The notes under the pieces are model-generated. The model searched no databases. It was not told where the DNA came from and saw only the letters and a program-made list of their open reading frames with translations. Made by a program: the position numbers and the translations under genes. A stretch of 64,000 nucleotides of DNA from Amphiscolops sp. MND2022 (lineage: Eukaryota), in assembly GCA_964187785.1 (NCBI GenBank), contig OZ076409.1, positions 17,548,001 to 17,612,000 of the forward strand, given 5' to 3'. Shown piece after piece: positions 1 through 64,000 of the stretch (position 1 is the stretch's first letter; every line of letters begins with the position of its first letter).

Positions 1-441
1 GAAGACTCGAGAAGGACAGCTTAAGAACGACATCCTAACACTGCCAACAAAACTAGTTACATCGGCTGAGGTGGATACCGTAAGGTTTCACTTTAAAATT
101 ATGGTTCACGGTTTGTTGATTGCGGTTAACGGTTTTGCGGTACGTTTTAAAAACAATTTCCTAAAAACATCTTTATTGGTTTTTAAATGAATTCAAACAA
201 TTCGATCGGAGTATCACCGTACAAATTTTTTCTCCGATTTCATTGGTAAATATTGGCAAAATTCCTTATTATCGCACCGTATTTTGTATTTTACAAATTG
301 CATCTTCTCGACAAATTCGACTGATAGTCGTGCTTTTTGGGCAGTACGCACTAGTTTGTGTCGACTGGAACTTCCCTCGACTGAAGCCTCTGAAGCAAGT
401 TACTTTTGAGAAAGCTGTTCTTTAAACAACCTTAGTGTGAG

Positions 442-521
442 TGTAAAGTTATGAATAACCATCATATATTTCAGGTGGGTTTGATTTGAATTCAGTGTTT
501 ATTTTATCACCTACTTTTACA
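442..521 (+). repeat. copia 5' LTR (80 bp)
   Basis: TGTAAA...TTTACA inverted termini; near copy at 5215; followed by PBS. Confidence 0.85.
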
Positions 522-522
522 A

Positions 523-532
523 TGGTAGCAGG
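523..532 (+). promoter_or_regulatory. primer-binding site (tRNA-Met type)
   Basis: TGGTAGCAGG 1 nt after the LTR, close to the GalEa PBS TGGTAGCAGAGC; gag ATG at 533 abuts it. Confidence 0.75.
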
Positions 533-3500
533 ATGACAACGACTACCGCCTCATTCAAAATCCCACCTATTTGGGGTGCAAGTCAACCGTTTCACTCATG
601 GAAACACGAAGTTGGAGTGTGGGCTTTGCTGACTGACTTACCGAAAGAGAAAAGAGGTTTAGCTGTGGCGCTATCCCTGACAGAACGCCGGCGTGAAGTA
701 GCAATGGAGCTTACGCCTGAGGTGCTTGGATCTGAAACAGGGTTGACACAGTTACTCCCCAAACTAGAAGCCATTTTTTGCGAAGCACTCCATTGATATA
801 GTTTTTGAGAGCTATCATCAGTTCGAGAGAATACAACGCACAGACTGTCAATCCGTTGAGAATTATATTCAAGCATTTGAACGCTGTTATGCAAAGATAC
901 CACAATGCAAGATGACACTTCCAGACGACGAGTTAGCATGTAAGCTTCTTTGTGATGCCAATCTGGAAGCCAAAGAACGACAGATGGTTTTGGCTACAAC
1001 TCCAGATTTGAAGTTTTCAACGATGCGGAGTTCATTGAAACGCATATTTACCACATCAACAGCGCAATCAACAACCGAGTCGATTGGAGATGTGAAAGCG
1101 GAACCTGCTTTCGTGACAGATACCTCTCAGGATAGTGCGTTTTGGGCGAATGGTCGCGCAAGACCTCAGAACAGACGAAAAGGCTATTATGATCAAAGAC
1201 GGAAACTGGAGCCTGGTACAAAGCCGAAAGACAGTTCTGGAAAAATGACGACGTGCTCTGTATGCGGTTCGAGATATCACTGGCGTCGTGATTGTCCAGA
1301 GAAAGAAGGACCAGCCGCAAAGAAAACAGTTCAGACGTCAGATAATGTAAAGGCGGACGAAGAAAATAACGCTGTATATTTGACCTTCGCAATTGATTGC
1401 ACAAAATTGTTGTCAGAATACTCGTGGTCAGCTATATTAGATTCAGCTTGTACGAAGACAGTAGCAGGTTTAAAATGGCTATCAAGTTATCTAGAAAATC
1501 TGTCAGAAGAATTCCAGGATCTTGTTGAGGAAAAGGAGACAGACAGTGTAATCATGTTTGGCGATGGAAACAGATAAAACTGCTTGAAACGCGTTTTACT
1601 TCCTGTTAGCCTTGGTAACACTTATTGCTTCATTGGAGTAGAAATTGTCAGAGGAGGATTACCACTCTTAATGAGTGTGCACACCATGAAACGAGCAGGT
1701 ATGAGTTTTATATTTCCAGAGAATAAAGTCGTTTTTGCCGATGGAATATATGAGAAATTAGAGTTTTTGTCAACCGGTCATGTTGCTCTGGATATTTTTC
1801 CCAAAGTAAGTGTTTCTGCTCTCACTTTATTCACAGACTCCAAACTAAACGACGAATGTGCTATTACAAAGCTTCATGTTCAGTTTGGTCACTGTAGAGC
1901 GGAAAAATTGTCAGCCTTATTGAAAAACGCAGGATATTCGAACAAGGAGCGGTCAAAATTGATTGAGAAGGTTTGTTCTAGTTGCGATGTAGGCTGTCAG
2001 TTTGGCAGAGTGAAAGCAAGACCTGTTGTAGGTTTGCCCAACGCGACAGAGTTCAAGCAAACGATTGCTATCGACTTGCACTTCTTAGTTGAGCTTGGCA
2101 GAAATGTGTACTATTTGCACATTATAGACGTGTTCACAAAGTATAGTGTTGCAGTTATGATATACGACAAACAATCTTAAACTATCATTAAACTCTTTTA
2201 CAGAAGTGGATACAAATATTTGGGTTCCCAAAGAGCATAATTTCCGACAACTGAAATGAGTTCGAAAACGAGGAAATGAGAAAATTAGCTGACGGTGCCA
2301 ATATTACTCTAAAAATGCACCAGCCGGGTCCCCTTGGTCCAATGGTACTTTCGAACGACATAACGCCATTTTGACCGAGATGTATCTGAAAATAAGACGT
2401 TCGAGTGAGTTTTTCAACGATCAGAATGTCCTCGACAATGCTGTGTTTGCTAAGAATTGTATGATTGACCAAAATGGATACAGTCCTTATCATTTAGTTT
2501 TTGGAAAGTCACCACGTCTACCTGGTAATACGCAGAATCGCCTTCCTGGCTTGGAAGAAGTCTGTGAATCACAGAGTGTACTTTTAGCTAGACATCTCAG
2601 CACTTTATCGCAGGCAAAGATGGGGTTCCTTCAAGCAGATTGCTCTAGAAGCATAGGAAAAGCGTTATTGCACAATACTAGAGCAGATGACGGTCCTTAT
2701 TATGTGGGCAATAATGTTTATTACAAGCGCGTGGAAAACCGTTGGCGTGGACCGGCTAGAGTCATTGGTCATGACGGACGGGTAATCGTTGTCCCACACC
2801 GTGGCCAGATTATACGAGTCCATTCTCACTGTCTACGAAAGACACGGGATCGACAACCGACTGACGTAAATACAGAAACAAACAGCTCGATGCCTGAGGA
2901 AAAAAGAACAGTGAATCCGAAATGTCATCCGGTAAAAACAGCAGAACCATTACAATACTTGGAAGACGACTAGTTTGAAGACGCATATACTCGAGAAGGA
3001 CAGCTGAGTAGTTTGAAAGAAGCAGATGTTGCTGCAGAGAATGCGGGTTCAAGTGAGAGCACATCCAACGTCGAGGATCTCAAAATAACCCGGAAACCTG
3101 CTAATGATTCAGTACCTAGAAAACTTCCCAAACGTGGGGATTGCATAAAATTTTCATTGAAGGAAGTAGAGGATGCACATGAAGACGTATATCATGGAAC
3201 AGTCTTCGGAAGAAAGGCAAAGCTCGTGGAAAGCACCAGAGTTGGTTAAACATACAACATGAGTTGCCGGAATCTCTTGCGGGCCAGAATAGATGCATAG
3301 ATTCTGCCAGCCAAGTAGAATCCTGGGAAAAGGACACAAGTACTGAGTCTGACTCCTGCTTAGTAGCTACGGCAAACGAAGAATTTGGTGAGCAGATTGA
3401 CCTTGAGTTGAAAAATTGGTCAGAAAACGACGTTTATGACATAGTGGATGACGATGGTCAAGAAGCAATAAGCTGCAGATGGATTCTGACGAAGAAACCA

Positions 3501-4822
3501 GACGGAACAAAAAAGGCGAGGCTTGTTGCCAGAGGATTTGAGGATCCAGATCTTGAAAATGTTGTGGAAGACTCTCACTTAAAATTGGCCATGTGGTTCA
3601 AGATATATAAAAGCAGCGTTTTTGCAAGGAGGAACTATGTCTCGAAGCGTTTTCTTGAAGCAACCAAAGGAAATGAATTTACAGAAGAAATTGCTAAAAC
3701 TCAAACGCAGCGTTTACGGGCTGGTAGACGCTCCGAGAAAGTGGTATCAGAAAGTCCGATCAGAATTAGAGAAAATTGGCTGTATTGTATCCAAATTCGA
3801 TCCAGGGGTTTTCTACGTGAAAGTCAATCACGAAACCATATGTTTACTATGTGTGCACGTGGATGATTTTTGGTGGACAGGGACTCAGTCATTCCAAAAC
3901 ATGGTGCTTATCCCTCTTCGACAAGTATTTTCGGTCGGCCGTGAAGCTGGGCTTCCAATGAAATACCTGGGTTTTGACATTGACAGTTTTCAAGGTGGTT
4001 TTATCATAAAACAGCGTGAATTTCAGGAGAATCTGCTTGAAGTTACTGTTCCAAAATCCAGACAAAATAAGGATGATGCCACGACTCCTGAAGAGAAATA
4101 GTCAATGAGAAGTCTACTTGGGAAGCTCTTATGGTTATCCGTACAAACTAGACCAGAGATCGCATGTGAACTGAGTGGTCTGAGCAGTAGGATATCAAAC
4201 ATTACTGTTGGCGACATTATTTCCCTGAATAAAGTATAACGTGCAGTGAAAAATTAACCCCAGTTCACTGAAAATACGGAATCTAGGTGCTGTGAAAGAG
4301 TGACAATTGCTTGTATTCAAAGTCGCATCATTGGCAAACAACAAGGATTGTACCACCCAGGCGGGTTATTTAGTCTGCCTGGTCAAAAAACTATCCGGAC
4401 TGTTTGCTCTTATTTACTGGAAGTCGCACAAACTCCGTAGAATTGCACGGAGTACATTAAGCGCCGAAACTATGGCTTGTATAGACGGTATGGATGCTGC
4501 TATATTGTATCAGAACCTTCTAGAAGATGTTATGCGGTCTATCATACCTATTATAGCAGTTACGGACAATTTTCCTTAATAGTCTGTATATTCCATGAAA
4601 TCTGTTCAAGACAAAAGATTAAGGCTGGACTTGAGCTATTTGAAAAGCCTAGTTGATGAACGAAAGCTGCATCGAACTGTCTGGGTATCTTCCAATCATC
4701 AGCTGGCAGATTGTCTTACAAAACAATCAAAAGCAGCTTGTGAAAGTCTCAAATATTGCGTCAGAAACGAAAAATTGGGCGAAATTCTGGGAGACATTCA
4801 AAGACAACCTTGGCGAAATTGA
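533..4822 (+). pseudogene. copia gag-pol, fragmented
   Basis: CSVCGSRYHWRRDC knuckle; ILDSACTKTVAG protease; LHVQFGHC..CSSC integrase zinc finger and AIDLHF; KARLVARGF, VYGLVDAPRKW and HVDD in RT; LSAET and QLADCLTK in RNase H, spread over many ORF pieces. Confidence 0.9.
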
Positions 4823-5214
4823 TGGAGATTAGAGCTTGTTCAACAGTTTTAATATTTGGCCTCATTTTGTCTCCACATTGACATTTTCAATCAGCAGAAC
4901 CTGTATCTTCAGTGGGAATCTACACTCTTTTCTCCATGTGTATTTTATACATGTATTATTTTGTGTCAGTTTCTGATAAATTATTCTGTTCAGCAGCGTT
5001 GTTGAAGACGGACACAACTGTTCACCTCACGCCATAACCTATGCTCACAGTGTGTCTAAACTTAATATCTGTGTAGTGTTAATACATATGTACTGGTAAT
5101 ACATGTGTTTTTAGAGTGTGTGAAGTTGTTAATGTCTATTCGTTACGCATTTGATTGAACGTCAACCATACCTTTTGTATTATTCTTGCCACAACGAAAA
5201 GAATAGTATATGAT

Positions 5215-5297
5215 TGTAAAGTTATGAATAACTATCATATAATTCAGATGGGTTTGATTTGAATTCAGTGTTTATTTTTTTATTTTCTTTTCTTCCA
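5215..5297 (+). repeat. copia 3' LTR (duplicated again at 8340-8422)
   Basis: tgtaaagttatgaataactatcatataattcagatgggtttgatttgaattcagtgtttatttt matches 442-505; the 3' end is diverged so the boundary is approximate. Confidence 0.8.
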
Positions 5298-5900
5298 GAA
5301 TCCATTTCAGCCTCCATTGCAATAACGAGTAGGCGCTTTTCCAATCCAGTAGAAATTCTATTGCTTAGTACGCTTGCCCAATAAATTGCTTCATCCACCT
5401 CCCCGTACTCAAATAAGGCTATTTCTCCGTATAGCAACCAAATCAAAAGTTGTGACACCATGGTAAAAATTGGTAACCATTGTGTTGATCTGTTCACCCA
5501 AGTTCAAATGCGTCAGAGCAAAGCGATAAGTCCCCTTGGAAAAGTGACCGCTAGTTTAAATAATCTGCTTAACAACAATTGAAAAACTAGCTTTTTAGAG
5601 ACTTTTCTCTTTTCGCTGTTTCAACCCCTCAGTTTTTGTTTTCCAGTTTCCCAATTAGCTCCTCCATTCGATCGATAATGCTATTCCACCGAGTTTCAAC
5701 AAAACGCTTATTTGTTCTATTCTGGATGTGTTCATTAACGATTGCGTCCACTCGTATCAGAGGTGGAATCTTCAGGAACCGAAGCCGACCATTTAAATTC
5801 AAAATATGGACCCAAATTGCAGGGGAACAATTGCCTTTTCAGTGGATGTCCCAACCCCACTGTTGTTCTGGTACCTTGGGGCAATTCTCAAGAAAACTAG
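5298..5900 (-). pseudogene. hAT transposase relic, core fragment (copy at 8423-9025)
   Basis: Minus strand gives a degenerate C..HILNL and NKRFVETRWNSIIDRMEEL (VETRWNS at 5680-5700), matching the hAT CxxH and RW motifs. Confidence 0.7.
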
Positions 5901-6149
5901 GACTGCTAAACCCGATTTCTAGAAGATTAAGAGTTTTGAATTGTCAACAAGGACTATAAACTATTCACCCAGTTTCTTATTCTAGTCATGTAATTGTGTA
6001 TTTGTTAAACTCATTATCATACCTAAGCTGAATAAACATAGTTCTTTGGTTATTAGCCACATTTTCAAGTTTTCTTTCGCAACGAAAAGTCAGAATGATT
6101 TTTTCTATTCGTTCACGTACATACTTTGCACTACTTTGTGTTTTCTAGA

Positions 6150-6990
6150 AACCCTTGAATAACGTTTGCATCAATATGCATCTTTTCTGATGAAAATACA
6201 TGTCGATATACGCTTTTATAGTAAATGAATATGCGTAATTGTACGTTTTTCAGTGTGACGATTATGCGTCAGAATACGTTTTTGATATGCTCATTACACT
6301 GCATTATACGCGTTTCAATAATATGTATATACACGATCATGCGTATTTTGAAATTGGACCTATGCGTCATTATACTGATAGTAGTTTGAAGTATATACAA
6401 CACTTTGCGGTTTTGGACTATGCAGTATCATGCCGCTTTTGGGATTACGTATGTACAATGTTATATGTTTTCTGTCTATACGGCATTATGCGCATTTTGG
6501 ATTTACGAATGTGCGGTGTTTTGCATATATTGGCTCTGGTGCTACGTGACTCCACATAGAGTGAGATATTCACTACCCAACGCTTCCTTGAATTCATAAT
6601 GTATGATATACGCTATTGTGCCTTTTGCAGTAGTGTGTATAAGCGGCATTATAGGTTTTTGATTATGCGGCATTATACACATTGTAGGGTTGCGTAAATA
6701 CAGTTTTTTGCGTATTTCAGTGTTTCGACTGTACGTTGCCATATATATTACAGCATTCAACATAATGCGTATCTACAAGTGACAAATATGCGTCACTATA
6801 CGTTTTCAGTATATCGCATATACAGTATAGTACATTTGCACTAAAGACGCTTGATTTCATTCAAATATGCCAGTTTAAATGTCATGTAGTTGTAAATTTG
6901 TATACTATAAATAGAATTACATCATTTGACGTAACTCTATTAAGATTTTACCAGGGTACATGACATCCCGAAAAAGGGGTGTCATGCTTG
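6150..6990 (+). mobile_element. possible non-autonomous element with a degenerate TATGCG-rich interior (copy at 9275-10115)
   Basis: Recurrent TATGCG/GCATTATAC motifs; imperfect inverted pair acccttgaataa / ttttaccagggt; terminal hairpin catgacatccc-gaaaaaa-ggggtgtcatg. Confidence 0.35.
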
Positions 6991-7432
6991 ATATTCTCCA
7001 AGGAAAATGAGGGGACTAAATACCTTTTTCACTTCTTGAATAACTTTCGCACTGAACAGTAACTCTTCTCATTCATCTCTTTTTGTAAAGACACAATTGA
7101 TCACATGTTTGTACTGCATCATCTCCAGTTTTGATAAACATTAAGTCAATCAACAATTCAAAAGACTGATTTTCGCTTGAGCAAAGATGGGATAGAAGAA
7201 ACAGGAGACAAATGAAATTGAAAAAGCAAGACCTTCGGGATCCAAAACGTACAGTCTATAGGAGTTCGCGCATCTTATAACGAAAATTCAGACTCAGAAG
7301 ATGAGGAGTATCATCTTCAGGCCTCTAAAATGAAAGACCTTAGACATCCAGCCAAACCTTTGCATAGAAGTGAAATGAACTCAGACGCAACATTAGTATC
7401 AGAAGAGGACTCTGAGGAAGAGGATTTTCACA
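6989..7432 (+). repeat. possible solo LTR of another Gypsy family (copy at 10114-10557)
   Basis: Ends ..TTCACA exactly where the hAT relic resumes; acidic frame (EEDSEEEDFH) runs out of the 3' end like the LTR ORF of the large Gypsy; 5' end and TSD unclear. Confidence 0.3.
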
Positions 7433-7505
7433 GTGGAGATGACCCGGAGGACAGCATGGCTGGCCTGGGTGTTGTCGTCGATTGTGCCGAAAATTTTAAT
7501 TGTCT
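7433..7505 (-). pseudogene. hAT transposase relic, second-Asp fragment (copy at 10558-10630)
   Basis: KIFGTIDDNTQASHAVLRVI resembles the hAT tDNa motif; lies in the expected order between the other fragments. Confidence 0.45.
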
Positions 7506-7845
7506 TCAAAGGGTCCTTCTTCAGTCTTTTCGATATTTTGCAACAGAATGGATGTTGAAAAGGTCCAAAACATTCCTTTCTTACTTTCTTTGGCACCATG
7601 AGACTGTTCAAAATTCTTATCTTCCCTTTTATCTTTTTATATGTCTCTGAAACGTCCATCCTTTAGTTTTTTGATTTTGTTCAACAAAAAGGATGCTAAA
7701 AATATCCCAATTGCCCTTGCTACCGGGCCCCGGCGCTCCTGTTCGGTAGCTCTTTGGGTTTTTCCGGGTACTGTGAAAGAGCATACTCGGCACTTCGAAG
7801 TCCTTTAGCTATTTTTGAGTGCGCAATCGGGGCCCGACCTATGCC
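7506..7845 (+). mobile_element. fragment of the HINE-like family of 33679-34215, opposite orientation (copy at ~10631-10985)
   Basis: cacttcgaagtcctttagctatttttgag is a close reverse complement of ctcaaaaatagcaaaaggacttcaaagtg at ~33719-33748. Confidence 0.6.
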
Positions 7846-7850
7846 TATCG

Positions 7851-10800
7851 ATCAAAAGCAGCTTGTGAAAGTCTCAAATATTGCGTCAGAAACGAAAAAT
7901 TGGGCGAAATTCTGGGAGACATTCAAAGACAACCTTGGCGAAATTGATGGAGATTAGAGCTTGTTCAACAGTTTTAATATTTGGCCTCATTTTGTCTCCA
8001 CATTGACATTTTCAATCAGCAGAACCTGTATCTTCAGTGGGAATCTACACTCTTTTCTCCATGTGTATTTTATACATGTATTATTTTGTGTCAGTTTCTG
8101 ATAAATTATTCTGTTCAGCAGCGTTGTTGAAGACGGACACAACTGTTCACCTCACGCCATAACCTATGCTCACAGTGTGTCTAAACTTAATATCTGTGTA
8201 GTGTTAATACATATGTACTGGTAATACATGTGTTTTTAGAGTGTGTGAAGTTGTTAATGTCTATTCGTTACGCATTTGATTGAACGTCAACCATACCTTT
8301 TGTATTATTCTTGCCACAACGAAAAGAATAGTATATGATTGTAAAGTTATGAATAACTATCATATAATTCAGATGGGTTTGATTTGAATTCAGTGTTTAT
8401 TTTTTTATTTTCTTTTCTTCCAGAATCCATTTCAGCCTCCATTGCAATAACGAGTAGGCGCTTTTCCAATCCAGTAGAAATTCTATTGCTTAGTACGCTT
8501 GCCCAATAAATTGCTTCATCCACCTCCCCGTACTCAAATAAGGCTATTTCTCCGTATAGCAACCAAATCAAAAGTTGTGACACCATGGTAAAAATTGGTA
8601 ACCATTGTGTTGATCTGTTCACCCAAGTTCAAATGCGTCAGAGCAAAGCGATAAGTCCCCTTGGAAAAGTGACCGCTAGTTTAAATAATCTGCTTAACAA
8701 CAATTGAAAAACTAGCTTTTTAGAGACTTTTCTCTTTTCGCTGTTTCAACCCCTCAGTTTTTGTTTTCCAGTTTCCCAATTAGCTCCTCCATTCGATCGA
8801 TAATGCTATTCCACCGAGTTTCAACAAAACGCTTATTTGTTCTATTCTGGATGTGTTCATTAACGATTGCGTCCACTCGTATCAGAGGTGGAATCTTCAG
8901 GAACCGAAGCCGACCATTTAAATTCAAAATATGGACCCAAATTGCAGGGGAACAATTGCCTTTTCAGTGGATGTCCCAACCCCACTGTTGTTCTGGTACC
9001 TTGGGGCAATTCTCAAGAAAACTAGGACTGCTAAACCCGATTTCTAGAAGATTAAGAGTTTTGAATTGTCAACAAGGACTATAAACTATTCACCCAGTTT
9101 CTTATTCTAGTCATGTAATTGTGTATTTGTTAAACTCATTATCATACCTAAGCTGAATAAACATAGTTCTTTGGTTATTAGCCACATTTTCAAGTTTTCT
9201 TTCGCAACGAAAAGTCAGAATGATTTTTTCTATTCGTTCGCGTACATACTTTGCACTACTTTGTGTTTTCTAGAAACCCTTGAATAACGTTTGCATCAAT
9301 ATGCATCTTTTCTGATGAAAATACATGTCGATATACGCTTTTATAGTAAATGAATATGCGTAATTGTACGTTTTTCAGTGTGACGATTATGCGTCAGAAT
9401 ACGTTTTTGATATGCTCATTACACTGCATTATACGCGTTTCAATAATATGTATATACACGATCATGCGTATTTTGAAATTGGACCTATGCGTCATTATAC
9501 TGATAGTAGTTTGAAGTATATACAACACTTTGCGGTTTTGGACTATGCAGTATCATGCCGCTTTTGGGATTACGTATGTACAATGTTATATGTTTTCTGT
9601 CTATACGGCATTATGCGCATTTTGGATTTACGAATGTGCGGTGTTTTGCATATATTGGCTCTGGTGCTACGTGACTCCACATAGAGTGAGATATTCACTA
9701 CCCAACGCTTCCTTGAATTCATAATGTATGATATACGCTATTGTGCCTTTTGCAGTAGTGTGTATAAGCGGCATTATAGGTTTTTGATTATGCGGCATTA
9801 TACACATTGTAGGGTTGCGTAAATACAGTTTTTTGCGTATTTCAGTGTTTCGACTGTACGTTGCCATATATATTACAGCATTCAACATAATGCGTATCTA
9901 CAAGTGACAAATATGCGTCACTATACGTTTTCAGTATATCGCATATACAGTATAGTACATTTGCACTAAAGACGCTTGATTTCATTCAAATATGCCAGTT
10001 TAAATGTCATGTAGTTGTAAATTTGTATACTATAAATAGAATTACATCATTTGACGTAACTCTATTAAGATTTTACCAGGGTACATGACATCCCGAAAAA
10101 GGGGTGTCATGCTTGATATTCTCCAAGGAAAATGAGGGGACTAAATACCTTTTTCACTTCTTGAATAACTTTCGCACTGAACAGTAACTCTTCTCATTCA
10201 TCTCTTTTTGTAAAGACACAATTGATCACATGTTTGTACTGCATCATCTCCAGTTTTGATAAACATTAAGTCAATCAACAATTCAAAAGACTGATTTTCG
10301 CTTGAGCAAAGATGGGATAGAAGAAACAGGAGACAAATGAAATTGAAAAAGCAAGACCTTCGGGATCCAAAACGTACAGTCTATAGGAGTTCGCGCATCT
10401 TATAACGAAAATTCAGACTCAGAAGATGAGGAGTATCATCTTCAGGCCTCTAAAATGAAAGACCTTAGACATCCAGCCAAACCTTTGCATAGAAGTGAAA
10501 TGAACTCAGACGCAACATTAGTATCAGAAGAGGACTCTGAGGAAGAGGATTTTCACAGTGGAGATGACCCGGAGGACAGCATGGCTGGCCTGGGTGTTGT
10601 CGTCGATTGTGCCGAAAATTTTAATTGTCTTCAAAGGGTCCTTCTTCAGTCTTTTCGATATTTTGCAACAGAATGGATGTTGAAAAGGTCCAAAACATTC
10701 CTTTCTTACTTTCTTTGGCACCATGAGACTGTTCAAAATTCTTATCTTCCCTTTTATCTTTTTATATGTCTCTGAAACGTCCATCCTTTAGTTTTTTGAT

Positions 10801-10970
10801 TTTGTTCAACAAAAAGGATGCTAAAAATATCCCAATTGCCCTTGCTACCGGGCCCCGGCGCTCCTGTTCGGTAGCTCTTTGGGTTTTTCCGGGTACTGTG
10901 AAAGAGCATACTCGGCACTTCGAAGTCCTTTAGCTATTTTTGAGTGCGCAATCGGGGCCCGACCTATGCC
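7851..10970. repeat. tandem duplication copy 2
   Basis: Starts atcaaaagcagcttg as at 4726 and ends gacctatgcc as at 7845; 5-bp filler TATCG at 7846-7850. Confidence 0.97.
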
Positions 10971-10974
10971 GATC

Positions 10975-11400
10975 CCGGCTCGATCCATCCGTTAAAAGCA
11001 ATTGACACCTTTGCTGACTCCAGTTGGTGGGTCATCCAACGTTTTTTCGTACACTTTTTTGACCTCCTTTGCACTTACATGTACATCTGTTGCCCAGATT
11101 ACCGCAAAACTTTTGTAATAATTCAACGGTAAAGAATGAATGGATACGCAAAACGACAGTTCTACTTTGAAGTCCTCGTCGTATTTTGGTTGCTTCGATG
11201 GGTAAAGATTTTGGTGACACTTAATTCCGTCGATCTCACAGCAATACGCATTGTAACGAACGCAGCAAACTCCTCCGTGTCGTCTTTTCGATAATGGCTT
11301 CGGATAGTTGAGTACCCCGTAGTCTGGACATTAAAATTGTAATTTTTGGCACATTTGTAACATTTTACACTTTGCCCCCACCGTACGAAAGGCGCAGAGG
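10975..11400 (-). pseudogene. hAT transposase relic, N-terminal fragment
   Basis: VKCYKCAKNYNFNVQTTGYSTIRSHY is BED-finger-like; KVSIAFNGW resembles the first catalytic Asp motif (S-x-x-x-D-G-W) with D>N. Confidence 0.6.
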
Positions 11401-12833
11401 CGGCAGGCGTAATTAGGTGTACACGGACGGTTGTAGCGCCACTTCTTCATTCTAATTTTGTGTTTCAATTGGTTTTGGACCGTTGGTATAACTACTTTCT
11501 ATCCAAGAGCATCTTTCTTTACTAAGGGCGCCGCAGTAGCGTGTGTAATTCACAAATTCCGAAAGAAGGCTGTCTTAGTTTTTAAGCAATCGGGTGCTTG
11601 TCAAAAACATGGAAGTTTCGACGGTACCATTGCAACACTCAAGAAAATGTTTCAGAAAATGATCGAGAACGTTTTCATACAGTTTCGATCACCTACTTTT
11701 AACGAAAGCGACAGTAAAAAACAAAAACTAAAAAAGATGTGAAAAGAAGCAACCTGTTTGCTGGCTGTCATGTAGAAAGTCCGATACACGTTTCGTTTTC
11801 TATGAAGCAGTCAGGAGTTGTTTGAGATATGGCTCTTTTTCCTAAGGTTTCTGGTAAACCACAGGCTTTTGCTATTTCGAAAAATCCGGGAACAGTTTTG
11901 CTTGACGAATTTTTTCTGTTAATCCTGATGTAATTTTGACCCAAGTGTGAGATATTTCCGCTCAATATTACATAGTACCTCAAAGAAATTGTATACAGGA
12001 ACATTAATATTTAAGGTACGCGGGACCAGACGCGCGGGCCCGTTAGAAAAAGACATTCGACCTTGGCTTGTAAGACCTCAAGTTGACAGCAATAATTAGT
12101 GCAGTCGATTGCTAACGCAAACAGAATTGTATTTGCGACCCATCCTGGATAAACATACGCATATCATGTAACCCGGAGACTATTGAGTCGAGCTTTACAA
12201 TTTGACTTGTCGTAACTTTTGTTGGACACGCATAACTTTAAAATCACAGGGTGAAACTCAAAATCATATCAATGAGAATATCATACCCTGAATGTTTGTA
12301 AAGCAATAAATTGAAACGTGTAAATAAATCGTGTTGTGTGATAATTTATGTATTTAAATTTTAGGAAATATTTTCAGGCAAATTTCATTTATACAAATCA
12401 TTCTAGGCGGAAGGAGTCGCGATGAACGGCAATCATTCGGACGGGAAAATACCTGGCACATGTAGGGGACATGTGAACCAAGTGAGAGAAAGTCATTGGG
12501 TGATCACCTCGACATTGAAGTTATGTTGCGAGACTTGATTTTTATCATGGAATTTGAAGTTAGGACAAGTTGTTGAACTGTTTGTCATCGGTGATTTAGA
12601 AAGTCAAAGAAGGTTTACTTGAAGTGTAACATGAAGGTTTACAGAAGGTTTCCATGAAGGTAAAAGCATGCAATTTTAAGATACCGACGCCCATAATTGG
12701 AAGAGCTAATAATGAGGCGGAAACGAAATGTACTTTAACAGACACATCCAAGTTACAGAGTGAAAAACAAGTTGACCCTCGCGGCGAAAGCAAGAGATTT
12801 CAACTAAATTTAAAACTGATCGTCGTAGCTCCG

Positions 12834-14019
12834 TGTCATGCCTGACGCATGATAATACTGAACAACGATGCTCTCAACTGAACAACATCAGTAAAAGGTG
12901 AACCGACAATACACGCCGAAATGCAAATGGGGAAAAGAATGTAGTTATATACACGGCATCACTAAAACCAAAAAAACTAAAACTCTTCAATTACATCATT
13001 TCTACATTATTTACATGTCATCACACAACAACCCAATCCCATTTTCATTATAATCATACACACTTAACATGACTTTTCTCAACCCATTCCTAAAGTGCAT
13101 CACGTAATGTAGTTGATATACTATCGTCAGAACTATTTTTAAGTAATTATTTTATTCATTTCTTCATTAGTTAAACCAGGCTATGCTGGTAACTCAACCA
13201 CTCCATTTTATTGCTCAAGAATACAGCGTTAATGACATAAACATATTTCATTCCATATGTAAGTGATGTTGGTAATATAACCACATCACAGTGCTTTCTA
13301 AATTTACATGTAACGATAGTAATATACCACCATTATAGTGCATTATTACTCATTTCAATTATTGTAGTAAATTTAACAAACAATATGCGTAGCGATGGCA
13401 ACGCAACATGATCGTAAAGCCTCAAATAGTACAACCACCAGTATGTCGCAATTAACACCTCATTAGTAGTGCAGTGCTATTGGTCAATACAGTCACGTGA
13501 CGTTGTCACGTGACCGACATTGCGAAATTGATAAGAGGTGCAAAAAGACAGCCATTAACCTTTGGTATAACTTGACGCTCAGTAGCTTACCACATCATTG
13601 CGAAAGATTAACCTTTCTCTTCAAAACTTGAATTCAACCTTAAAATCCCAATTCAAATTCTTTCAACAATTCCAGTTCTTTATACAAAATGGTAAATACA
13701 CGATCTCAGGCAAGAAGTTCCATCCCAGTATTCATGGGTAAAACAAGTAGAAATGACCGTGTTAGTGATTCCGAAAGTGAATGCCGTATTCCCGACCACC
13801 TCACAAGAGAACAAATTGATGAATTAGATAATGAAAACCTCATTCATTCTGAACAACACTCCGATCAAATGACTATTGACCAACGTTTCTCGAGTATGAA
13901 TAGACAAATTAATGAGCTTACTGGACTAGTATTAGCTTTAAGGGAAAAGTTATCCTCCAGTCATGGAGAAGGGAACGATCGAAATACAGTTATCGATAAG
14001 ACTAACGCACGTTCCGACA
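12834..14019 (+). repeat. Gypsy 5' LTR
   Basis: tgtcatgcctgacg...gttccgaca; about 20 substitutions versus the 3' LTR by eye (~98% identity). Confidence 0.97.
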
Positions 14020-14032
14020 TGGTGACAGGAGT
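14020..14032 (+). promoter_or_regulatory. primer-binding site, possibly tRNA-Leu
   Basis: TGGTGACAGGAGT directly after the LTR-terminal CA; absent after the 3' LTR; tRNA identity inferred from similarity to TGGTGTCAGGAGT. Confidence 0.75.
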
Positions 14033-15198
14033 CCCTCAGACCAACCTCCTGGCGAACCCAAACCCAACACAACAATCAACCTCCAGATACCCTCAGCCAC
14101 CCGCCAGCCAGTTCGACGACATTGTCAGTGAAATTCACCATCTACGAGACACAATGACGCATACAGTGCAGCATCCCAAAATCCTGCACACACAAGTCCC
14201 GCTCTTCAGAGGAAACCGGGAGAAATATAACGAATTCGAACACTTGCTACTTAATCACCTCAGACCGCACCAGCACAAGCTGTCTGAAGATCAGAAACTC
14301 ACATATTTCCAGAGTTTACTGCGAGACGACGCCATCGAGTTCTGGCAATCACTGAAGATGACGTGCCAGACCACACTTGCCCAAGTCCTCCGCTACTTCA
14401 AGAAAGAATACGCGAAAGAAGATCTGAAGGAAGTAGCGAAATACAAATTCGATCAAATGCGCTACGATCCGACAGCTGAGACGTTCAACGACTTTTTGAA
14501 CAAATTCAAAAAAGTGGCGAAACAAGCATTTGGAGATAAATCAAGCGACATAACGGAAACCCTTCTGTTCGCTAAACTGCCCGTCCAGATGCAGAACGAA
14601 TTGGCTATGGCTGGGAAACACGATGCGTCCATGAAAGAAATACGGACATTTGTTCAACGACGATGCCAATACGCCCAGCTCATACCAAATACAACGCCAC
14701 AACCATTCAACCAGATCAGAGCTCCACAACACAATGCAGCTGAACCTCAGTCATCGAACTCCCAACCACCCCAAAACCGGAGACGAAACGAAAATTCGAC
14801 AGACAATGCCGCCACGGTGGAATCACAGGCCACAAGTGGGCCGAATGCCGTAAGCGCCTCAGGGAGGAAGCGCAAAACAAAAACAGCCACAACCAACAAC
14901 AACCAGCTCAACCCACCAACACCCAGGACGTCAAACCTAAATACAACCCCAAGTTGGTGTGCCAAATATGTGGCAAAGTGGGACACTCCGCCCGAGACTG
15001 CTACTACAGAAATACGACGACGTCAGTCTATAGAAGCGTCCCGTATTCTAAGCAGTCGACCGAAGAAAACAAGCAGTTCCGCCGCGACTTCAGACAAACT
15101 AACAACAGGGTCTACAACGCGAACGAACTGTCCCACGCCACCAACGATGAAACTGATCATGTCGAAGAAACGGAAAGGCACGATGACGTAGAAGACCC

Positions 15199-15205
15199 AA
15201 AAAAC
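15199..15205 (+). promoter_or_regulatory. -1 ribosomal frameshift heptamer A AAA AAC (copy at 18273-18279)
   Basis: In-phase X XXY YYZ just before the gag TAG; the -1 frame is open from here into ORF 15271 and the protease LLDTGA. Confidence 0.8.
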
Positions 15206-16702
15206 TTCTAGAGCCACGTCATCCTCCACAATCATACAAAAGTGCGCTACTAAATCAACGACAACCAACTATGACCCAGACTCGACTACATACTGGAAAC
15301 AACACGGGGTGGCAGTCCCGTCCTTCAACTTACACTAAGGAGACTACAAACTTTGTCATCACCCGACATTCGAATGATAATTACTCCATTAAACCAAAAG
15401 AAACGAAACCAAGAAGTGAAGTCAACAACATAAATCAGCCTCCCACCAATGACGCAGCCCCTAACCAAACAAACGCTGATACAACAACCACATCCGCCAA
15501 ATCACCAAAACCACCAAGAAAGCTGAAGTACGAAATACGTCAGCTGAGTGCCACTCTTCAACTGAACAGAAAAGACAGGATGCTCTATGTACCACTTCAA
15601 TTCCGTGCATACGAGAACTTCGGTCTACTCGACACCGGCGCAATCCAAAGCGCCCTCTCTGAAGCTGAACTCCGTCGAATCCTCACGGCTCACCCAGCAG
15701 CCCTCCTTGAAGAACTCCCTGCTCCAGAGTTCAAGGTACAAATCGCCAATGGCAATATTGTACCTGTGAGGAAACAAGTCCTTCTACGATTTTTATTGGC
15801 GGCAAAATCTTCGAGGAAACGTTCATGGTCCTCTCGACGATGGGGAACATCCTCATAGGAATGTCGTTCTTTAAAAAGTACTCAGTCACCCTAGACCTCG
15901 CCAACAACATCGTCAAATTCCCGGACATCAAACTCCAATTGCGATCAGTCAACGGCAGATTCAAAATAAACTACTAGAACTGAAGACCACCCAGAAGATA
16001 GTGCTTCAACCAAACCAACAAGTGTTCACTCCAGTGGTGATTGAACGTGATCTAGGCGATATCACCGGGACAGTCAAAGGATTACCTGCATTTAAACGAC
16101 GCACGAACCTACTGGTGTCGCCAGCTCTCAGCGAAACCCAGGAGGGCCGGACTCATGTCCAGATTACCAATCCACTAGATTATCAGATAACGATCAATAT
16201 GGGCACGGCTGTAGCATCCTTCAAAATTTTGACGCCAAAGCAAGCAACCAATCTGCAGCCGATGACCGACCATCAACTGAATCTGATCTCACAGTACCCA
16301 GACGAAGCTGAAGCTGTACTGAACCAGATTTTCCAGAACCCTACTGCCAAATCAGACAGACGATGGTACCCTACCCCTGAGACGTGTGACGACCCATCAA
16401 AACTAAACAAGATCGAGAAACGAATCTATGAGGAGATCATCAAACTCAGGGAACAGGAGAAACTTGATCCGACGACGAGCGAAGAGCAACGACACGAATT
16501 CCTGGCAAACTTTCAGTGGGAACAATCAATACTGAGCCCGCACGAAAAGCAGCAAGTTGAGGCCCTATTGGTTAAGTACCATGACATCTTCGCCAGGCAT
16601 AGACTGGATATTGGAATCAACACCGAATTCAAGATAAAGTTGACTCCTAAACACGACGAGCCAGTCTATGCACAAAGTCTGCCTACACCGACGAACTTGA
16701 AA
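15199..16702 (+). pseudogene. pol: pol copy 1, truncated at the start of RT
   Basis: LLDTGA protease; frameshifts; breaks at PTPTNLK where LTR sequence resumes. Confidence 0.9.
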
Positions 16703-16761
16703 GAATTCAACCTTAAAATCCCAATTCAAATGCTTTCAACAATTCCAGTTCTTTATACAAA

Positions 16762-18285
16762 ATGGTAAATACACGATCTCAGGCAAGAAGTTCCATCCCA
16801 GTATTCATGGGTAAAACAAGTAGAAATGACCGTGTTAGTGATTCCGAAAGTGAATGCAGTATTCCCGACCACCTCACAAGAGAACAAATTGATGAATTAG
16901 ATAATGAAAACCTCATTCATTCTGAACAACACTCCGATCAAATGACTATTGACCAACGTTTCTCGAGTATGAATAGACAAATTAATGAGCTTACTGGACT
17001 AGTATTAGCTTTAAGGGAAAAGTTATCCTCCAGTCATGGAGAAGGGAACGATCGAAATACAGTTATCGATAAGACTAACGCACGTTCCGACATGGTGACA
17101 GGAGTCCCTCAGACCAACCTCCTGGCGAACCCAAACCCAACACAACAATCAACCTCCAGATACCCTCAGCCACCCGCCAGCCAGTTCGACGACATTGTCA
17201 GTGAAATTCACCATCTACGAGACACAATGACGCATACAGTGCAGCATCCCAAAATCCTGCACACACAAGTCCCGCTCTTCAGAGGAAACCGGGAGAAATA
17301 TAACGAATTCGAACACTTGCTACTTAATCACCTCAGACCGCACCAGCACAAGCTGTCTGAAGATCAGAAACTCACATATTTCCAGAGTTTACTGCGAGAC
17401 GACGCCATCGAGTTCTGGCAATCACTGAAGATGACGAGCCAGACCACACTTGCCCAAGTCCTCCGCTACTTCAAGAAAGAATACGCGAAAGAAGATCTGA
17501 AGGAAGTAGCGAAATACAAATTCGATCAAATGCGCTACGATCCGACAGCTGAGACGTTCAACGACTTTTTGAACAAATTCAAAAAAGTGGCGAAACAAGC
17601 ATTTGGAGATAAATCAAGCGACATAACGGAAACCCTTCTGTTCGCTAAACTGCCCGTCCAGATGCAGAACGAATTGGCTATGGCTGGGAAACACGATGCG
17701 TCCATGAAAGAAATACGGACATTTGTTCAACGACGATGCCAATACGCCCAGCTCATACCAAATACAACGCCACAACCATTCAACCAGATCAGAGCTCCAC
17801 AACACAATGCAGCTGAACCTCAGTCATCGAACTCCCAACCACCCCAAAACCGGGAGACGAAACGAAAATTCGACGGACAATGCCGCCACGGTGGAATCAC
17901 AGGCCACAAGTGGGCCGAATGCCGTAAGCGCCTCAGGGAGGAAGCGCAAAACAAAAACAGCCACAACCAACAACAACCAGCTCAACCCACCAACACCCAG
18001 GACGTCAAACCTAAATACAACCCCAAGTTGGTGTGCCAAATATGTGGCAAAGTGGGACACTCCGCCCGAGACTGCTACTACAGAAATACGACGACGTCAG
18101 CCTATAGAAGCGTCCCGTATTCTAAGCAGTCGACCGAAGAAAACAAGCAGTTCCGCCGCGACTTCAGACAAACTAACAACAGGGTCTACAACGCGAACGA
18201 ACTGTCCCACGCCACCAACGATGAAACTGATCATGTCGAAGAAACGGAAAGGCACGATGACGTAGAAGACCCAAAAAACTTCTAG
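16762..18285 (+). CDS. gag: Gag, intact 507-aa ORF (copy 2)
   Basis: Capsid-like region (VPLFRG..EFW..LRYF); degenerate knuckle CRHGGITGHKWAEC and intact CQICGKVGHSARDC. Confidence 0.9.
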   Translation: MVNTRSQARSSIPVFMGKTSRNDRVSDSESECSIPDHLTREQIDELDNENLIHSEQHSDQMTIDQRFSSMNRQINELTGLVLALREKLSSSHGEGNDRNTVIDKTNARSDMVTGVPQTNLLANPNPTQQSTSRYPQPPASQFDDIVSEIHHLRDTMTHTVQHPKILHTQVPLFRGNREKYNEFEHLLLNHLRPHQHKLSEDQKLTYFQSLLRDDAIEFWQSLKMTSQTTLAQVLRYFKKEYAKEDLKEVAKYKFDQMRYDPTAETFNDFLNKFKKVAKQAFGDKSSDITETLLFAKLPVQMQNELAMAGKHDASMKEIRTFVQRRCQYAQLIPNTTPQPFNQIRAPQHNAAEPQSSNSQPPQNRETKRKFDGQCRHGGITGHKWAECRKRLREEAQNKNSHNQQQPAQPTNTQDVKPKYNPKLVCQICGKVGHSARDCYYRNTTTSAYRSVPYSKQSTEENKQFRRDFRQTNNRVYNANELSHATNDETDHVEETERHDDVEDPKNF

Positions 18286-21200
18286 AGCCACGTCATCCTC
18301 CACAATCATACAAAAGTGCGCTACTAAATCAACGACAACAAACTAAGACTCGACTACATACTGGAAACAACACGGGGTGGCAGTCCCGTCCTTCAACTTA
18401 CACTAAGGAGACTACAAACTTTGTCATCACCCGACATTCGAATGATAATTACTCCATTAAACCAAAAGAAACGAAACCAAGAAGTGAAGTCAACAACATA
18501 AATCAGCCTCCCACCAATGACGCAGCCCCTAACCAAACAAACGCTGATACAACAACCACATCCGCCAAATCACCAAAACCACCAAGAAAGCTGAAGTACG
18601 AAATACGTCAGCTGAGTGCCACTCTTCAACTGAACAGAAAAGACAGGATGCTCTATGTACCACTTCAATTCCGTGCATACGAGAACTTCGGTCTACTCGA
18701 CACCGGCGCAATCCAAAGCGCCCTCTCTGAAGCTGAAATCCGTCGAATCCTCACGGCTCACCCAGCAGCCCTCCTTGAAGAACTCCCTGCTCCAGAGTTC
18801 AAGGTACAAATCGCCAATGGCAATATTGTACCTGTGAGGAAACAAGTCCTTCTACGATTTTTATTGGCGGCAAAATCTTCGAGGAAACGTTCATGGTCCT
18901 CTCGACGATGGGGAACATCCTCATAGGAATGTCGTTCTTTAAAAAGTACTCAGTCACCCTAGACCTCGCCAACAACATCGTCAAATTCCCGGACATCACA
19001 CTCCAATTGCGATCAGTCAACGGCAGATTCAAAAATAAACTACTAGAACTGAAGACCACCCAGAAGATAGTGCTTCAACCAAACCAACAAGTGTTCACTC
19101 CAGTGGTGATTGAACGTGATCTAGGCGATATCACCGGGACAGTCAAAGGATTACCTGCATTTAAACGACGCACGAACCTACTGGTGTCGCCAGCTCTCAG
19201 CGAAACCCAGGAGGGCCGGACTCATGTCCAGATTACCAATCCACTAGATTATCAGATAACGATCAATATGGGCACGGCTGTAGCATCCTTCAAAATTTTG
19301 ACGCCAAAGCAAGCAACCAATCTGCAGCCGATGACCGACCATCAACTGAATCTGATCTCACAGTACCCAGACGAAGCTGAAGCTGTACTGAACCAGATTT
19401 TCCAGAACCCTACTGCCAAATCAGACAGACGATGGTACCCTACCCATGAGACGTGTGACGACCCATCAAAACTAAACAAGATCGAGAAACGAATCTATGA
19501 GGAGATCATCAAACTCAGGGAACAGGAGAAACTTGATCCGACGACGAGCGAAGAGCAACGACACGAATTCCTGGCAAACTTTCAGTGGGAACAATCAATA
19601 CTGAGCCCGCACGAAAAGCAGCAAGTTGAGGCCCTATTGGTAAGGTACCATGACATCTTCGCCAGGCATAGACTGGATATTGGAATCAACACCGAATTCA
19701 AGATAAAGTTGACTCCTAAACACGACGAGCCAGTCTATGCACAAAGTCTGCCTACACCGACGAACTTGAAAGACGACCTCCTAGTTGAGCTGGCGTTGAT
19801 GCAAGAGTACGGTATAATCACAACATTACCGTACAGCAAGTACTCATCACCCATCTTCGCCCAGCGTAAACCGAATGGAAAACTGAGAATACTCGTAGAC
19901 CTTAGGAGGATCAATCACCTGTTAAAGAATGACTATAACCAGCATAACCATCCAGTGACGACGATGGCCGATGCAGCACAACATATGGCTGGGAAGCGAT
20001 ACTTCTGCAAACTGGATTGTTCGCAAGCGTATCACTGCTTGCAGATGGCAGACGAGCAATCAATTCAGTTGCTTGCATTCAACTTTGGAAGCAGGACGTT
20101 CGCCTTCCTCAGACTGCCCAAGGATTGAACTGGTCCCTGTCAACTTTCAATAGTACTGTTCGAGAGTACTTGGACCCTCTGGTCAAAGCTGACAAGTGTG
20201 CGCAGTACGTTGACGACATCGGCATTGCAGCCAGCACTGTTGAAGAATTAGTCGACAACATAGAGGCCGTGTTCACCAAAATCAGACAAGCAGGTCTCAA
20301 ACTTTCGATGTCGAAGTGTGCTTTTGGTCACCCCGAAATCGAATTCCTTGGCAGAAGCATTACCAGTAAAGGCATCGGGCCCATCGAGAAGAAGATTGAC
20401 GGCTTCCTGAAAAACATCAAAGTGCCGACGTCAGTGAAATCACTTCAGCGATACATTGGATTTGTACAATTCTACCGGCAGTACATACCGAGACTAGCCG
20501 AGAAGTTAGTGCCCCTATACAAGTTGTTGCAAAAGGACGTAAAATTTCAACTCACGCAAGCCCACAAAGACGCAATATTTGACATCAACGAAAATTTGGC
20601 AAACTCTGCTAAGATGTCATTGAGGTTACCACTTCCTGACAAGCAATTGGTGATCATGTGCGACGCCAGTGAGCACGCAGCCGGTTATGTCCTCTTGATG
20701 AAGATTACACTGAAACCAGCGAAGGTCCGACGAGGTCATATGCTCCAGTGGCGTTTGGTTCACAAAGGTTCACTGAGGGCCAGATGTCACTCACGATGTA
20801 CGCGAAGGAGTTCCTGGCTATGCACTTCGCCTTCGACGAGTTTGCTCATATCTTGTGGGGTGTGAAGAAACCAACCATTGTCATGACAGACAACAAAGCC
20901 CTCACAAGATTCTTCCAGTCAAAGCGGATACCACCCAAGTTGTGGAACTACTGCGATCAAGCACTCCAATTCGATTTCGTCTTAGCCCACGTCCCCGGCG
21001 TCGAGAACCCTGCTGCCGATTACCTATCGAGGATCGATATCGACCCAGCAGACAGGATCCACCTCAAGTTACACGATGAGATACCGGTCTTCAAGGTGGA
21101 AATCGACCTGGCATCCAAGACGCCCAAGCAAGACGATGACGAGGTAGAGTACATCCCTGACGATCATGATGTACCAGATGTCGTCACGTCATCGAACCAG

Positions 21201-23586
21201 ACAATCCAAACACTGATGACGATGTTCCCGCAACAACACCGTGAAAGTGACGACCAATACAACGGACGTATCGAGGAGATCAGGTCTCAGATACAACCAT
21301 TTGTGACGCCCTCTGACCCAACTCTTCTCTTCACCCGATTTCACCGACGGGACCAGGTCCACATGGTAAATCAGGTATGCCGTTCGGGGGTTTCAGAAAT
21401 TGTTAAGGCTCAAGGCGAAAGTAGTGACGTACAACGTGTAATTAGGATCCTTACTGTCCAAGAAACACCTCCTAACCACGTGAACTTTGAAAGTACCTTT
21501 TTCCAAAAATTGTTCAAGAACCGTAAAAGACTTGAAGTGGTTAACAACGTCTTGTACAGACAGTTTTAGACAACGTTGGACACCTAGCTTACCGACAAAT
21601 TGTAGTTCCTCCAGAAAGTACTGAAGCCATAATCAGGACGATGCATGGCGACCCCATGCAGGGACACCCTGGCGCTTCCAAAATGTTAAGTGAACTAAGG
21701 AAATGGTACTACATCCCAAACCTAACTTAAAAGATGCAAGAGTTTGTAAAGAATTGCCAAGAATGTATCAAAGCGAAACCTGCGAAACCTAACACTCTAG
21801 TACCTCCACTTGAACCAATATATGACCCATGCAACGGTCCTGAAGACATCCTTGAAATTGTAGGTGAGTTACCGCGATCTAATGGGTACTCACACATCCT
21901 GACGGCTTGTGATTATTTTTCGCGTTACCTGTTTGCTATCCCGATCCGCAAACCTGATACGAAGCACATTATCACCGACAAAGGCTCTGCTTTCACTTCA
22001 CAAAATGTTAAGTTTGCGCTTCCAAAATGTTAAGCGCTTCCAAAATGTTAAGTGAACTAAGGAAACGGTACTATATCCCAAACCTAACTGAAAAGATGCA
22101 AGAGTTTGTAAAGAATTGCCAAGAATGTATCAAAGCTAAACCTGCGAAACCTAACACTCTAGTACCTCCACTTGAACCAATATATGACCCCTGCAACGGT
22201 CCTGAAGACATCCTTGAAATTGTAGGTGAGTTACCGCGATCTAATGGGTACTCACACATCCTGACGGCTTGTGATTATTTTTCGCGTTACCTGTTTGCTA
22301 TCCCGATCCGCAAATCTGATACGAAGCACATTATCACCGACAAAGGCTCTGCTTTCACTTCACAAGTTAAAGCCGAATTAATGAACAGAGCCGGAATCAA
22401 GGTCTCACACGCGACAATCAAACACGCCCAATCTATTGGGATGGTCGAAAGGTCACACCAACGTTTAAAACAGATTCTGAAAATAAACGTCTCTGCGGAC
22501 CGTGCCCAGTGGGACAGATATGTTAACCTTGCAGTTATGGCGCATAACACAACTTATCATCAGTCCTTAAAATGTTCTCCAACTGAAGTCTTCCACGGCC
22601 GAGTGCCATACAACGCTCTAGACCTGAAATTTAGCAACCCTCTGAATCTACCACGAAACACTGTTGACACAAAAACATTAGTGGACAACCTGAATACAAA
22701 GTTCAAAGAGACGCACGCCAACATCATCAAGGTTTTTCATAAATACAAAGCGTACTACGACCGAAAAGCGCAAGCATCGCCACTGAAAGTAAACGACTTT
22801 GCCTTTCTATTGAATCCTAAAATTACAACACAATCTGACAAAATTCCCTTCAACTCCTTTAAATGGGAAGGACCCTACAAGGTAGTCAAAGTCCTATCAC
22901 ATTCAAACTACATCATTAGAAAGGTGGGTACATTCCGAACACAGTGTGTACATAGAATGCGGCTTCGCCCATTCGTACCACACGACCCCATTGGCGACAT
23001 AGATGACGATGCGAAAAAACACTATAGTGATCCAGACGCTACCGACGACCAAACCATATTTAACGAAAACTTGCCTGCACCCGATATACTAACTCCGGCT
23101 GAAAACACGACTGAAACCGACACTAATGAATTTGAGGGTGTCGATAAAGAACACGGAACAATCTATTACGAACGCGAACAAATGCACGAGGTTCCACCTC
23201 TGCCGAACGCTCTGCCCGATAAAGTTCACCCTGACAAACAATCTGACATGACCGAAGTACAACATGGTATCATCTCGTATGAACGGGAACAAACGAACGA
23301 GGTTCCACCTCTACCCGAGCCATTACGAGATACCGCTCACACAAACAACACTGAACAAGCTGAATCTGAAAGTCTGCCTGAAGAAATGAATTTGCCGATC
23401 AACAATGATGTGGGACCAACCACATCCTCACCTGAAACGCCCGAACCAATCACGCGAAACAATATTACCAGATATAGTCTTAGAGAAGCGCCTGTACCAA
23501 AAACATACAACAACTTCCTCGTTCACGAGTTACATGCAAAACCGGCACTCTTAGAATTCATGCAACGCAAATCAACAAGCCTTTAG
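18273..23586 (+). pseudogene. pol: pol copy 2: PR, dUTPase-like spacer, RT, RNase H, integrase
   Basis: LLDTGA; LRILVDLRRIN, KLDCSQAYH, QYVDD; MCDASE, TDNKAL, NPAADYLSR; HHCC, ITDKGSAF, GMVERSH, WEGPY; several frameshifts and stops. Confidence 0.95.
21672..22365 (+). repeat. 362-bp-period tandem duplication inside integrase
   Basis: 21672-22003 repeated at 22034-22365 (MQEFVKNCQEC... twice). Confidence 0.95.
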
Positions 23587-25163
23587 TAAAATTTTCCTAA
23601 AATTTTATTTTCACATTCAATTGAATGTAGTCTACATCACCACATGCATCAATCATACCTTTAAATTATTTAGTCTACTTTACGCAATTCAGTGACGACT
23701 GATACTCACTGTCCGATTTACTTAAGTATACCGGCAGAGTAAATGGTTACTCTCTACCGAGACAGCTGAGCGCAAAAGTAAATACATGTAATGCAGTCAT
23801 ACACACCGCATCACGTTAACCGGAAATCATTAAGTACATGTAAAACACATGCAAACGAGCTACTAATTTATGCATTTCACAGAAAACCTCAACCACACGC
23901 CTTCAAAGGAATTGCTTTGCAATTCTGTTCTTACCTACCTTATTGCGACAGAAATAAACCAATTTAGCAAAGGTAATAACACACAACCGAACATGCAAAA
24001 AAGATAGCTGCCTTAGTTAAGTTACGCCGCCAAAATCTAGTCCCGCACTTCCGCCCAGGAAATCATGATGTGGTTCGGCTGTGTGGGTGCGTCATCAAAA
24101 GCGCGTATGTGTGGTTGTACAAACATTCAGATGAAGCTTGCTCTTTAGCAAGTGGATTCGGTGTTAGTTTTGTATGGGTTTTTGCGACGGCAAATAACCT
24201 TCCCAATCCAATGAACAACATATAAAACTTTCCTAGGACAGTAAAATGCAGTCGTCACCTCTACATCGAAGTTAGATCATGACACTTTTGTTCTTACTGT
24301 TGATGCGTAGACTTCGCCTCGCGTTAGGAACGAGAGAACAACAAAAAACATGTAGTCATATTCACTACATTACCGAAGATTCGTAACAAGGGATGGTACA
24401 CACCACCCCTTGTCAAAAAGTTCAATGGCCATGGGGAAACCCATCTACCATTAGGATTGACGTTAACACTTGACACACGACACGAAGTGATGACGTCGCA
24501 TGACACACATCAACGATGACGACGTCAAGAATAACGCTACATAAGAAATAAACATATGTAACACTTGACATGAACTGACAGATTAAAATGACACTTAAGT
24601 TAGTAAACACCTGTCAAACAACCACCTAGAGCACTATAAAAGCAGCTACTCAAAAAGTTCAAATCATCTGTAGGAGTTGAGCGACTCCACCCACCCACCA
24701 AGCTTCCATCTCTGTCATATGTAAGCCATAATCATGAACAACGCTGACACGAGGATGGCACTTGGTGAGTGAGAGCTTTTCAATGGTAGTTACCTCGGCG
24801 ACTACTCTACTAGAACTTGAATGACTTGCAAAGCTGAGCCTATCACTCCAACATTTTGAAACCAGCTAACGAAGTTCACACGCAAAAAATTAGTATAACA
24901 CAGTCAACATGTAAATTCACATGAAAAACATGCAACCTAGCCGACCAATCTGCTAAATGTAGACCAAATCATAGGCCGTCACACAAAATGTAAATCAAAA
25001 TGTAACATAATCAAATCACATCGAGCAAATAGCAAATCTACACTGACAAAAAAAAAAGAATCGGAATAGCACAAATAATTCACTGTAGTGAATTATGACC
25101 AAAAACAAACAGAAAAGATAACAGTTTCTAAATAAGTTTCACGGTAGACAAGTTCGCATACAT

Positions 25164-28100
25164 TTAATTGCCTGATCCAAAAGAATCCAAGTGAATACGG
25201 CTCAGTCGTTTCCTCCCGCTCACAAATACTTCACTAGCGGAATCGTCATCGGAGCCAACAACATTAGCTAACTGCAAGTGTTTCGTTCCTCAGGGAATCC
25301 CTCCTGTTCTACGCCCAACTGACTGTCTCGTACGGACACCACTACGACTAGTTGAAGGCATACAACGTCTCGCACCCCTTGGATTCTTAACGGCGGATCT
25401 CTTCTTCTGGGGGGCTGTCTGAGCGGAAAACGGCGCACTAATGCCCAAAGTCACATCAATCTGCCTCCGTGCACTCTTTTTTGACTTAGCACTACTGACA
25501 CCAATGGGACTGCTTCGCCGTCCAGCTCGTGGGGGACTGAATACCTCCACAAGATCCAATTGAGCCAAGACATTCGATCGATAATCATCAATAGGCACAG
25601 TTGAGGTAGTAGTTAGATCATTGGACAATACAGCGTTTCCCAAAGAGAGAGCTTCACTCAGACTTGATTTGATTAATCGATCCCAAGGCCTGCACCGCGC
25701 CTCATCTGTTAATCGGGACACTTGCATATCACTCGTAGAACAAACACGTAGTAGCCCAGTGAGCGATTGACGGGTATGACCCGCAAACATCTTCGAAAAC
25801 CAACTCCTGACAAGATGCAGACTAGAACGCTGAGTATCAACAGACATAGCAGTACCAAACTCATCACTGAAGTTAGGGTTGTAAGTTCCGACAACTGCAA
25901 GTCCAAACAATAGGTTCAGTACTGACAACAACTCTTGACATCGAGACCAAAAAGGATACGAGAACCACATCGTGATTACATCATCCACTGCAGGCATGCC
26001 TTCAATCAAGGCCCACTTGGTTTTGAAAAATTGGGTCACTTCCCGATATTGTCTCAGGGTATTCGCAGCTATGGTGTCGCTCATTAAATTATAACGAGAA
26101 AGAGTAGCACAGGTTCCGACCAAAGCATCAATACAGCGATCATCAGACCCACCATGCACCAACAGTGGATCGAAAGGAGTCAGACTGAAGTGGTCAATAG
26201 CTCCACATTGCCACGTCCCCACAAGCTCCGTGCATATCACTCCCAACAATTTCTGCACTGACCGGTAGAAGAACGGGAGTTGTGTGCGAACGTCATACCG
26301 GAAATACTGACCAAAATGCAGTTGGTACAGACTCTCGTCTATTGTCGAGAAATCGCGCTTCACTGGCTTCAGGAGTGAATCAACTTCATACTCAGCAGGT
26401 ATGGTTGATTCAGGATACACTAAACGCATCAGCCTCCGAACGAATTGTGACAGTTCACGCTCAGCAACCATGTTACTATCACTGCTGCTCCTACACAATC
26501 GAGGACACGTTTCGGCCACTGTAAACACAACGCAACACACGTTAACCCATGCTCATAATTAGTTTGAACGTACCATTTAGAAACAAAAGGGGGGATAAAG
26601 AGTTAAGTCGACAAAAGCCACCAATACCCTGGCTGAACTCAATTACAAAAAAACCATACTAACACAAATCCAAAATGAAACGTAGAACGGCAAAACGAGG
26701 GCGCATCATGGCATCGTCAAATACCTGCCCCTCAAGCGGAGTCACCAGGCGCAACTCAGAAGTCACATTGGGGCGATGAGTTCCAAAATAGACTGCGAGG
26801 TCGTTCCAGTATTCGGCAACTTCTGCACACAAAGCAGCCAACGAAACCACATCACTTCCTCCGACTAGTATAAACTATAACAACAAAAGAAACATCCACG
26901 CAAGAAAAATAAGTAGACCCCGCAAAGTAACACCTCCTCTTCAAAAAAAAATTGGATCAAATGTCCTTTGATATACAACATACTATACATGTATAGTTCA
27001 AAATACTCACTTGTTTCAAACGAGGTAAACGATCCAGAACACTCTCCTGCACCACGGAGGCTAGTCAAACACGCAAATAGTCCAGAACGCTGAGGGGATC
27101 CAGACCCACGAACTCAGCAAGAAAGTGCTTCCTAACAAGGTCAAACAACCACACTTGCGTCACTCGACCCACAACCAAAGGGTCAACGATCCCGACTGAA
27201 GCTGCTAGCGCGTATCCAATGCGAGTATCTGACTCCGTGCTGTACGCCCTCATAGAAGAACCATGTGACAGACTCAACAACACCGGAACAACAGTATCGA
27301 GCATTCGCTTCTCCCAACCGGTCCCGCCGACCACAACACCAAGACGATTGTTTTCACAGCGTAGTCGCACACCACATGACACTCACACAACCAATCTGCT
27401 TCATGTCGTCTGATACTGACACTCGCGCCTTTACCACGAGCTATCAGTTCATCTAACTGCTCCACGACGAACCGATACAATCCATAGGGAACCAGACTCT
27501 GTAAACAAAAGAAAAAAATCAACCTCTTTCTGCACAATTTCAACTATAGCTGCATAGTTGCACACCCAAACATACAGCCACAACCCTTAGATGACATCAT
27601 CACACACAAACAGAAATCGACATGAACTTATGTAGATACATACCTGACATCGTGTGTAGGTTAAGGTGCGGCACTCAACTCGCAGTTCCGTATTCATGGT
27701 GTCCCGCCACGACTCCACCATTTGCATCACATCTCTGAATGTGGTAGTACTACAGAAACTGCTCACAAACTGGCTCAACCACAGGAATGAAACGCTCTCC
27801 TCGCCCAAAACAGGTTTTCCTCAAGAAACCGCTTCAGCCTCTTCAATGGCAACCCTCTCATCAACACTGAGACTCAGCTCTGACTCCAAAAACACAGGCG
27901 GTTCAGACATCCGTGCTCGCCGAATCCGTCTGTCTTCTTCTGCGGACACTGGCCGACAGGCCTTATCAAGTAACGGCATCTGCATCATGATGCGAAACTT
28001 CTGCTCCACACGGGTGTGCTCTACACCCCGCCAATGCTCCCACAAGGAAGACAAACCACGTCCGGCAATGCTGAGGTCGACTTTGCACAACAGGCACCTG

Positions 28101-29431
28101 GCATACCCGTCGACTACGCGCTTATGTCGTGGGAAACCAACAAAGGTCCCCACCACCATACCAGAAACGAAATAGGCCGGCTTCAACGTCTTCACCTTCT
28201 TATTGCGACCTACAATAAAAAACAGCAACTCCAAAAAAAACTTGTGTCGTAAATCGTAATCCTTAACCTAAGTGCTAATACTAAAACCCCTCCCATGATC
28301 TTCTGAGATTTCTTACCAGGTTCAGCAGTAGCGGATGTGGAGATACCCCCCTCTTTCGAAGCCACTGAACGGACACCAGCGAAAGCAGTCGGAACATCGG
28401 ACACTTGACTCAAACTGACAGATCGTGAACTACTGGAATCCAAAGGACTCCCGGGTGCTTCCAACCGCACTGACGGCACACTTGTCACAGCTTGCTCAAC
28501 CCCAGATCCACCAGGCACAGAAGACGCAGCCAAGTGCTCCATTGCTGTTTTCAACTTTCCGATGAACTCCTCGACGGACAACGCACAGACCGATCCCAGC
28601 TCGCCCATTTTGGAATCAATAATTGCTTTGACAGTCCCTGCCAATTCTTTCGTCATCTGCTGAAATGATGACTCCAACTCAGCAATGGTTACAGGCAAGC
28701 CTGTAACAGTCCCTACAACACAACTTAATTTTGACCATATGCTGTGCACCATTCAACATGCAAGATACCGCCAATCCTAACAGTGAACTACGACTGGAAG
28801 TATATTCAACCTAATGGATAACAATCGACTACGTACCTCGCTCATCACCGAGGACAGAACGGAGCCCATCCTCCACAGCAGTTAGTTCAGTAGCACCACT
28901 GACAGCAATACTCCGTTTCGAAGCTAACAGCCTCCGGAGCAAACTCACAATCTCTACGAGTGACAATTCTTCTAAAGTACAATAATGCCTAATTAGCTAC
29001 CACATCAGTTACCCAGAGCATTTGATCCCGGGAAGTACATGCCACAATGCCAGTACCGTGCAAACCACATACTAGCATACCATAATTCAGGATGCTCTGA
29101 AGGAAGATAACCTTCCCTGGTTACTACTTCGAAAAAAAAAAGAACAACGAAATATTGGAAATTGAGGGTACTCACGGAATTCACTCGATAGAGCGATCTC
29201 TAATAACGTGTTGGCTACTTCTTTATTGGCAGCAGTCACTTTCCCAGCGAAACGGCAACAAATTCCTAGACGCTCTCCTGACAGAGTCTCCTCCACAGCA
29301 GCTGTTAACTCACTGCCCACCGAAGAAAAACTTAACTGTGCCAACTCAGTGAACACCCCCTCCGCAGCTAACACAACAGAAGCCACATCAGTCGCAGCCT
29401 GAGACGTCTCCACTTGAGGCGTTGAACTCAT
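25164..29431 (-). pseudogene. antisense 8-exon gene (~1,170 aa) with BED-like zinc finger and hAT-transposase-like C-terminal region; mildly decayed in this copy
   Basis: Exons 29431-29176, 29126-29013, 28971-28837, 28712-28317, 28209-27644, 27498-27011, 26874-26664, 26518-25164; donors GTGAGT, GTAACT, GTACGT, GTAAGA, GTATGT, GTGAGT, GTTAGT; T-rich AG acceptors; phases consistent; three in-frame TGA and one frameshift in exon 6; the exon 4 acceptor is the least certain. Confidence 0.8.
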
Positions 29432-30208
29432 AACGGCAATAACAAGCAAGTCTGAAAAGAATAAAATCAAGGCTAACAATCTGGAAGCATACAGTCGTTT
29501 GCGATTTACTGAGATTCAAATTAACTTCTAAGGATCATGTGGCCTGATCACCAACATTATCTATGCAAAGTTACTACCCGAAAATTTCAAAGGGACAACC
29601 GAATTCCCGTCACCCGTCTACTAATATTTCCTCTAAAACGGTCAACACCTACCCGAAAAATTTGTCAAAATCACAACACGACTTCCTGGCTTATCCTATC
29701 TATAGCCTACTTGCTTAGTTGATACAGTCACTCAGTAAACCGCGGCCGAACTGAACTGCTGAAGAATCGCACCAATGAATATAATGGAGAAAGATTTGTT
29801 TCTCGGTTCTGGCATCGGCGAAGATTTGTTTACAAAGCGCACGACATTTCCACTGCATCTTACTTCCGAACAGTTACCGAATAAGCCGAGTAATTATATT
29901 ACGCTGCCACGTTATTAAATTCCGGCAAATTCACTCTCGCTCTCACTCTCTTACTGCAAACAATGCGCACGATTGGATGACGTGGCTACATTTGCCACAT
30001 CGACTTTATATTTACTCTTGACCGAAGTGGAATGTTCGTAATGCAGTGAACATTTTTCCAAGCATGATGCCGAATCATCCACCATGATGCAGTTGCTATG
30101 ACAACGTCACTGCCATTTCCGACGAATAATCAGCACAAAGCTCAAAGCAGCCGATAGAAACGAACAATTACATCCAACTCTCCTCCACCCCCACCACTTG
30201 CTCTTTTC

Positions 30209-30223
30209 AAAAAAGACCCGGAG
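30209..30223 (+). promoter_or_regulatory. polypurine tract (imperfect)
   Basis: aaaaaagacccggag abuts the 3' LTR. Confidence 0.6.
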
Positions 30224-31409
30224 TGTCATGCCTGACGCATGATAATACTGAACAACGATGCTCTCAACTGAACAACATCAGTAAAAGGTGAACCGACAAT
30301 ACACGCCGAAATGCAAATGGGGAAAAGAATGTAGTTATATACACGGCATCACTAAAACCAAAAAAACTAAAACTCTTCAATTACATCATTTCTACATTAT
30401 TTACATGTCATCACACAACAACCCAATCCCATTTTCATTATAATCATACACTCTTAACATGACTTTTCTCAACCCATTCCTAAAGTGCATCACGTAATGT
30501 AGTTGATATACTATCGTCAGAACTATTTTTAAGTAATTATTTTATTCATTTCTTCATTAGTTAAACCAGGCTATGCTGGTAACTCAACCACTCCATTTTA
30601 TTGCTCAAGCATATAGCGTTAATGACATAAACATATTTCATTCCATCTGTAAGTGATGTTGGTAATATAACCACATCACAGTGCTTTCTAAATTTACATG
30701 TAACGATGGTAATATACCACCATTATAGTGCATTATTACTCATTTCAATTAGTGTAGTAAATTTAACAAACATTATGCGTAGCGATGGCAACGCAACATC
30801 ATCGTAAAGCCTCAAATAGTACAACCACCAGTATATCGCAATTAACACCTCATTAGTAGTGCAGTGCTATTGGTCAATACAGTCACGTTACGTTGTCACG
30901 TGACCGACATTGCGAAAATGATAAGAGGTGCAAAAAGACAGCCATTAACCTTTGGTATAACTTGACGCTCAGTAGCTTACCACATCATTGCGAAAGATTA
31001 ACCTTTCTCTTCAAAACTTAAATTCAACCTTAAAATCCCAATTCAAATTCTTTCAACAATTCCAGTTCTTTATACAAAATGGTAAATACACGATCTCAGG
31101 CAAGAAGTTCCATCCAAGTATTCATGGGTAAAACAAGTAGAAATGACCGTGTTAGTGATTCCGAAAGTGAATGCAGTATTCCCGACCTCCTCACAAGAGA
31201 ACAAATTGATGAATTAGATAATGAAAACCTCATTCATTCTGAACAACACTCCGATCAAATGACTATTGACCAACGTTTCTCGAGTATGAATAGACAAATT
31301 AATGAGCTCACTGGACTAGTATTAGCTTTAACGGAAAAGTTATCCTCCAGTCATGGAGAAGGGATTGATCAAAATACAGTTATCGATAAGACTAACGCAC
31401 GTTCCGACA
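30224..31409 (+). repeat. Gypsy 3' LTR
   Basis: Copy of 12834-14019, followed by TSD CTCCG. Confidence 0.97.
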
Positions 31410-31459
31410 CTCCGGAAGCTAGAAATAGAAAATATACAAGTCGGGGACTTGAAAATTGA
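31079..31459 (+). other. LTR-encoded Gag N-terminus (110 aa) reading 16 codons into flanking DNA
   Basis: MVNTRSQARS...NARSD nearly identical to the gag start; diverges exactly at the LTR end. Confidence 0.85.
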
Positions 31460-33678
31460 TACCTTGTTGGCTTAAATGGCAGATTGTTCCGTTAATTCCC
31501 GAATACTTTTTAGTTTGTTGTTTCGAATTATTGGTGCTACCTTCAGTTTACAAGTTTTTCTATCAGCTCATTACTTGAACTTTTTGGATTAAATAGAGCC
31601 AAAGGGCATTTTTAAGGAAAAAAATAGTCACACAAGATATCGATGCAGAAGCCGTATCCACCATGCAAAAACGCTGCTGATAGAGTTAGAGTCTTGGGAA
31701 ATAATTTCCGACCTCGCTATCTAGAGTTTCTAGGTTTTGTTTGATTTTTAAAAATACTCAAAGGTTCTCATTCAGCCCTTACTCGGCGGGAATGAGCAGA
31801 CATCTACGCGTTTTTTTGTACCTTTTGTAATCAAAATGAGCCGCTTTTAGATATTCAAAACTTGGATGTGATAAGAACCCGTTGTAAAATGAAAATAAAT
31901 TGAATTTACGGTGGAGTTCCTGAGTATGTGCTTTCTTTATCCTAAAAAATCTTTTTTTTCCATGCTATAAATTAATAAGTTTAAGGTATGGATGTTTTCA
32001 AAGCAATCTTCGGTGAACAAATGAGTTCGAAGCTTTGAGAGAATTTGTTAGCATTTGAGATCAATTTAAAAAAACATTTCATGCAGTACGTTGGAACTTT
32101 TTGTTTCAGCAGCAATATTTCGATGATTTTTCCAGTTATGATTGAATGTTAAATGTTTTTCCGATACTGTTCAAATACTGAGTGACTCGATTTTTTGGTA
32201 GGCCTCTTCAGCTTCCTTGAAAAAATTTTCAAAGGTTTCCCATTTATTTTCCATTGAATACCTTTTTTGTTGTACTAAATAGATAGTACTTCAGATTGAT
32301 TTCGCTGCACAAAATGTGTTGACTACAAATTAAATTATCTTCTAGATTTTCTCTAACTTGTAAGATTTTAAAAGACAAGATCACCTACCTGCTGTACAAT
32401 GCCTGTCGAAATAAAGTGTTGACTTTTGCTTTAGAAATAATTTCATACACAAGAAATGTCATTTCAGACATGGCAGACGTTACATGTCACTGATTGATTC
32501 ATTCCGTAGCAGAATTGCCTAATCTGTATCACTACGTTTGTATTCCACAGTTGGTAATTTCAACCGCAATTTATTTTCAAGATAACTGGACTTAAGAGGA
32601 AGAGCCTTGGAATTTTTATATACATGGTCTGTCTACTAAACTTCAGTTCTAACCTATTAAATTTCACATATAGAGACAGAGAGACGCTAGCCTGGGTAGA
32701 GATAGACTATGAGAGAGGAAAAGAGGGAGATGGAAATCTAGGAGACGAAAAAATGACGCTTTTGGCTGATTGTTCATTCAGTGTAAGTGATTGTTTTCTC
32801 CGTCTTTATAGAAGGCGCCAGCTAAAATGAGCTAGCGATTGACTGTCAAAATAGCAATAGAGGATAAATTGTCAAAAGTGCCTTGTTTTGCAGCCTCCGA
32901 AATTTCGATTTTTTTCCAAACAAAAAAAATTTAACAAGTGTATATGAAAGTATATAATGCATATTTTATTGAGCTTTTTTAAGGTTTCCTAAATACAGAA
33001 ACGCAACTCAAACAAAACGATCTCCCTTTTGTGTTTTTTTTCCGAGAATTGTTGCTTCTCAACCGTACTATTTTTTTTTCGTCAGAAAGGTCTAACTTTG
33101 ATTTTTGATCCCATGTTTTGTGTTGTTGAAAAGCTTTTGTCGAGTCTGAAGGATCCCATATAAGGTTTTTTGGCTTCTGAGATTAACCAGACTTTCTCTA
33201 AAAACAAACTCCTGAACAAACTTGAAATGCTGAGTTGAATTTGATCAGTCAACGTTAAAAGAGAGCTCATACCTTTCCTAGGCCCTCAAACAGTCTTCCA
33301 ATTTCTGTATGTATTCGGAAAAATTCCTGAGCCACCAAAACAGTGAGTCGGCGCTTCACTGAAAGCTCAAACAATGCAAAATCTTTTACACAAGGTTAAA
33401 AAATGTTATCAAGGAATGTTTCAGGGAATTGAAAATGCAGAAAAATTAGAAAGAAGGAGGGATTCTTTAGGCGCAAAACACTGCATTTATCAAAAACACT
33501 TCCAGAAAGGAAGGACCCTCATGCGAAGAGAAAAACAGTAAAATGGGAACAATTTGCCACTTCCAGTTCCGTAAAAAGGATTTTTTCTTCAAAATCACTA
33601 GTTGACAATGGGACCGTTCAGTTCAGATAAATGCCTTCAAGATAATAGGAACAAATTAGTACAGGATGAACTTTAGTA

Positions 33679-34215
33679 AACAAGCCGGGAACGGCCCAAG
33701 TCGGCGCCATATCTGAGGCTCAAAAATAGCAAAAGGACTTCAAAGTGTCAAGTATTCTTTTCTTCAGTACCCGCGTGAAGAAAAAATTGAAAAAAATCCG
33801 AATTTTTTTTGATTTTTTTTTCGTTTTTTTTTTGGTCTCCGGTAAGTCGCATAGTGCCGAAAAATAGGCCCTTCGAGAGTTTTCAAACATCCATTGAGCC
33901 AAATAGAAAACAAAATGAAGAGTGGACCCTCTGGAGACATTAAAAATATATTGCGAAAAAAAAACGTCTGACAAAGCCGAAAAAAACCTGCACAAAAAAT
34001 TTTTGGTCGTGGGCGGGACTCGAACCCTTGTCCTTCTGCTTGGCAGACCTCAAAAAAAGCCGTAACCTCTATGCCAAGTGCCAGTGAAGTAATGTGACAC
34101 AGTTTAGTGTTAGTGCCAGTCAACTTATAAAACTTATAATATCTGTCACTTCGTTGGTCTTGAAAAAAGTCACTACTATAGTCTGCGTTTTTCTACGAAA
34201 AGCGCCGACTAAAAA
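33679..34215 (-). mobile_element. Helentron-associated (HINE/DINE-1-like) non-autonomous element
   Basis: Sub-terminal inverted repeats AGTCGGCGC (33699-33707) and GCGCCGACT (34202-34210); hairpin GCCG-GGAA-CGGC (33684-33695) outside one of them; partial inverted repeat at the other end; A/T runs at both ends; related fragments elsewhere in the window. Confidence 0.6.
34004..34082 (-). pseudogene. tRNA-derived segment
   Basis: Minus strand: A-box-like TGGCATAGAGG, stem TCTGC/GCAGA, B box GGTTCGAGTCCC, ends CCA; interrupted by T7; acceptor stem does not pair. Confidence 0.6.
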
Positions 34216-36249
34216 TAGGATGAAATTAGAAGCCTGAATATGTTCAATCCGAATTCCCAATGCTATATTCGAGAGATTTCATGTTTTTAGCGTTCTTTCT
34301 GAAACTGTTTTAAGATGATTCAAAATGAAAATTTTAGCTTTGGCTAGAATGGAAACCCCGGCTTCCCCTTGGCAAAACGTTGAAAAACACTGCGACCTAA
34401 TGTTTAACGTTGTATTCGAAAACATAGTTTTAAAATGTATTTTCATTGTTTCAATTTGAATACAAAAGAAAGCCTAGTGCGGTGTTTGATCCTGACAGCG
34501 AAAACCATGTGTTAGTAAATGATTTCATACTTTTTTCCTAATGACACCAAGTATACTGGAAACAGAAATTAGGCAAAGATAAAATAGAAATTATAAATTT
34601 CAAGTCGGTTATACCCTAGCTTGGAAAAAATAGAAATTTTAGACTCATTTTGCAAGTTTCATTCAAACACGTGATTCTTGCAAGTTGCTTGCATGCCGAT
34701 ATTAATCTTGTGAGAAGCTTGAAAGACTATGCAAGTCTTGCAAGACGATGAAGGAGAATTTTGCAATACAAGTGACTTGAAAGCTTGGCATTATAAACCT
34801 TCAACAGACGATTCTCGCAGAGCGCGAGAAGCAGCTAAAATTGACCACTTACAAAAAACTATACTGTGAATTGGGAAACGCTTTTATTTCAGCCGAACCC
34901 TTCAGTTATTCCCATCTTTTTCAGTTTCTTAGTGTTCGCGATTTGTCCCCATGCCTCTTGTTAAAATTCCCAACAATCATTTTAGGCTTTTCTGTTTCAA
35001 AAACAGCAGTAACATGTTTCCGTTGATTGACTCCAGTTGATTAAGAACAATATTGCTGAGGTAAAAAGTACTTCAACTGTTTTTTAACCAGTACTTTCAA
35101 CTAGTATACAAAAATATATGATTATTGTTACAAGAAGTTGAAATGATTTAACCATCAGTCCCTGCTCGATTTGTACCGTGAAAAGTATAAATGACAATGA
35201 ATCGGCAGAAACATTGGATGTAAGGCGGAAACGTCAAAGATTGGTACAAAAGGGGCGTTTTTTCGCTGTGAGTTAATTAAGCTATGTTATGTCATATGCC
35301 ATTGTTGGCACTAATAGTCAGAACCGCAGCCCGAATCATTAGGACGCAGCATTGCAATGGGGCTCGAGCTTTCGGGCAACAGTAGTTTCGGCTTTGTTTC
35401 ATTGGAGTTTCAAAGGAGTTTTAAAGATGAAAGCAAACAAAATATTATTAGTAATTGAAGTCTATGGAACAATTTCTAGCTTTTAACTATGAAACTAGAG
35501 AAGTTAAGAATGGCCGACTGGTTGATTTTTTTTTCATATATAAAAGACGGGAGGGGGTAATGAAAACTGTTTTTACATTGAAATTAAGCAGTTTCATAGA
35601 CTTGAACTGTCTGAACATATATGGCAACATCATTTGAAAATGGCCCTTTATTTGAAAGAATGAAAATTCCCTCTCAATACTTTGGATGAAAATCAATATG
35701 TTGCGACTGAGTGGGTTGCCCACAAAAGATGCATTTTTATTGAAAGCTTTTGCTTGCAGGTATTAATTATCATGTTAAAGTGTATGGGTGTTTTATACCT
35801 TTTGGAAGAAGGTTCAAACTCGGGTTTAAAATGACACAAGATGAAACATTGGTGAAGATGTTTTAAACAATGAAACACGTGTATTTCCGTTTCAACAACG
35901 TGAACAAGTTTGAACTAATAATTTTGAGTTTATCATAACAGTGTCAATTTAAACAAAAGGTAATTTGTCACGAGAAATGCATCGTGGGTCGTATCAAAAT
36001 TTTAATTGCAGATTAGTGAAGCCTTTAAAGTCTAGCTTCAAATATTTCCAAAAGTTGCATTTTCAAAACAGTATTCCAGGAGAAACAAAGAATCGTAAAT
36101 CTGTTCAAAAATCACGATGTGTTTACAGCGTTAGCAAGATATTGAAAGGGAACCACCGTACAACACAGTGCGAAAAGTCCCAAACTGCCAGCAATTATTG
36201 TGGTGGGCTATAGAGACAATCTTGATTGTGCCATCAAAGTTTTGGAAAA

Positions 36250-39200
36250 AAATCAGTTGTTAGCTGAGACAATAGCTCATTTATCAACGATGACCAATTC
36301 GAAAGAAGTACTGCCACAATTCCGCGACCAACTGGAACTCGAAAAAAAGATACATTTCTATAGGCGATCGGACAAAGTGCACTAACAGAAATGACAAAAA
36401 CGGTTAGAGAAAAGGAACCCAGTGCTTTACCGTTATACAAATTGTATACATTATTTGGACTATACATTACCCCAGAAAGGAATATACAGCACATCCGGGA
36501 TGATTTTTTGACCTAAAGAGAGAAACAATCTAAACAGCCGCGGACATATGGAAAAGGATTACAGACGTTGAGAAGAATTGCGAATTTGAGACCATAACAG
36601 CAGCCGAACTCATACCTTGAAAATTCCTATCATTAATAGGGAAATCCACAGGAGATTATGAGCTAAAAAGAAGGTTTGGAACAGTGACATGTCCATTGAA
36701 GCAATCACAGACGCAATACATGAATAATTGTACGAAAAACTGATTGAATCCCCGAAAACAGAGGAAGAAAAAAAATCCGACATGTGGACAAAAGAAAATT
36801 AAAAAACAACAAAAAACCAACTGAACGGTACTCAAAAAACAATGGACTGCAACAAATGTGGAGCACCCAACTGGTCCAAACAGCATGAATGTCCCGCAAG
36901 AGGAAAGAAATGCATAAAATATGTTAAATTGGGGCACTACGCAAAATGTTGCAGATCAGCCGGAAGATAAACCATATCGCAGAAAAAGCATACAGTGCAG
37001 ACGAAGATGACTGGGTACCGGACAAAATATACTCCATCCGGCAGTAAATACACTCATTGGGAACAAAAAGCAAGAACAGACCACCGATTTACACTAAAAC
37101 CCTATTGGTTAATAACCGACCAAGAAAATTTATCGTTGATACAGGCTCACCGGTAACACAAAAACCGAAGACAAAACTCAACAAATTAACAACATTTAGA
37201 CCGGTAGTGGAAGACTACCGGGACGTGAATGACAAAAAAATAAAGTTCGAAAGTATAACAGTAGCAAATGTCGAATTCAACGGCAAAGTGAGAAAACTGG
37301 AGTTTCTGATAACTACCAGACAAACACACCCATTACTCGGACTCAACTGGATGGAAGAATTGGGAATAACGCTAAGAACGGAGGTCCCCCACCAAACAAT
37401 CAAGCACCTAGATGAAACGAACCAAACAAATGACAAACCGGACACGGACATAACAGCACTGAAAAGTAAGTTCCACAACTCTTTTCAAAAACTCACACGA
37501 TAAAGAACATAGAAGTAGGTATTCAAACAAAAAAGGGAGCAAAATTATTACAGCCAAAAGGCAGACGACCTATCGCAATCCATCTACTACAACCCGCAGT
37601 AAAAAAAAGAAAGAAATCGAAAAATTAAAAAAGCAGGAACATATCGAAAAAGCAGAAAACATCGACGAAAATTGTTTGGTTAGCCCCCCCGGTAATCACA
37701 ATCAAAGAAGACAAATCAGTGAAAATATAGCTTGGCTGGATGACATAATAATAGTAACAGAAGGCTCCAAACAAAAACACATGGACGGTTTAGTAGACGT
37801 ACTAACAAAACTAGAGAACGCCAGCTACCGACTCAGCGAAAGCGAATCCGAACTATTGCAATCAGAAATAGAGTGGATCGGCCATAAAACAGACCAGAAC
37901 GGAATACTATCGTTGCAAGACAAGCTACTCGCGATCAAAGAACCGAAAAAATTTGGAAACGAAAAAGAACTAAAATCATTTTTGGGGGCAATTCAATACT
38001 TGTACAAAGACATCGAAAATCTGTCGCTCCAGACGGATATTTTGCGACAATTACTTAAAAAAGATACCGAATGGAAATGGACCGAAGAACACACCAAAGC
38101 ATTCGAAATTTGAAACAAAAAATCACGGAGACACCGTGTTTGGCTCATTATAGTTCAAACTATCGAAATGTAATAACCACGGACGCAAGTACAAAAGGTC
38201 TCATGGCCACTCTTTCGCAAGAACAACCGAACGTTAAATTAAAACCAATTGGATTATCCAGCCGATTCTTTTCCGATACGAAAAAGATACATGCAATAAT
38301 GAACTGGAACTCTTGGCGGTGGTCTGGGGACTTGAGCATTTCCGCCTGTACATTTACGGAAAACCGATTAAATTACTTACAGATCACCAAGCGCTCGAAC
38401 TATTGATCGAACGCAATCGATCAAACAAAACATACAGCGCAAGGCTAATGAGATGGTCAGACCGACTATCTCACTTTTCATGTAACGTGAGCCATATAGC
38501 CGGTAAACATCTAGCACTCACAGATTATCTCACGAAGAAGAATACGTAATCAACAGCATCATACCGCACTACAAATTCATGACCAAATACGGTTGCCTTA
38601 GCAACCATTCAGACCAATCACAAAGCGCGATATTGCGTAACAAACTGAAGCAATCTAACACGCGTGAACAAACTGCCCTTGCTTGCCTAATCAATCGACA
38701 AAAAGTTACACTTATTCGCTTCCTACAAAACCAATTTGAATATGGACACGCAAAGCATCAAAAACTTGGAACTCGCTGACTCTTCTGCAGAAACAAGACA
38801 TTTAAAGGCCCGCTGGCTAGAAATCGTTAAGCCTGGCGTATACCAACAATCCGGAGTATACCAACAAAAGAAAGGTGGATAATAGAAGAGCGACTACAAA
38901 TAGCTATACGAAACATAGAGAATAGAAAAAACGGAACAACTACAAGGCTTCCAGCCACAGGAAAGACGTAATGAACAAAGGACAGTGGACCCATTCTGGG
39001 AGGTAAACCGCCCACAGCGTCAACAACCACAACCAGATAATGGACCCGGACCGTCTTCAAGACAAATACAACGCACCCCGATGGAGGAGGAGGAAATGGA
39101 TTCAGAAACGGATCAAGACCCGTCAGTATTGCAGGTTTCGGCAATCAACTGGGCCAAATACGTGGGCGTCAAGAGCGTCCAATACATCAAAACGGGCCAC

Positions 39201-41475
39201 TCATCGAAAGTTGACGCAGACGAACCAAATGACGGGGATCTTGGAAACGCAGTCAGCAGACAGAGAAACAATTCTCAACGGACCTGCAATTACTTATGAC
39301 GAAGACGACCAACTATCCAAGCCTCCTTAAAACACTCGTCTGTCTAGAGAAACAGCAACATGGAAACTTGCCTGATGAGTACTCCTAATACAGAAAAGAG
39401 CTATCGACAAGATTTGGACTGGTTTTTTACGAAGACCGCATAATCGTCCCGAAGAACCTGAGGACAACAGTTATCAGCGTCTTACATAAGGGACACCCGG
39501 CCATGAACAAGATGCCGATGGCGGCGAGACATTTCTGGTGGCCACGGATTGCCGAAGCCATAGAGACGAATTTTGAAAGCTGCGTCCCCTGTAAACTGTC
39601 CAGTAAGAACATTAAACCTAATATACTTAGTACGGAAAAAATCAGTTACCTCTGATGAAAAAACCAAACGAAGAAATCCAATTGGATTTCATCGGTCCAA
39701 TCACCGAGAAGAACCATAGATTTTACATTTTGCTCTCAATGGACCGGTTCAGTAAACGGACTGCAGCCAGTCTCCGTAAAACAACAGAAGGCCAAACAGC
39801 ATTGAGGTTTCTGGAACAATATATAAATCTAAACGGTGATTCAAAAACAACTAGAACGGACAAATCCACCGCATTTACAGGCCGAACATTTAGAGAATTT
39901 TGCAAAAACACCAAATAAAATGATATACGGGACTCTGTTTTTACATCCGCCCACAGAATTTGTTGAACGGGGTGTTAGAACGTTAAACGAAATACTATTA
40001 ACCAAGATAAAAGCGGGCGAAACATTCTGTAAAGCATTGGACATTCCACTGGATGTAATGCGGAAGACACAACATACACGCCTAAAGAAAACCGCATTTG
40101 AGCTACACTACGGTCGCAAACAGAACACAGAAATTAGTAATCTAATAAATTTGGATGTATTGAAACAAAATTGTGTATCTCAGCAAAACCAGACACCCTA
40201 CAGGTGTATTTTTTCAACGGAGCTGGAGGTGTCTCTGACCAGCTACCGATGAAGCAGAAGAAAGAATCTAAAGGAGTTAGTAATTATCCTTTCCCTTTTC
40301 ACGAAAAGAAAATAACAAAACCTAAATTCGTTAAAGCATATTCCCGATAAAATCCTAATTGCTGTATCGGGCACTGATCATAATGTTACGACGGCACACA
40401 GTAGAGTTTTACATAGAAAACATAAACGTAAACCTCTTTCTGAACTTACACAGGAACCAAACCACCGAGGAACAGGGCTACGTGGTCCGGATGGCCGCGT
40501 TATAAAATCCCCCGAACACACACCGTTCACGATATGGACAGCGACTCCGAAGACACACCACTGTCCTTCATGGAAACCACAGCGGCCAACACACCAGATC
40601 ATGGCAAACAGACATTTACACCCAAAAAGACTGGCACATTGGGGAGGGTACGCCCAAAACTGGGAGGCAGCCCCCAGAACACGGAATCACCTGTGGGTCA
40701 CCCATAACGAGCCAAACGCAAGACAATACTGGACCGCTAACCATAGTTGCGGCAAACATGACGGACGAAGACGTAGACCGTGCTATTGAATATGCCAGAA
40801 GGGCAAACACAGAATTACATATAAGAGACAGCAATGGTAAGGTTTTTGATAATAAATTTCGAAAACCCATTAGAAGGGACGAAAGAGAAACAGGAAACAT
40901 TGATATGCAACTTCAGAACTAGAATTACTTAGTAACCTCAGCTCAAGCCTTGAAATAGAACAAGAAATGAAAAAACATAACTTACCTAGATCAAGACGAA
41001 TAACAAAAACAAATCCAATTGTTATGTTAAAAACCCAGTACCAGTACCATCCGATTACAGGAAATACAGTCAAAAGACTAAACAACCGGGAAATGACACC
41101 GGACACCCGAGAAAGCAACTAACCACTTCCAATGTACGACCGTGTCCGGAAGAAAGCCAAGAAGACCGGACGACAACAATGGATGCAGCACGGAACACCG
41201 AAGCGAAACAATGCTTGGGCCGGACAACCGCCTCTAAAGAGAACAACACCCTCCCATTGGCCAACTGCGGCCCAATCATAGAGGCGGGAATGAAGAGTAA
41301 GAAGAACATCTTAGAGGACAAACTATTATGAGACATCATTCTATTTATATAATTAGTCTCAAGTAGCTGCTACCATCTTATTATGTAGTAATGCTAATCT
41401 TACTCAGTAGCAATTGATTCGATTTAAAATACAGTTTGTGATAAAACTAAATTCTGGTAGTTAAAAGTTACAACA
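36250..41475 (+). mobile_element. second Ty3/Gypsy element, heavily decayed, 5'-truncated
   Basis: CNKCG..HEC and GHYAKCC knuckles; FIVDTGS; WLDD; TTDASTKG, LLTDHQAL; LHKGHP..CVPC, IQLDFIGP, RTDKSTAF, VERGVRTL; left boundary approximate. Confidence 0.9.
41324..41475 (+). repeat. probable 3' LTR of the second Gypsy
   Basis: Follows a purine-rich tract; tattatg...acaaca (degenerate TGTT..AACA); no partner LTR found. Confidence 0.35.
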
Positions 41476-43599
41476 CAGATTTTGAGAAGAGAAAAGATTG
41501 ATGGCCTAAAAGTTCTACGTTTTAAATTGCTTCTCAAATTGAATTCACTTCGGATTTAAATTTTGGATCTGTTCATTTTGATTTGAGTTTTCGTTGATAA
41601 GAACCACAAGTTTAATTCTGAATTTTTATTCTGAAAAAAAACTCAGCTGACATTGAGAAAACGCTGAAATATCAATGCTCATAAAACTCAAAGATAAAAG
41701 ACTTTGGTGTCATGCAGCTTTGCAATTATATAAAACTGTCAACACAATTCAAATGTAGATTTCTCAAATGCTTCGCTGATCTGAGTGCGAATGTGCAGAA
41801 ATTGAACCCTTGTTTGTGAAGCACGTTATCCGACAAAACAAATATTTTTCATTCAGATTTCAACAATATTTTCTCTAACCCTACTTCTATGTTCGCCATT
41901 TAGAAACCATGCGAGGAACGAGAGCCAAGCTATGACATTTCAGCAGGAGAGTTCAAAAGTTATTCATAATTGACATTTTTGGCTCTCTGCTTTGAGAAAA
42001 AGTCTAGCCACTGTTATAGCTTTTGTCAAAGGCGACTAAAAACAGGATGAAGTCAGCGTTCCTGGAAATGACCGAAAGATGGGTTCACTCAAAGACCTCA
42101 ATATTATTTCTGAATGTCTAAATTATTTATCTTTAGAAATTCGTCAGAATTGTAAGAAACTAACCTTGTTTGAATTTCAGGGTTTCTCTGCTCAATGTGA
42201 GCTACAGCATAACTTGGGAATAACAAAAAATTGAGCCGTGGAATATTTTTTGTCCAGCGCAAAGGGAAAGGAAAGATGCCGTTAATATCCGGAACAAAAG
42301 CCAAACTGTGTTTATTTCATACCCAGATCAATCTGGACTGCTAATAAATCTATTTACAAGGAACTGAAACTGCTTTCCTTATTCCTTCTGCAAACCCCAC
42401 AATTGGAAGCCTGTCAGTCTAGTCTTTGTTGACATATCTATACCACATGAAATGTTTGGCCATTAAATTTGATGCTCTTTCAGATTCTGGATGTCGCCAT
42501 CCTTGAAATGGAGAGATTCTATTGGTCGAATTTGATACGCGCTGTTGGACACTTATGTTGATAGCAGACACAGCATGAAATGTTTTGCACTACTGAACAA
42601 TGTCAGACTTCATAAAGGCACCATTTCTCAAAAATGCAGGATTCAAAGAAATAAATGAGGAGCCCTTTCATTAATCTCACGCCTCAGTTACGAATTCTCT
42701 GGTTTGTGTGCTTACGAGTTTATTGCCACCGGTTTGATGTGTAATGTTCTCATATTAGTTATATAGGTTAGCTGCGTACCAATTTCCAAACAGGCCCGTC
42801 ACGATTGTTGCGAAATACAAAAGTGATACACATGACATGATACGTATTGCGCAATTGCTTTAATGGAAGAGGACCAATTTGTATACAGCTATAGCACTGC
42901 AGCTTTTTCTGGAAATTTGGGTTCTACTTGAGCGAACCCAAAAAACAATTTCATTGTATGACCCTTTTGGTTCACTTGTATTTTTTGAGGGGCGTTTAGC
43001 ATGAAAATATAACAGATTCCCGTGGAAAAATTGAGATCCTCCTACTTTCAGAGGCGTTCTACTGTGAAAATTTATCAGTGAAAAACAGTGAAAATTCGTG
43101 GTCGAATGTAAATTTAATGACCTGAAAAGCCATTTTCAAAACCCGCCTGTTTTTGGAACCACAATTTACATCGTTTCCTTTAATCCAACAATAACGAAAT
43201 GATGTACAACAAGGGGGACGTTCGGTCGATTGCACTTTATTTCACGTCGAGTTAGAAGGAAATTCTTCGGAGTAGATTTTGTATGCCATAACTTTTTAAC
43301 CAGTGATTCTGTTCAGACATAAAATCTAGCTTTGATTGGCCCTTTTTGAAAGTTTAACAAGAAGCACAGTGGCACTGCAGTATCTTCCGCATATTGTAAA
43401 GACACAATTTGGAAAAAAAACCAGACACCTTCCAGCCTCAATGACTGTTCAAAGAAAAAGTAAGCGATTAATCTAGCTGAACTTAATGACTCCACAAATT
43501 TGACAAATGTATATGATCAAACTTTTTCCTTTCATTATTTTCCACCCATATTTGATATTGGAAAGGAAAATATTTAAATCAAACGTGTTTTTTTTTACA

Positions 43600-44500
43600 A
43601 AAATTTTTTGCAATTTGGTCAAATTTTCAATAGACTTCGTGGATTAGAATGTTCAAAACGCTCAACGTGGCACGAATTCGTTGTCCAGTAGGGTGTTCCG
43701 AAGAGCTAATAATTGTTTTCCATATGAAAAAGATCTCAATTTGACACCGAAAATGACAAAAATCCCTTTTGGAAGTTTTGCATTTTCCAAAATTTTTACC
43801 CATTTTTCGTCAAATTTTTGATAGACTTCGTAGATTGGAAAATTTTAAGCAGTCAAAAAGGAAGGGCTGGTTTTCCAGTAGTCTTTTCCGAAAAGTTTAC
43901 TGCAGTTTTCGAGACGAAAATGTCTCATTTTGACACCGAAAATGACAAAAAACCCCAAAAGTTTCCAATTTTCAAAGTGTTTATGCGTTTTTGTTTATGT
44001 TTCGACAGACTTCGTGAATTGGAATGTTCGAAATGGTCAACAAAGAAAGAATTGGTTGTCCAGTAGTCTTTTAAAATCAAACTTTCCACTTTTCAAGGAT
44101 TTTTTCCCAACTTTTTGACAGATTTCGTTGATTGGAACGTTGAAAAACGGTCAACAAGGGAAAAAGGTGTTGTTCAGTATGCTTCGAAAAAAGATAAATG
44201 CAAGTTTTTAAACAAAAACTGTCCGGAGTTGACATCGAGAAAGACATTTTTTCAAAAATTTTCCATTTTTTACGATTTTTGTTCAATTTTTGTCTAGATG
44301 TCGGTGAACTTCGTGGACTAGAATGTTAAAACGCCTAAGGCTTGGGCCAATTGGTTGTTTCGGTGAGCTTCTGTCAAGAGATAAAGTCAATTTAAAAGAA
44401 AAATGCCTCAAATTGAGCCTGAATTGTCGAAAAATTTGATATTTTTGTCATTTTGTCGGAATGTTCTGTACAATTTACGAAAGACTTCGTTCAAAGTTCC
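43600..44500. repeat. old degenerate tandem repeat, mostly ~175-190 bp
   Basis: gacttcgtggattggaatgtt-like motif at ~43633, 43824, 44008, 44121, 44308, 44483. Confidence 0.65.
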
Positions 44501-47491
44501 AATACAATCAACTCAACACAATCAACTCAACAACAAAAAAACTAGCTATGCAATATATTTTTTGAAGAGAACGTTGCAGCGTTTTGCTTCAAAAACACTT
44601 CAAAGTGACTCCAACGCAGTCGAAAAAATTCAACATCTTCGTTTTTGTGCAACTTGTGTTCTTTCGGAATAGTTCGGGCGTCAGAATGTTTGCAAACATT
44701 CAACAAAAACTGAAATCATAATTCAGTAGGCTTTTAAAGGATTATTTGCAGACTTAGGTTGGGAAATGGCTAAAAATTTGACTCAAAAGTCGAAAAAGTC
44801 GTCATTTTTGTGAATTTCTGACATTTTCAGTGAGTTATTCGAGATTGAAAAAAGTCGGTAAAAAGCTTCGAAAAGCTACAGATGATGAAACTAGGTCCGA
44901 AGTAGGTTTTCCAAAATTTATCTAATTTATGGTCGAAAGTTTCCTCAGCATGCATCAGTTATTGAAAAAACTGAAAATTTATAAGTTTTTAAAAACATTT
45001 TTTGGCCGTTTTTGGTACACTTTTTGAGCTACTTCCTCGTATAAAGTGGTTTTTAAAAAAACTAGCAATGACTTATCCGGGTATCTGCAGTAGGTAATTT
45101 TGAAGAGGTAACTGCAGGTTTTGATGGAAATTGCCTCAAAGGCACCCAAAAAAACCATGAAACTGCAAAAAATTACGTTGTTTGACAAACTAATCCCAGT
45201 TTTTGTTCAAACCACGAACGTTTTTGAAGAATAGAACCTCTGTTGACATGAGGGACGTTAAAACAATAAGGTATTGAAAGCGCAGTTGGAGAAAGATTTG
45301 GGAAGAAGTTCATCGAGTTTATAACAAAGGTGTCAATGTTTCCCAACTTTCTTCATTTTCGACAACATTGTCCGAATCTTGGACACTTTCAGAAAATTTA
45401 CTTCAAGCAGAAATACCATGGGCCCAGAATTGAGACCTGTAGCTTCCGGTAGTGTTTCGAAAAGATATCAGATAAGTTTGTTTCCACAATTTTGAAAACT
45501 TTTCTTGAAAACGTAATTTTCGACCTCATTTGTCCAGTATTTAATATTCAAAAACCTCCGAGCAAAATCAATTGATATCGAGTACACCTTCCAACGTAAA
45601 ATGTTTCGAGTTACTTCGTGGGTACAACTATACTCGGTGTCCAGTGGGCTTATTTATTAAGAGACATCTGTAGATTCAGTATAGGAAAGTGCCTCATTTT
45701 GACACCAAAGTTGTCAAAACTGTTTCCACTTTTTGACACTTCTGGTGAAACTATGTGCAATAATACAACAAACCGGGATCTCTCAACTTTAGATGAATTG
45801 CAAAGGACCTAGTTTCAAGTTTTTACCAGTTTCTCAGTGCCAAAACCTTTATCAAGAAATACGCCTGAGACAAAGAAACCACTTTTTCCCCAACAGGAAT
45901 CACAAAAATTACATTTTTTTGATTTTTTCCAGTGATTGTCTAGATGGCAAAACGAGTTTCAGCTCGCAAAACTACTTTTTTGAAGCCGACATCAGCTATG
46001 AAAGCGAGGTGTTACTCTTTGACCAAATGAAATTTTCTGAAAAACGCAAAGTGCCGAAAAAACTGAAATGAGGTAATTTCCACAATCAATAGGAAGCTTC
46101 GTCAGTCCCATATGATCAAAAGTAACGAATAAGTCACCTCTAAGACACAGGAAACTTGTTTCCTTTACAGAAAACATCAACTAAAAAGTGCGAAAATTGT
46201 TTTTCGAAAATTTTTTGTCCAAAAATGTATTGGAAATTTTCTCTTTTCTCGGTAAATCGCAGAGTGCTGAAAAAAAGAAAGTGGCTAGCTATCGCAGAAA
46301 TAGCAGAATTGGTAAATTAGGCGTTTCCTTTAAAATGGGCTTTGATGAATCAAAGCATTCTTTTCTTTGAACTTCTTTGCGTTTTTGTAGTGCATTCGCT
46401 ATTCTTGAGCCTCAAATTTTTGTAGTTGTAGAACAGTTTGGGGCGGAAAATATATCGCAGCTCAGTGGGCGTCTTGTTTAAAAAAAGATAACACTGTTTT
46501 TTTCTTTATACGTTAAAATCAAGTTTTTGACGCATAAAAAGTTGATGTGGAAGCTATAAAATATGATATGCTATTGTACGTAGAGAACAGCAAAAATTAT
46601 GAAAATGTTGAACATTGAAAAGAAAATATAAATAAGACAATAGTCTGATAAGAGCTCCTTGGAGGTAGCGGAGAATCGTCTCTGGAGCAATGCGAGAATA
46701 CGGAAAAACTAAATTTAAACAGTGAATGAATTTTAGGGAAGAATGACCAAAATGGTCATGCAGTGACGAAATAACGTTCCTGTTTTAAGAAAAAAGATCA
46801 AGGTTATTTGGATTCATCTACAATTTTTTCGGAGCAATATTAAAAAAAATTTCCTCAAACAGATCTGAACGATATACAAAAGGACCAAATGTTGGTAATT
46901 TGATCATTTCAAGTAACTCACAGAACTGAATTAATGCGTCAAGTGACATAAAGACAAGAAAACGGTTTTAGGAAAACACGCCCAAACAGAAATTACGCCC
47001 AGCCCAAGGATATTAAGCTACTCAAAGCTTCCGAAGAATTCCATAGCAGTGAATATTATTAGGTTCTTATTTCCTTCGCTTCGCTCCCTTCGCCAAGTAG
47101 CAACATTGGGGCATGACCGTATGGCACGTCGCTCCGCTTCGCTTCGCTCCTGCATTTAGGACACTAGGGGTATGTGAGCATAGCTGATTACATTATCGTA
47201 ATTTCCTTGGGCGTGATATTCTTGGGCGTAATTTCCGGACACACAAGAAAACATGCAATTCTTTCACTAAAGCGTTCTCTAGAAACGAAGCCTTTCTTGA
47301 GATTGTACATCAAAATGCAGCACAATTTGAATAAAAATTGTGATAAGTTCTGTGTTTTGTTCCAGATTGCTCAGAAAGCAATGATCAACTTTGAACTTGG
47401 AGAAAAAACTGAAAACATGTTCGCTGAGATGTGAAATGAGCTTGATAAAAGATGAGCATTTACGTTATAAAAATTTATTCAAAGGGAGCGT

Positions 47492-47661
47492 AAATTCCAC
47501 ATAAAACTCTTCAGAAAGATCCCTTAGGAAAAACCAACTGTTAAAAAACCAATATTTCTGGTTGATCGCGTAAATGCATTTACGTAATCAAATAGAAATA
47601 TTGGTTTTTCAACAGTTGGTTTTTCGTGAGGAATCTTTCTGAAAAGGTTTATGGGGATTTC
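47492..47661. repeat. ~170-bp spacerless imperfect palindrome
   Basis: Centre cgtaaatg|catttacg at 47576/47577; arms aaaaccaactgttaaaaaaccaatatttct / agaaatattggtttttcaacagttggtttt. Confidence 0.9.
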
Positions 47662-48562
47662 ACAGCTCAAAAAATTTGTCATTAAGGAAACGGTTTTGAG
47701 GAAAGAATAATTTTTTGAAATGACTTACGAGGTTTCAATGTTGTTTCGGACAAAATTTAACCCATACTTCTTGCGTACCGCGTTTGTTTACATGGTTACT
47801 GCACTTATCTTCAGTTTTGAGATTTTCGAGTGGCAAGATTAGAAAGTTGAAAACGCAACGAAAAACTATCGAATTTTCCCTCCAAAGCTACGAACAAAAG
47901 TCCAAATGCTGAAATGAAGCGTGGGATATGGCTCCAACAGACGTGGAACCATTTTAAAAGTATCAATCCCCAGTTTTGAGAAATGCGGCTTGAAACTAGG
48001 AAAACAAAAATTGACCTCAAAAAATTTAGAATCTAAATGTACTTTCTCAAAAGAATATTGTTTCATTTAAACTAGAAAAAAGTTGCCACCAATGTTGAAC
48101 ACAAAATTTGTGGAATTCAATGGTCTTAGGTACCCAGAAATAACTAACCGTCCTTTGTACAACAGCGTGATGTAATGGGTATATACAATATATAATATAG
48201 GTATATATACAAAATACACATTTGGCATATACAAAATGAAACATGAAAACAAAAATACATTGACAGCAATCTATCAAATTTGTTTTGGGACTCGAAATTT
48301 TCCCGAAATTCCACCAATTTCATAGTTACTCAATCAACAAGTGTAAAACTGGGATAACGAATGTGGGAGTTTTGAAAGGAAATGGTTCCATAAAGTATGA
48401 ATAAACGCAGGTCGTCTCAATTTGTGACCAGATTGTTTCATGAATTGCACAAGTAAATGAAATAAAAAAATGACCAAAATGGAAATGAACCGGAAAGAAG
48501 AGTTGTACATTACAAAATGTGTTTGACAACGTCACTAAGTTTCAAATTGGACAGATGTGACT

Positions 48563-50925
48563 TGTTATCACCAGTATTTAGATACGAAACTGTCACTTTA
48601 AAAAATCTTTCAACTCCATGACACTTTAGAACGTAATTGACCAACTGTTCAATCCGCTTGAACAAAGTATTCGTTCTTTATTTGATCACATTGAACAATT
48701 TGCCAAGAGATACATGTAGTTAACATTAATTACGATTAAGTTAACTGCTAAATAGGCTCAGGCTACCCAAAATTCGAAGACTATCAAGATCGTTCAATGT
48801 GCCCTCAAGTCTTTATTATCTGCCGCCCATATTCCATATGGAAAAAAATACTGAAAACTTTTCGGAAAACTTTTCTGAAATTTGCGTTGTTCCAAATTAA
48901 TACCCAAACCACAGAATTAAAACTATCACTAACCTAATTTCGTGCGAAACAAATTTGTGAAAATGTTCGGATTTTTTTTGGTACGACAAAATGCCCCCAA
49001 AATAGTCGAAACTCCTATTTTTTGAAAAATTTTGACGTCTCTAGTTTACATTTGTACAATTACTGAGAAAATTTTGCATAGGAAAAGCTATGCTGTACTT
49101 TTTTTGAAGTGCAGGTCGCAGTTTTTTTGCTATGAAAAACTACTCAGAACGTTCTCAATCTGGTCGAAAATCAGAAAACTCCCTTTTCAGTAGGCACTTT
49201 TGTAGGAAGAGCAGACTATAGTAGTGACTTTTTCATTTGTAAAAACATTTACGACTGACAAAATAACAAATTTTATAAAGTTTTGAAGCTGCTGCTTAGT
49301 GTGATTATCCTCTTTTTCAGAGTTGTCAATTGTAATTGAAATATCGTCTAAGTTTAGTCATTCTGGTGCTATGGTTTGGCTGGATGTCCTAAATGTACCA
49401 TTTGTAAGGCCCTTAGAGGATAGTCTTCTTATTCTGATTCTGAATTTCCGTTATTCGATGCGTGAACTCCTAACGATTGAACATTCCTGGATCCCGAAGG
49501 CTGTACATTTTGCATTTTATATGATTCTTATCTAGGATTTGTCATGGTTGAAACAGTTTTCTTTGATCTTATCTTTTCAAAACCGCTTCGAATTTGAATT
49601 CCACTTCGAGTCTCATCATTTCTTTCCTTTCATTGTTTTCTGCTCAATGTTCTGAGTCCAAAATAGGATTTCAATACATATTTGACCAGGTTCAGTCAAT
49701 TAGAAACCTAAGATTATTTCACCTAGACATTCTTTGCAATCAATGTTGTTATTAGTTGAAGTCACATAACCACAGGTCATGTTGGAAGGAGTTTCTGCTT
49801 CTACGTTGTTTGTGCTTCCTGTGGAGAAGGACGTTGTAGTCTTTTAGAACTCCATTTTTTCCCATTTTGTTCCAGTGAAAAGTGTGGTTTGTTCTTAGAA
49901 ATTTTTGAAAGTTTTTTTGATGAACAGCGTTGAAGAAACACGGAATTGCAAATGATTGAGATGCTTTTCCAGAGTGTTACTGCTGTAGGCGAAGGTTATT
50001 TCACAAGTGATTGATAACTAACTGCATTGTTAATTTCAACATCAAAAAACGTGACATACCTTGAGTATCATCATTCAAATTTTGATATTATTAGGATGAC
50101 ATCAAGATGTCAATGTTCTATTTATATCCTACAAACTCATATTGCATGACTTCCAAATTACAAGTATAAGATTCCATGAAACCCTACAGATGACGTATGT
50201 TGATGAATAACGTTTTCACAGTTAATGTTTAAATAACGTCCACCTAGCAGCGTACATCAAAGAAGTGGGATAATGCCTAGGGTGCTTAAACAGGACACCG
50301 TTGTCTTACTACAGCCCTAGAAATTAGTTCTTAATCCCGAAATGGTCTTCTAAAAAGGACTTTTTCAAACGTCAAAGGAGGCTCTTCAGTTAGAGCTCCG
50401 TGGCGACGTGCCGGCGCACTCAAAGTCCGGACACGTCCCACAAGCCTGTAAAAACGTACCTAAAGGTTCCTAACGTCACTGCGACTTCCTACATACTTCC
50501 GAGGTCTAAAAACAAGGGTTTAGCCAAAGTGCACGTTGTTCACGAAATAACGTCTAAAACAAAGACCGAATATGTCCATATTATCAAGTACCTGTGAAAC
50601 TACATTGATATTAACAGAATTAATCAACCAAGGTTTTTCTGGATCTTTCATGAGGGTTTCGGAGTTCTCAATAAAGTCCCTTGATGGGTTGTACGTCTTT
50701 TTCGAGTCCTCCCAGGCATTTTTCGGGTTAAAGTGGCACAACAATTCTCTGCCTTCTCCTTCTTCTGAGCTCTTTTCTCCTTGTCTTTTGCACATCGGGG
50801 TGGGATGGGGGTGTCTTGTTGCTTTTTTGCTCCTTTTTCTTTTTTCAGTACTTGCCATGTCGGGCAATTTGAATTGACTTATTTGATATCGCACCCTTTT
50901 TGAACTTTTGAGCTGCCTGATGTTA
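48563..50925. repeat. dispersed direct duplication copy A (~2.4 kb)
   Basis: Starts tgttatcaccagtatttagatacg; paired ORFs 49323/54863 and 50400/55940 (offset 5,540). Confidence 0.93.
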
Positions 50926-53900
50926 ATTGTCCCCGGGCCGTAGTTTGCCATCCTCGACAAACGAAAGAGGAAGTTCACGTCTTGGTTGCCATCATCATCA
51001 TCCAGTGATACCGTTTCCATCAACATAGTACTTCAGGAAGTCGTTGGCCAGAAAGAAGTCATTGTCCAGAAGATGAATTTGTGGTGCTAGCCTAGCAGGT
51101 TTTGTAAGATTCCACACCAACAATGGGTTCTAGCACTGGAAAAGCATTAGCAACTTGTCATCATTTTCAAAACGTTTTCAAACTTTTAAATTCGTACCAA
51201 AATATTTAGCACTTTGTGTTACCGCGTCTGTAAAAAAAGCGCTCATCACAACAAGTTTGGCACTGGCCTGGGGCCCACCTGATTGTCTAGGTTTTACAAA
51301 ATGCACGATAGCTCTTGATAAGCGAAAAGTAAAAGTAACAGCTGTGGTCTTGCTAAAGTGTTGTAGTTCATGGTCAACAGAAACTGAACAAAAAATAGTA
51401 CAAATGGTGCAACAGTCCTCGAAGAATCATAATTTCCACCAAAAGTGAAGACCCATTCAGTATATTGTGTTAGCAGTGTACGCGCAGACAAAATTATTGT
51501 CTAGGTAGTACAAGCACCAGTGTATATGTAAGAAACGATAGTAAGCTGCTTCTCTAGATGATGATTATTTCGATGGCTATGGTAGACAAGGACCCATGGA
51601 AGTTAAAAATCAGGCATGATACATCATTGAAACAAGTTTCGGCAATAAAATCACGTTCCATAGCAGTCATTTGAGATTAAAAAGCACAGCTTTTGGCCAA
51701 GCAGTTTTCAGAGCATCGAAGCTCCAGGTGTTTTATCCTGCTCGGTGTTGATTTCTTTCGGGAGGGAACAAGTACACCCCGGGCCAATCTCTTGTCCGGT
51801 GTTTTCACATCGACATGCTTCACTCAACTGAGGTAACGAGAACCACGGACAAATTCAACTTAGGCATGAATTGAGCAACGAACGCTGATTTTTGAGAGCC
51901 CCGCTAGGCTACGGACGTTAGATTGTTTGAAAATTCTTTTTGTCACTCATGCTGCCCTGTTTCTGGAGAGCACAAGTAAAAACGTAAATGTGATCAGGGA
52001 CTGGGGAGAGACCTTAGGGGCGAGTAGAAAGAGGAACACTGATTTTGAACTGATTTCTTGCCTTCCGATTGTCGTACGATCAGACAAAACGTTCTTGTTC
52101 AACAATGTTAGTCACTAATGTACTTGTTGTTTTGTTTTGAGATGCACCGCGTCCAAAGTCTGAACCTCTAAAAGTGCCTGTACACGCGCTCCAGCACCCG
52201 CGTTCACAAGGAATAACTTGCACGTTGGTGACTTTGATAGCAGTCAGGAGGTGAATTTCGATTTCTGGTTTTTCACCTCTATGTCTCGTAGACAGTTTTT
52301 CGACGAACCCAAGATCTGAGGGTTGGCCTACTTCTATTCAAAGTGCTTCAAACGGACGTGCTAGAAGTGGCTAGAGTAGTACTAGGGTCGTTTGAGCCCT
52401 CGCCTGAAGCTACACTTACGAAAACTGTGTGATTTTTTTCAAAAATTCTCAAAATCAGCAGTTTTTTGCAAAAATGCACGTCTGGGAAAAGTGAAAATCA
52501 CTTCTGGAGCTAGTAGTGACCTAAACATTTAACACGGCATACTACAGTGGCTGAATTGAGGGAAAATCACCACCGATTGTGCTAAAATTGATTTTGCGTT
52601 ACTTGCGGTCGCCTAACAATGTTGAACGGAAAATCGACTACGTTGTAAAATTCACACAAGTCTGTGAAACATGCCTTCTAGGCTTCCCAGTTTTCCAGAT
52701 GGCTGAAAATCTGTATACGAGCGTGAATTAGACCAACAGAACGGAAATACAATACAGTCGGGTGCCAGATCAATATTCTGCAATCGGAGTTGACAAAACT
52801 ATGATGTACCCTCTACGTCACTTTTTCGGGTCTAAATTCACAAAAAGTCTATTTCTCCAAGTTGGACTGTAGCAAGCTGCTCAAAAAGAACCAATCCTCG
52901 GGATCTAGTGCCGTACGTACAAAAATGCAAGACTTTTAATGCTGGGATACCTGCTAGGCATTGCACTGCTCAAATAAAATTCGATTTTTTCGACAATTTC
53001 GAACAGTTTTTGAAAGAAACTGCGGCTAAGAGTTCTCAATTACTGTTGACGGTAACGCTACGAAATTTTCACTACTAATGTAATTTTTTGCGGTCTACAC
53101 GATGGTGCAATCCGTTTGCGGCTACTCCTACTCAGAAAGAATTCAACCTGTCTCAGGAACACTACTCCAGTGTTCCGAAATTGTCACTGAAAAAACACGT
53201 TTTTGGCTATTTCTCGGCAACTACTTGTTGGAATCACTCGCAGTTTTCGGCGTATGCAATGTTAAACTCTATTGAAACAGAATATAGGCAAGCAAAACCT
53301 GGCAGATTCTAAATAAGGTCTCTCAAAAATTTTCAAATAACACCTTTCACACTCTGGAAATAATAAGAAAAATACGTGTTTTCCCTAGGAACTTTTTATT
53401 TCTCGGTTCCCTGATGTTCGGGTTTGTCCCAAAAGTAACGTATTAAGGTGTAACACAATTATTTAGGGGACTTTATTTGTTTCAATTATTAGTCCTGATG
53501 TTATAACTCCCAGGTCTATGGGGTCCTCTACTCAGGTCTATGTATATCAAAGGAAAGAAGCAGTTGAAGTATCACTTCATATTGGGGAAGGCTAAAAACT
53601 GTCTTGGCAGTAATGTTTAGTACTACCATGCTTGGGGAAAAGGTTTTTGGGCTGCTCTAAAAGCTTGGGAACAAACGCCCAAGGCTTCGCCCTCACCAAA
53701 TTTGGTCTATTAGGCCAAATTTGATGTTTTTTCAACAAATATCGCTAAATTTTTTAATGTTTCAACAATTCAGCTAAACAAATATGCTTCTTAAGCCACT
53801 AAATATGCAAAATGGCAATGTAACCCGGTTGACGTGGGGTAGGTGGCAATCAATCGAAGGAAGAAGGGCTGGTTATAAATCACGTCACCCCGTCATTTAC

Positions 53901-54088
53901 AGCTGGTGGAAACCTTCACACTGCGCCCTCGTTGTCCCGATACATTGTCAACATGCTGAAATAAAGCTACAGAACCCTTTAAAACCAGTTCCGGATAGGC
54001 CGGATTAACTATTTCAACAGGTATTGTAAAGGCAAAAGAAGTACAATGTTTTAAACCGGTTATTTCTCGTTTCAGACCTCGGAAAACA

Positions 54089-56488
54089 TGTTATCACCAG
54101 TATTTAGATACGAAACTGTCACTTCCAAAAAATCTTTTACCTCCATGTCACTTTAGAACGTCATTGGCGAACTGTTCAATCCGCTTGAACAAAGCATTCG
54201 TTCTTTATTTGATCACATTGAACAATTTTCCAAGAGATACATGTAGTTAACCTTACGATTAGGTTAACTGCTAAATAGGCTCAGACTGCCCAAAATTCGA
54301 AGACTATCAAGATCGTTCAATGTGCCCTCTAGTCTTTATTATCTCGTCTCTAGTCTTAATTATCTAGTTCTTTATTATCATATGGAAAAAATTAATGAAA
54401 AAGTTTCAGAAAATTTTTTGAAATTGCGTGGTTCCAAATTAATACCCAAACCACAGAATTAAAACTATTACTAACCTAATTTCGTGCGAAACAAATTTGT
54501 GAAAATGTTCGGATTTTTTGGGTATGACAAAATGCCTCCAAAACATTCGAAACTCATATATTTTGAAAAATTTTGACGTCTCGCGTTTACATTTGTAAAA
54601 TTACCGAGAAAATTGTGCATAGGAAAAGCTACGCAGTACTTTTTTTGAAGTTCAGGTCACAGTTTTTTGCTATGAAAAACAACTCAGAACGTTCTCAATC
54701 TAGTCGAAAATCAGGAAACTCCCTTTTCAGTCAGCACTTTCGTAGGAAGAGCAGACTTTAGTAGTGACTTTTTCATTTGTAAAAGCATTTACGACTGACA
54801 AAATAACAAATTTTATAAAGTTTTGAAGCTGCTGCTTAGTGTGATTATCCTCTTTTTCAGAGTTGTCATTTGTGATTGAAATATCGTCTAGGTTTAGTCA
54901 TTCTGGTGCTAAGGTTTGGCTGGATGTCTTAAATGTCTCATTTGTGAGGCCCTTAGAGAATAGTCTTCTTATTCTGATTCTGAATTTCTGTTATTCGATG
55001 CGTGAACTCCTAAAGAATGAATATTCTTGGATATCGAAGGCTGTACATTTTGCATTTTATATGATTTTTATCTAGGATTTGTCATGGTTGAAACAGTTTT
55101 CTTTGATCCTATCTTTTTCAAAACCGCTTCGAATTTGTCCCACTTCAAGTCTCAACCATCCTTTCCTTTCATTGTTTTTCTGCTCAATGATCTGAGTCCA
55201 AACTAGGATTTCAATACATATTTGACCAGGTTCAGTCAATTAGAAACCTAAGATTATTCCACCTAGACATTCTTTGCAATCAATGTTGTTATTAGTTGAA
55301 GTCACATAACCTCAGGTCATGTTGGAAGGAGTTTCTGCTTCTACGTTGTTTGTGCTTCCTGTGGAGGAGGACGTTGTAGTCTTTTAAAACTCCATTTTTT
55401 CCCATTTTGTTCCAGTGAAAAGTGTGGTTTGTTCTTAGAAATTTTTGAAAGTTTTTTTGATGAACAGCGTTGAAGAAACACGGAATTGCAAATGATTGAG
55501 ATGCTTTTCCAGAGTGTTACTGCTGTAGGCGAAGGTTATTTCACAAGTGATTGATAACTAACTGCATTGTTAATTTCAACATCAAAAAACGTGATATACC
55601 CTGAGTATCATCATTCAAATTTTGATATTATTAGGATGACATCAAGATGTCAATGTTCTATTTATATCCTACAAACTCATATTGCATGACTTCCAAATTA
55701 CAACTATAAGGTTCCATGAAACCCTACAGATGACGTATGTTGATGAATAACGTTTTCACAGTTAATGCCTATATAACGTCCACCTAGCAGCGTACATCAA
55801 AGAAGTGGTATAATGCCTAGGGTGCTCAAACAGGACACCGTTGTCTTACTACAGCTCTAGAAATTAGTTCTTAATCCCGAAATGGTCTTCTAAAAGGGAC
55901 TTTTTCAAACGTCAAAAGAGGCTCCTCAGTTAGAGCTCCGTGGCGACGTGCCGGCGCACTCAAAGTCCGGACACGTCCCACAAGCCTGTAAAAACGTACC
56001 TAAAGGTTCCTAACGTCACTGCGACTTCCTACATACTTCCGAGGCCTAAAAACAAGGGTTTAGCCAAAGTGCACGTTGTTCACGAAATAACGTCTAAAAC
56101 AAAGACCGAATATATCCATATTATCAAGTTCCTGTGAAACTACATTGATATTAACAGAATTAATCAACCAAGGTTTTTCTGGATCTTTCATGAGGGTTTC
56201 GGAGTTCTTAATAAAGTCCATTGATGGAATGTACGTCTTTTTCGAGTCTTCTCAGGCATTTTTCGGGTTGAGATGGCACAAGACTGGAATTCTCTGCCTT
56301 TTCCTTCTTCTGGGGTTCTTTTCTGCTTGTCTTTCGCACATCGGGGTGGGATGGGGGTGTCTTGTTGCTTTTTTTGCTCCTTTTTCGTTTTTCTGTACTT
56401 GCCAGGTCGGCCATTTCGAATTGACTTGTTTGATATTGCACGCTTTTTCAATTTCAACGAATTTTTGTCTCGACTGCCTGACGTTACA
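54089..56488. repeat. dispersed direct duplication copy B
   Basis: Colinear with 48563-50925, with scattered substitutions and indels. Confidence 0.93.
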
Positions 56489-58007
56489 AAAGCAGCGTGT
56501 AAAAGCTGAGCACCAAATCAAATTGTTTCAAGTGAAAACGTATAGTGTCGTATACTCGTTGAGCATCGAAGTGCATAATACCGTAAATAGTATTATGTAA
56601 AAAAGTATGTTGTCTTGTATACCTCAGACCTCGAACCGCATAGTGCCGAATAGTGATACTATGCAAAAACGTATGCATGACGTAGGTTCGAGTCACATAC
56701 TTGTGTTCTAAAAATAATTTATGCCTGCAAAAAAGTGAGACTAAATGATGTTACTTCTTCGGCATTTTCCATGGCGTTTTTACGGCACTACGCGATTTTT
56801 TTCTAAAGTTTTTTGAGTACTCCTAATTTTATTTTCAGCAGAATCGAGGCGTTTTGCGAGCTAAGATGGCCACCTTAGGTTTTTTGGCACTATGCGATAT
56901 ACCAAAGCTGTTTCTTGGAAAAATATTGAATTAGAAGAACTCGAATTGTTTTTCAACAAGGTTTTATCTTTAAATTTTGAAATAACAAAAACCGCCTCCC
57001 AAGTCATAAAGATGCCAACTTTGGTTGTACTATTGGACAGATGAGAGTTTTCTCAAAACCTGTGGAAAAGACCAACGGTTTATCGGCACTCTGTGACGTT
57101 TTTTCAAATGCTTAATTTGATCAAAAGGAACCTATCCCTTTCACCTTTTACATTTTTTGCCTCGTTTAGCGAATTTCAAGGATGTCCTTGTGGATTCTTG
57201 GTCTTGTGAGGCTTTTTCTGGAAAACAAAAATTGACGTGTTTTCAAAAAATGTGGTTTTTGATGTACTGGAGTAAAAGCATTGTTTTCGAGGTTTATGGG
57301 TTTTGCTTCAGGTTTTTTTTGCTGCTGTAAATTAGAAGAAAACTTTCAGAATACTGTCTTTATGTATAAACATTCGCTTTTTTGAAACTTAACATTTTGA
57401 TGACATTTTTGTAAAACTTCGCGAAACGTTCAGCAACAAACTAAATAGATATCCAGTATGCTTTTTGGAAAAATATATGTAGTTTCTAGTTCGAAAAGCT
57501 GCACAGAATGATCTCAAAATAATCAAAAAGTTCATAATTTCAGTACGCAGTTTTTTAATCAAAATTTGTCGTTTTTTGCTGAAAAGATACGTAATGATGA
57601 TGCAAAACAGTCAAAAAATCCTAAATTTAACGATTGTCGTTTTTTTTCTATTCAGGTTTCAAATTTATTTGAGAACGTTCATGGATTAGGTTGTCGAAAT
57701 TGTTCAACGACGAGTCAACTAGTTGTTCAGTACGCGTTTTCAAAGAAAAACTTGCTGATTCCGTCATTTAAAATGTTCAAAAAATTCAAGAACAATTGGA
57801 CTGGCTCCCAATTACAATGTTTTGTTTCTTCGTTAGAAAAGTGCCTCAAACAAATCAATATTATCAAAAGCTGCTTTTTTGACAATGATTGCGTAGACTG
57901 GGGTTTCCTTTGAACTGAACGTTGCAAGGATGGGCTATTCAGCATGGTGTTAGGTTTAGAAGAGAATGTGGGATTTGCTGTCAAAAAATCTCGTCGAAAT
58001 GTCCACT

Positions 58008-61000
58008 AATTAACAAAAGTTAAGAACTTTTCTAATTGTTGACAACTTTTTCACATTTTCAAACCCAGATCATTCGTTAACTTCTTGAATTTAAAAAGCT
58101 ATCAGACTCAGCAATTAAATATTTAGCTATCAGTAGTTTCGAAGCGAAACCGGACAAAATTGTACGAAAAACCTTTGAACTGTATTGAGGAGGTCCTTTG
58201 CTGTTTTTTGTCTCGGGGAAATTTTTATTTCGAAAACTTTCTCGTGTCACAAAAGATTCATTTACCATATTCTCATTTTCCAATTTTTAAGAAAGCTTTT
58301 TCATTTTTTATAGTTCGAATTAACAAAAGTTCCGAAATTTTCTAATTGTTGACAACTTTTTCACATTTTCAAACCCACACCATTCGTTAACTTCTTGAAT
58401 TTAAAAAGCTATCAGACTCAGCAATTAAATATTTAGCTATCAGTAGTTTCGAAGCGGAACCGGACAAAATTGTATGAAAAACCTTTGAACTGTATTGAGG
58501 AGGTCCTTTGCTGTTTTTTGTATCGGGGAAATTTCTATTTCGAAAATTTTCTCGTGTCACAAAAGATTCATTTACCATATTCTCATTTTCCAATTTTTAA
58601 GAAAACATTTTCATTTTTTATAGTTCGAATTAACAAAAGTTCCGAAATTTTCTAATTGTTGACAACTTTTTCACATTTTCAAACCCACACCATTCGTTAA
58701 CTTCTTGAATTTAAAAAGCTATCAGACTCAGCAATTAAATATTTAGCTATCAGTAGTTTCGAAGCGGAACCGGACAAAATTGTATGAAAAACCTTTGAAC
58801 TGTATTGAGGAGGTCCTTTGCTGTTTTTTGTATCGGGGAAATTTCTATTTCGAAAATTTTCTCGTGTCACAAAAGATTCATTTACCATATTCTCATTTTC
58901 CAATTTTTAAGAAAACATTTTCATTTTTTATAGTTCGAATTAACAAAAGTTACGAAATTTTCTAATTGTTGGCAACTTTCTCACATTTTCAAAACCACAC
59001 CATTCGTTAACTTCTTGAATTTAAAAAGCTATCAGACTCAGCAATTGAATATTTAGCTATCAGTAGTTTCGAAACGAAACCGGACAAAATTGTACGAAAA
59101 ACCTTTGAACTGTATTGAGGAGGTCCTTCGCTGTTTTTTTGTCTCGGGGAAATTTTTATTTCGAAAACTTTCTCGTGTCACAAAAGATTCATTTACCATA
59201 TTCTCATTTTCCAATTTTTAAGAAAGCTTTTTCATTTTTTATAGTTCGAATTAACAAAAGTTCCAAAATTTTCTAACTGTTGACAACTTTTTCACATTTT
59301 CAAACCCACACCATTCGTTAACTTCTTGAATTTAAAAAGCTATCAGACTCAGCAATTAAATATTTAGCTATCAGTAGTTTCGAAGCGGAACCGGACAAAA
59401 TTGTATGAAAAACCTTTGAACTGTATTGAGGAGGTCCTTTGCTGTTTTTTGTCTCGGGGAAAATTTTATTTCGAAAATTTTCTCGTGTCACAAAAGATTC
59501 ATTTACCATATTCTCAAATTCCAATTTTTAAGAAAGCTTTTTCTTTTTTTATAGTTCGAATTAACAAAAGTTCCGAAATTTTCTAATTGTTGACAACTTT
59601 CTCACATTTTCAAAACCACACCATTCGTTAACTTCTTGAATTTAAAAAGCTATCAGACTCAGCAATTAAATATTTAGCTATCAGTAGTTTCGAAGCGGAA
59701 CAGGACAAAATTGTATGAAAAACCTTTGAACTGTATTGAGGAGGTCCTTTGCTGTTTTTTGTCTCGGGGAAAATTTTATTTCGAAAATTTTCTCGTGTCA
59801 CAAAAGATTCATTTACCATATTCTCAATTTCCAATTTTTAAGAAAGCTTTTTCATTTTTTATAGTTCGAATTAACAAAAGTTCCGAAATTTTCTAATTGT
59901 TGACAACTTTCTCACATTTTCAAAACCACACCATTCGTTAACTTCTTGAATTTAAAAAGCTATCAGACTCAACAATTGAATATTTAGCTATCAGTAGTTT
60001 CGAAGCGAAACCGGACAAAATTGTATGAAAAACCTTTGAACTGTATTGAGGAGGTATTCTGCTGTTTTTTTTGTCTCAGGGAATTTTTTTTCGAAAGTTT
60101 TCTCGTGTCACAAAAGATTCATTTACCATAAACTCATTTTCCAATTTTTAAGAAGGCTTTTTCATTTTTTATAGTTCGAATTAACAAAAGTTAAGAAATT
60201 TTCTAATTGTTGACAACTTTTTCACATTTTCAAACCCACACCATTCGTTAACTTCTCGAATTTAAAAAGCTATCAGACTCAGCAATTAAATATTTAGCTA
60301 TCAGTAGTTTCGAAGCGGAACCGGACAAAATTGTATGAAAAACCTTTGAACTGTATTGAGGAGGTCCTTTGCTGTTTTTTGTCTCGGTAAATTTTTATTC
60401 CGAAAATTTTCTCGTGTCACAACACATTCATTTACCATATTCTCATTTTCCAATTTTTAAGAAAGCTTTTTCATTTTTTATAGTTCGAATTAACAAAAGT
60501 TCCGAATTTTTCTAATTGTTGACAACTTTTCACATTTTCAAACCCACACCATTCGTTAACTTCTTGAACTTAAAAAGCTATCAGACTCAGCATTTAAATA
60601 TTTAGCTATCAGTAGTTTCGAAGCGAAACCGGACAAAATTGTATGAAAAACCTTTGAACTGTATTGAGGAGGTATTCTGCTGTTTTTTTGTCTCAGGGAA
60701 TTTTTTTTCGAAAGTTTTCTCGTGTCACAAAAGATTCATTTACCATAAACTCATTTTCCAATTTTTAAGAAGGCTTTTTCATTTTTTATAGTTCGAATTA
60801 ACAAAAGTTAAGAAATTTTCTAATTGTTGACAACTTTTTCACATTTTCAAACCCACACCATTCGTTAACTTCTCGAATTTAAAAAGCTATCAGACTCAGC
60901 AATTAAATATTTAGCTATCAGTAGTTTCGAAGCGGAACCGGACAAAATTGTATGAAAAACCTTTGAACTGTATTGAGGAGGTTCTTTGCTGTTTTTTGTC

Positions 61001-64000
61001 TCGGGGAAGTTTTCATTTCGAAAAGTTTCTCGTGTCACAAAAGATTTATTTACCATATTCTCATTTTCCAATTTTAAAGAAAGCTTTTTCATTTTTTATA
61101 GTTCGAATTAACAAAAGTTCCGAAATTTTCTAATTGTTGACAAGTTTTTCACATTTTCAAACCCACACCATTCGTTAACATCTTGAATTTAAAAAGCTAT
61201 CAGACTCAGCAATTAAATACTTAGCTATCAGTAGTTTCGAAGCGAAACCGGACAAAATTGTATGAAAAACCTTTGAACTGTATTGAGGAGGTCCTTTGCT
61301 GTTTTTTGTCTCGGTGAAATTTTTATTTCGAAAATTTTCTCGTGTCACAAAAGATTCATTTACCATATTCTCATTTTCCAATTTTTAAGAAAGCTTTTTC
61401 ATTTTTTATAGTTCGATTTAACAAAAGTTAAGAAATTTTCTAAATGTTGACAACTTTTTCACATTTTCAAACCCACACCATTCGTTAATTTCTTGAATTT
61501 AAAAAGCTATCAGACTCAGCAATTAAATAATTAGCTATCAGTAGTTTCGAAGCGAAACCGGACAAAATTGTATGAAAAACCTTTGAACTGTATTGAGGAG
61601 GTTCTTTGCTGTTTATTGTCTTGGGGAAATTTTTATTTCGAAAAGTTTCTCGTGTCACAAAAGATTCATTTACCATAATCTCATTTTCCAATTTTCAAGA
61701 AAGCTTTTTCATTTTTTATAGTTCGAATTAACAAAAGTTCCGAAATTTTCTAAGTGTTGACAACTTTTTCACATTTTCAAACCCACACCATTCGTTAACT
61801 TCTTGAATTTAAAAAGCTATCAGACTCAGCAATTAAATAATTAGCTATCAGTAGTTTCGAAGCGAAACCGGACAAAATTGTATGAAAAAACTTTGAACTG
61901 TATTGAGGAGGTCCTTTGCTGTTTTTTGTCTCGGGGAAGTTTTTATTTCGAAAAATTTCTCGTGTCACAAAAGATTCATTTACCATTTTCTCATTTTCCA
62001 ATTTTTAAGAAAGCTTTTTCATTTTTTATAGTTCGAATTAACAAAAGTTCCGAAAATTTCTAAGTGTTGACAACTTTTTCACATTTTCAAACCCACACCA
62101 TTCGTTAACTTCTTGAATTTAAAAAGCTATCAGACTCAGCAATTAAATACTTAGCTATCAGTAGTTTCGAAGCGAAACCGGACAAAATTGTATGCAAAAC
62201 CTTTGAACTGTATTGAGGAGGTCTTTTGCTGTTTTTTGTCCGGGGAAATTTTTATTTCGAAAATTTTCTCGTGTCACAAAAGATTCATTTACCATAGTCT
62301 CATTTTCCAATTTTTAAGAAAGCGTTTTCATTTTTTATAGTAAGAATTAACAAAAGTTAAGAAATTTTCTAATTGTTGACAACTTTTTCACATTTTCAAA
62401 CCCACACCATTCGTTAACTTCTTGAATTTAAAAAGCTATCAGACTCAGCAATTAAATACTTAGCTATCAGTAGTTTCGAAGCGAAACCGGACAAAATTGT
62501 ATGCAAAACCTTTGAACTGTATTGAGGAGGTCCTTTGCTGTTTTTTGTCTCGGTGAAATTTTTATTTCGAAAATTTTCTCGTGTCACAAAGATTCATTTA
62601 CCATATTCTCATTTTCCAATTTTTAAGAAAGCGTTTTCATTTTTTATAGTTCGAATTAACAAAAGTTAAGAAATTTTCTAATTGTTGACAACTTTTTCAC
62701 ATTTTCAAACCCACACCATTCGTTAACTTCTTGAATTTAAAAAGCTATCAGACTCAGCAATTAAATAATTAGCTATCAGTAGTTTCGAAGCGAAACCGGA
62801 CAAAATTGTATGAAAAAACTTTGAACTGTATTGAGGAGGTCCTTTGCTGTTTTTTGTCTCGGGGAAGTTTTTATTTCGAAAAATTTCTCGTGTCACAAAA
62901 GATTCATTTACCATTTTCTCATTTTCCAATTTTTAAGAAAGCTTTTTCATTTTTTATAGTTCGAATTAACAAAAGTTCCGAAAATTTCTAAGTGTTGACA
63001 ACTTTTTCACATTTTCAAACCCACACCATTCGTTAACTTCTTGAATTTAAAAAGCTATCAGACTCAGCAATTAAATACTTAGCTATCAGTAGTTTCGAAG
63101 CGAAACCGGACAAAATTGTATGCAAAACCTTTGAACTGTATTGAGGAGGTCTTTTGCTGTTTTTTGTCCGGGGAAATTTTTATTTCGAAAATTTTCTCGT
63201 GTCACAAAAGATTCATTTACCATAGTCTCATTTTCCAATTTTTAAGAAAGCGTTTTCATTTTTTATAGTAAGAATTAACAAAAGTTAAGAAATTTTCTAA
63301 TTGTTGACAACTTTTTCACATTTTCAAACCCACACCATTCGTTAACTTCTTGAATTTAAAAAGCTATCAGACTCAGCAATTAAATAATTAGCTATCAGTA
63401 GTTTCGAAGCGAAACCGGACAAAATTGTATGAAAAAACTTTGAACTGTATTGAGGAGGTCGTTTGCTGTTTTTTGTGTCGGGAAAGTTTTTATTTCGAAA
63501 AGTTTCTCGTGTCACAAAAGATTCATTTACCATTTTCTCATTTTCCAATTTTTAAGAAAGCTTTTTCATTTTTTATAGTTCGAATTAACAAAAGTTCCTA
63601 AATTTTCTAAATGTTGACAACTTTTTCACATTCTCAAACCCACACCATTCGTTAACTTCTTGAATTTAAAAAGCTATCAGACTCAGCAATTAAATACTTA
63701 GCTATCAGTAGTTTCGAAGCGAAACCGGACAAAATTATATGCAAAACCTTTGAACTGTATTGAGGAGGTCCTTTGCTGTTTTTTGTCCGGGGAAATTTTT
63801 ATTTCGAAAATTTTCTCGTGTCACAAAGATTCATTTACCATATTCTCATTTTCCAATTTTTAAGAAAGCGTTTTCATTTTTTATAGTAAGAATTAACAAA
63901 AGTTAAGAAATTTTCTAATTGTTGACAACTTTTTCACATTTTCAAACCCACACCATTCGTTAACTTCTTGATTTTAAAAAGCTATCAGACTCAGCAATTA
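58008..64000. repeat. 310-bp satellite array, ~19 monomers, runs off the window end
   Basis: aattaacaaaagt...ccattcgttaacttcttgaatttaaaaagctatcagactc recurs every 309-311 bp. Confidence 0.98.

Follow-up and report, generated by a model that had tools for sequence, protein, structure and literature searches.

We asked whether a group of scattered minus-strand open reading frames (ORFs), lying between pol and the 3' LTR of a retrotransposon in our window (the whole stretch of 64,000 nucleotides that was analysed, from the 1.07 Gb genome of Amphiscolops sp. MND2022), forms one spliced gene, whether such a gene is inherited with the element and what its product might do for that element.

The carrier element and its antisense gene

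The retrotransposon occupies positions 12834-31409 of the window, is flanked on both sides by the 5-bp target site duplication (TSD) CTCCG and has LTRs which are 98.3% identical to one another (self-BLAST). The primer binding site (PBS) position directly after the 5' LTR begins with TGG, and Pfam domains on the plus strand were found in the order zf-CCHC, RVT_1, RT_RNaseH / RT_RNaseH_2, Integrase_H2C2 and rve. With LTRs, TSD, PBS, purine tract and domain order all present, the carrier is a Ty3/Gypsy-like LTR retrotransposon. Its gag has a weak DUF1759-like match, which together with the very short introns (41 nt) would suggest an invertebrate host, and the gag ATG (13689) lies inside the 5' LTR. 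This copy's gag-pol is interrupted by frameshifts and enlarged by an internal tandem duplication of 3,074 bp (13630-16704 = 16703-19773), and its integrase holds a 362-bp spaced duplication. Rfam and tRNA scans of the window gave no match, and the other long ORFs in the window were Copia and Gypsy fragments only.

The antisense gene lies on the minus strand at 25164-29431, between the end of the integrase (23586) and the start of the 3' LTR (30224). Our revised model has seven coding exons and six coding introns, together with a conserved 41-nt intron in the 5' UTR, and runs from an ATG at 29431-29429 to a TAA at 25166-25164. The features of the element and the gene are:

12834-14019, plus strand: 5' LTR, TG...CA, 1186 bp, with TSD CTCCG at 12829-12833
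14020-23586, plus strand: PBS (TGGTGACAGG...) followed by gag-PR-RT-RNaseH-integrase, from Pfam domains and a reading of the LTR end
25163-25168, minus strand: ATTAAA, possible poly(A) signal, overlapping the family stop TAA (25166-25164)
25164-26518, minus strand: last coding exon (exon 8 of the initial annotation), dN/dS 0.13-0.20, 148 database relatives
26664-26874, minus strand: coding exon 6 of the revised model, GT-AG on both sides, dN/dS 0.05-0.14
27011-27498, minus strand: coding exon 5, dN/dS 0.06-0.19
27644-28209, minus strand: coding exon 4, with a BED-like zinc-finger pattern, dN/dS 0.04-0.15
28317-28712, minus strand: coding exon 3, dN/dS 0.15-0.35
28837-28971, minus strand: coding exon 2 of the revised model (exon 3 of the initial annotation), dN/dS 0.24-0.34
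28972-29175, minus strand: intron 1 of the coding region in the revised model, 204 nt, including the rejected exon 29126-29013 and a 41-nt intron of the initial annotation
29176-29451, minus strand: first coding exon, ATG at 29431-29429, dN/dS 0.14-0.19
29452-29492, minus strand: 5'-UTR intron, 41 nt, GT..AG, ends and exon flanks conserved
29493-30031, minus strand: upstream spacer which moves with the gene, with a sharp stop of homology at 30030-30033 against B- and D-type elements
30224-31409, plus strand: 3' LTR, with the purine tract AAAAAAGACCCGGAG before it and TSD CTCCG (31410-31414) after it

The six splice junctions that had been proposed (29176/29126, 29013/28971, 28317/28209, 27644/27498, 27011/26874 and 26664/26518) are all exact GT-AG introns, as is a seventh (28837/28712), and GT..AG was found at 174 of 175 introns when these seven were followed through 25 other near-full copies. 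The suspected 5'-UTR intron (29492-29452) also reads GT..AG, with ends and exon flanks kept in all eight copies covering it in the divergent-copy alignment; these include five copies of ~79% identity, in which the interior varies. At the exon 5 donor, 22 relatives have ORFs which continue into GTGAGTAT and read it as the codons V-S-I. An alternative acceptor for exon 3 may lie at 28700, likewise in frame. The ATTAAA at 25163-25168 is present in 27 of the 28 other copies of the A, B and C versions aligned there, and is a possible poly(A) signal.

An eight-exon model, in which 29126-29013 was coding, was rejected, as this stretch evolves like non-coding DNA. Of the 28 other copies holding it, 18 have a disrupted frame here (a stop in 11 copies and a length change of +1, +2 or -1 in 8, with one copy in both groups). 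Its dN/dS was 0.57-0.76 in four of five comparisons, where dS was low, and 9.5 in the fifth, where dS = 0.02; in two of five divergent copies its donor is AT. Since the frame is kept when these 114 nt are skipped and the stretch carries no coding signal, the best model is one of seven coding exons with a 204-nt first intron.

The initial annotation had also described a single open frame of ~1,170 amino acids in the window, and this was not borne out. The window copy has an in-frame TGA in exon 4 at 27823-27821, where 26 of 28 other aligned copies read GGA, a frame-shifting 1-nt deletion in exon 5 near 27344 and a premature TGA in the last exon at 25292-25290 (CGA in in-frame copies); exon 4 also carries an in-frame 3-nt insertion near 28159-28157. 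The antisense gene in the window is a pseudogene, broken in three places, and one continuous frame holds at the family level only. By the seven-exon model, 7 of 26 near-full copies are open through 1,133-1,134 codons, a proportion which neutral decay after insertion would also give.

Inheritance, constraint and exchange of the gene

The gene was present at the same place and with the same flanks in all 30 copies of the window's version, and a 26-mer derived from it matched the genome 30 times, always within the listed copy locations. Wherever the element is neither truncated nor rearranged, the flanks of the gene follow the internal sequence of the window's element collinearly in every copy compared. 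As had been claimed, the gene sits inside the LTR and TSD boundaries (LTRs 12834-14019 and 30224-31409, TSD CTCCG) and has no terminal inverted repeats (TIRs) with an 8-bp TSD of its own: among 78 pairs of 14-mer arms matching at 11 or more of 14 positions, about the chance number by a hand estimate, none had TSD matches at 6 or more of 8 positions. The gene is also found in sub-families which differ by ~20% in DNA. Between sub-families, dN/dS in the modelled exons was 0.17, 0.18, 0.17, 0.09, 0.16 and 0.13 (475-1,076 codons), compared with 0.98-1.99 when these alignment columns were translated in either of the wrong frames, and introns had lower identity and more frequent gaps than exons. These values indicate that the modelled exons evolved under purifying selection.

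We then compared the exons with the rest of the genome, where a first look gave ~1,000 candidates matching the last exon and ~4,600 matching the zinc-finger exon. Of 996 candidate relatives of the last exon, 102 were scored, with identities of 46-100%. At least 69 of these 102 have an integrase match 0.5-6 kb away on the opposite strand, tail to tail, while 33 have no integrase among the matches listed, and among those matches none of the 102 shows another integrase arrangement within 7 kb; the integrase matches come from 127 candidates that were scored out of 19,464, and from 100 listed among 188 markers. At the seven loci compared by eye, exon-4 and last-exon relatives lie on the same strand, 840-917 nt apart. 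The divergent loci were compared through exon, integrase and LTR-start matches. Some of the integrases that precede the gene share no more than 64-65% identity with that of the window. Its shared position, its presence in sub-families, purifying selection, the lack of its own TIR and TSD and the tail-to-tail relatives together argue for the earlier proposal that the gene is inherited as part of the element family and is not a later insertion.

The gene and its carrier differ in divergence. Between copies of different backbones, dS in pol was 1.12 (A-B), 1.41 (A-C) and 1.41 (A-D), whereas in the gene of the same copies it was 0.05 (A-B), 0.10 (A-C) and 0.65 (A-D). The LTRs of the B backbone are unrelated and unalignable, and the spacer at 29493-30031 is nevertheless kept at 95.5%. 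The right edge of shared homology is sharp at 30030-30033 in several lineages. The left edge depends on the lineage, lying at ~23401 in B and ~24857 in C, and in B it consists of a gradual rise in identity within the integrase tail, as homologous recombination gives. The reverse combination was also found, with 11 loci in which the integrase shares 92-96% identity with that of the window but the last exon behind it only 47-48%; 8 of these 11 are flanked by LTR-start 26-mers (at most one mismatch to the window's) spaced 14.1-14.35 kb apart. With low gene dS against high pol dS, and two alleles on one backbone, the gene behaves as an exchangeable cassette, and template switching between co-packaged RNAs probably moved its versions among backbones which had diverged deeply in gag-pol and LTR. 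Such exchange suggests that the gene matters to the element. As the cassette keeps its spacer when the LTR changes, a promoter is more likely in the spacer than in the LTR, and the gene's promoter and a first non-coding exon would probably both lie in 29493-30031. This travelling spacer and the conserved 5'-UTR intron are the indirect signs of a transcript that belongs to the gene itself.

Taking these results jointly, we consider it probable that this is an antisense, spliced accessory gene of a Ty3/Gypsy-like clade, exchanged as a cassette, with its own promoter and a trans-acting, DNA-binding product. Transcription would most likely start from a promoter within the spacer, a short way inward of the 3' LTR, and the transcript is predicted to lose one 5'-UTR intron and six coding introns by splicing and to end at the ATTAAA overlapping the stop. 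Introns which are antisense to the genomic RNA of an LTR element stay in place through retrotransposition; because they are never removed before reverse transcription, every new copy would inherit them. The product would be a nuclear DNA-binding protein working in trans for the element, most likely in the control of the element's transcription or chromatin state and, less likely, in helping to place the integration complex.

The predicted protein and rival readings

The predicted product of ~1,134 amino acids contains, from N to C terminus, a serine- and alanine-rich first third, a basic patch, a CCHH finger, a core, a helical domain and a basic tail, with exons 4-6 forming the conserved core. 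The finger pattern in exon 4 is C-x2-C-x16-H-x5-H, with BED-like spacing, and its Cys and His columns are at least 90% kept across 31 sequences. An AF2 model of exon 4 placed a strand-strand-helix around the Cys and His residues, although the model is poor (pLDDT 50.9). In the last exon a helical domain was modelled with confidence, and the basic tail behind it as disordered. Copies of the gene family number in the hundreds to thousands in this genome, and it matches no Pfam family: at E up to 10 there was no match to any ORF piece or exon, whether from the window copy or from two further copies, and 40 last-exon relatives gave one chance-level match only (Serglycin, E 0.031). Members of the protein family can be recognised at identities as low as 19-28%, and the relatives in the cluster records and search rows inspected were all unnamed or "hypothetical protein". 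We infer that one of these proteins, P0061, is from another organism, since its best identity in this genome is only 28%. A search with the last exon found no longer homologous proteins, its profile had a single match among PDB sequences (E 0.89) and the ESM Atlas gave no usable match to it; a JGI metagenome scan with the exon-4 alignment produced 306 pattern matches, none of them confirmed. The protein thus appears to belong to no known family, and its functional assignment draws on sequence pattern and analogy.

It is possible, though we think it unlikely, that the protein is a domesticated hAT-type transposase, with a BED finger, RNase H-like core, helical insertion and C-terminal hAT domain, which works with the integrase in choosing or tethering integration sites and is not a transcription regulator. 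This concerns the function of the protein and is compatible with the gene being real. The conserved CCHH pattern with its BED-like spacing is consistent with such an origin, and the order and sizes of the product's parts fit the layout of a hAT transposase such as Hermes. The exon-4 profile had four matches among PDB sequences (E 0.7-2.1), the fourth being the ZBED2 BED domain (E 2.1). In a wide VIA-align search of the last-exon model against 48,161 chains, the top match and the only chain with Z ≥ 5 was Hermes hAT transposase (8edg_A; rmsd 5.8 A over 161 residues, model 1-285 on chain 367-609), but its Z of 5.2 is within the noise quoted for helical models. Foldseek searches of the same model against PDB and viral models returned nothing at E ≤ 0.001, and Pfam zf-BED and Dimer_Tnp_hAT, like all other Pfam families, missed every exon at E up to 10. 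The exon-5 profile had no match among PDB sequences, and the nearest ESM Atlas clusters of exon 5, with leads below 0.9 only, were helical-repeat families and not RNase H. There are many true PF05699 (hAT dimerisation) genes in this genome. This gene resembles hAT transposases and ZBED proteins in its CCHH pattern with BED-like spacing and in the weak match to the C-terminal half of Hermes; unlike hAT elements, it is carried by a retrotransposon and is without Pfam match, TIR, 8-bp TSD or identified catalytic triad.

A possible transposase ancestry would also suit a highly improbable reading in which an old hAT-like DNA transposon, nested in the ancestral element, has been copied passively ever since with no benefit to its carrier. 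The sharp right-hand edge of the cassette at 30030-33 in several lineages could be the end of such an insertion, but the left edge differs by lineage and is gradual in B, no TIR with an 8-bp TSD was found, and the gene occurs behind integrases as distant as 64-65% identity. A passenger would drift, whereas the exons were held under purifying selection while the lineages diverged (dN/dS 0.09-0.18). We give even less credence to the antisense RNA itself being what matters, through pairing with element RNA or through small-RNA silencing or regulation, with the open frames incidental. Antisense transcription has been raised as a possible regulator in a review of plant elements (PMC7264820), and the non-coding stretch 29126-28972 is unusually conserved, at 83-93% in four of five divergent copies. 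Synonymous divergence is nevertheless four to ten or more times non-synonymous divergence, in the modelled frame only, and a family recognisable at the protein level to 19-28% identity is unexpected for a purely RNA-level function. The accessory gene with a DNA-binding product remains our preferred reading. An extension of it to the whole clade, which we hold tentatively and rather doubt, is that a BED-finger protein derived from a DNA transposase was adopted as a permanent accessory gene, retained in antisense orientation so as to preserve its introns through reverse transcription, and traded as a cassette; if true, what was once a cut-and-paste transposase would be helping a retroelement to locate or open target sites.

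Comparison with known accessory genes

HTLV-1 HBZ is an antisense, spliced regulatory gene encoding a small bZIP protein. An antisense promoter is described in the HTLV 3' LTR (PMC7264820). As predicted, this gene would resemble HBZ in being an antisense regulatory gene expressed from the 3' side of an element that replicates by reverse transcription, but the two have no sequence relation, and here the promoter is probably in an internal spacer.

Antisense ORFs (aORFs) between pol and the 3' LTR are described from plant Ty3/Gypsy elements, including maize Grande gene23, rice RIRE2, Silene Retand and TRP28 of the Retand lineage (PMC7264820, PMC11963269). According to the same accounts, an upstream promoter of its own serves Grande gene23, the product of which is nuclear; a regulatory, DNA-binding role is suspected. 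The plant aORFs share the layout of this gene, on the opposite strand between pol and the 3' LTR, but have no sequence relation to it, with PF04195 and other Pfam families missing it. It is also far larger than those described, with ~1,134 amino acids, six coding introns, a UTR intron and a BED-like finger, and introns go unmentioned in the main texts of both papers. The gene is a member of the antisense accessory class (aORF-3R) by layout only, and not by any described protein family.

In fungi, the additional gene brtn of Boty-like (BcGypsy1) elements in Botrytis and Sclerotinia (PMC8365987, PMC7264820) is likewise described as antisense and as lying within Gypsy elements, in the interval from pol to the 3' LTR. 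The layout is thus known from plants and fungi, and this gene is new. The sharing of the cassette between backbones with pol dS > 1 resembles that of the ORF3s of bdelloid rotifers (Juno, Vesta, TelKA and Athena), reported as independently gained modules common to unrelated retroelement lineages (PMC5408684). As described there, those ORF3s differ in lying downstream of pol, in being expressed from spliced element messages and in encoding env-like, GDSL or DEDDy proteins; in the available text of that paper introns are unmentioned and "antisense" appears once, about small RNAs.

Little is understood of the accessory genes that LTR retrotransposons carry, and what the antisense ones do is described as still unknown (PMC7264820, PMC11963269). 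Its size, six coding introns, codon constraint, copy number and diversity (many lineages in one genome, from 100% to 46% identity) make this gene an unusually strong handle on antisense accessory genes, and the swapped cassettes are natural chimaeras for probing its function. If the likeness to a transposase is true, the gene would link two great classes of mobile DNA. It should also be noted, as a warning for annotation, that gene finders see only scattered, unnamed ORF fragments here.

Carrier element and splice structure

The accessory gene lies on the minus strand (25164-29431) between the integrase and the 3' LTR of a Ty3/Gypsy-like element (12834-31409). The element is bordered on both sides by a 5-bp duplication (CTCCG), with a primer-binding site (TGG...) after the 5' LTR and a purine tract before the 3' LTR. 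Between the LTRs the plus strand encodes gag (with a zinc knuckle and a weak DUF1759 match), reverse transcriptase, RNase H and integrase, which is the Ty3/Gypsy order. This copy is damaged, with pol split among several frames. The main features of the element are:

12834-14019 and 30224-31409, plus strand: 5' and 3' LTR, 1,186-bp direct repeats, 98.3% alike by self-comparison, starting with TG and ending with CA
13630-16704, repeated at 16703-19773: tandem duplication of 3,074 bp (99.4%) covering 389 bp at the end of the 5' LTR together with the primer-binding site, gag and protease
21672-22003 and 22034-22365: spaced 332-bp repeat in the integrase, the starts being 362 bp apart

Both internal duplications are missing from another copy with the same backbone. 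The gag frame has an ATG approximately 330 bp inside the 5' LTR (13689-14019) and runs past the end of the LTR and through the primer-binding site; in the 3' LTR, too, this frame is open (31034-31459). The C-terminal tail of the integrase contains an 88-bp direct repeat (23150-23237 and 23261-23348, 70% alike) with the repeated peptide …YEREQ.(H/N)EVPPLP….

The initial annotation had described an eight-exon gene, and its six listed junctions (29176/29126, 29013/28971, 28317/28209, 27644/27498, 27011/26874 and 26664/26518) were all found to be exact GT-AG introns on the minus strand, as was a seventh at 28837/28712. The junction consensus is good, with GTGAGT, GTAAG and GTATG donors and a pyrimidine tract followed by AG at the acceptors, and in 25 other near-full copies GT..AG was retained at 174 of the 175 introns compared. 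Introns antisense to the genomic RNA escape splicing from that RNA and hence pass through reverse transcription. A 41-nt 5'-UTR intron (29492-29452) had also been suggested; this is likely, as both ends and both exon flanks are kept in the five divergent copies which cover it while its interior varies.

Two parts of the earlier model had to be revised. The proposed second exon (29126-29013) carries a stop or a length change in 18 of the 28 other copies holding that stretch (a stop in 11 and a change of +1, +2 or -1 in 8, with one copy in both groups), and its donor is AT in two of five copies from a divergent sub-family (~79% identity). Against those five copies it gave dN/dS values of 0.64, 0.76, 0.70, 9.5 and 0.57, with low dS and indistinguishable frames. 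As it is 114 nt long, omitting it leaves the frame intact. The resulting first intron (29175-28972) is 204 nt long, and under this model an open frame of 1,133-1,134 codons from ATG to TAA is present in 7 of 26 near-full copies. The family stop is the TAA at 25166-25164, where the original interval began, and overlaps an ATTAAA. The single joined open frame does not hold in this copy, which contains the following lesions (minus strand):

27823-27821: TGA, which is GGA in 26 of the 28 other copies aligned there
exon 27498-27011: frameshift, with one extra base near 27344 in all but four of the other covering copies
25292-25290: TGA, which is CGA in in-frame copies

Judged by comparison with the other copies, all three are private to the window copy.

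The stretch 28972-29126 on the minus strand, comprising the former second exon and the following 41 nt, is non-coding and yet shows 80-93% similarity in four of five sub-family copies compared, while a neighbouring part of this intron reaches only 23-36% and has large indels. A conserved cis element, intronic or on the sense strand, is one possible explanation.

Coding constraint and exchange between backbones

In the host genome (1.07 Gb) the gene region was found in 29 further places at 93-98% identity and in a set at 77-81%. A 26-mer from the gene had exactly 30 genome matches, all of which fall within the places already listed, so the list is complete for this version of the gene. In every fetched copy where the element is not truncated or rearranged, the gene flanks are collinear with the internal sequence of the window's element (as far as ~23.6 kb on one side and 30.0-30.9 kb on the other, in window coordinates), in agreement with the expectation that the gene sits at the same position throughout the family.

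Purifying selection, which had also been anticipated, was evident across the seven exons: one open copy compared with six divergent sub-family copies (Nei-Gojobori; 475-1,076 codons) gave dN/dS values of 0.17, 0.18, 0.17, 0.09, 0.16 and 0.13, these six pairs sharing history and not being six independent tests. Identical columns read in two wrong frames gave 0.98-1.99, and single-exon values were 0.04-0.35 for every exon of the revised seven-coding-exon model. Exons are more alike than introns, and most gaps fall in introns. The coding signal is nevertheless strong and confined to a single frame.

We compared the gag-pol side of four copies with the accessory gene from the same copies, taking the window's backbone type (A) as the reference against three other types (B, C and D).

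Table. Synonymous divergence of pol and of the accessory gene between backbone types.
A vs B: pol dS 1.12; accessory-gene dS 0.05
A vs C: pol dS 1.41; accessory-gene dS 0.10
A vs D: pol dS 1.41; accessory-gene dS 0.65

The pol dN/dS was 0.05-0.07 in these comparisons, and other D-like copies had accessory-gene dS values of 0.67-1.21. The converse was seen at 11 loci, where the integrase is 92-96% identical to that of the window and the last exon, 2-3 kb downstream on the opposite strand, is only 47-48% identical to that of the window (25164-26518); eight of these loci are bracketed by 26-mers of the LTR start (≤ 1 mismatch to the window's) at a spacing of 14.1-14.35 kb. The gene thus behaves as a cassette: two very different alleles occur on one backbone, and a single allele is found on three backbones that differ strongly. 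Switching of templates between co-packaged RNAs would be the obvious route for such exchange. The LTRs of type B cannot be aligned with those of the window, and still B retains the gene together with 600 bp ahead of its ATG at 95-97% identity. Since the spacer 29493-30031 accompanies the gene even where the LTR is a different one, it would hold a promoter of the gene's own.

The accessory protein, its relatives and its possible origin

The product combines a serine/alanine-rich N-terminal third and a basic patch with a single C-x2-C-x16-H-x5-H motif (residues 299-325), a middle part that is conserved and a tail that is strongly basic (net charge +13 in the last 42 residues of a 1,092-codon form which ends 42 codons before the family stop). 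Conservation of the four zinc ligands is at least 90% across 31 sequences. No exon matched any Pfam family at E values up to 10. A HMMER scan with the last exon identified 148 relatives at E ≤ 0.001, all of them ORF fragments of ≤ 548 aa; the ten clusters which were checked contain ENA sequences and a few from JGI, either without a name or just called "hypothetical protein". Exon 4 (27644-28209) had 111 relatives and exon 5 (27011-27498) had 22. These fragments stop at the exon ends and then continue into codons which spell the donor (...CQ|V, ...LRR|VSI), therefore the splice sites are kept in relatives down to ~55% identity.

The gene is shared by a whole clade of elements. At least 102 last-exon relatives were present in the host genome (scored among 996 first-look candidates), at 46-100% identity and mostly as open frames of ~440-500 aa. 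Judged by position, an integrase match or marker accompanies 69 of these 102 in tail-to-tail orientation, on the opposite strand and at a distance of 0.5-6 kb. The integrase set used here comprises the best 127 of 19,464 candidates and 100 of 188 markers, so the 33 unpaired loci are not evidence of absence. Within this set no other integrase arrangement was found within 7 kb of any of the 102. Where lineages are just 40% identical in their last exon, comparison by eye of 7 loci places the relatives of exon 4 and of the last exon on one strand, separated by 840-917 nt. One database relative, P0007, is 100% identical to a locus in the host genome, therefore many of the unnamed fragments may derive from this genome or a close one; another, P0061, has a best identity of 28% there and so comes from a different organism. 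Around C13:45784943-45791811, one strand carries four last-exon relatives (94% to P0007) arranged head to tail in a span of 8.5 kb, a spacing too tight for whole elements, which suggests a local tandem array of the 3' part of the gene.

Two links to DNA transposons were considered. That the gene is itself a nested transposon is very unlikely: as the initial annotation had stated, it shows no terminal inverted repeats or target-site duplication of its own, since among 78 inverted 14-bp pairs at ≥ 11 matches (approximately the number expected by chance, by a hand estimate) none had an 8-bp duplication of ≥ 6 matches. The limits of the shared segment also vary by lineage, and at the left limit, where inspected, identity climbs gradually inside the integrase tail, the pattern that homologous recombination gives. 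That the protein descends from a hAT-type transposase is a tentative lead. AlphaFold2 (AF2) predicted a confident all-helical domain over the first 210 residues of the last exon (overall pLDDT 65.8), for which Foldseek returned no match; in a Foldseek-independent search of 48,161 chains the Hermes hAT transposase was the only one at Z ≥ 5 (Z 5.2 over 161 residues, model 1-285 on chain 367-609). The exon 4 model was poor (pLDDT 50.9), although the cysteine pair falls in a hairpin and the histidine pair in a helix, and the ZBED2 BED domain was a marginal profile match (E 2.1). Taken together with the order of the protein parts these matches point towards such an origin, but each single item lies within noise, and descent from a transposase stays a rival reading, less likely than not. 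The host genome is rich in true hAT transposase genes, with at least 150 scored PF05699 matches among 2,215 candidates and several ORFs of 597-697 aa.

Precedents, possible function and the rest of the window

According to PMC7264820 and PMC11963269, the plant elements Grande, RIRE2 and Retand share the layout of the accessory gene, as does the fungal element Boty (PMC8365987 and PMC7264820). Accessory ORFs have been exchanged between retroelement lineages in bdelloid rotifers, as described in PMC5408684. A literature search covering article main texts found no report of this protein family; nor did it find an antisense accessory gene that is as large and has as many introns, or one carrying a BED-like finger. 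The layout is already known; the protein family, the size and intron number and the BED-like finger are without precedent in that search. The product would be nuclear and DNA-binding, and would act in trans on the transcription or chromatin state of the element or, alternatively, in integration targeting.

The long ORFs of the window include no recognisable host gene. Upstream of the element there is a perfect head-to-tail duplication (4726-7849 and 7851-10974; 3,124 bp, 99.9%), each unit of which contains a 142-aa ORF with no Pfam match. Other retroelement fragments occur at 3183-4101 and 37048-37503 (a Copia-type reverse transcriptase, RVT_2, E 5e-16, and a Gypsy-type aspartic protease). Two direct repeats of ~2.35 kb at 48560-50908 and 54086-56454 (93% alike), separated by 5.5 kb, possibly represent the LTRs of a further, older element. 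A satellite array of ~310-bp units (57895-64000; at least 19 copies, mostly 94-99% alike) extends past the end of the window.

Follow-up and report, generated by a model that had tools for sequence, protein, structure and literature searches.

The window (the whole stretch of 64,000 nucleotides analysed, from Amphiscolops sp. MND2022) contained a Ty3/gypsy LTR retrotransposon at 12834-31409 on the plus strand, with a spliced antisense gene between its integrase and its 3' LTR. The 5' LTR (12834-14019; 1186 bp; TGTC..GACA ends) had 20 mismatches to the 3' LTR (30224-31409; 1186 bp), and the target site duplication (TSD) CTCCG (5 bp) lay directly outside both LTRs (12829-12833 and 31410-31414). 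A primer binding site beginning TGGTGACAGGAGT (14020-14037, plus strand) and a polypurine tract (30205-30223, plus strand) were assigned from sequence, which completed the features by which an LTR element is recognised (TG..CA LTR pair, primer binding site, polypurine tract, TSD of 4-6 bp). The gag-pol region (13690-23586, plus strand) was frameshifted and had internal duplications. In it, gag was followed by reverse transcriptase (RT), RNase H (RH) and integrase (IN); CCHC, RT, RH and IN were detected with Pfam on the plus strand in the Ty3/gypsy order, and the protease was assigned from sequence and from its position in that order. Self-BLAST indicated apparent tandem duplications inside the element at 13630-16703 and 16704-19773 (99.4%) and at 21672-22003 and 22034-22365 (98.2%). 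At 13690-14040, the gag ORF began within the LTR and read over the primer binding site, so that the 3' LTR repeated the first 110 gag codons; distant subfamilies had the same arrangement.

Outside the element, the window contained a satellite of 310-bp units (57895-64000; at least 19 copies), a tandem 3.1-kb duplication (4726-7849 and 7851-10974; 99.9%), a 2.4-kb direct repeat (48560-50907 and 54086-56454; 93%), a decayed Ty1/copia-type RT (3183-4101) and a second decayed retroelement with protease and RNase H (37048-38406).

The antisense gene (minus strand, 29431-25164) had seven exons (about 1,130 aa); the span flagged in the preliminary description, 25800-28130, fell within this larger gene. 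Exon 1 (29176-29431) had the start codon and a conserved CCxFAxxV..LL..LS.EF motif, and its donor phase was identical in 14 of the 15 copies printed. Exon 2 (28837-28971) had AG/GT borders and kept the frame, and exon 3 (28317-28712) encoded a conserved helical segment and a Ser-rich linker. Splicing of exons 1-4 was canonical (GT/AG) and in frame. Exon 4 (27644-28209) encoded a C-x2-C-x16-H-x5-H zinc finger, YARCLLCKVDLSIAGRGLSSLWEHWRGVEH, at 28105-28016, followed by helices; this finger had been reported earlier in exon 5, and belongs to exon 4 of seven when exons are counted from the ATG at 29431. An RNase H-like fold was encoded by exon 5 (27011-27498), the RW region of hATs, with its motif absent, by exon 6 (26664-26874; 211 nt), and the helical insertion and C-terminal region of the transposase scaffold plus a basic tail by exon 7 (25164-26518), in which the Glu-equivalent region was at about 25863-25982. 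The reported FDP..QYRE..DDVITMW..CQELLSVLNLLFGL..NFS motifs and Ser/Arg/Lys-rich tail were confirmed in the ORF at 26552-25290. The window copy was broken by premature in-frame stops in exons 4 (27821-27823), 5 (27065-27067) and 7 (25290-25292), and by a frameshift near 27340 in exon 5 (488 nt vs 489 nt in siblings).

Copies, exon conservation and selection

In the 1.07-Gb assembly, a search with the last exon returned 1030 candidates; 100 of them were scored, and every one matched (46-100% identity), many with open frames. A search with a distant member returned 1358 candidates, with subfamilies 34-44% identical to the window copy; last-exon identity across the family spanned 99% to 34%. Integrase was on the strand opposite the antisense gene in 31 of 40 10-kb loci. 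Complete gag-RT-RH-IN elements were found in 12 of 16 extended loci (LTR pairs 93-99.9% alike), and 5-bp TSDs in all seven complete elements inspected; pol was absent in the other four extended loci, three of them within one duplicated block. In most copies a conserved ORF lay between pol and the 3' LTR on the opposite strand, the arrangement that defines an antisense additional ORF.

The codon positions of the exon 4-7 junctions did not differ even in copies of 34% identity, and introns differed between copies in length and sequence. Exons 4, 5 and 6 were constant in length in all ten copies whose spliced exons 4-7 formed an open frame. These ten, from 40 loci, are a lower bound because the automatic annotator missed anchors in 25 loci; the remainder had stops (3) or a shifted exon-5 end (2). 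The dN/dS ratio was 0.01-0.15 in 25 of 26 unsaturated antisense exon comparisons from 15 pairs and 0.31 in one, and 0.01-0.14 in pol. In recent bursts of near-identical copies, the last exon was open and LTR pairs were over 99% alike. The product of the antisense gene is almost certainly a functional protein.

Relatives at 15-26% identity were present in protein collections; the one tested had no close match in this genome, so that, from this comparison, the family probably extends to another species. Three loci on three chromosomes (L050, L051, L058; with flanks L217-L222) lay in a shared block longer than 25 kb (about 98% identity). The block held a pol-less gene copy together with a second, inverted copy that belonged to another subfamily and was internally deleted; it may be a segmental duplication or a giant mobile unit.

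Ancestry of the antisense protein

Pfam and PDB sequence searches with the antisense protein gave no match beyond zf-BED, which was below threshold (E 0.027 in 8 of 43 rows). The preliminary description had proposed a hAT transposase derivative with a BED finger and a C-terminal dimerisation domain; the finger did align to that of the donor family described below, and Dimer_Tnp_hAT (PF05699) gave no match in the antisense protein or in the donor family. A hAT-type family with a similar finger served as the route to the donor lineage. A genome search with a short C-terminal motif of this family gave 14 matches (reversed control, 0), all internally deleted transposases. Through the deleted copies, seven longer relatives (P0219-P0225) and 79 metagenome loci were reached; UniRef names one of the seven a 'Dimer_Tnp_hAT domain-containing protein'. 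Internally deleted copies of a hAT-type transposon with CAGGG terminal inverted repeats (TIRs) are still in this genome (L100-L107, L108-L137).

In the donor-family alignment (77 rows), D, D, CxxH, RW and E were near-invariant. Donor TIRs were 12-15 bp and contained AGGGT, mostly as CAGGGT, at about 10 of 45 loci with enough flank, and the TSDs were one of 5 bp and one of 6 bp, each seen once. The donor lineage is possibly hAT5/hAT6/Blackjack. Families of hATs with 5- and 6-bp TSDs exist (PMC12730594). Because the donor family had no Pfam hAT match, its hAT label rests on the motifs, the TIRs and the UniRef name.

Against the donor alignment, hhalign scores were 37.6 for exon 4, 31.5 for exon 5 (E 0.0018) and 54.0 for exon 7 (P 85.6%, E 5.6e-6), with maxima of 22.2, 18.9 and 19.1, respectively, in 25 shuffles each. 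Scores for exon 6 and the end of exon 4 were not above shuffles, exons 1-3 had no detected counterpart in hAT-type transposases, and the alignment faded past donor residue 654. Five segments were independently colinear (donor residues 34-72, 150-167, 198-282, 384-406 and 458-654), and the helical insertion between D2 and E was colinear with the donor family. The composite alignment spanned 553-623 columns, with P 93%, E 5e-8 and score 43 in global mode and P 75% and E 2.5e-5 in local mode; controls (8 each) reached at most 5.6 with column shuffles, 1.2 reversed and at most 26.7 with block shuffles. Single donor sequences scored 22-32, and eight ORFs from Pfam-typical hAT loci 14-16, which is background. 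With HMMER, the best E of the donor profile on single antisense frames was 0.03.

Structure was predicted with AlphaFold (AF2) from a natural sibling ORF; as this frame continues across intron 4, the model contained translated intron (mean pLDDT 48.7). Exon 5 had the RNase H topology b1-b2-b3-a-b4-a-b5 (pLDDT 70-78 there), and the exon 7 model was all-helical. The comparison with Hermes suggested earlier gave a divided result. With the exons 4-5 model, Hermes (PDB 8edg, 4d1q, 2bw3) was the top Foldseek match (E 5.5e-4, probability 0.97) and occupied ranks 1-3, 5, 6 and 9, but superposition was weak (TM 0.19, rmsd 22 A), and the last-exon model alone retrieved no match, Hermes included. VIA-align confirmed the RNase H-like fold class, placed generic RNase H-like folds of actin/Hsp70 type first, and did not have Hermes among its best 50 rows. 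The protein shares its RNase H topology with Hermes and differs from it in lacking the catalytic motifs.

The colinear profile matches and the structure uphold a hAT-type transposase origin, which is remote and very probable, with a donor of the short CAGGG-TIR lineage and not of the Pfam-typical hATs. The whole transposase body was retained, including the RNase H fold, which had not been recognised in the preliminary description. The antisense protein has in common with CAGGG-TIR transposases the order and spacing of finger, helical region, RNase H core, insertion domain and C-terminal region, and decayed members of that group occur in this genome; unlike them, the antisense gene has no TIRs, CxxH, RW or conserved DDE, has six introns, an N-terminal addition of about 260 residues relative to the transposase scaffold and a basic tail, and moves within an LTR element.

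Zinc finger, cassette exchange and proposed function

Among exon-4 rows selected for an open frame, the C/C/H/H ligands were invariant in all 20, and the finger is therefore not a product of chance. Conservation was highest in alignment columns 1-120, which cover the finger and the helices after it; identity between subfamilies was 71-79% there, compared with 30-51% in the rest of the folded body and 23-28% in the tail. The LTRs of the subfamilies barely aligned (short patches only); with the finger conserved while the LTRs diverged, the finger target looks invariant. Two non-coding boxes downstream of pol were conserved where the LTRs no longer aligned, and are candidate packaging or protein-binding signals. 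Box 1 (24077-24200) had 79-84% identity in the most distant subfamilies, no Rfam match, and single-strand folding no better than shuffles (z 0.41). Box 2 (24472-24526) had two GACACAC..GATGACGTC-like units conserved across subfamilies, and is the candidate binding site. Between the boxes and the antisense gene, at 24634-24770 on the plus strand, a TATA-like motif stood ahead of an ATG and a GTGAGT site resembling a splice donor, common to L034, L039 and L060; a small sense transcript from there is possible.

The antisense gene was exchanged as a cassette spanning about 24920 to 29800. Two loci (L034, L039) shared 91% of the spacer of the window, with a cassette only 46% identical. The antisense and integrase trees conflicted, and monophyly of the cassette clade on the integrase tree was rejected (p-AU 3e-60), the clade having been defined from the antisense tree after both trees were seen and L031 omitted as a long branch. 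As judged from these trees, the cassette was swapped between pol lineages, and the repetition of one combination each by L033/L034 and by L037/L039 suggests that recombinants transposed.

The reading preferred, with a probability of about 0.55, is that of an antisense accessory gene with introns, likely descended from an entire hAT-type transposase, whose protein has probably lost catalysis and is predicted to be a zinc-finger DNA-binding factor keeping the element transcribed. A hAT copy would have inserted antisense into the 3' internal region and then lost its TIRs. Its introns would face away from the genomic RNA and would not be spliced out before reverse transcription, which would explain their persistence. 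The protein would be translated from its own antisense mRNA, be taken into the nucleus by its basic tail, oligomerise as hATs do, and bind a short repeated internal motif, for which box 2 is the best candidate; binding would activate the element or shield it from silencing. As a trans-acting product could be exploited by copies lacking the gene, its retention would require cis-preference. Regulation of its own element by the protein was given an even chance. The fullest form of the proposal, tentative and somewhat below even, is that a whole class II (hAT) transposase was domesticated by a retrotransposon as a swappable, intron-containing antisense cassette with sequence-specific, VANC-like counter-silencing or activation of its own elements.

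With the same hAT origin, the protein might instead tether the pre-integration complex to host DNA or chromatin, in integration targeting or nuclear import. A transposase scaffold engages DNA and partners alike, and a basic tail and finger conservation equal to that of integrase are in line with such a role; against it, one cassette clade occurred on several integrase lineages, and the flanks of seven insertions had no shared sequence (a comparison of low power). The invariant finger, interchangeable cassettes and conserved repeated motif would fit a DNA-binding regulator better than a lineage-matched integrase partner, and a tether is considered unlikely. A host-protein partner fits these three observations as well. 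This leads to a somewhat less probable alternative, again of the same origin, in which the protein acts as a repressor that limits its own element, or has an invariant silencing factor of the host as its target instead of element DNA. The invariant finger despite diverged LTRs is explained equally well by a host partner, and nuclear regulators are known among antisense retroviral proteins, HBZ for one (PMC11963269), but the recent near-identical copies with an open last exon and LTR pairs over 99% alike speak indirectly against self-limitation or host-factor binding.

Catalytic residues, known systems and meaning

The active-site features of hATs are DDE, CxxH and the position of Hermes W319 (PMC4763223). 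Loss of Glu, RW and CxxH, claimed earlier, holds for the window subfamily in aligned-row counts. CxxH was found in 0 of 24 exon-5 rows and RW in 0 of 20 rows, with RF at or near the site in two. In the best (hhalign) register, 12 of 24 rows had Asp at D1, none of the 12 in the subfamily of the window or the 47% subfamilies; in the ungapped register, 0 of 24 had it. At D2, the 24 rows had Asp (6), Glu (10) and Gly or Ser (8). Depending on register, the Glu position was occupied by Glu in 16 of 91 rows or in 0 of 90, and Asp was one or two residues off it in 57 of 90 rows. No DDE position was conserved, and the window subfamily lacked D1 and E. One distant subfamily (L041-L044; 4 of 24 exon-5 rows) had Asp at both D1 and D2; because of this, and with Asp common beside the Glu position, residual metal binding may, on these alignments, occur there. 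No convincing TIR pair surrounded the gene in 3 of 3 copies, and none of CAGGG type was found at five further loci.

Selection was equally strong in clades without the Asp residues, so that the selected function is likely independent of them. The label 'catalytically dead' thus fits the window subfamily, where a non-catalytic protein is highly probable, and is less certain for the distant subfamily with two Asp; across the whole family, loss of catalysis is probable, with less assurance. By its sequence, the product is outside the active hAT transposases. Retained nuclease or strand-transfer activity, whether through an unusual active site serving the retrotransposon or in a nested, still mobile hAT, would agree with the L041-L044 residues, the acidic residue at D2 in 16 of 24 rows, the conserved Asp near the Glu position and the intact RNase H fold (AF2), but is very improbable given the absence of CxxH and RW, the register-dependent D1 and Glu, the lack of a TIR pair with TSDs at the LTR ends, and the undiminished selection where Asp was lost. 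Least probable is a real gene of non-hAT origin combining a generic zinc finger and a generic RNase H-like fold, as the missing Pfam hAT match, the VIA-align preference for actin/Hsp70-type folds and the matchless last-exon model might suggest, because the ordered matches over about 620 columns beat all shuffle controls, were specific to one transposase family and agreed with the separate Foldseek ranking.

ZBED proteins are host-domesticated hAT transposases. Kat1, also a host-domesticated hAT, likewise keeps the transposase scaffold for a new role; it differs in that its domesticator is the host and its catalytic triad is kept (PMC4763223), whereas here the domesticator is another transposon. 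VANC of VANDAL (Mutator-like) is a functional analogy only, an accessory protein acting through a short motif that recurs in the element encoding it (PMC6719617); it is encoded in DNA transposons, no homology is claimed, and anti-silencing is only predicted here. The plant Ty3/gypsy elements Grande (gene23), RIRE2 and Retand (TRP28) and the fungal Boty also have a conserved antisense ORF between pol and the 3' LTR, proposed to encode nuclear or DNA-binding regulators (PMC7264820 and PMC11963269). 'Transposase 28' is a domain of unknown role. The origin of those ORFs is unknown, whereas here full DNA-transposase ancestry is traceable, with seven exons and a mobile cassette. For those ORFs, lack of similarity was held not to support descent from a nested transposable element, and the origin and function of antisense accessory ORFs in LTR retrotransposons were described as unknown (PMC7264820). 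In the literature covered (titles and abstract openings, outside subscription journals and Repbase), no LTR retrotransposon with a hAT-derived accessory gene was found, and the family may already be catalogued without the transposase interpretation.

The antisense gene is concluded to be real and under selection, an accessory gene of hAT descent in a Ty3/gypsy family, and what is new among antisense additional ORFs is its traceable class II origin. The family is a traceable case of the nested-transposon route; it is under strong purifying selection, comprises many subfamilies, has undergone recent bursts and has swapped cassettes naturally, and its defined finger and defined candidate site make the regulatory hypothesis directly testable. 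Transposon-encoded anti-silencing factors are very few and all from plants, according to a 2019 review (PMC6719617). If true, the full proposal would represent transposon-on-transposon domestication across the class I/class II divide.
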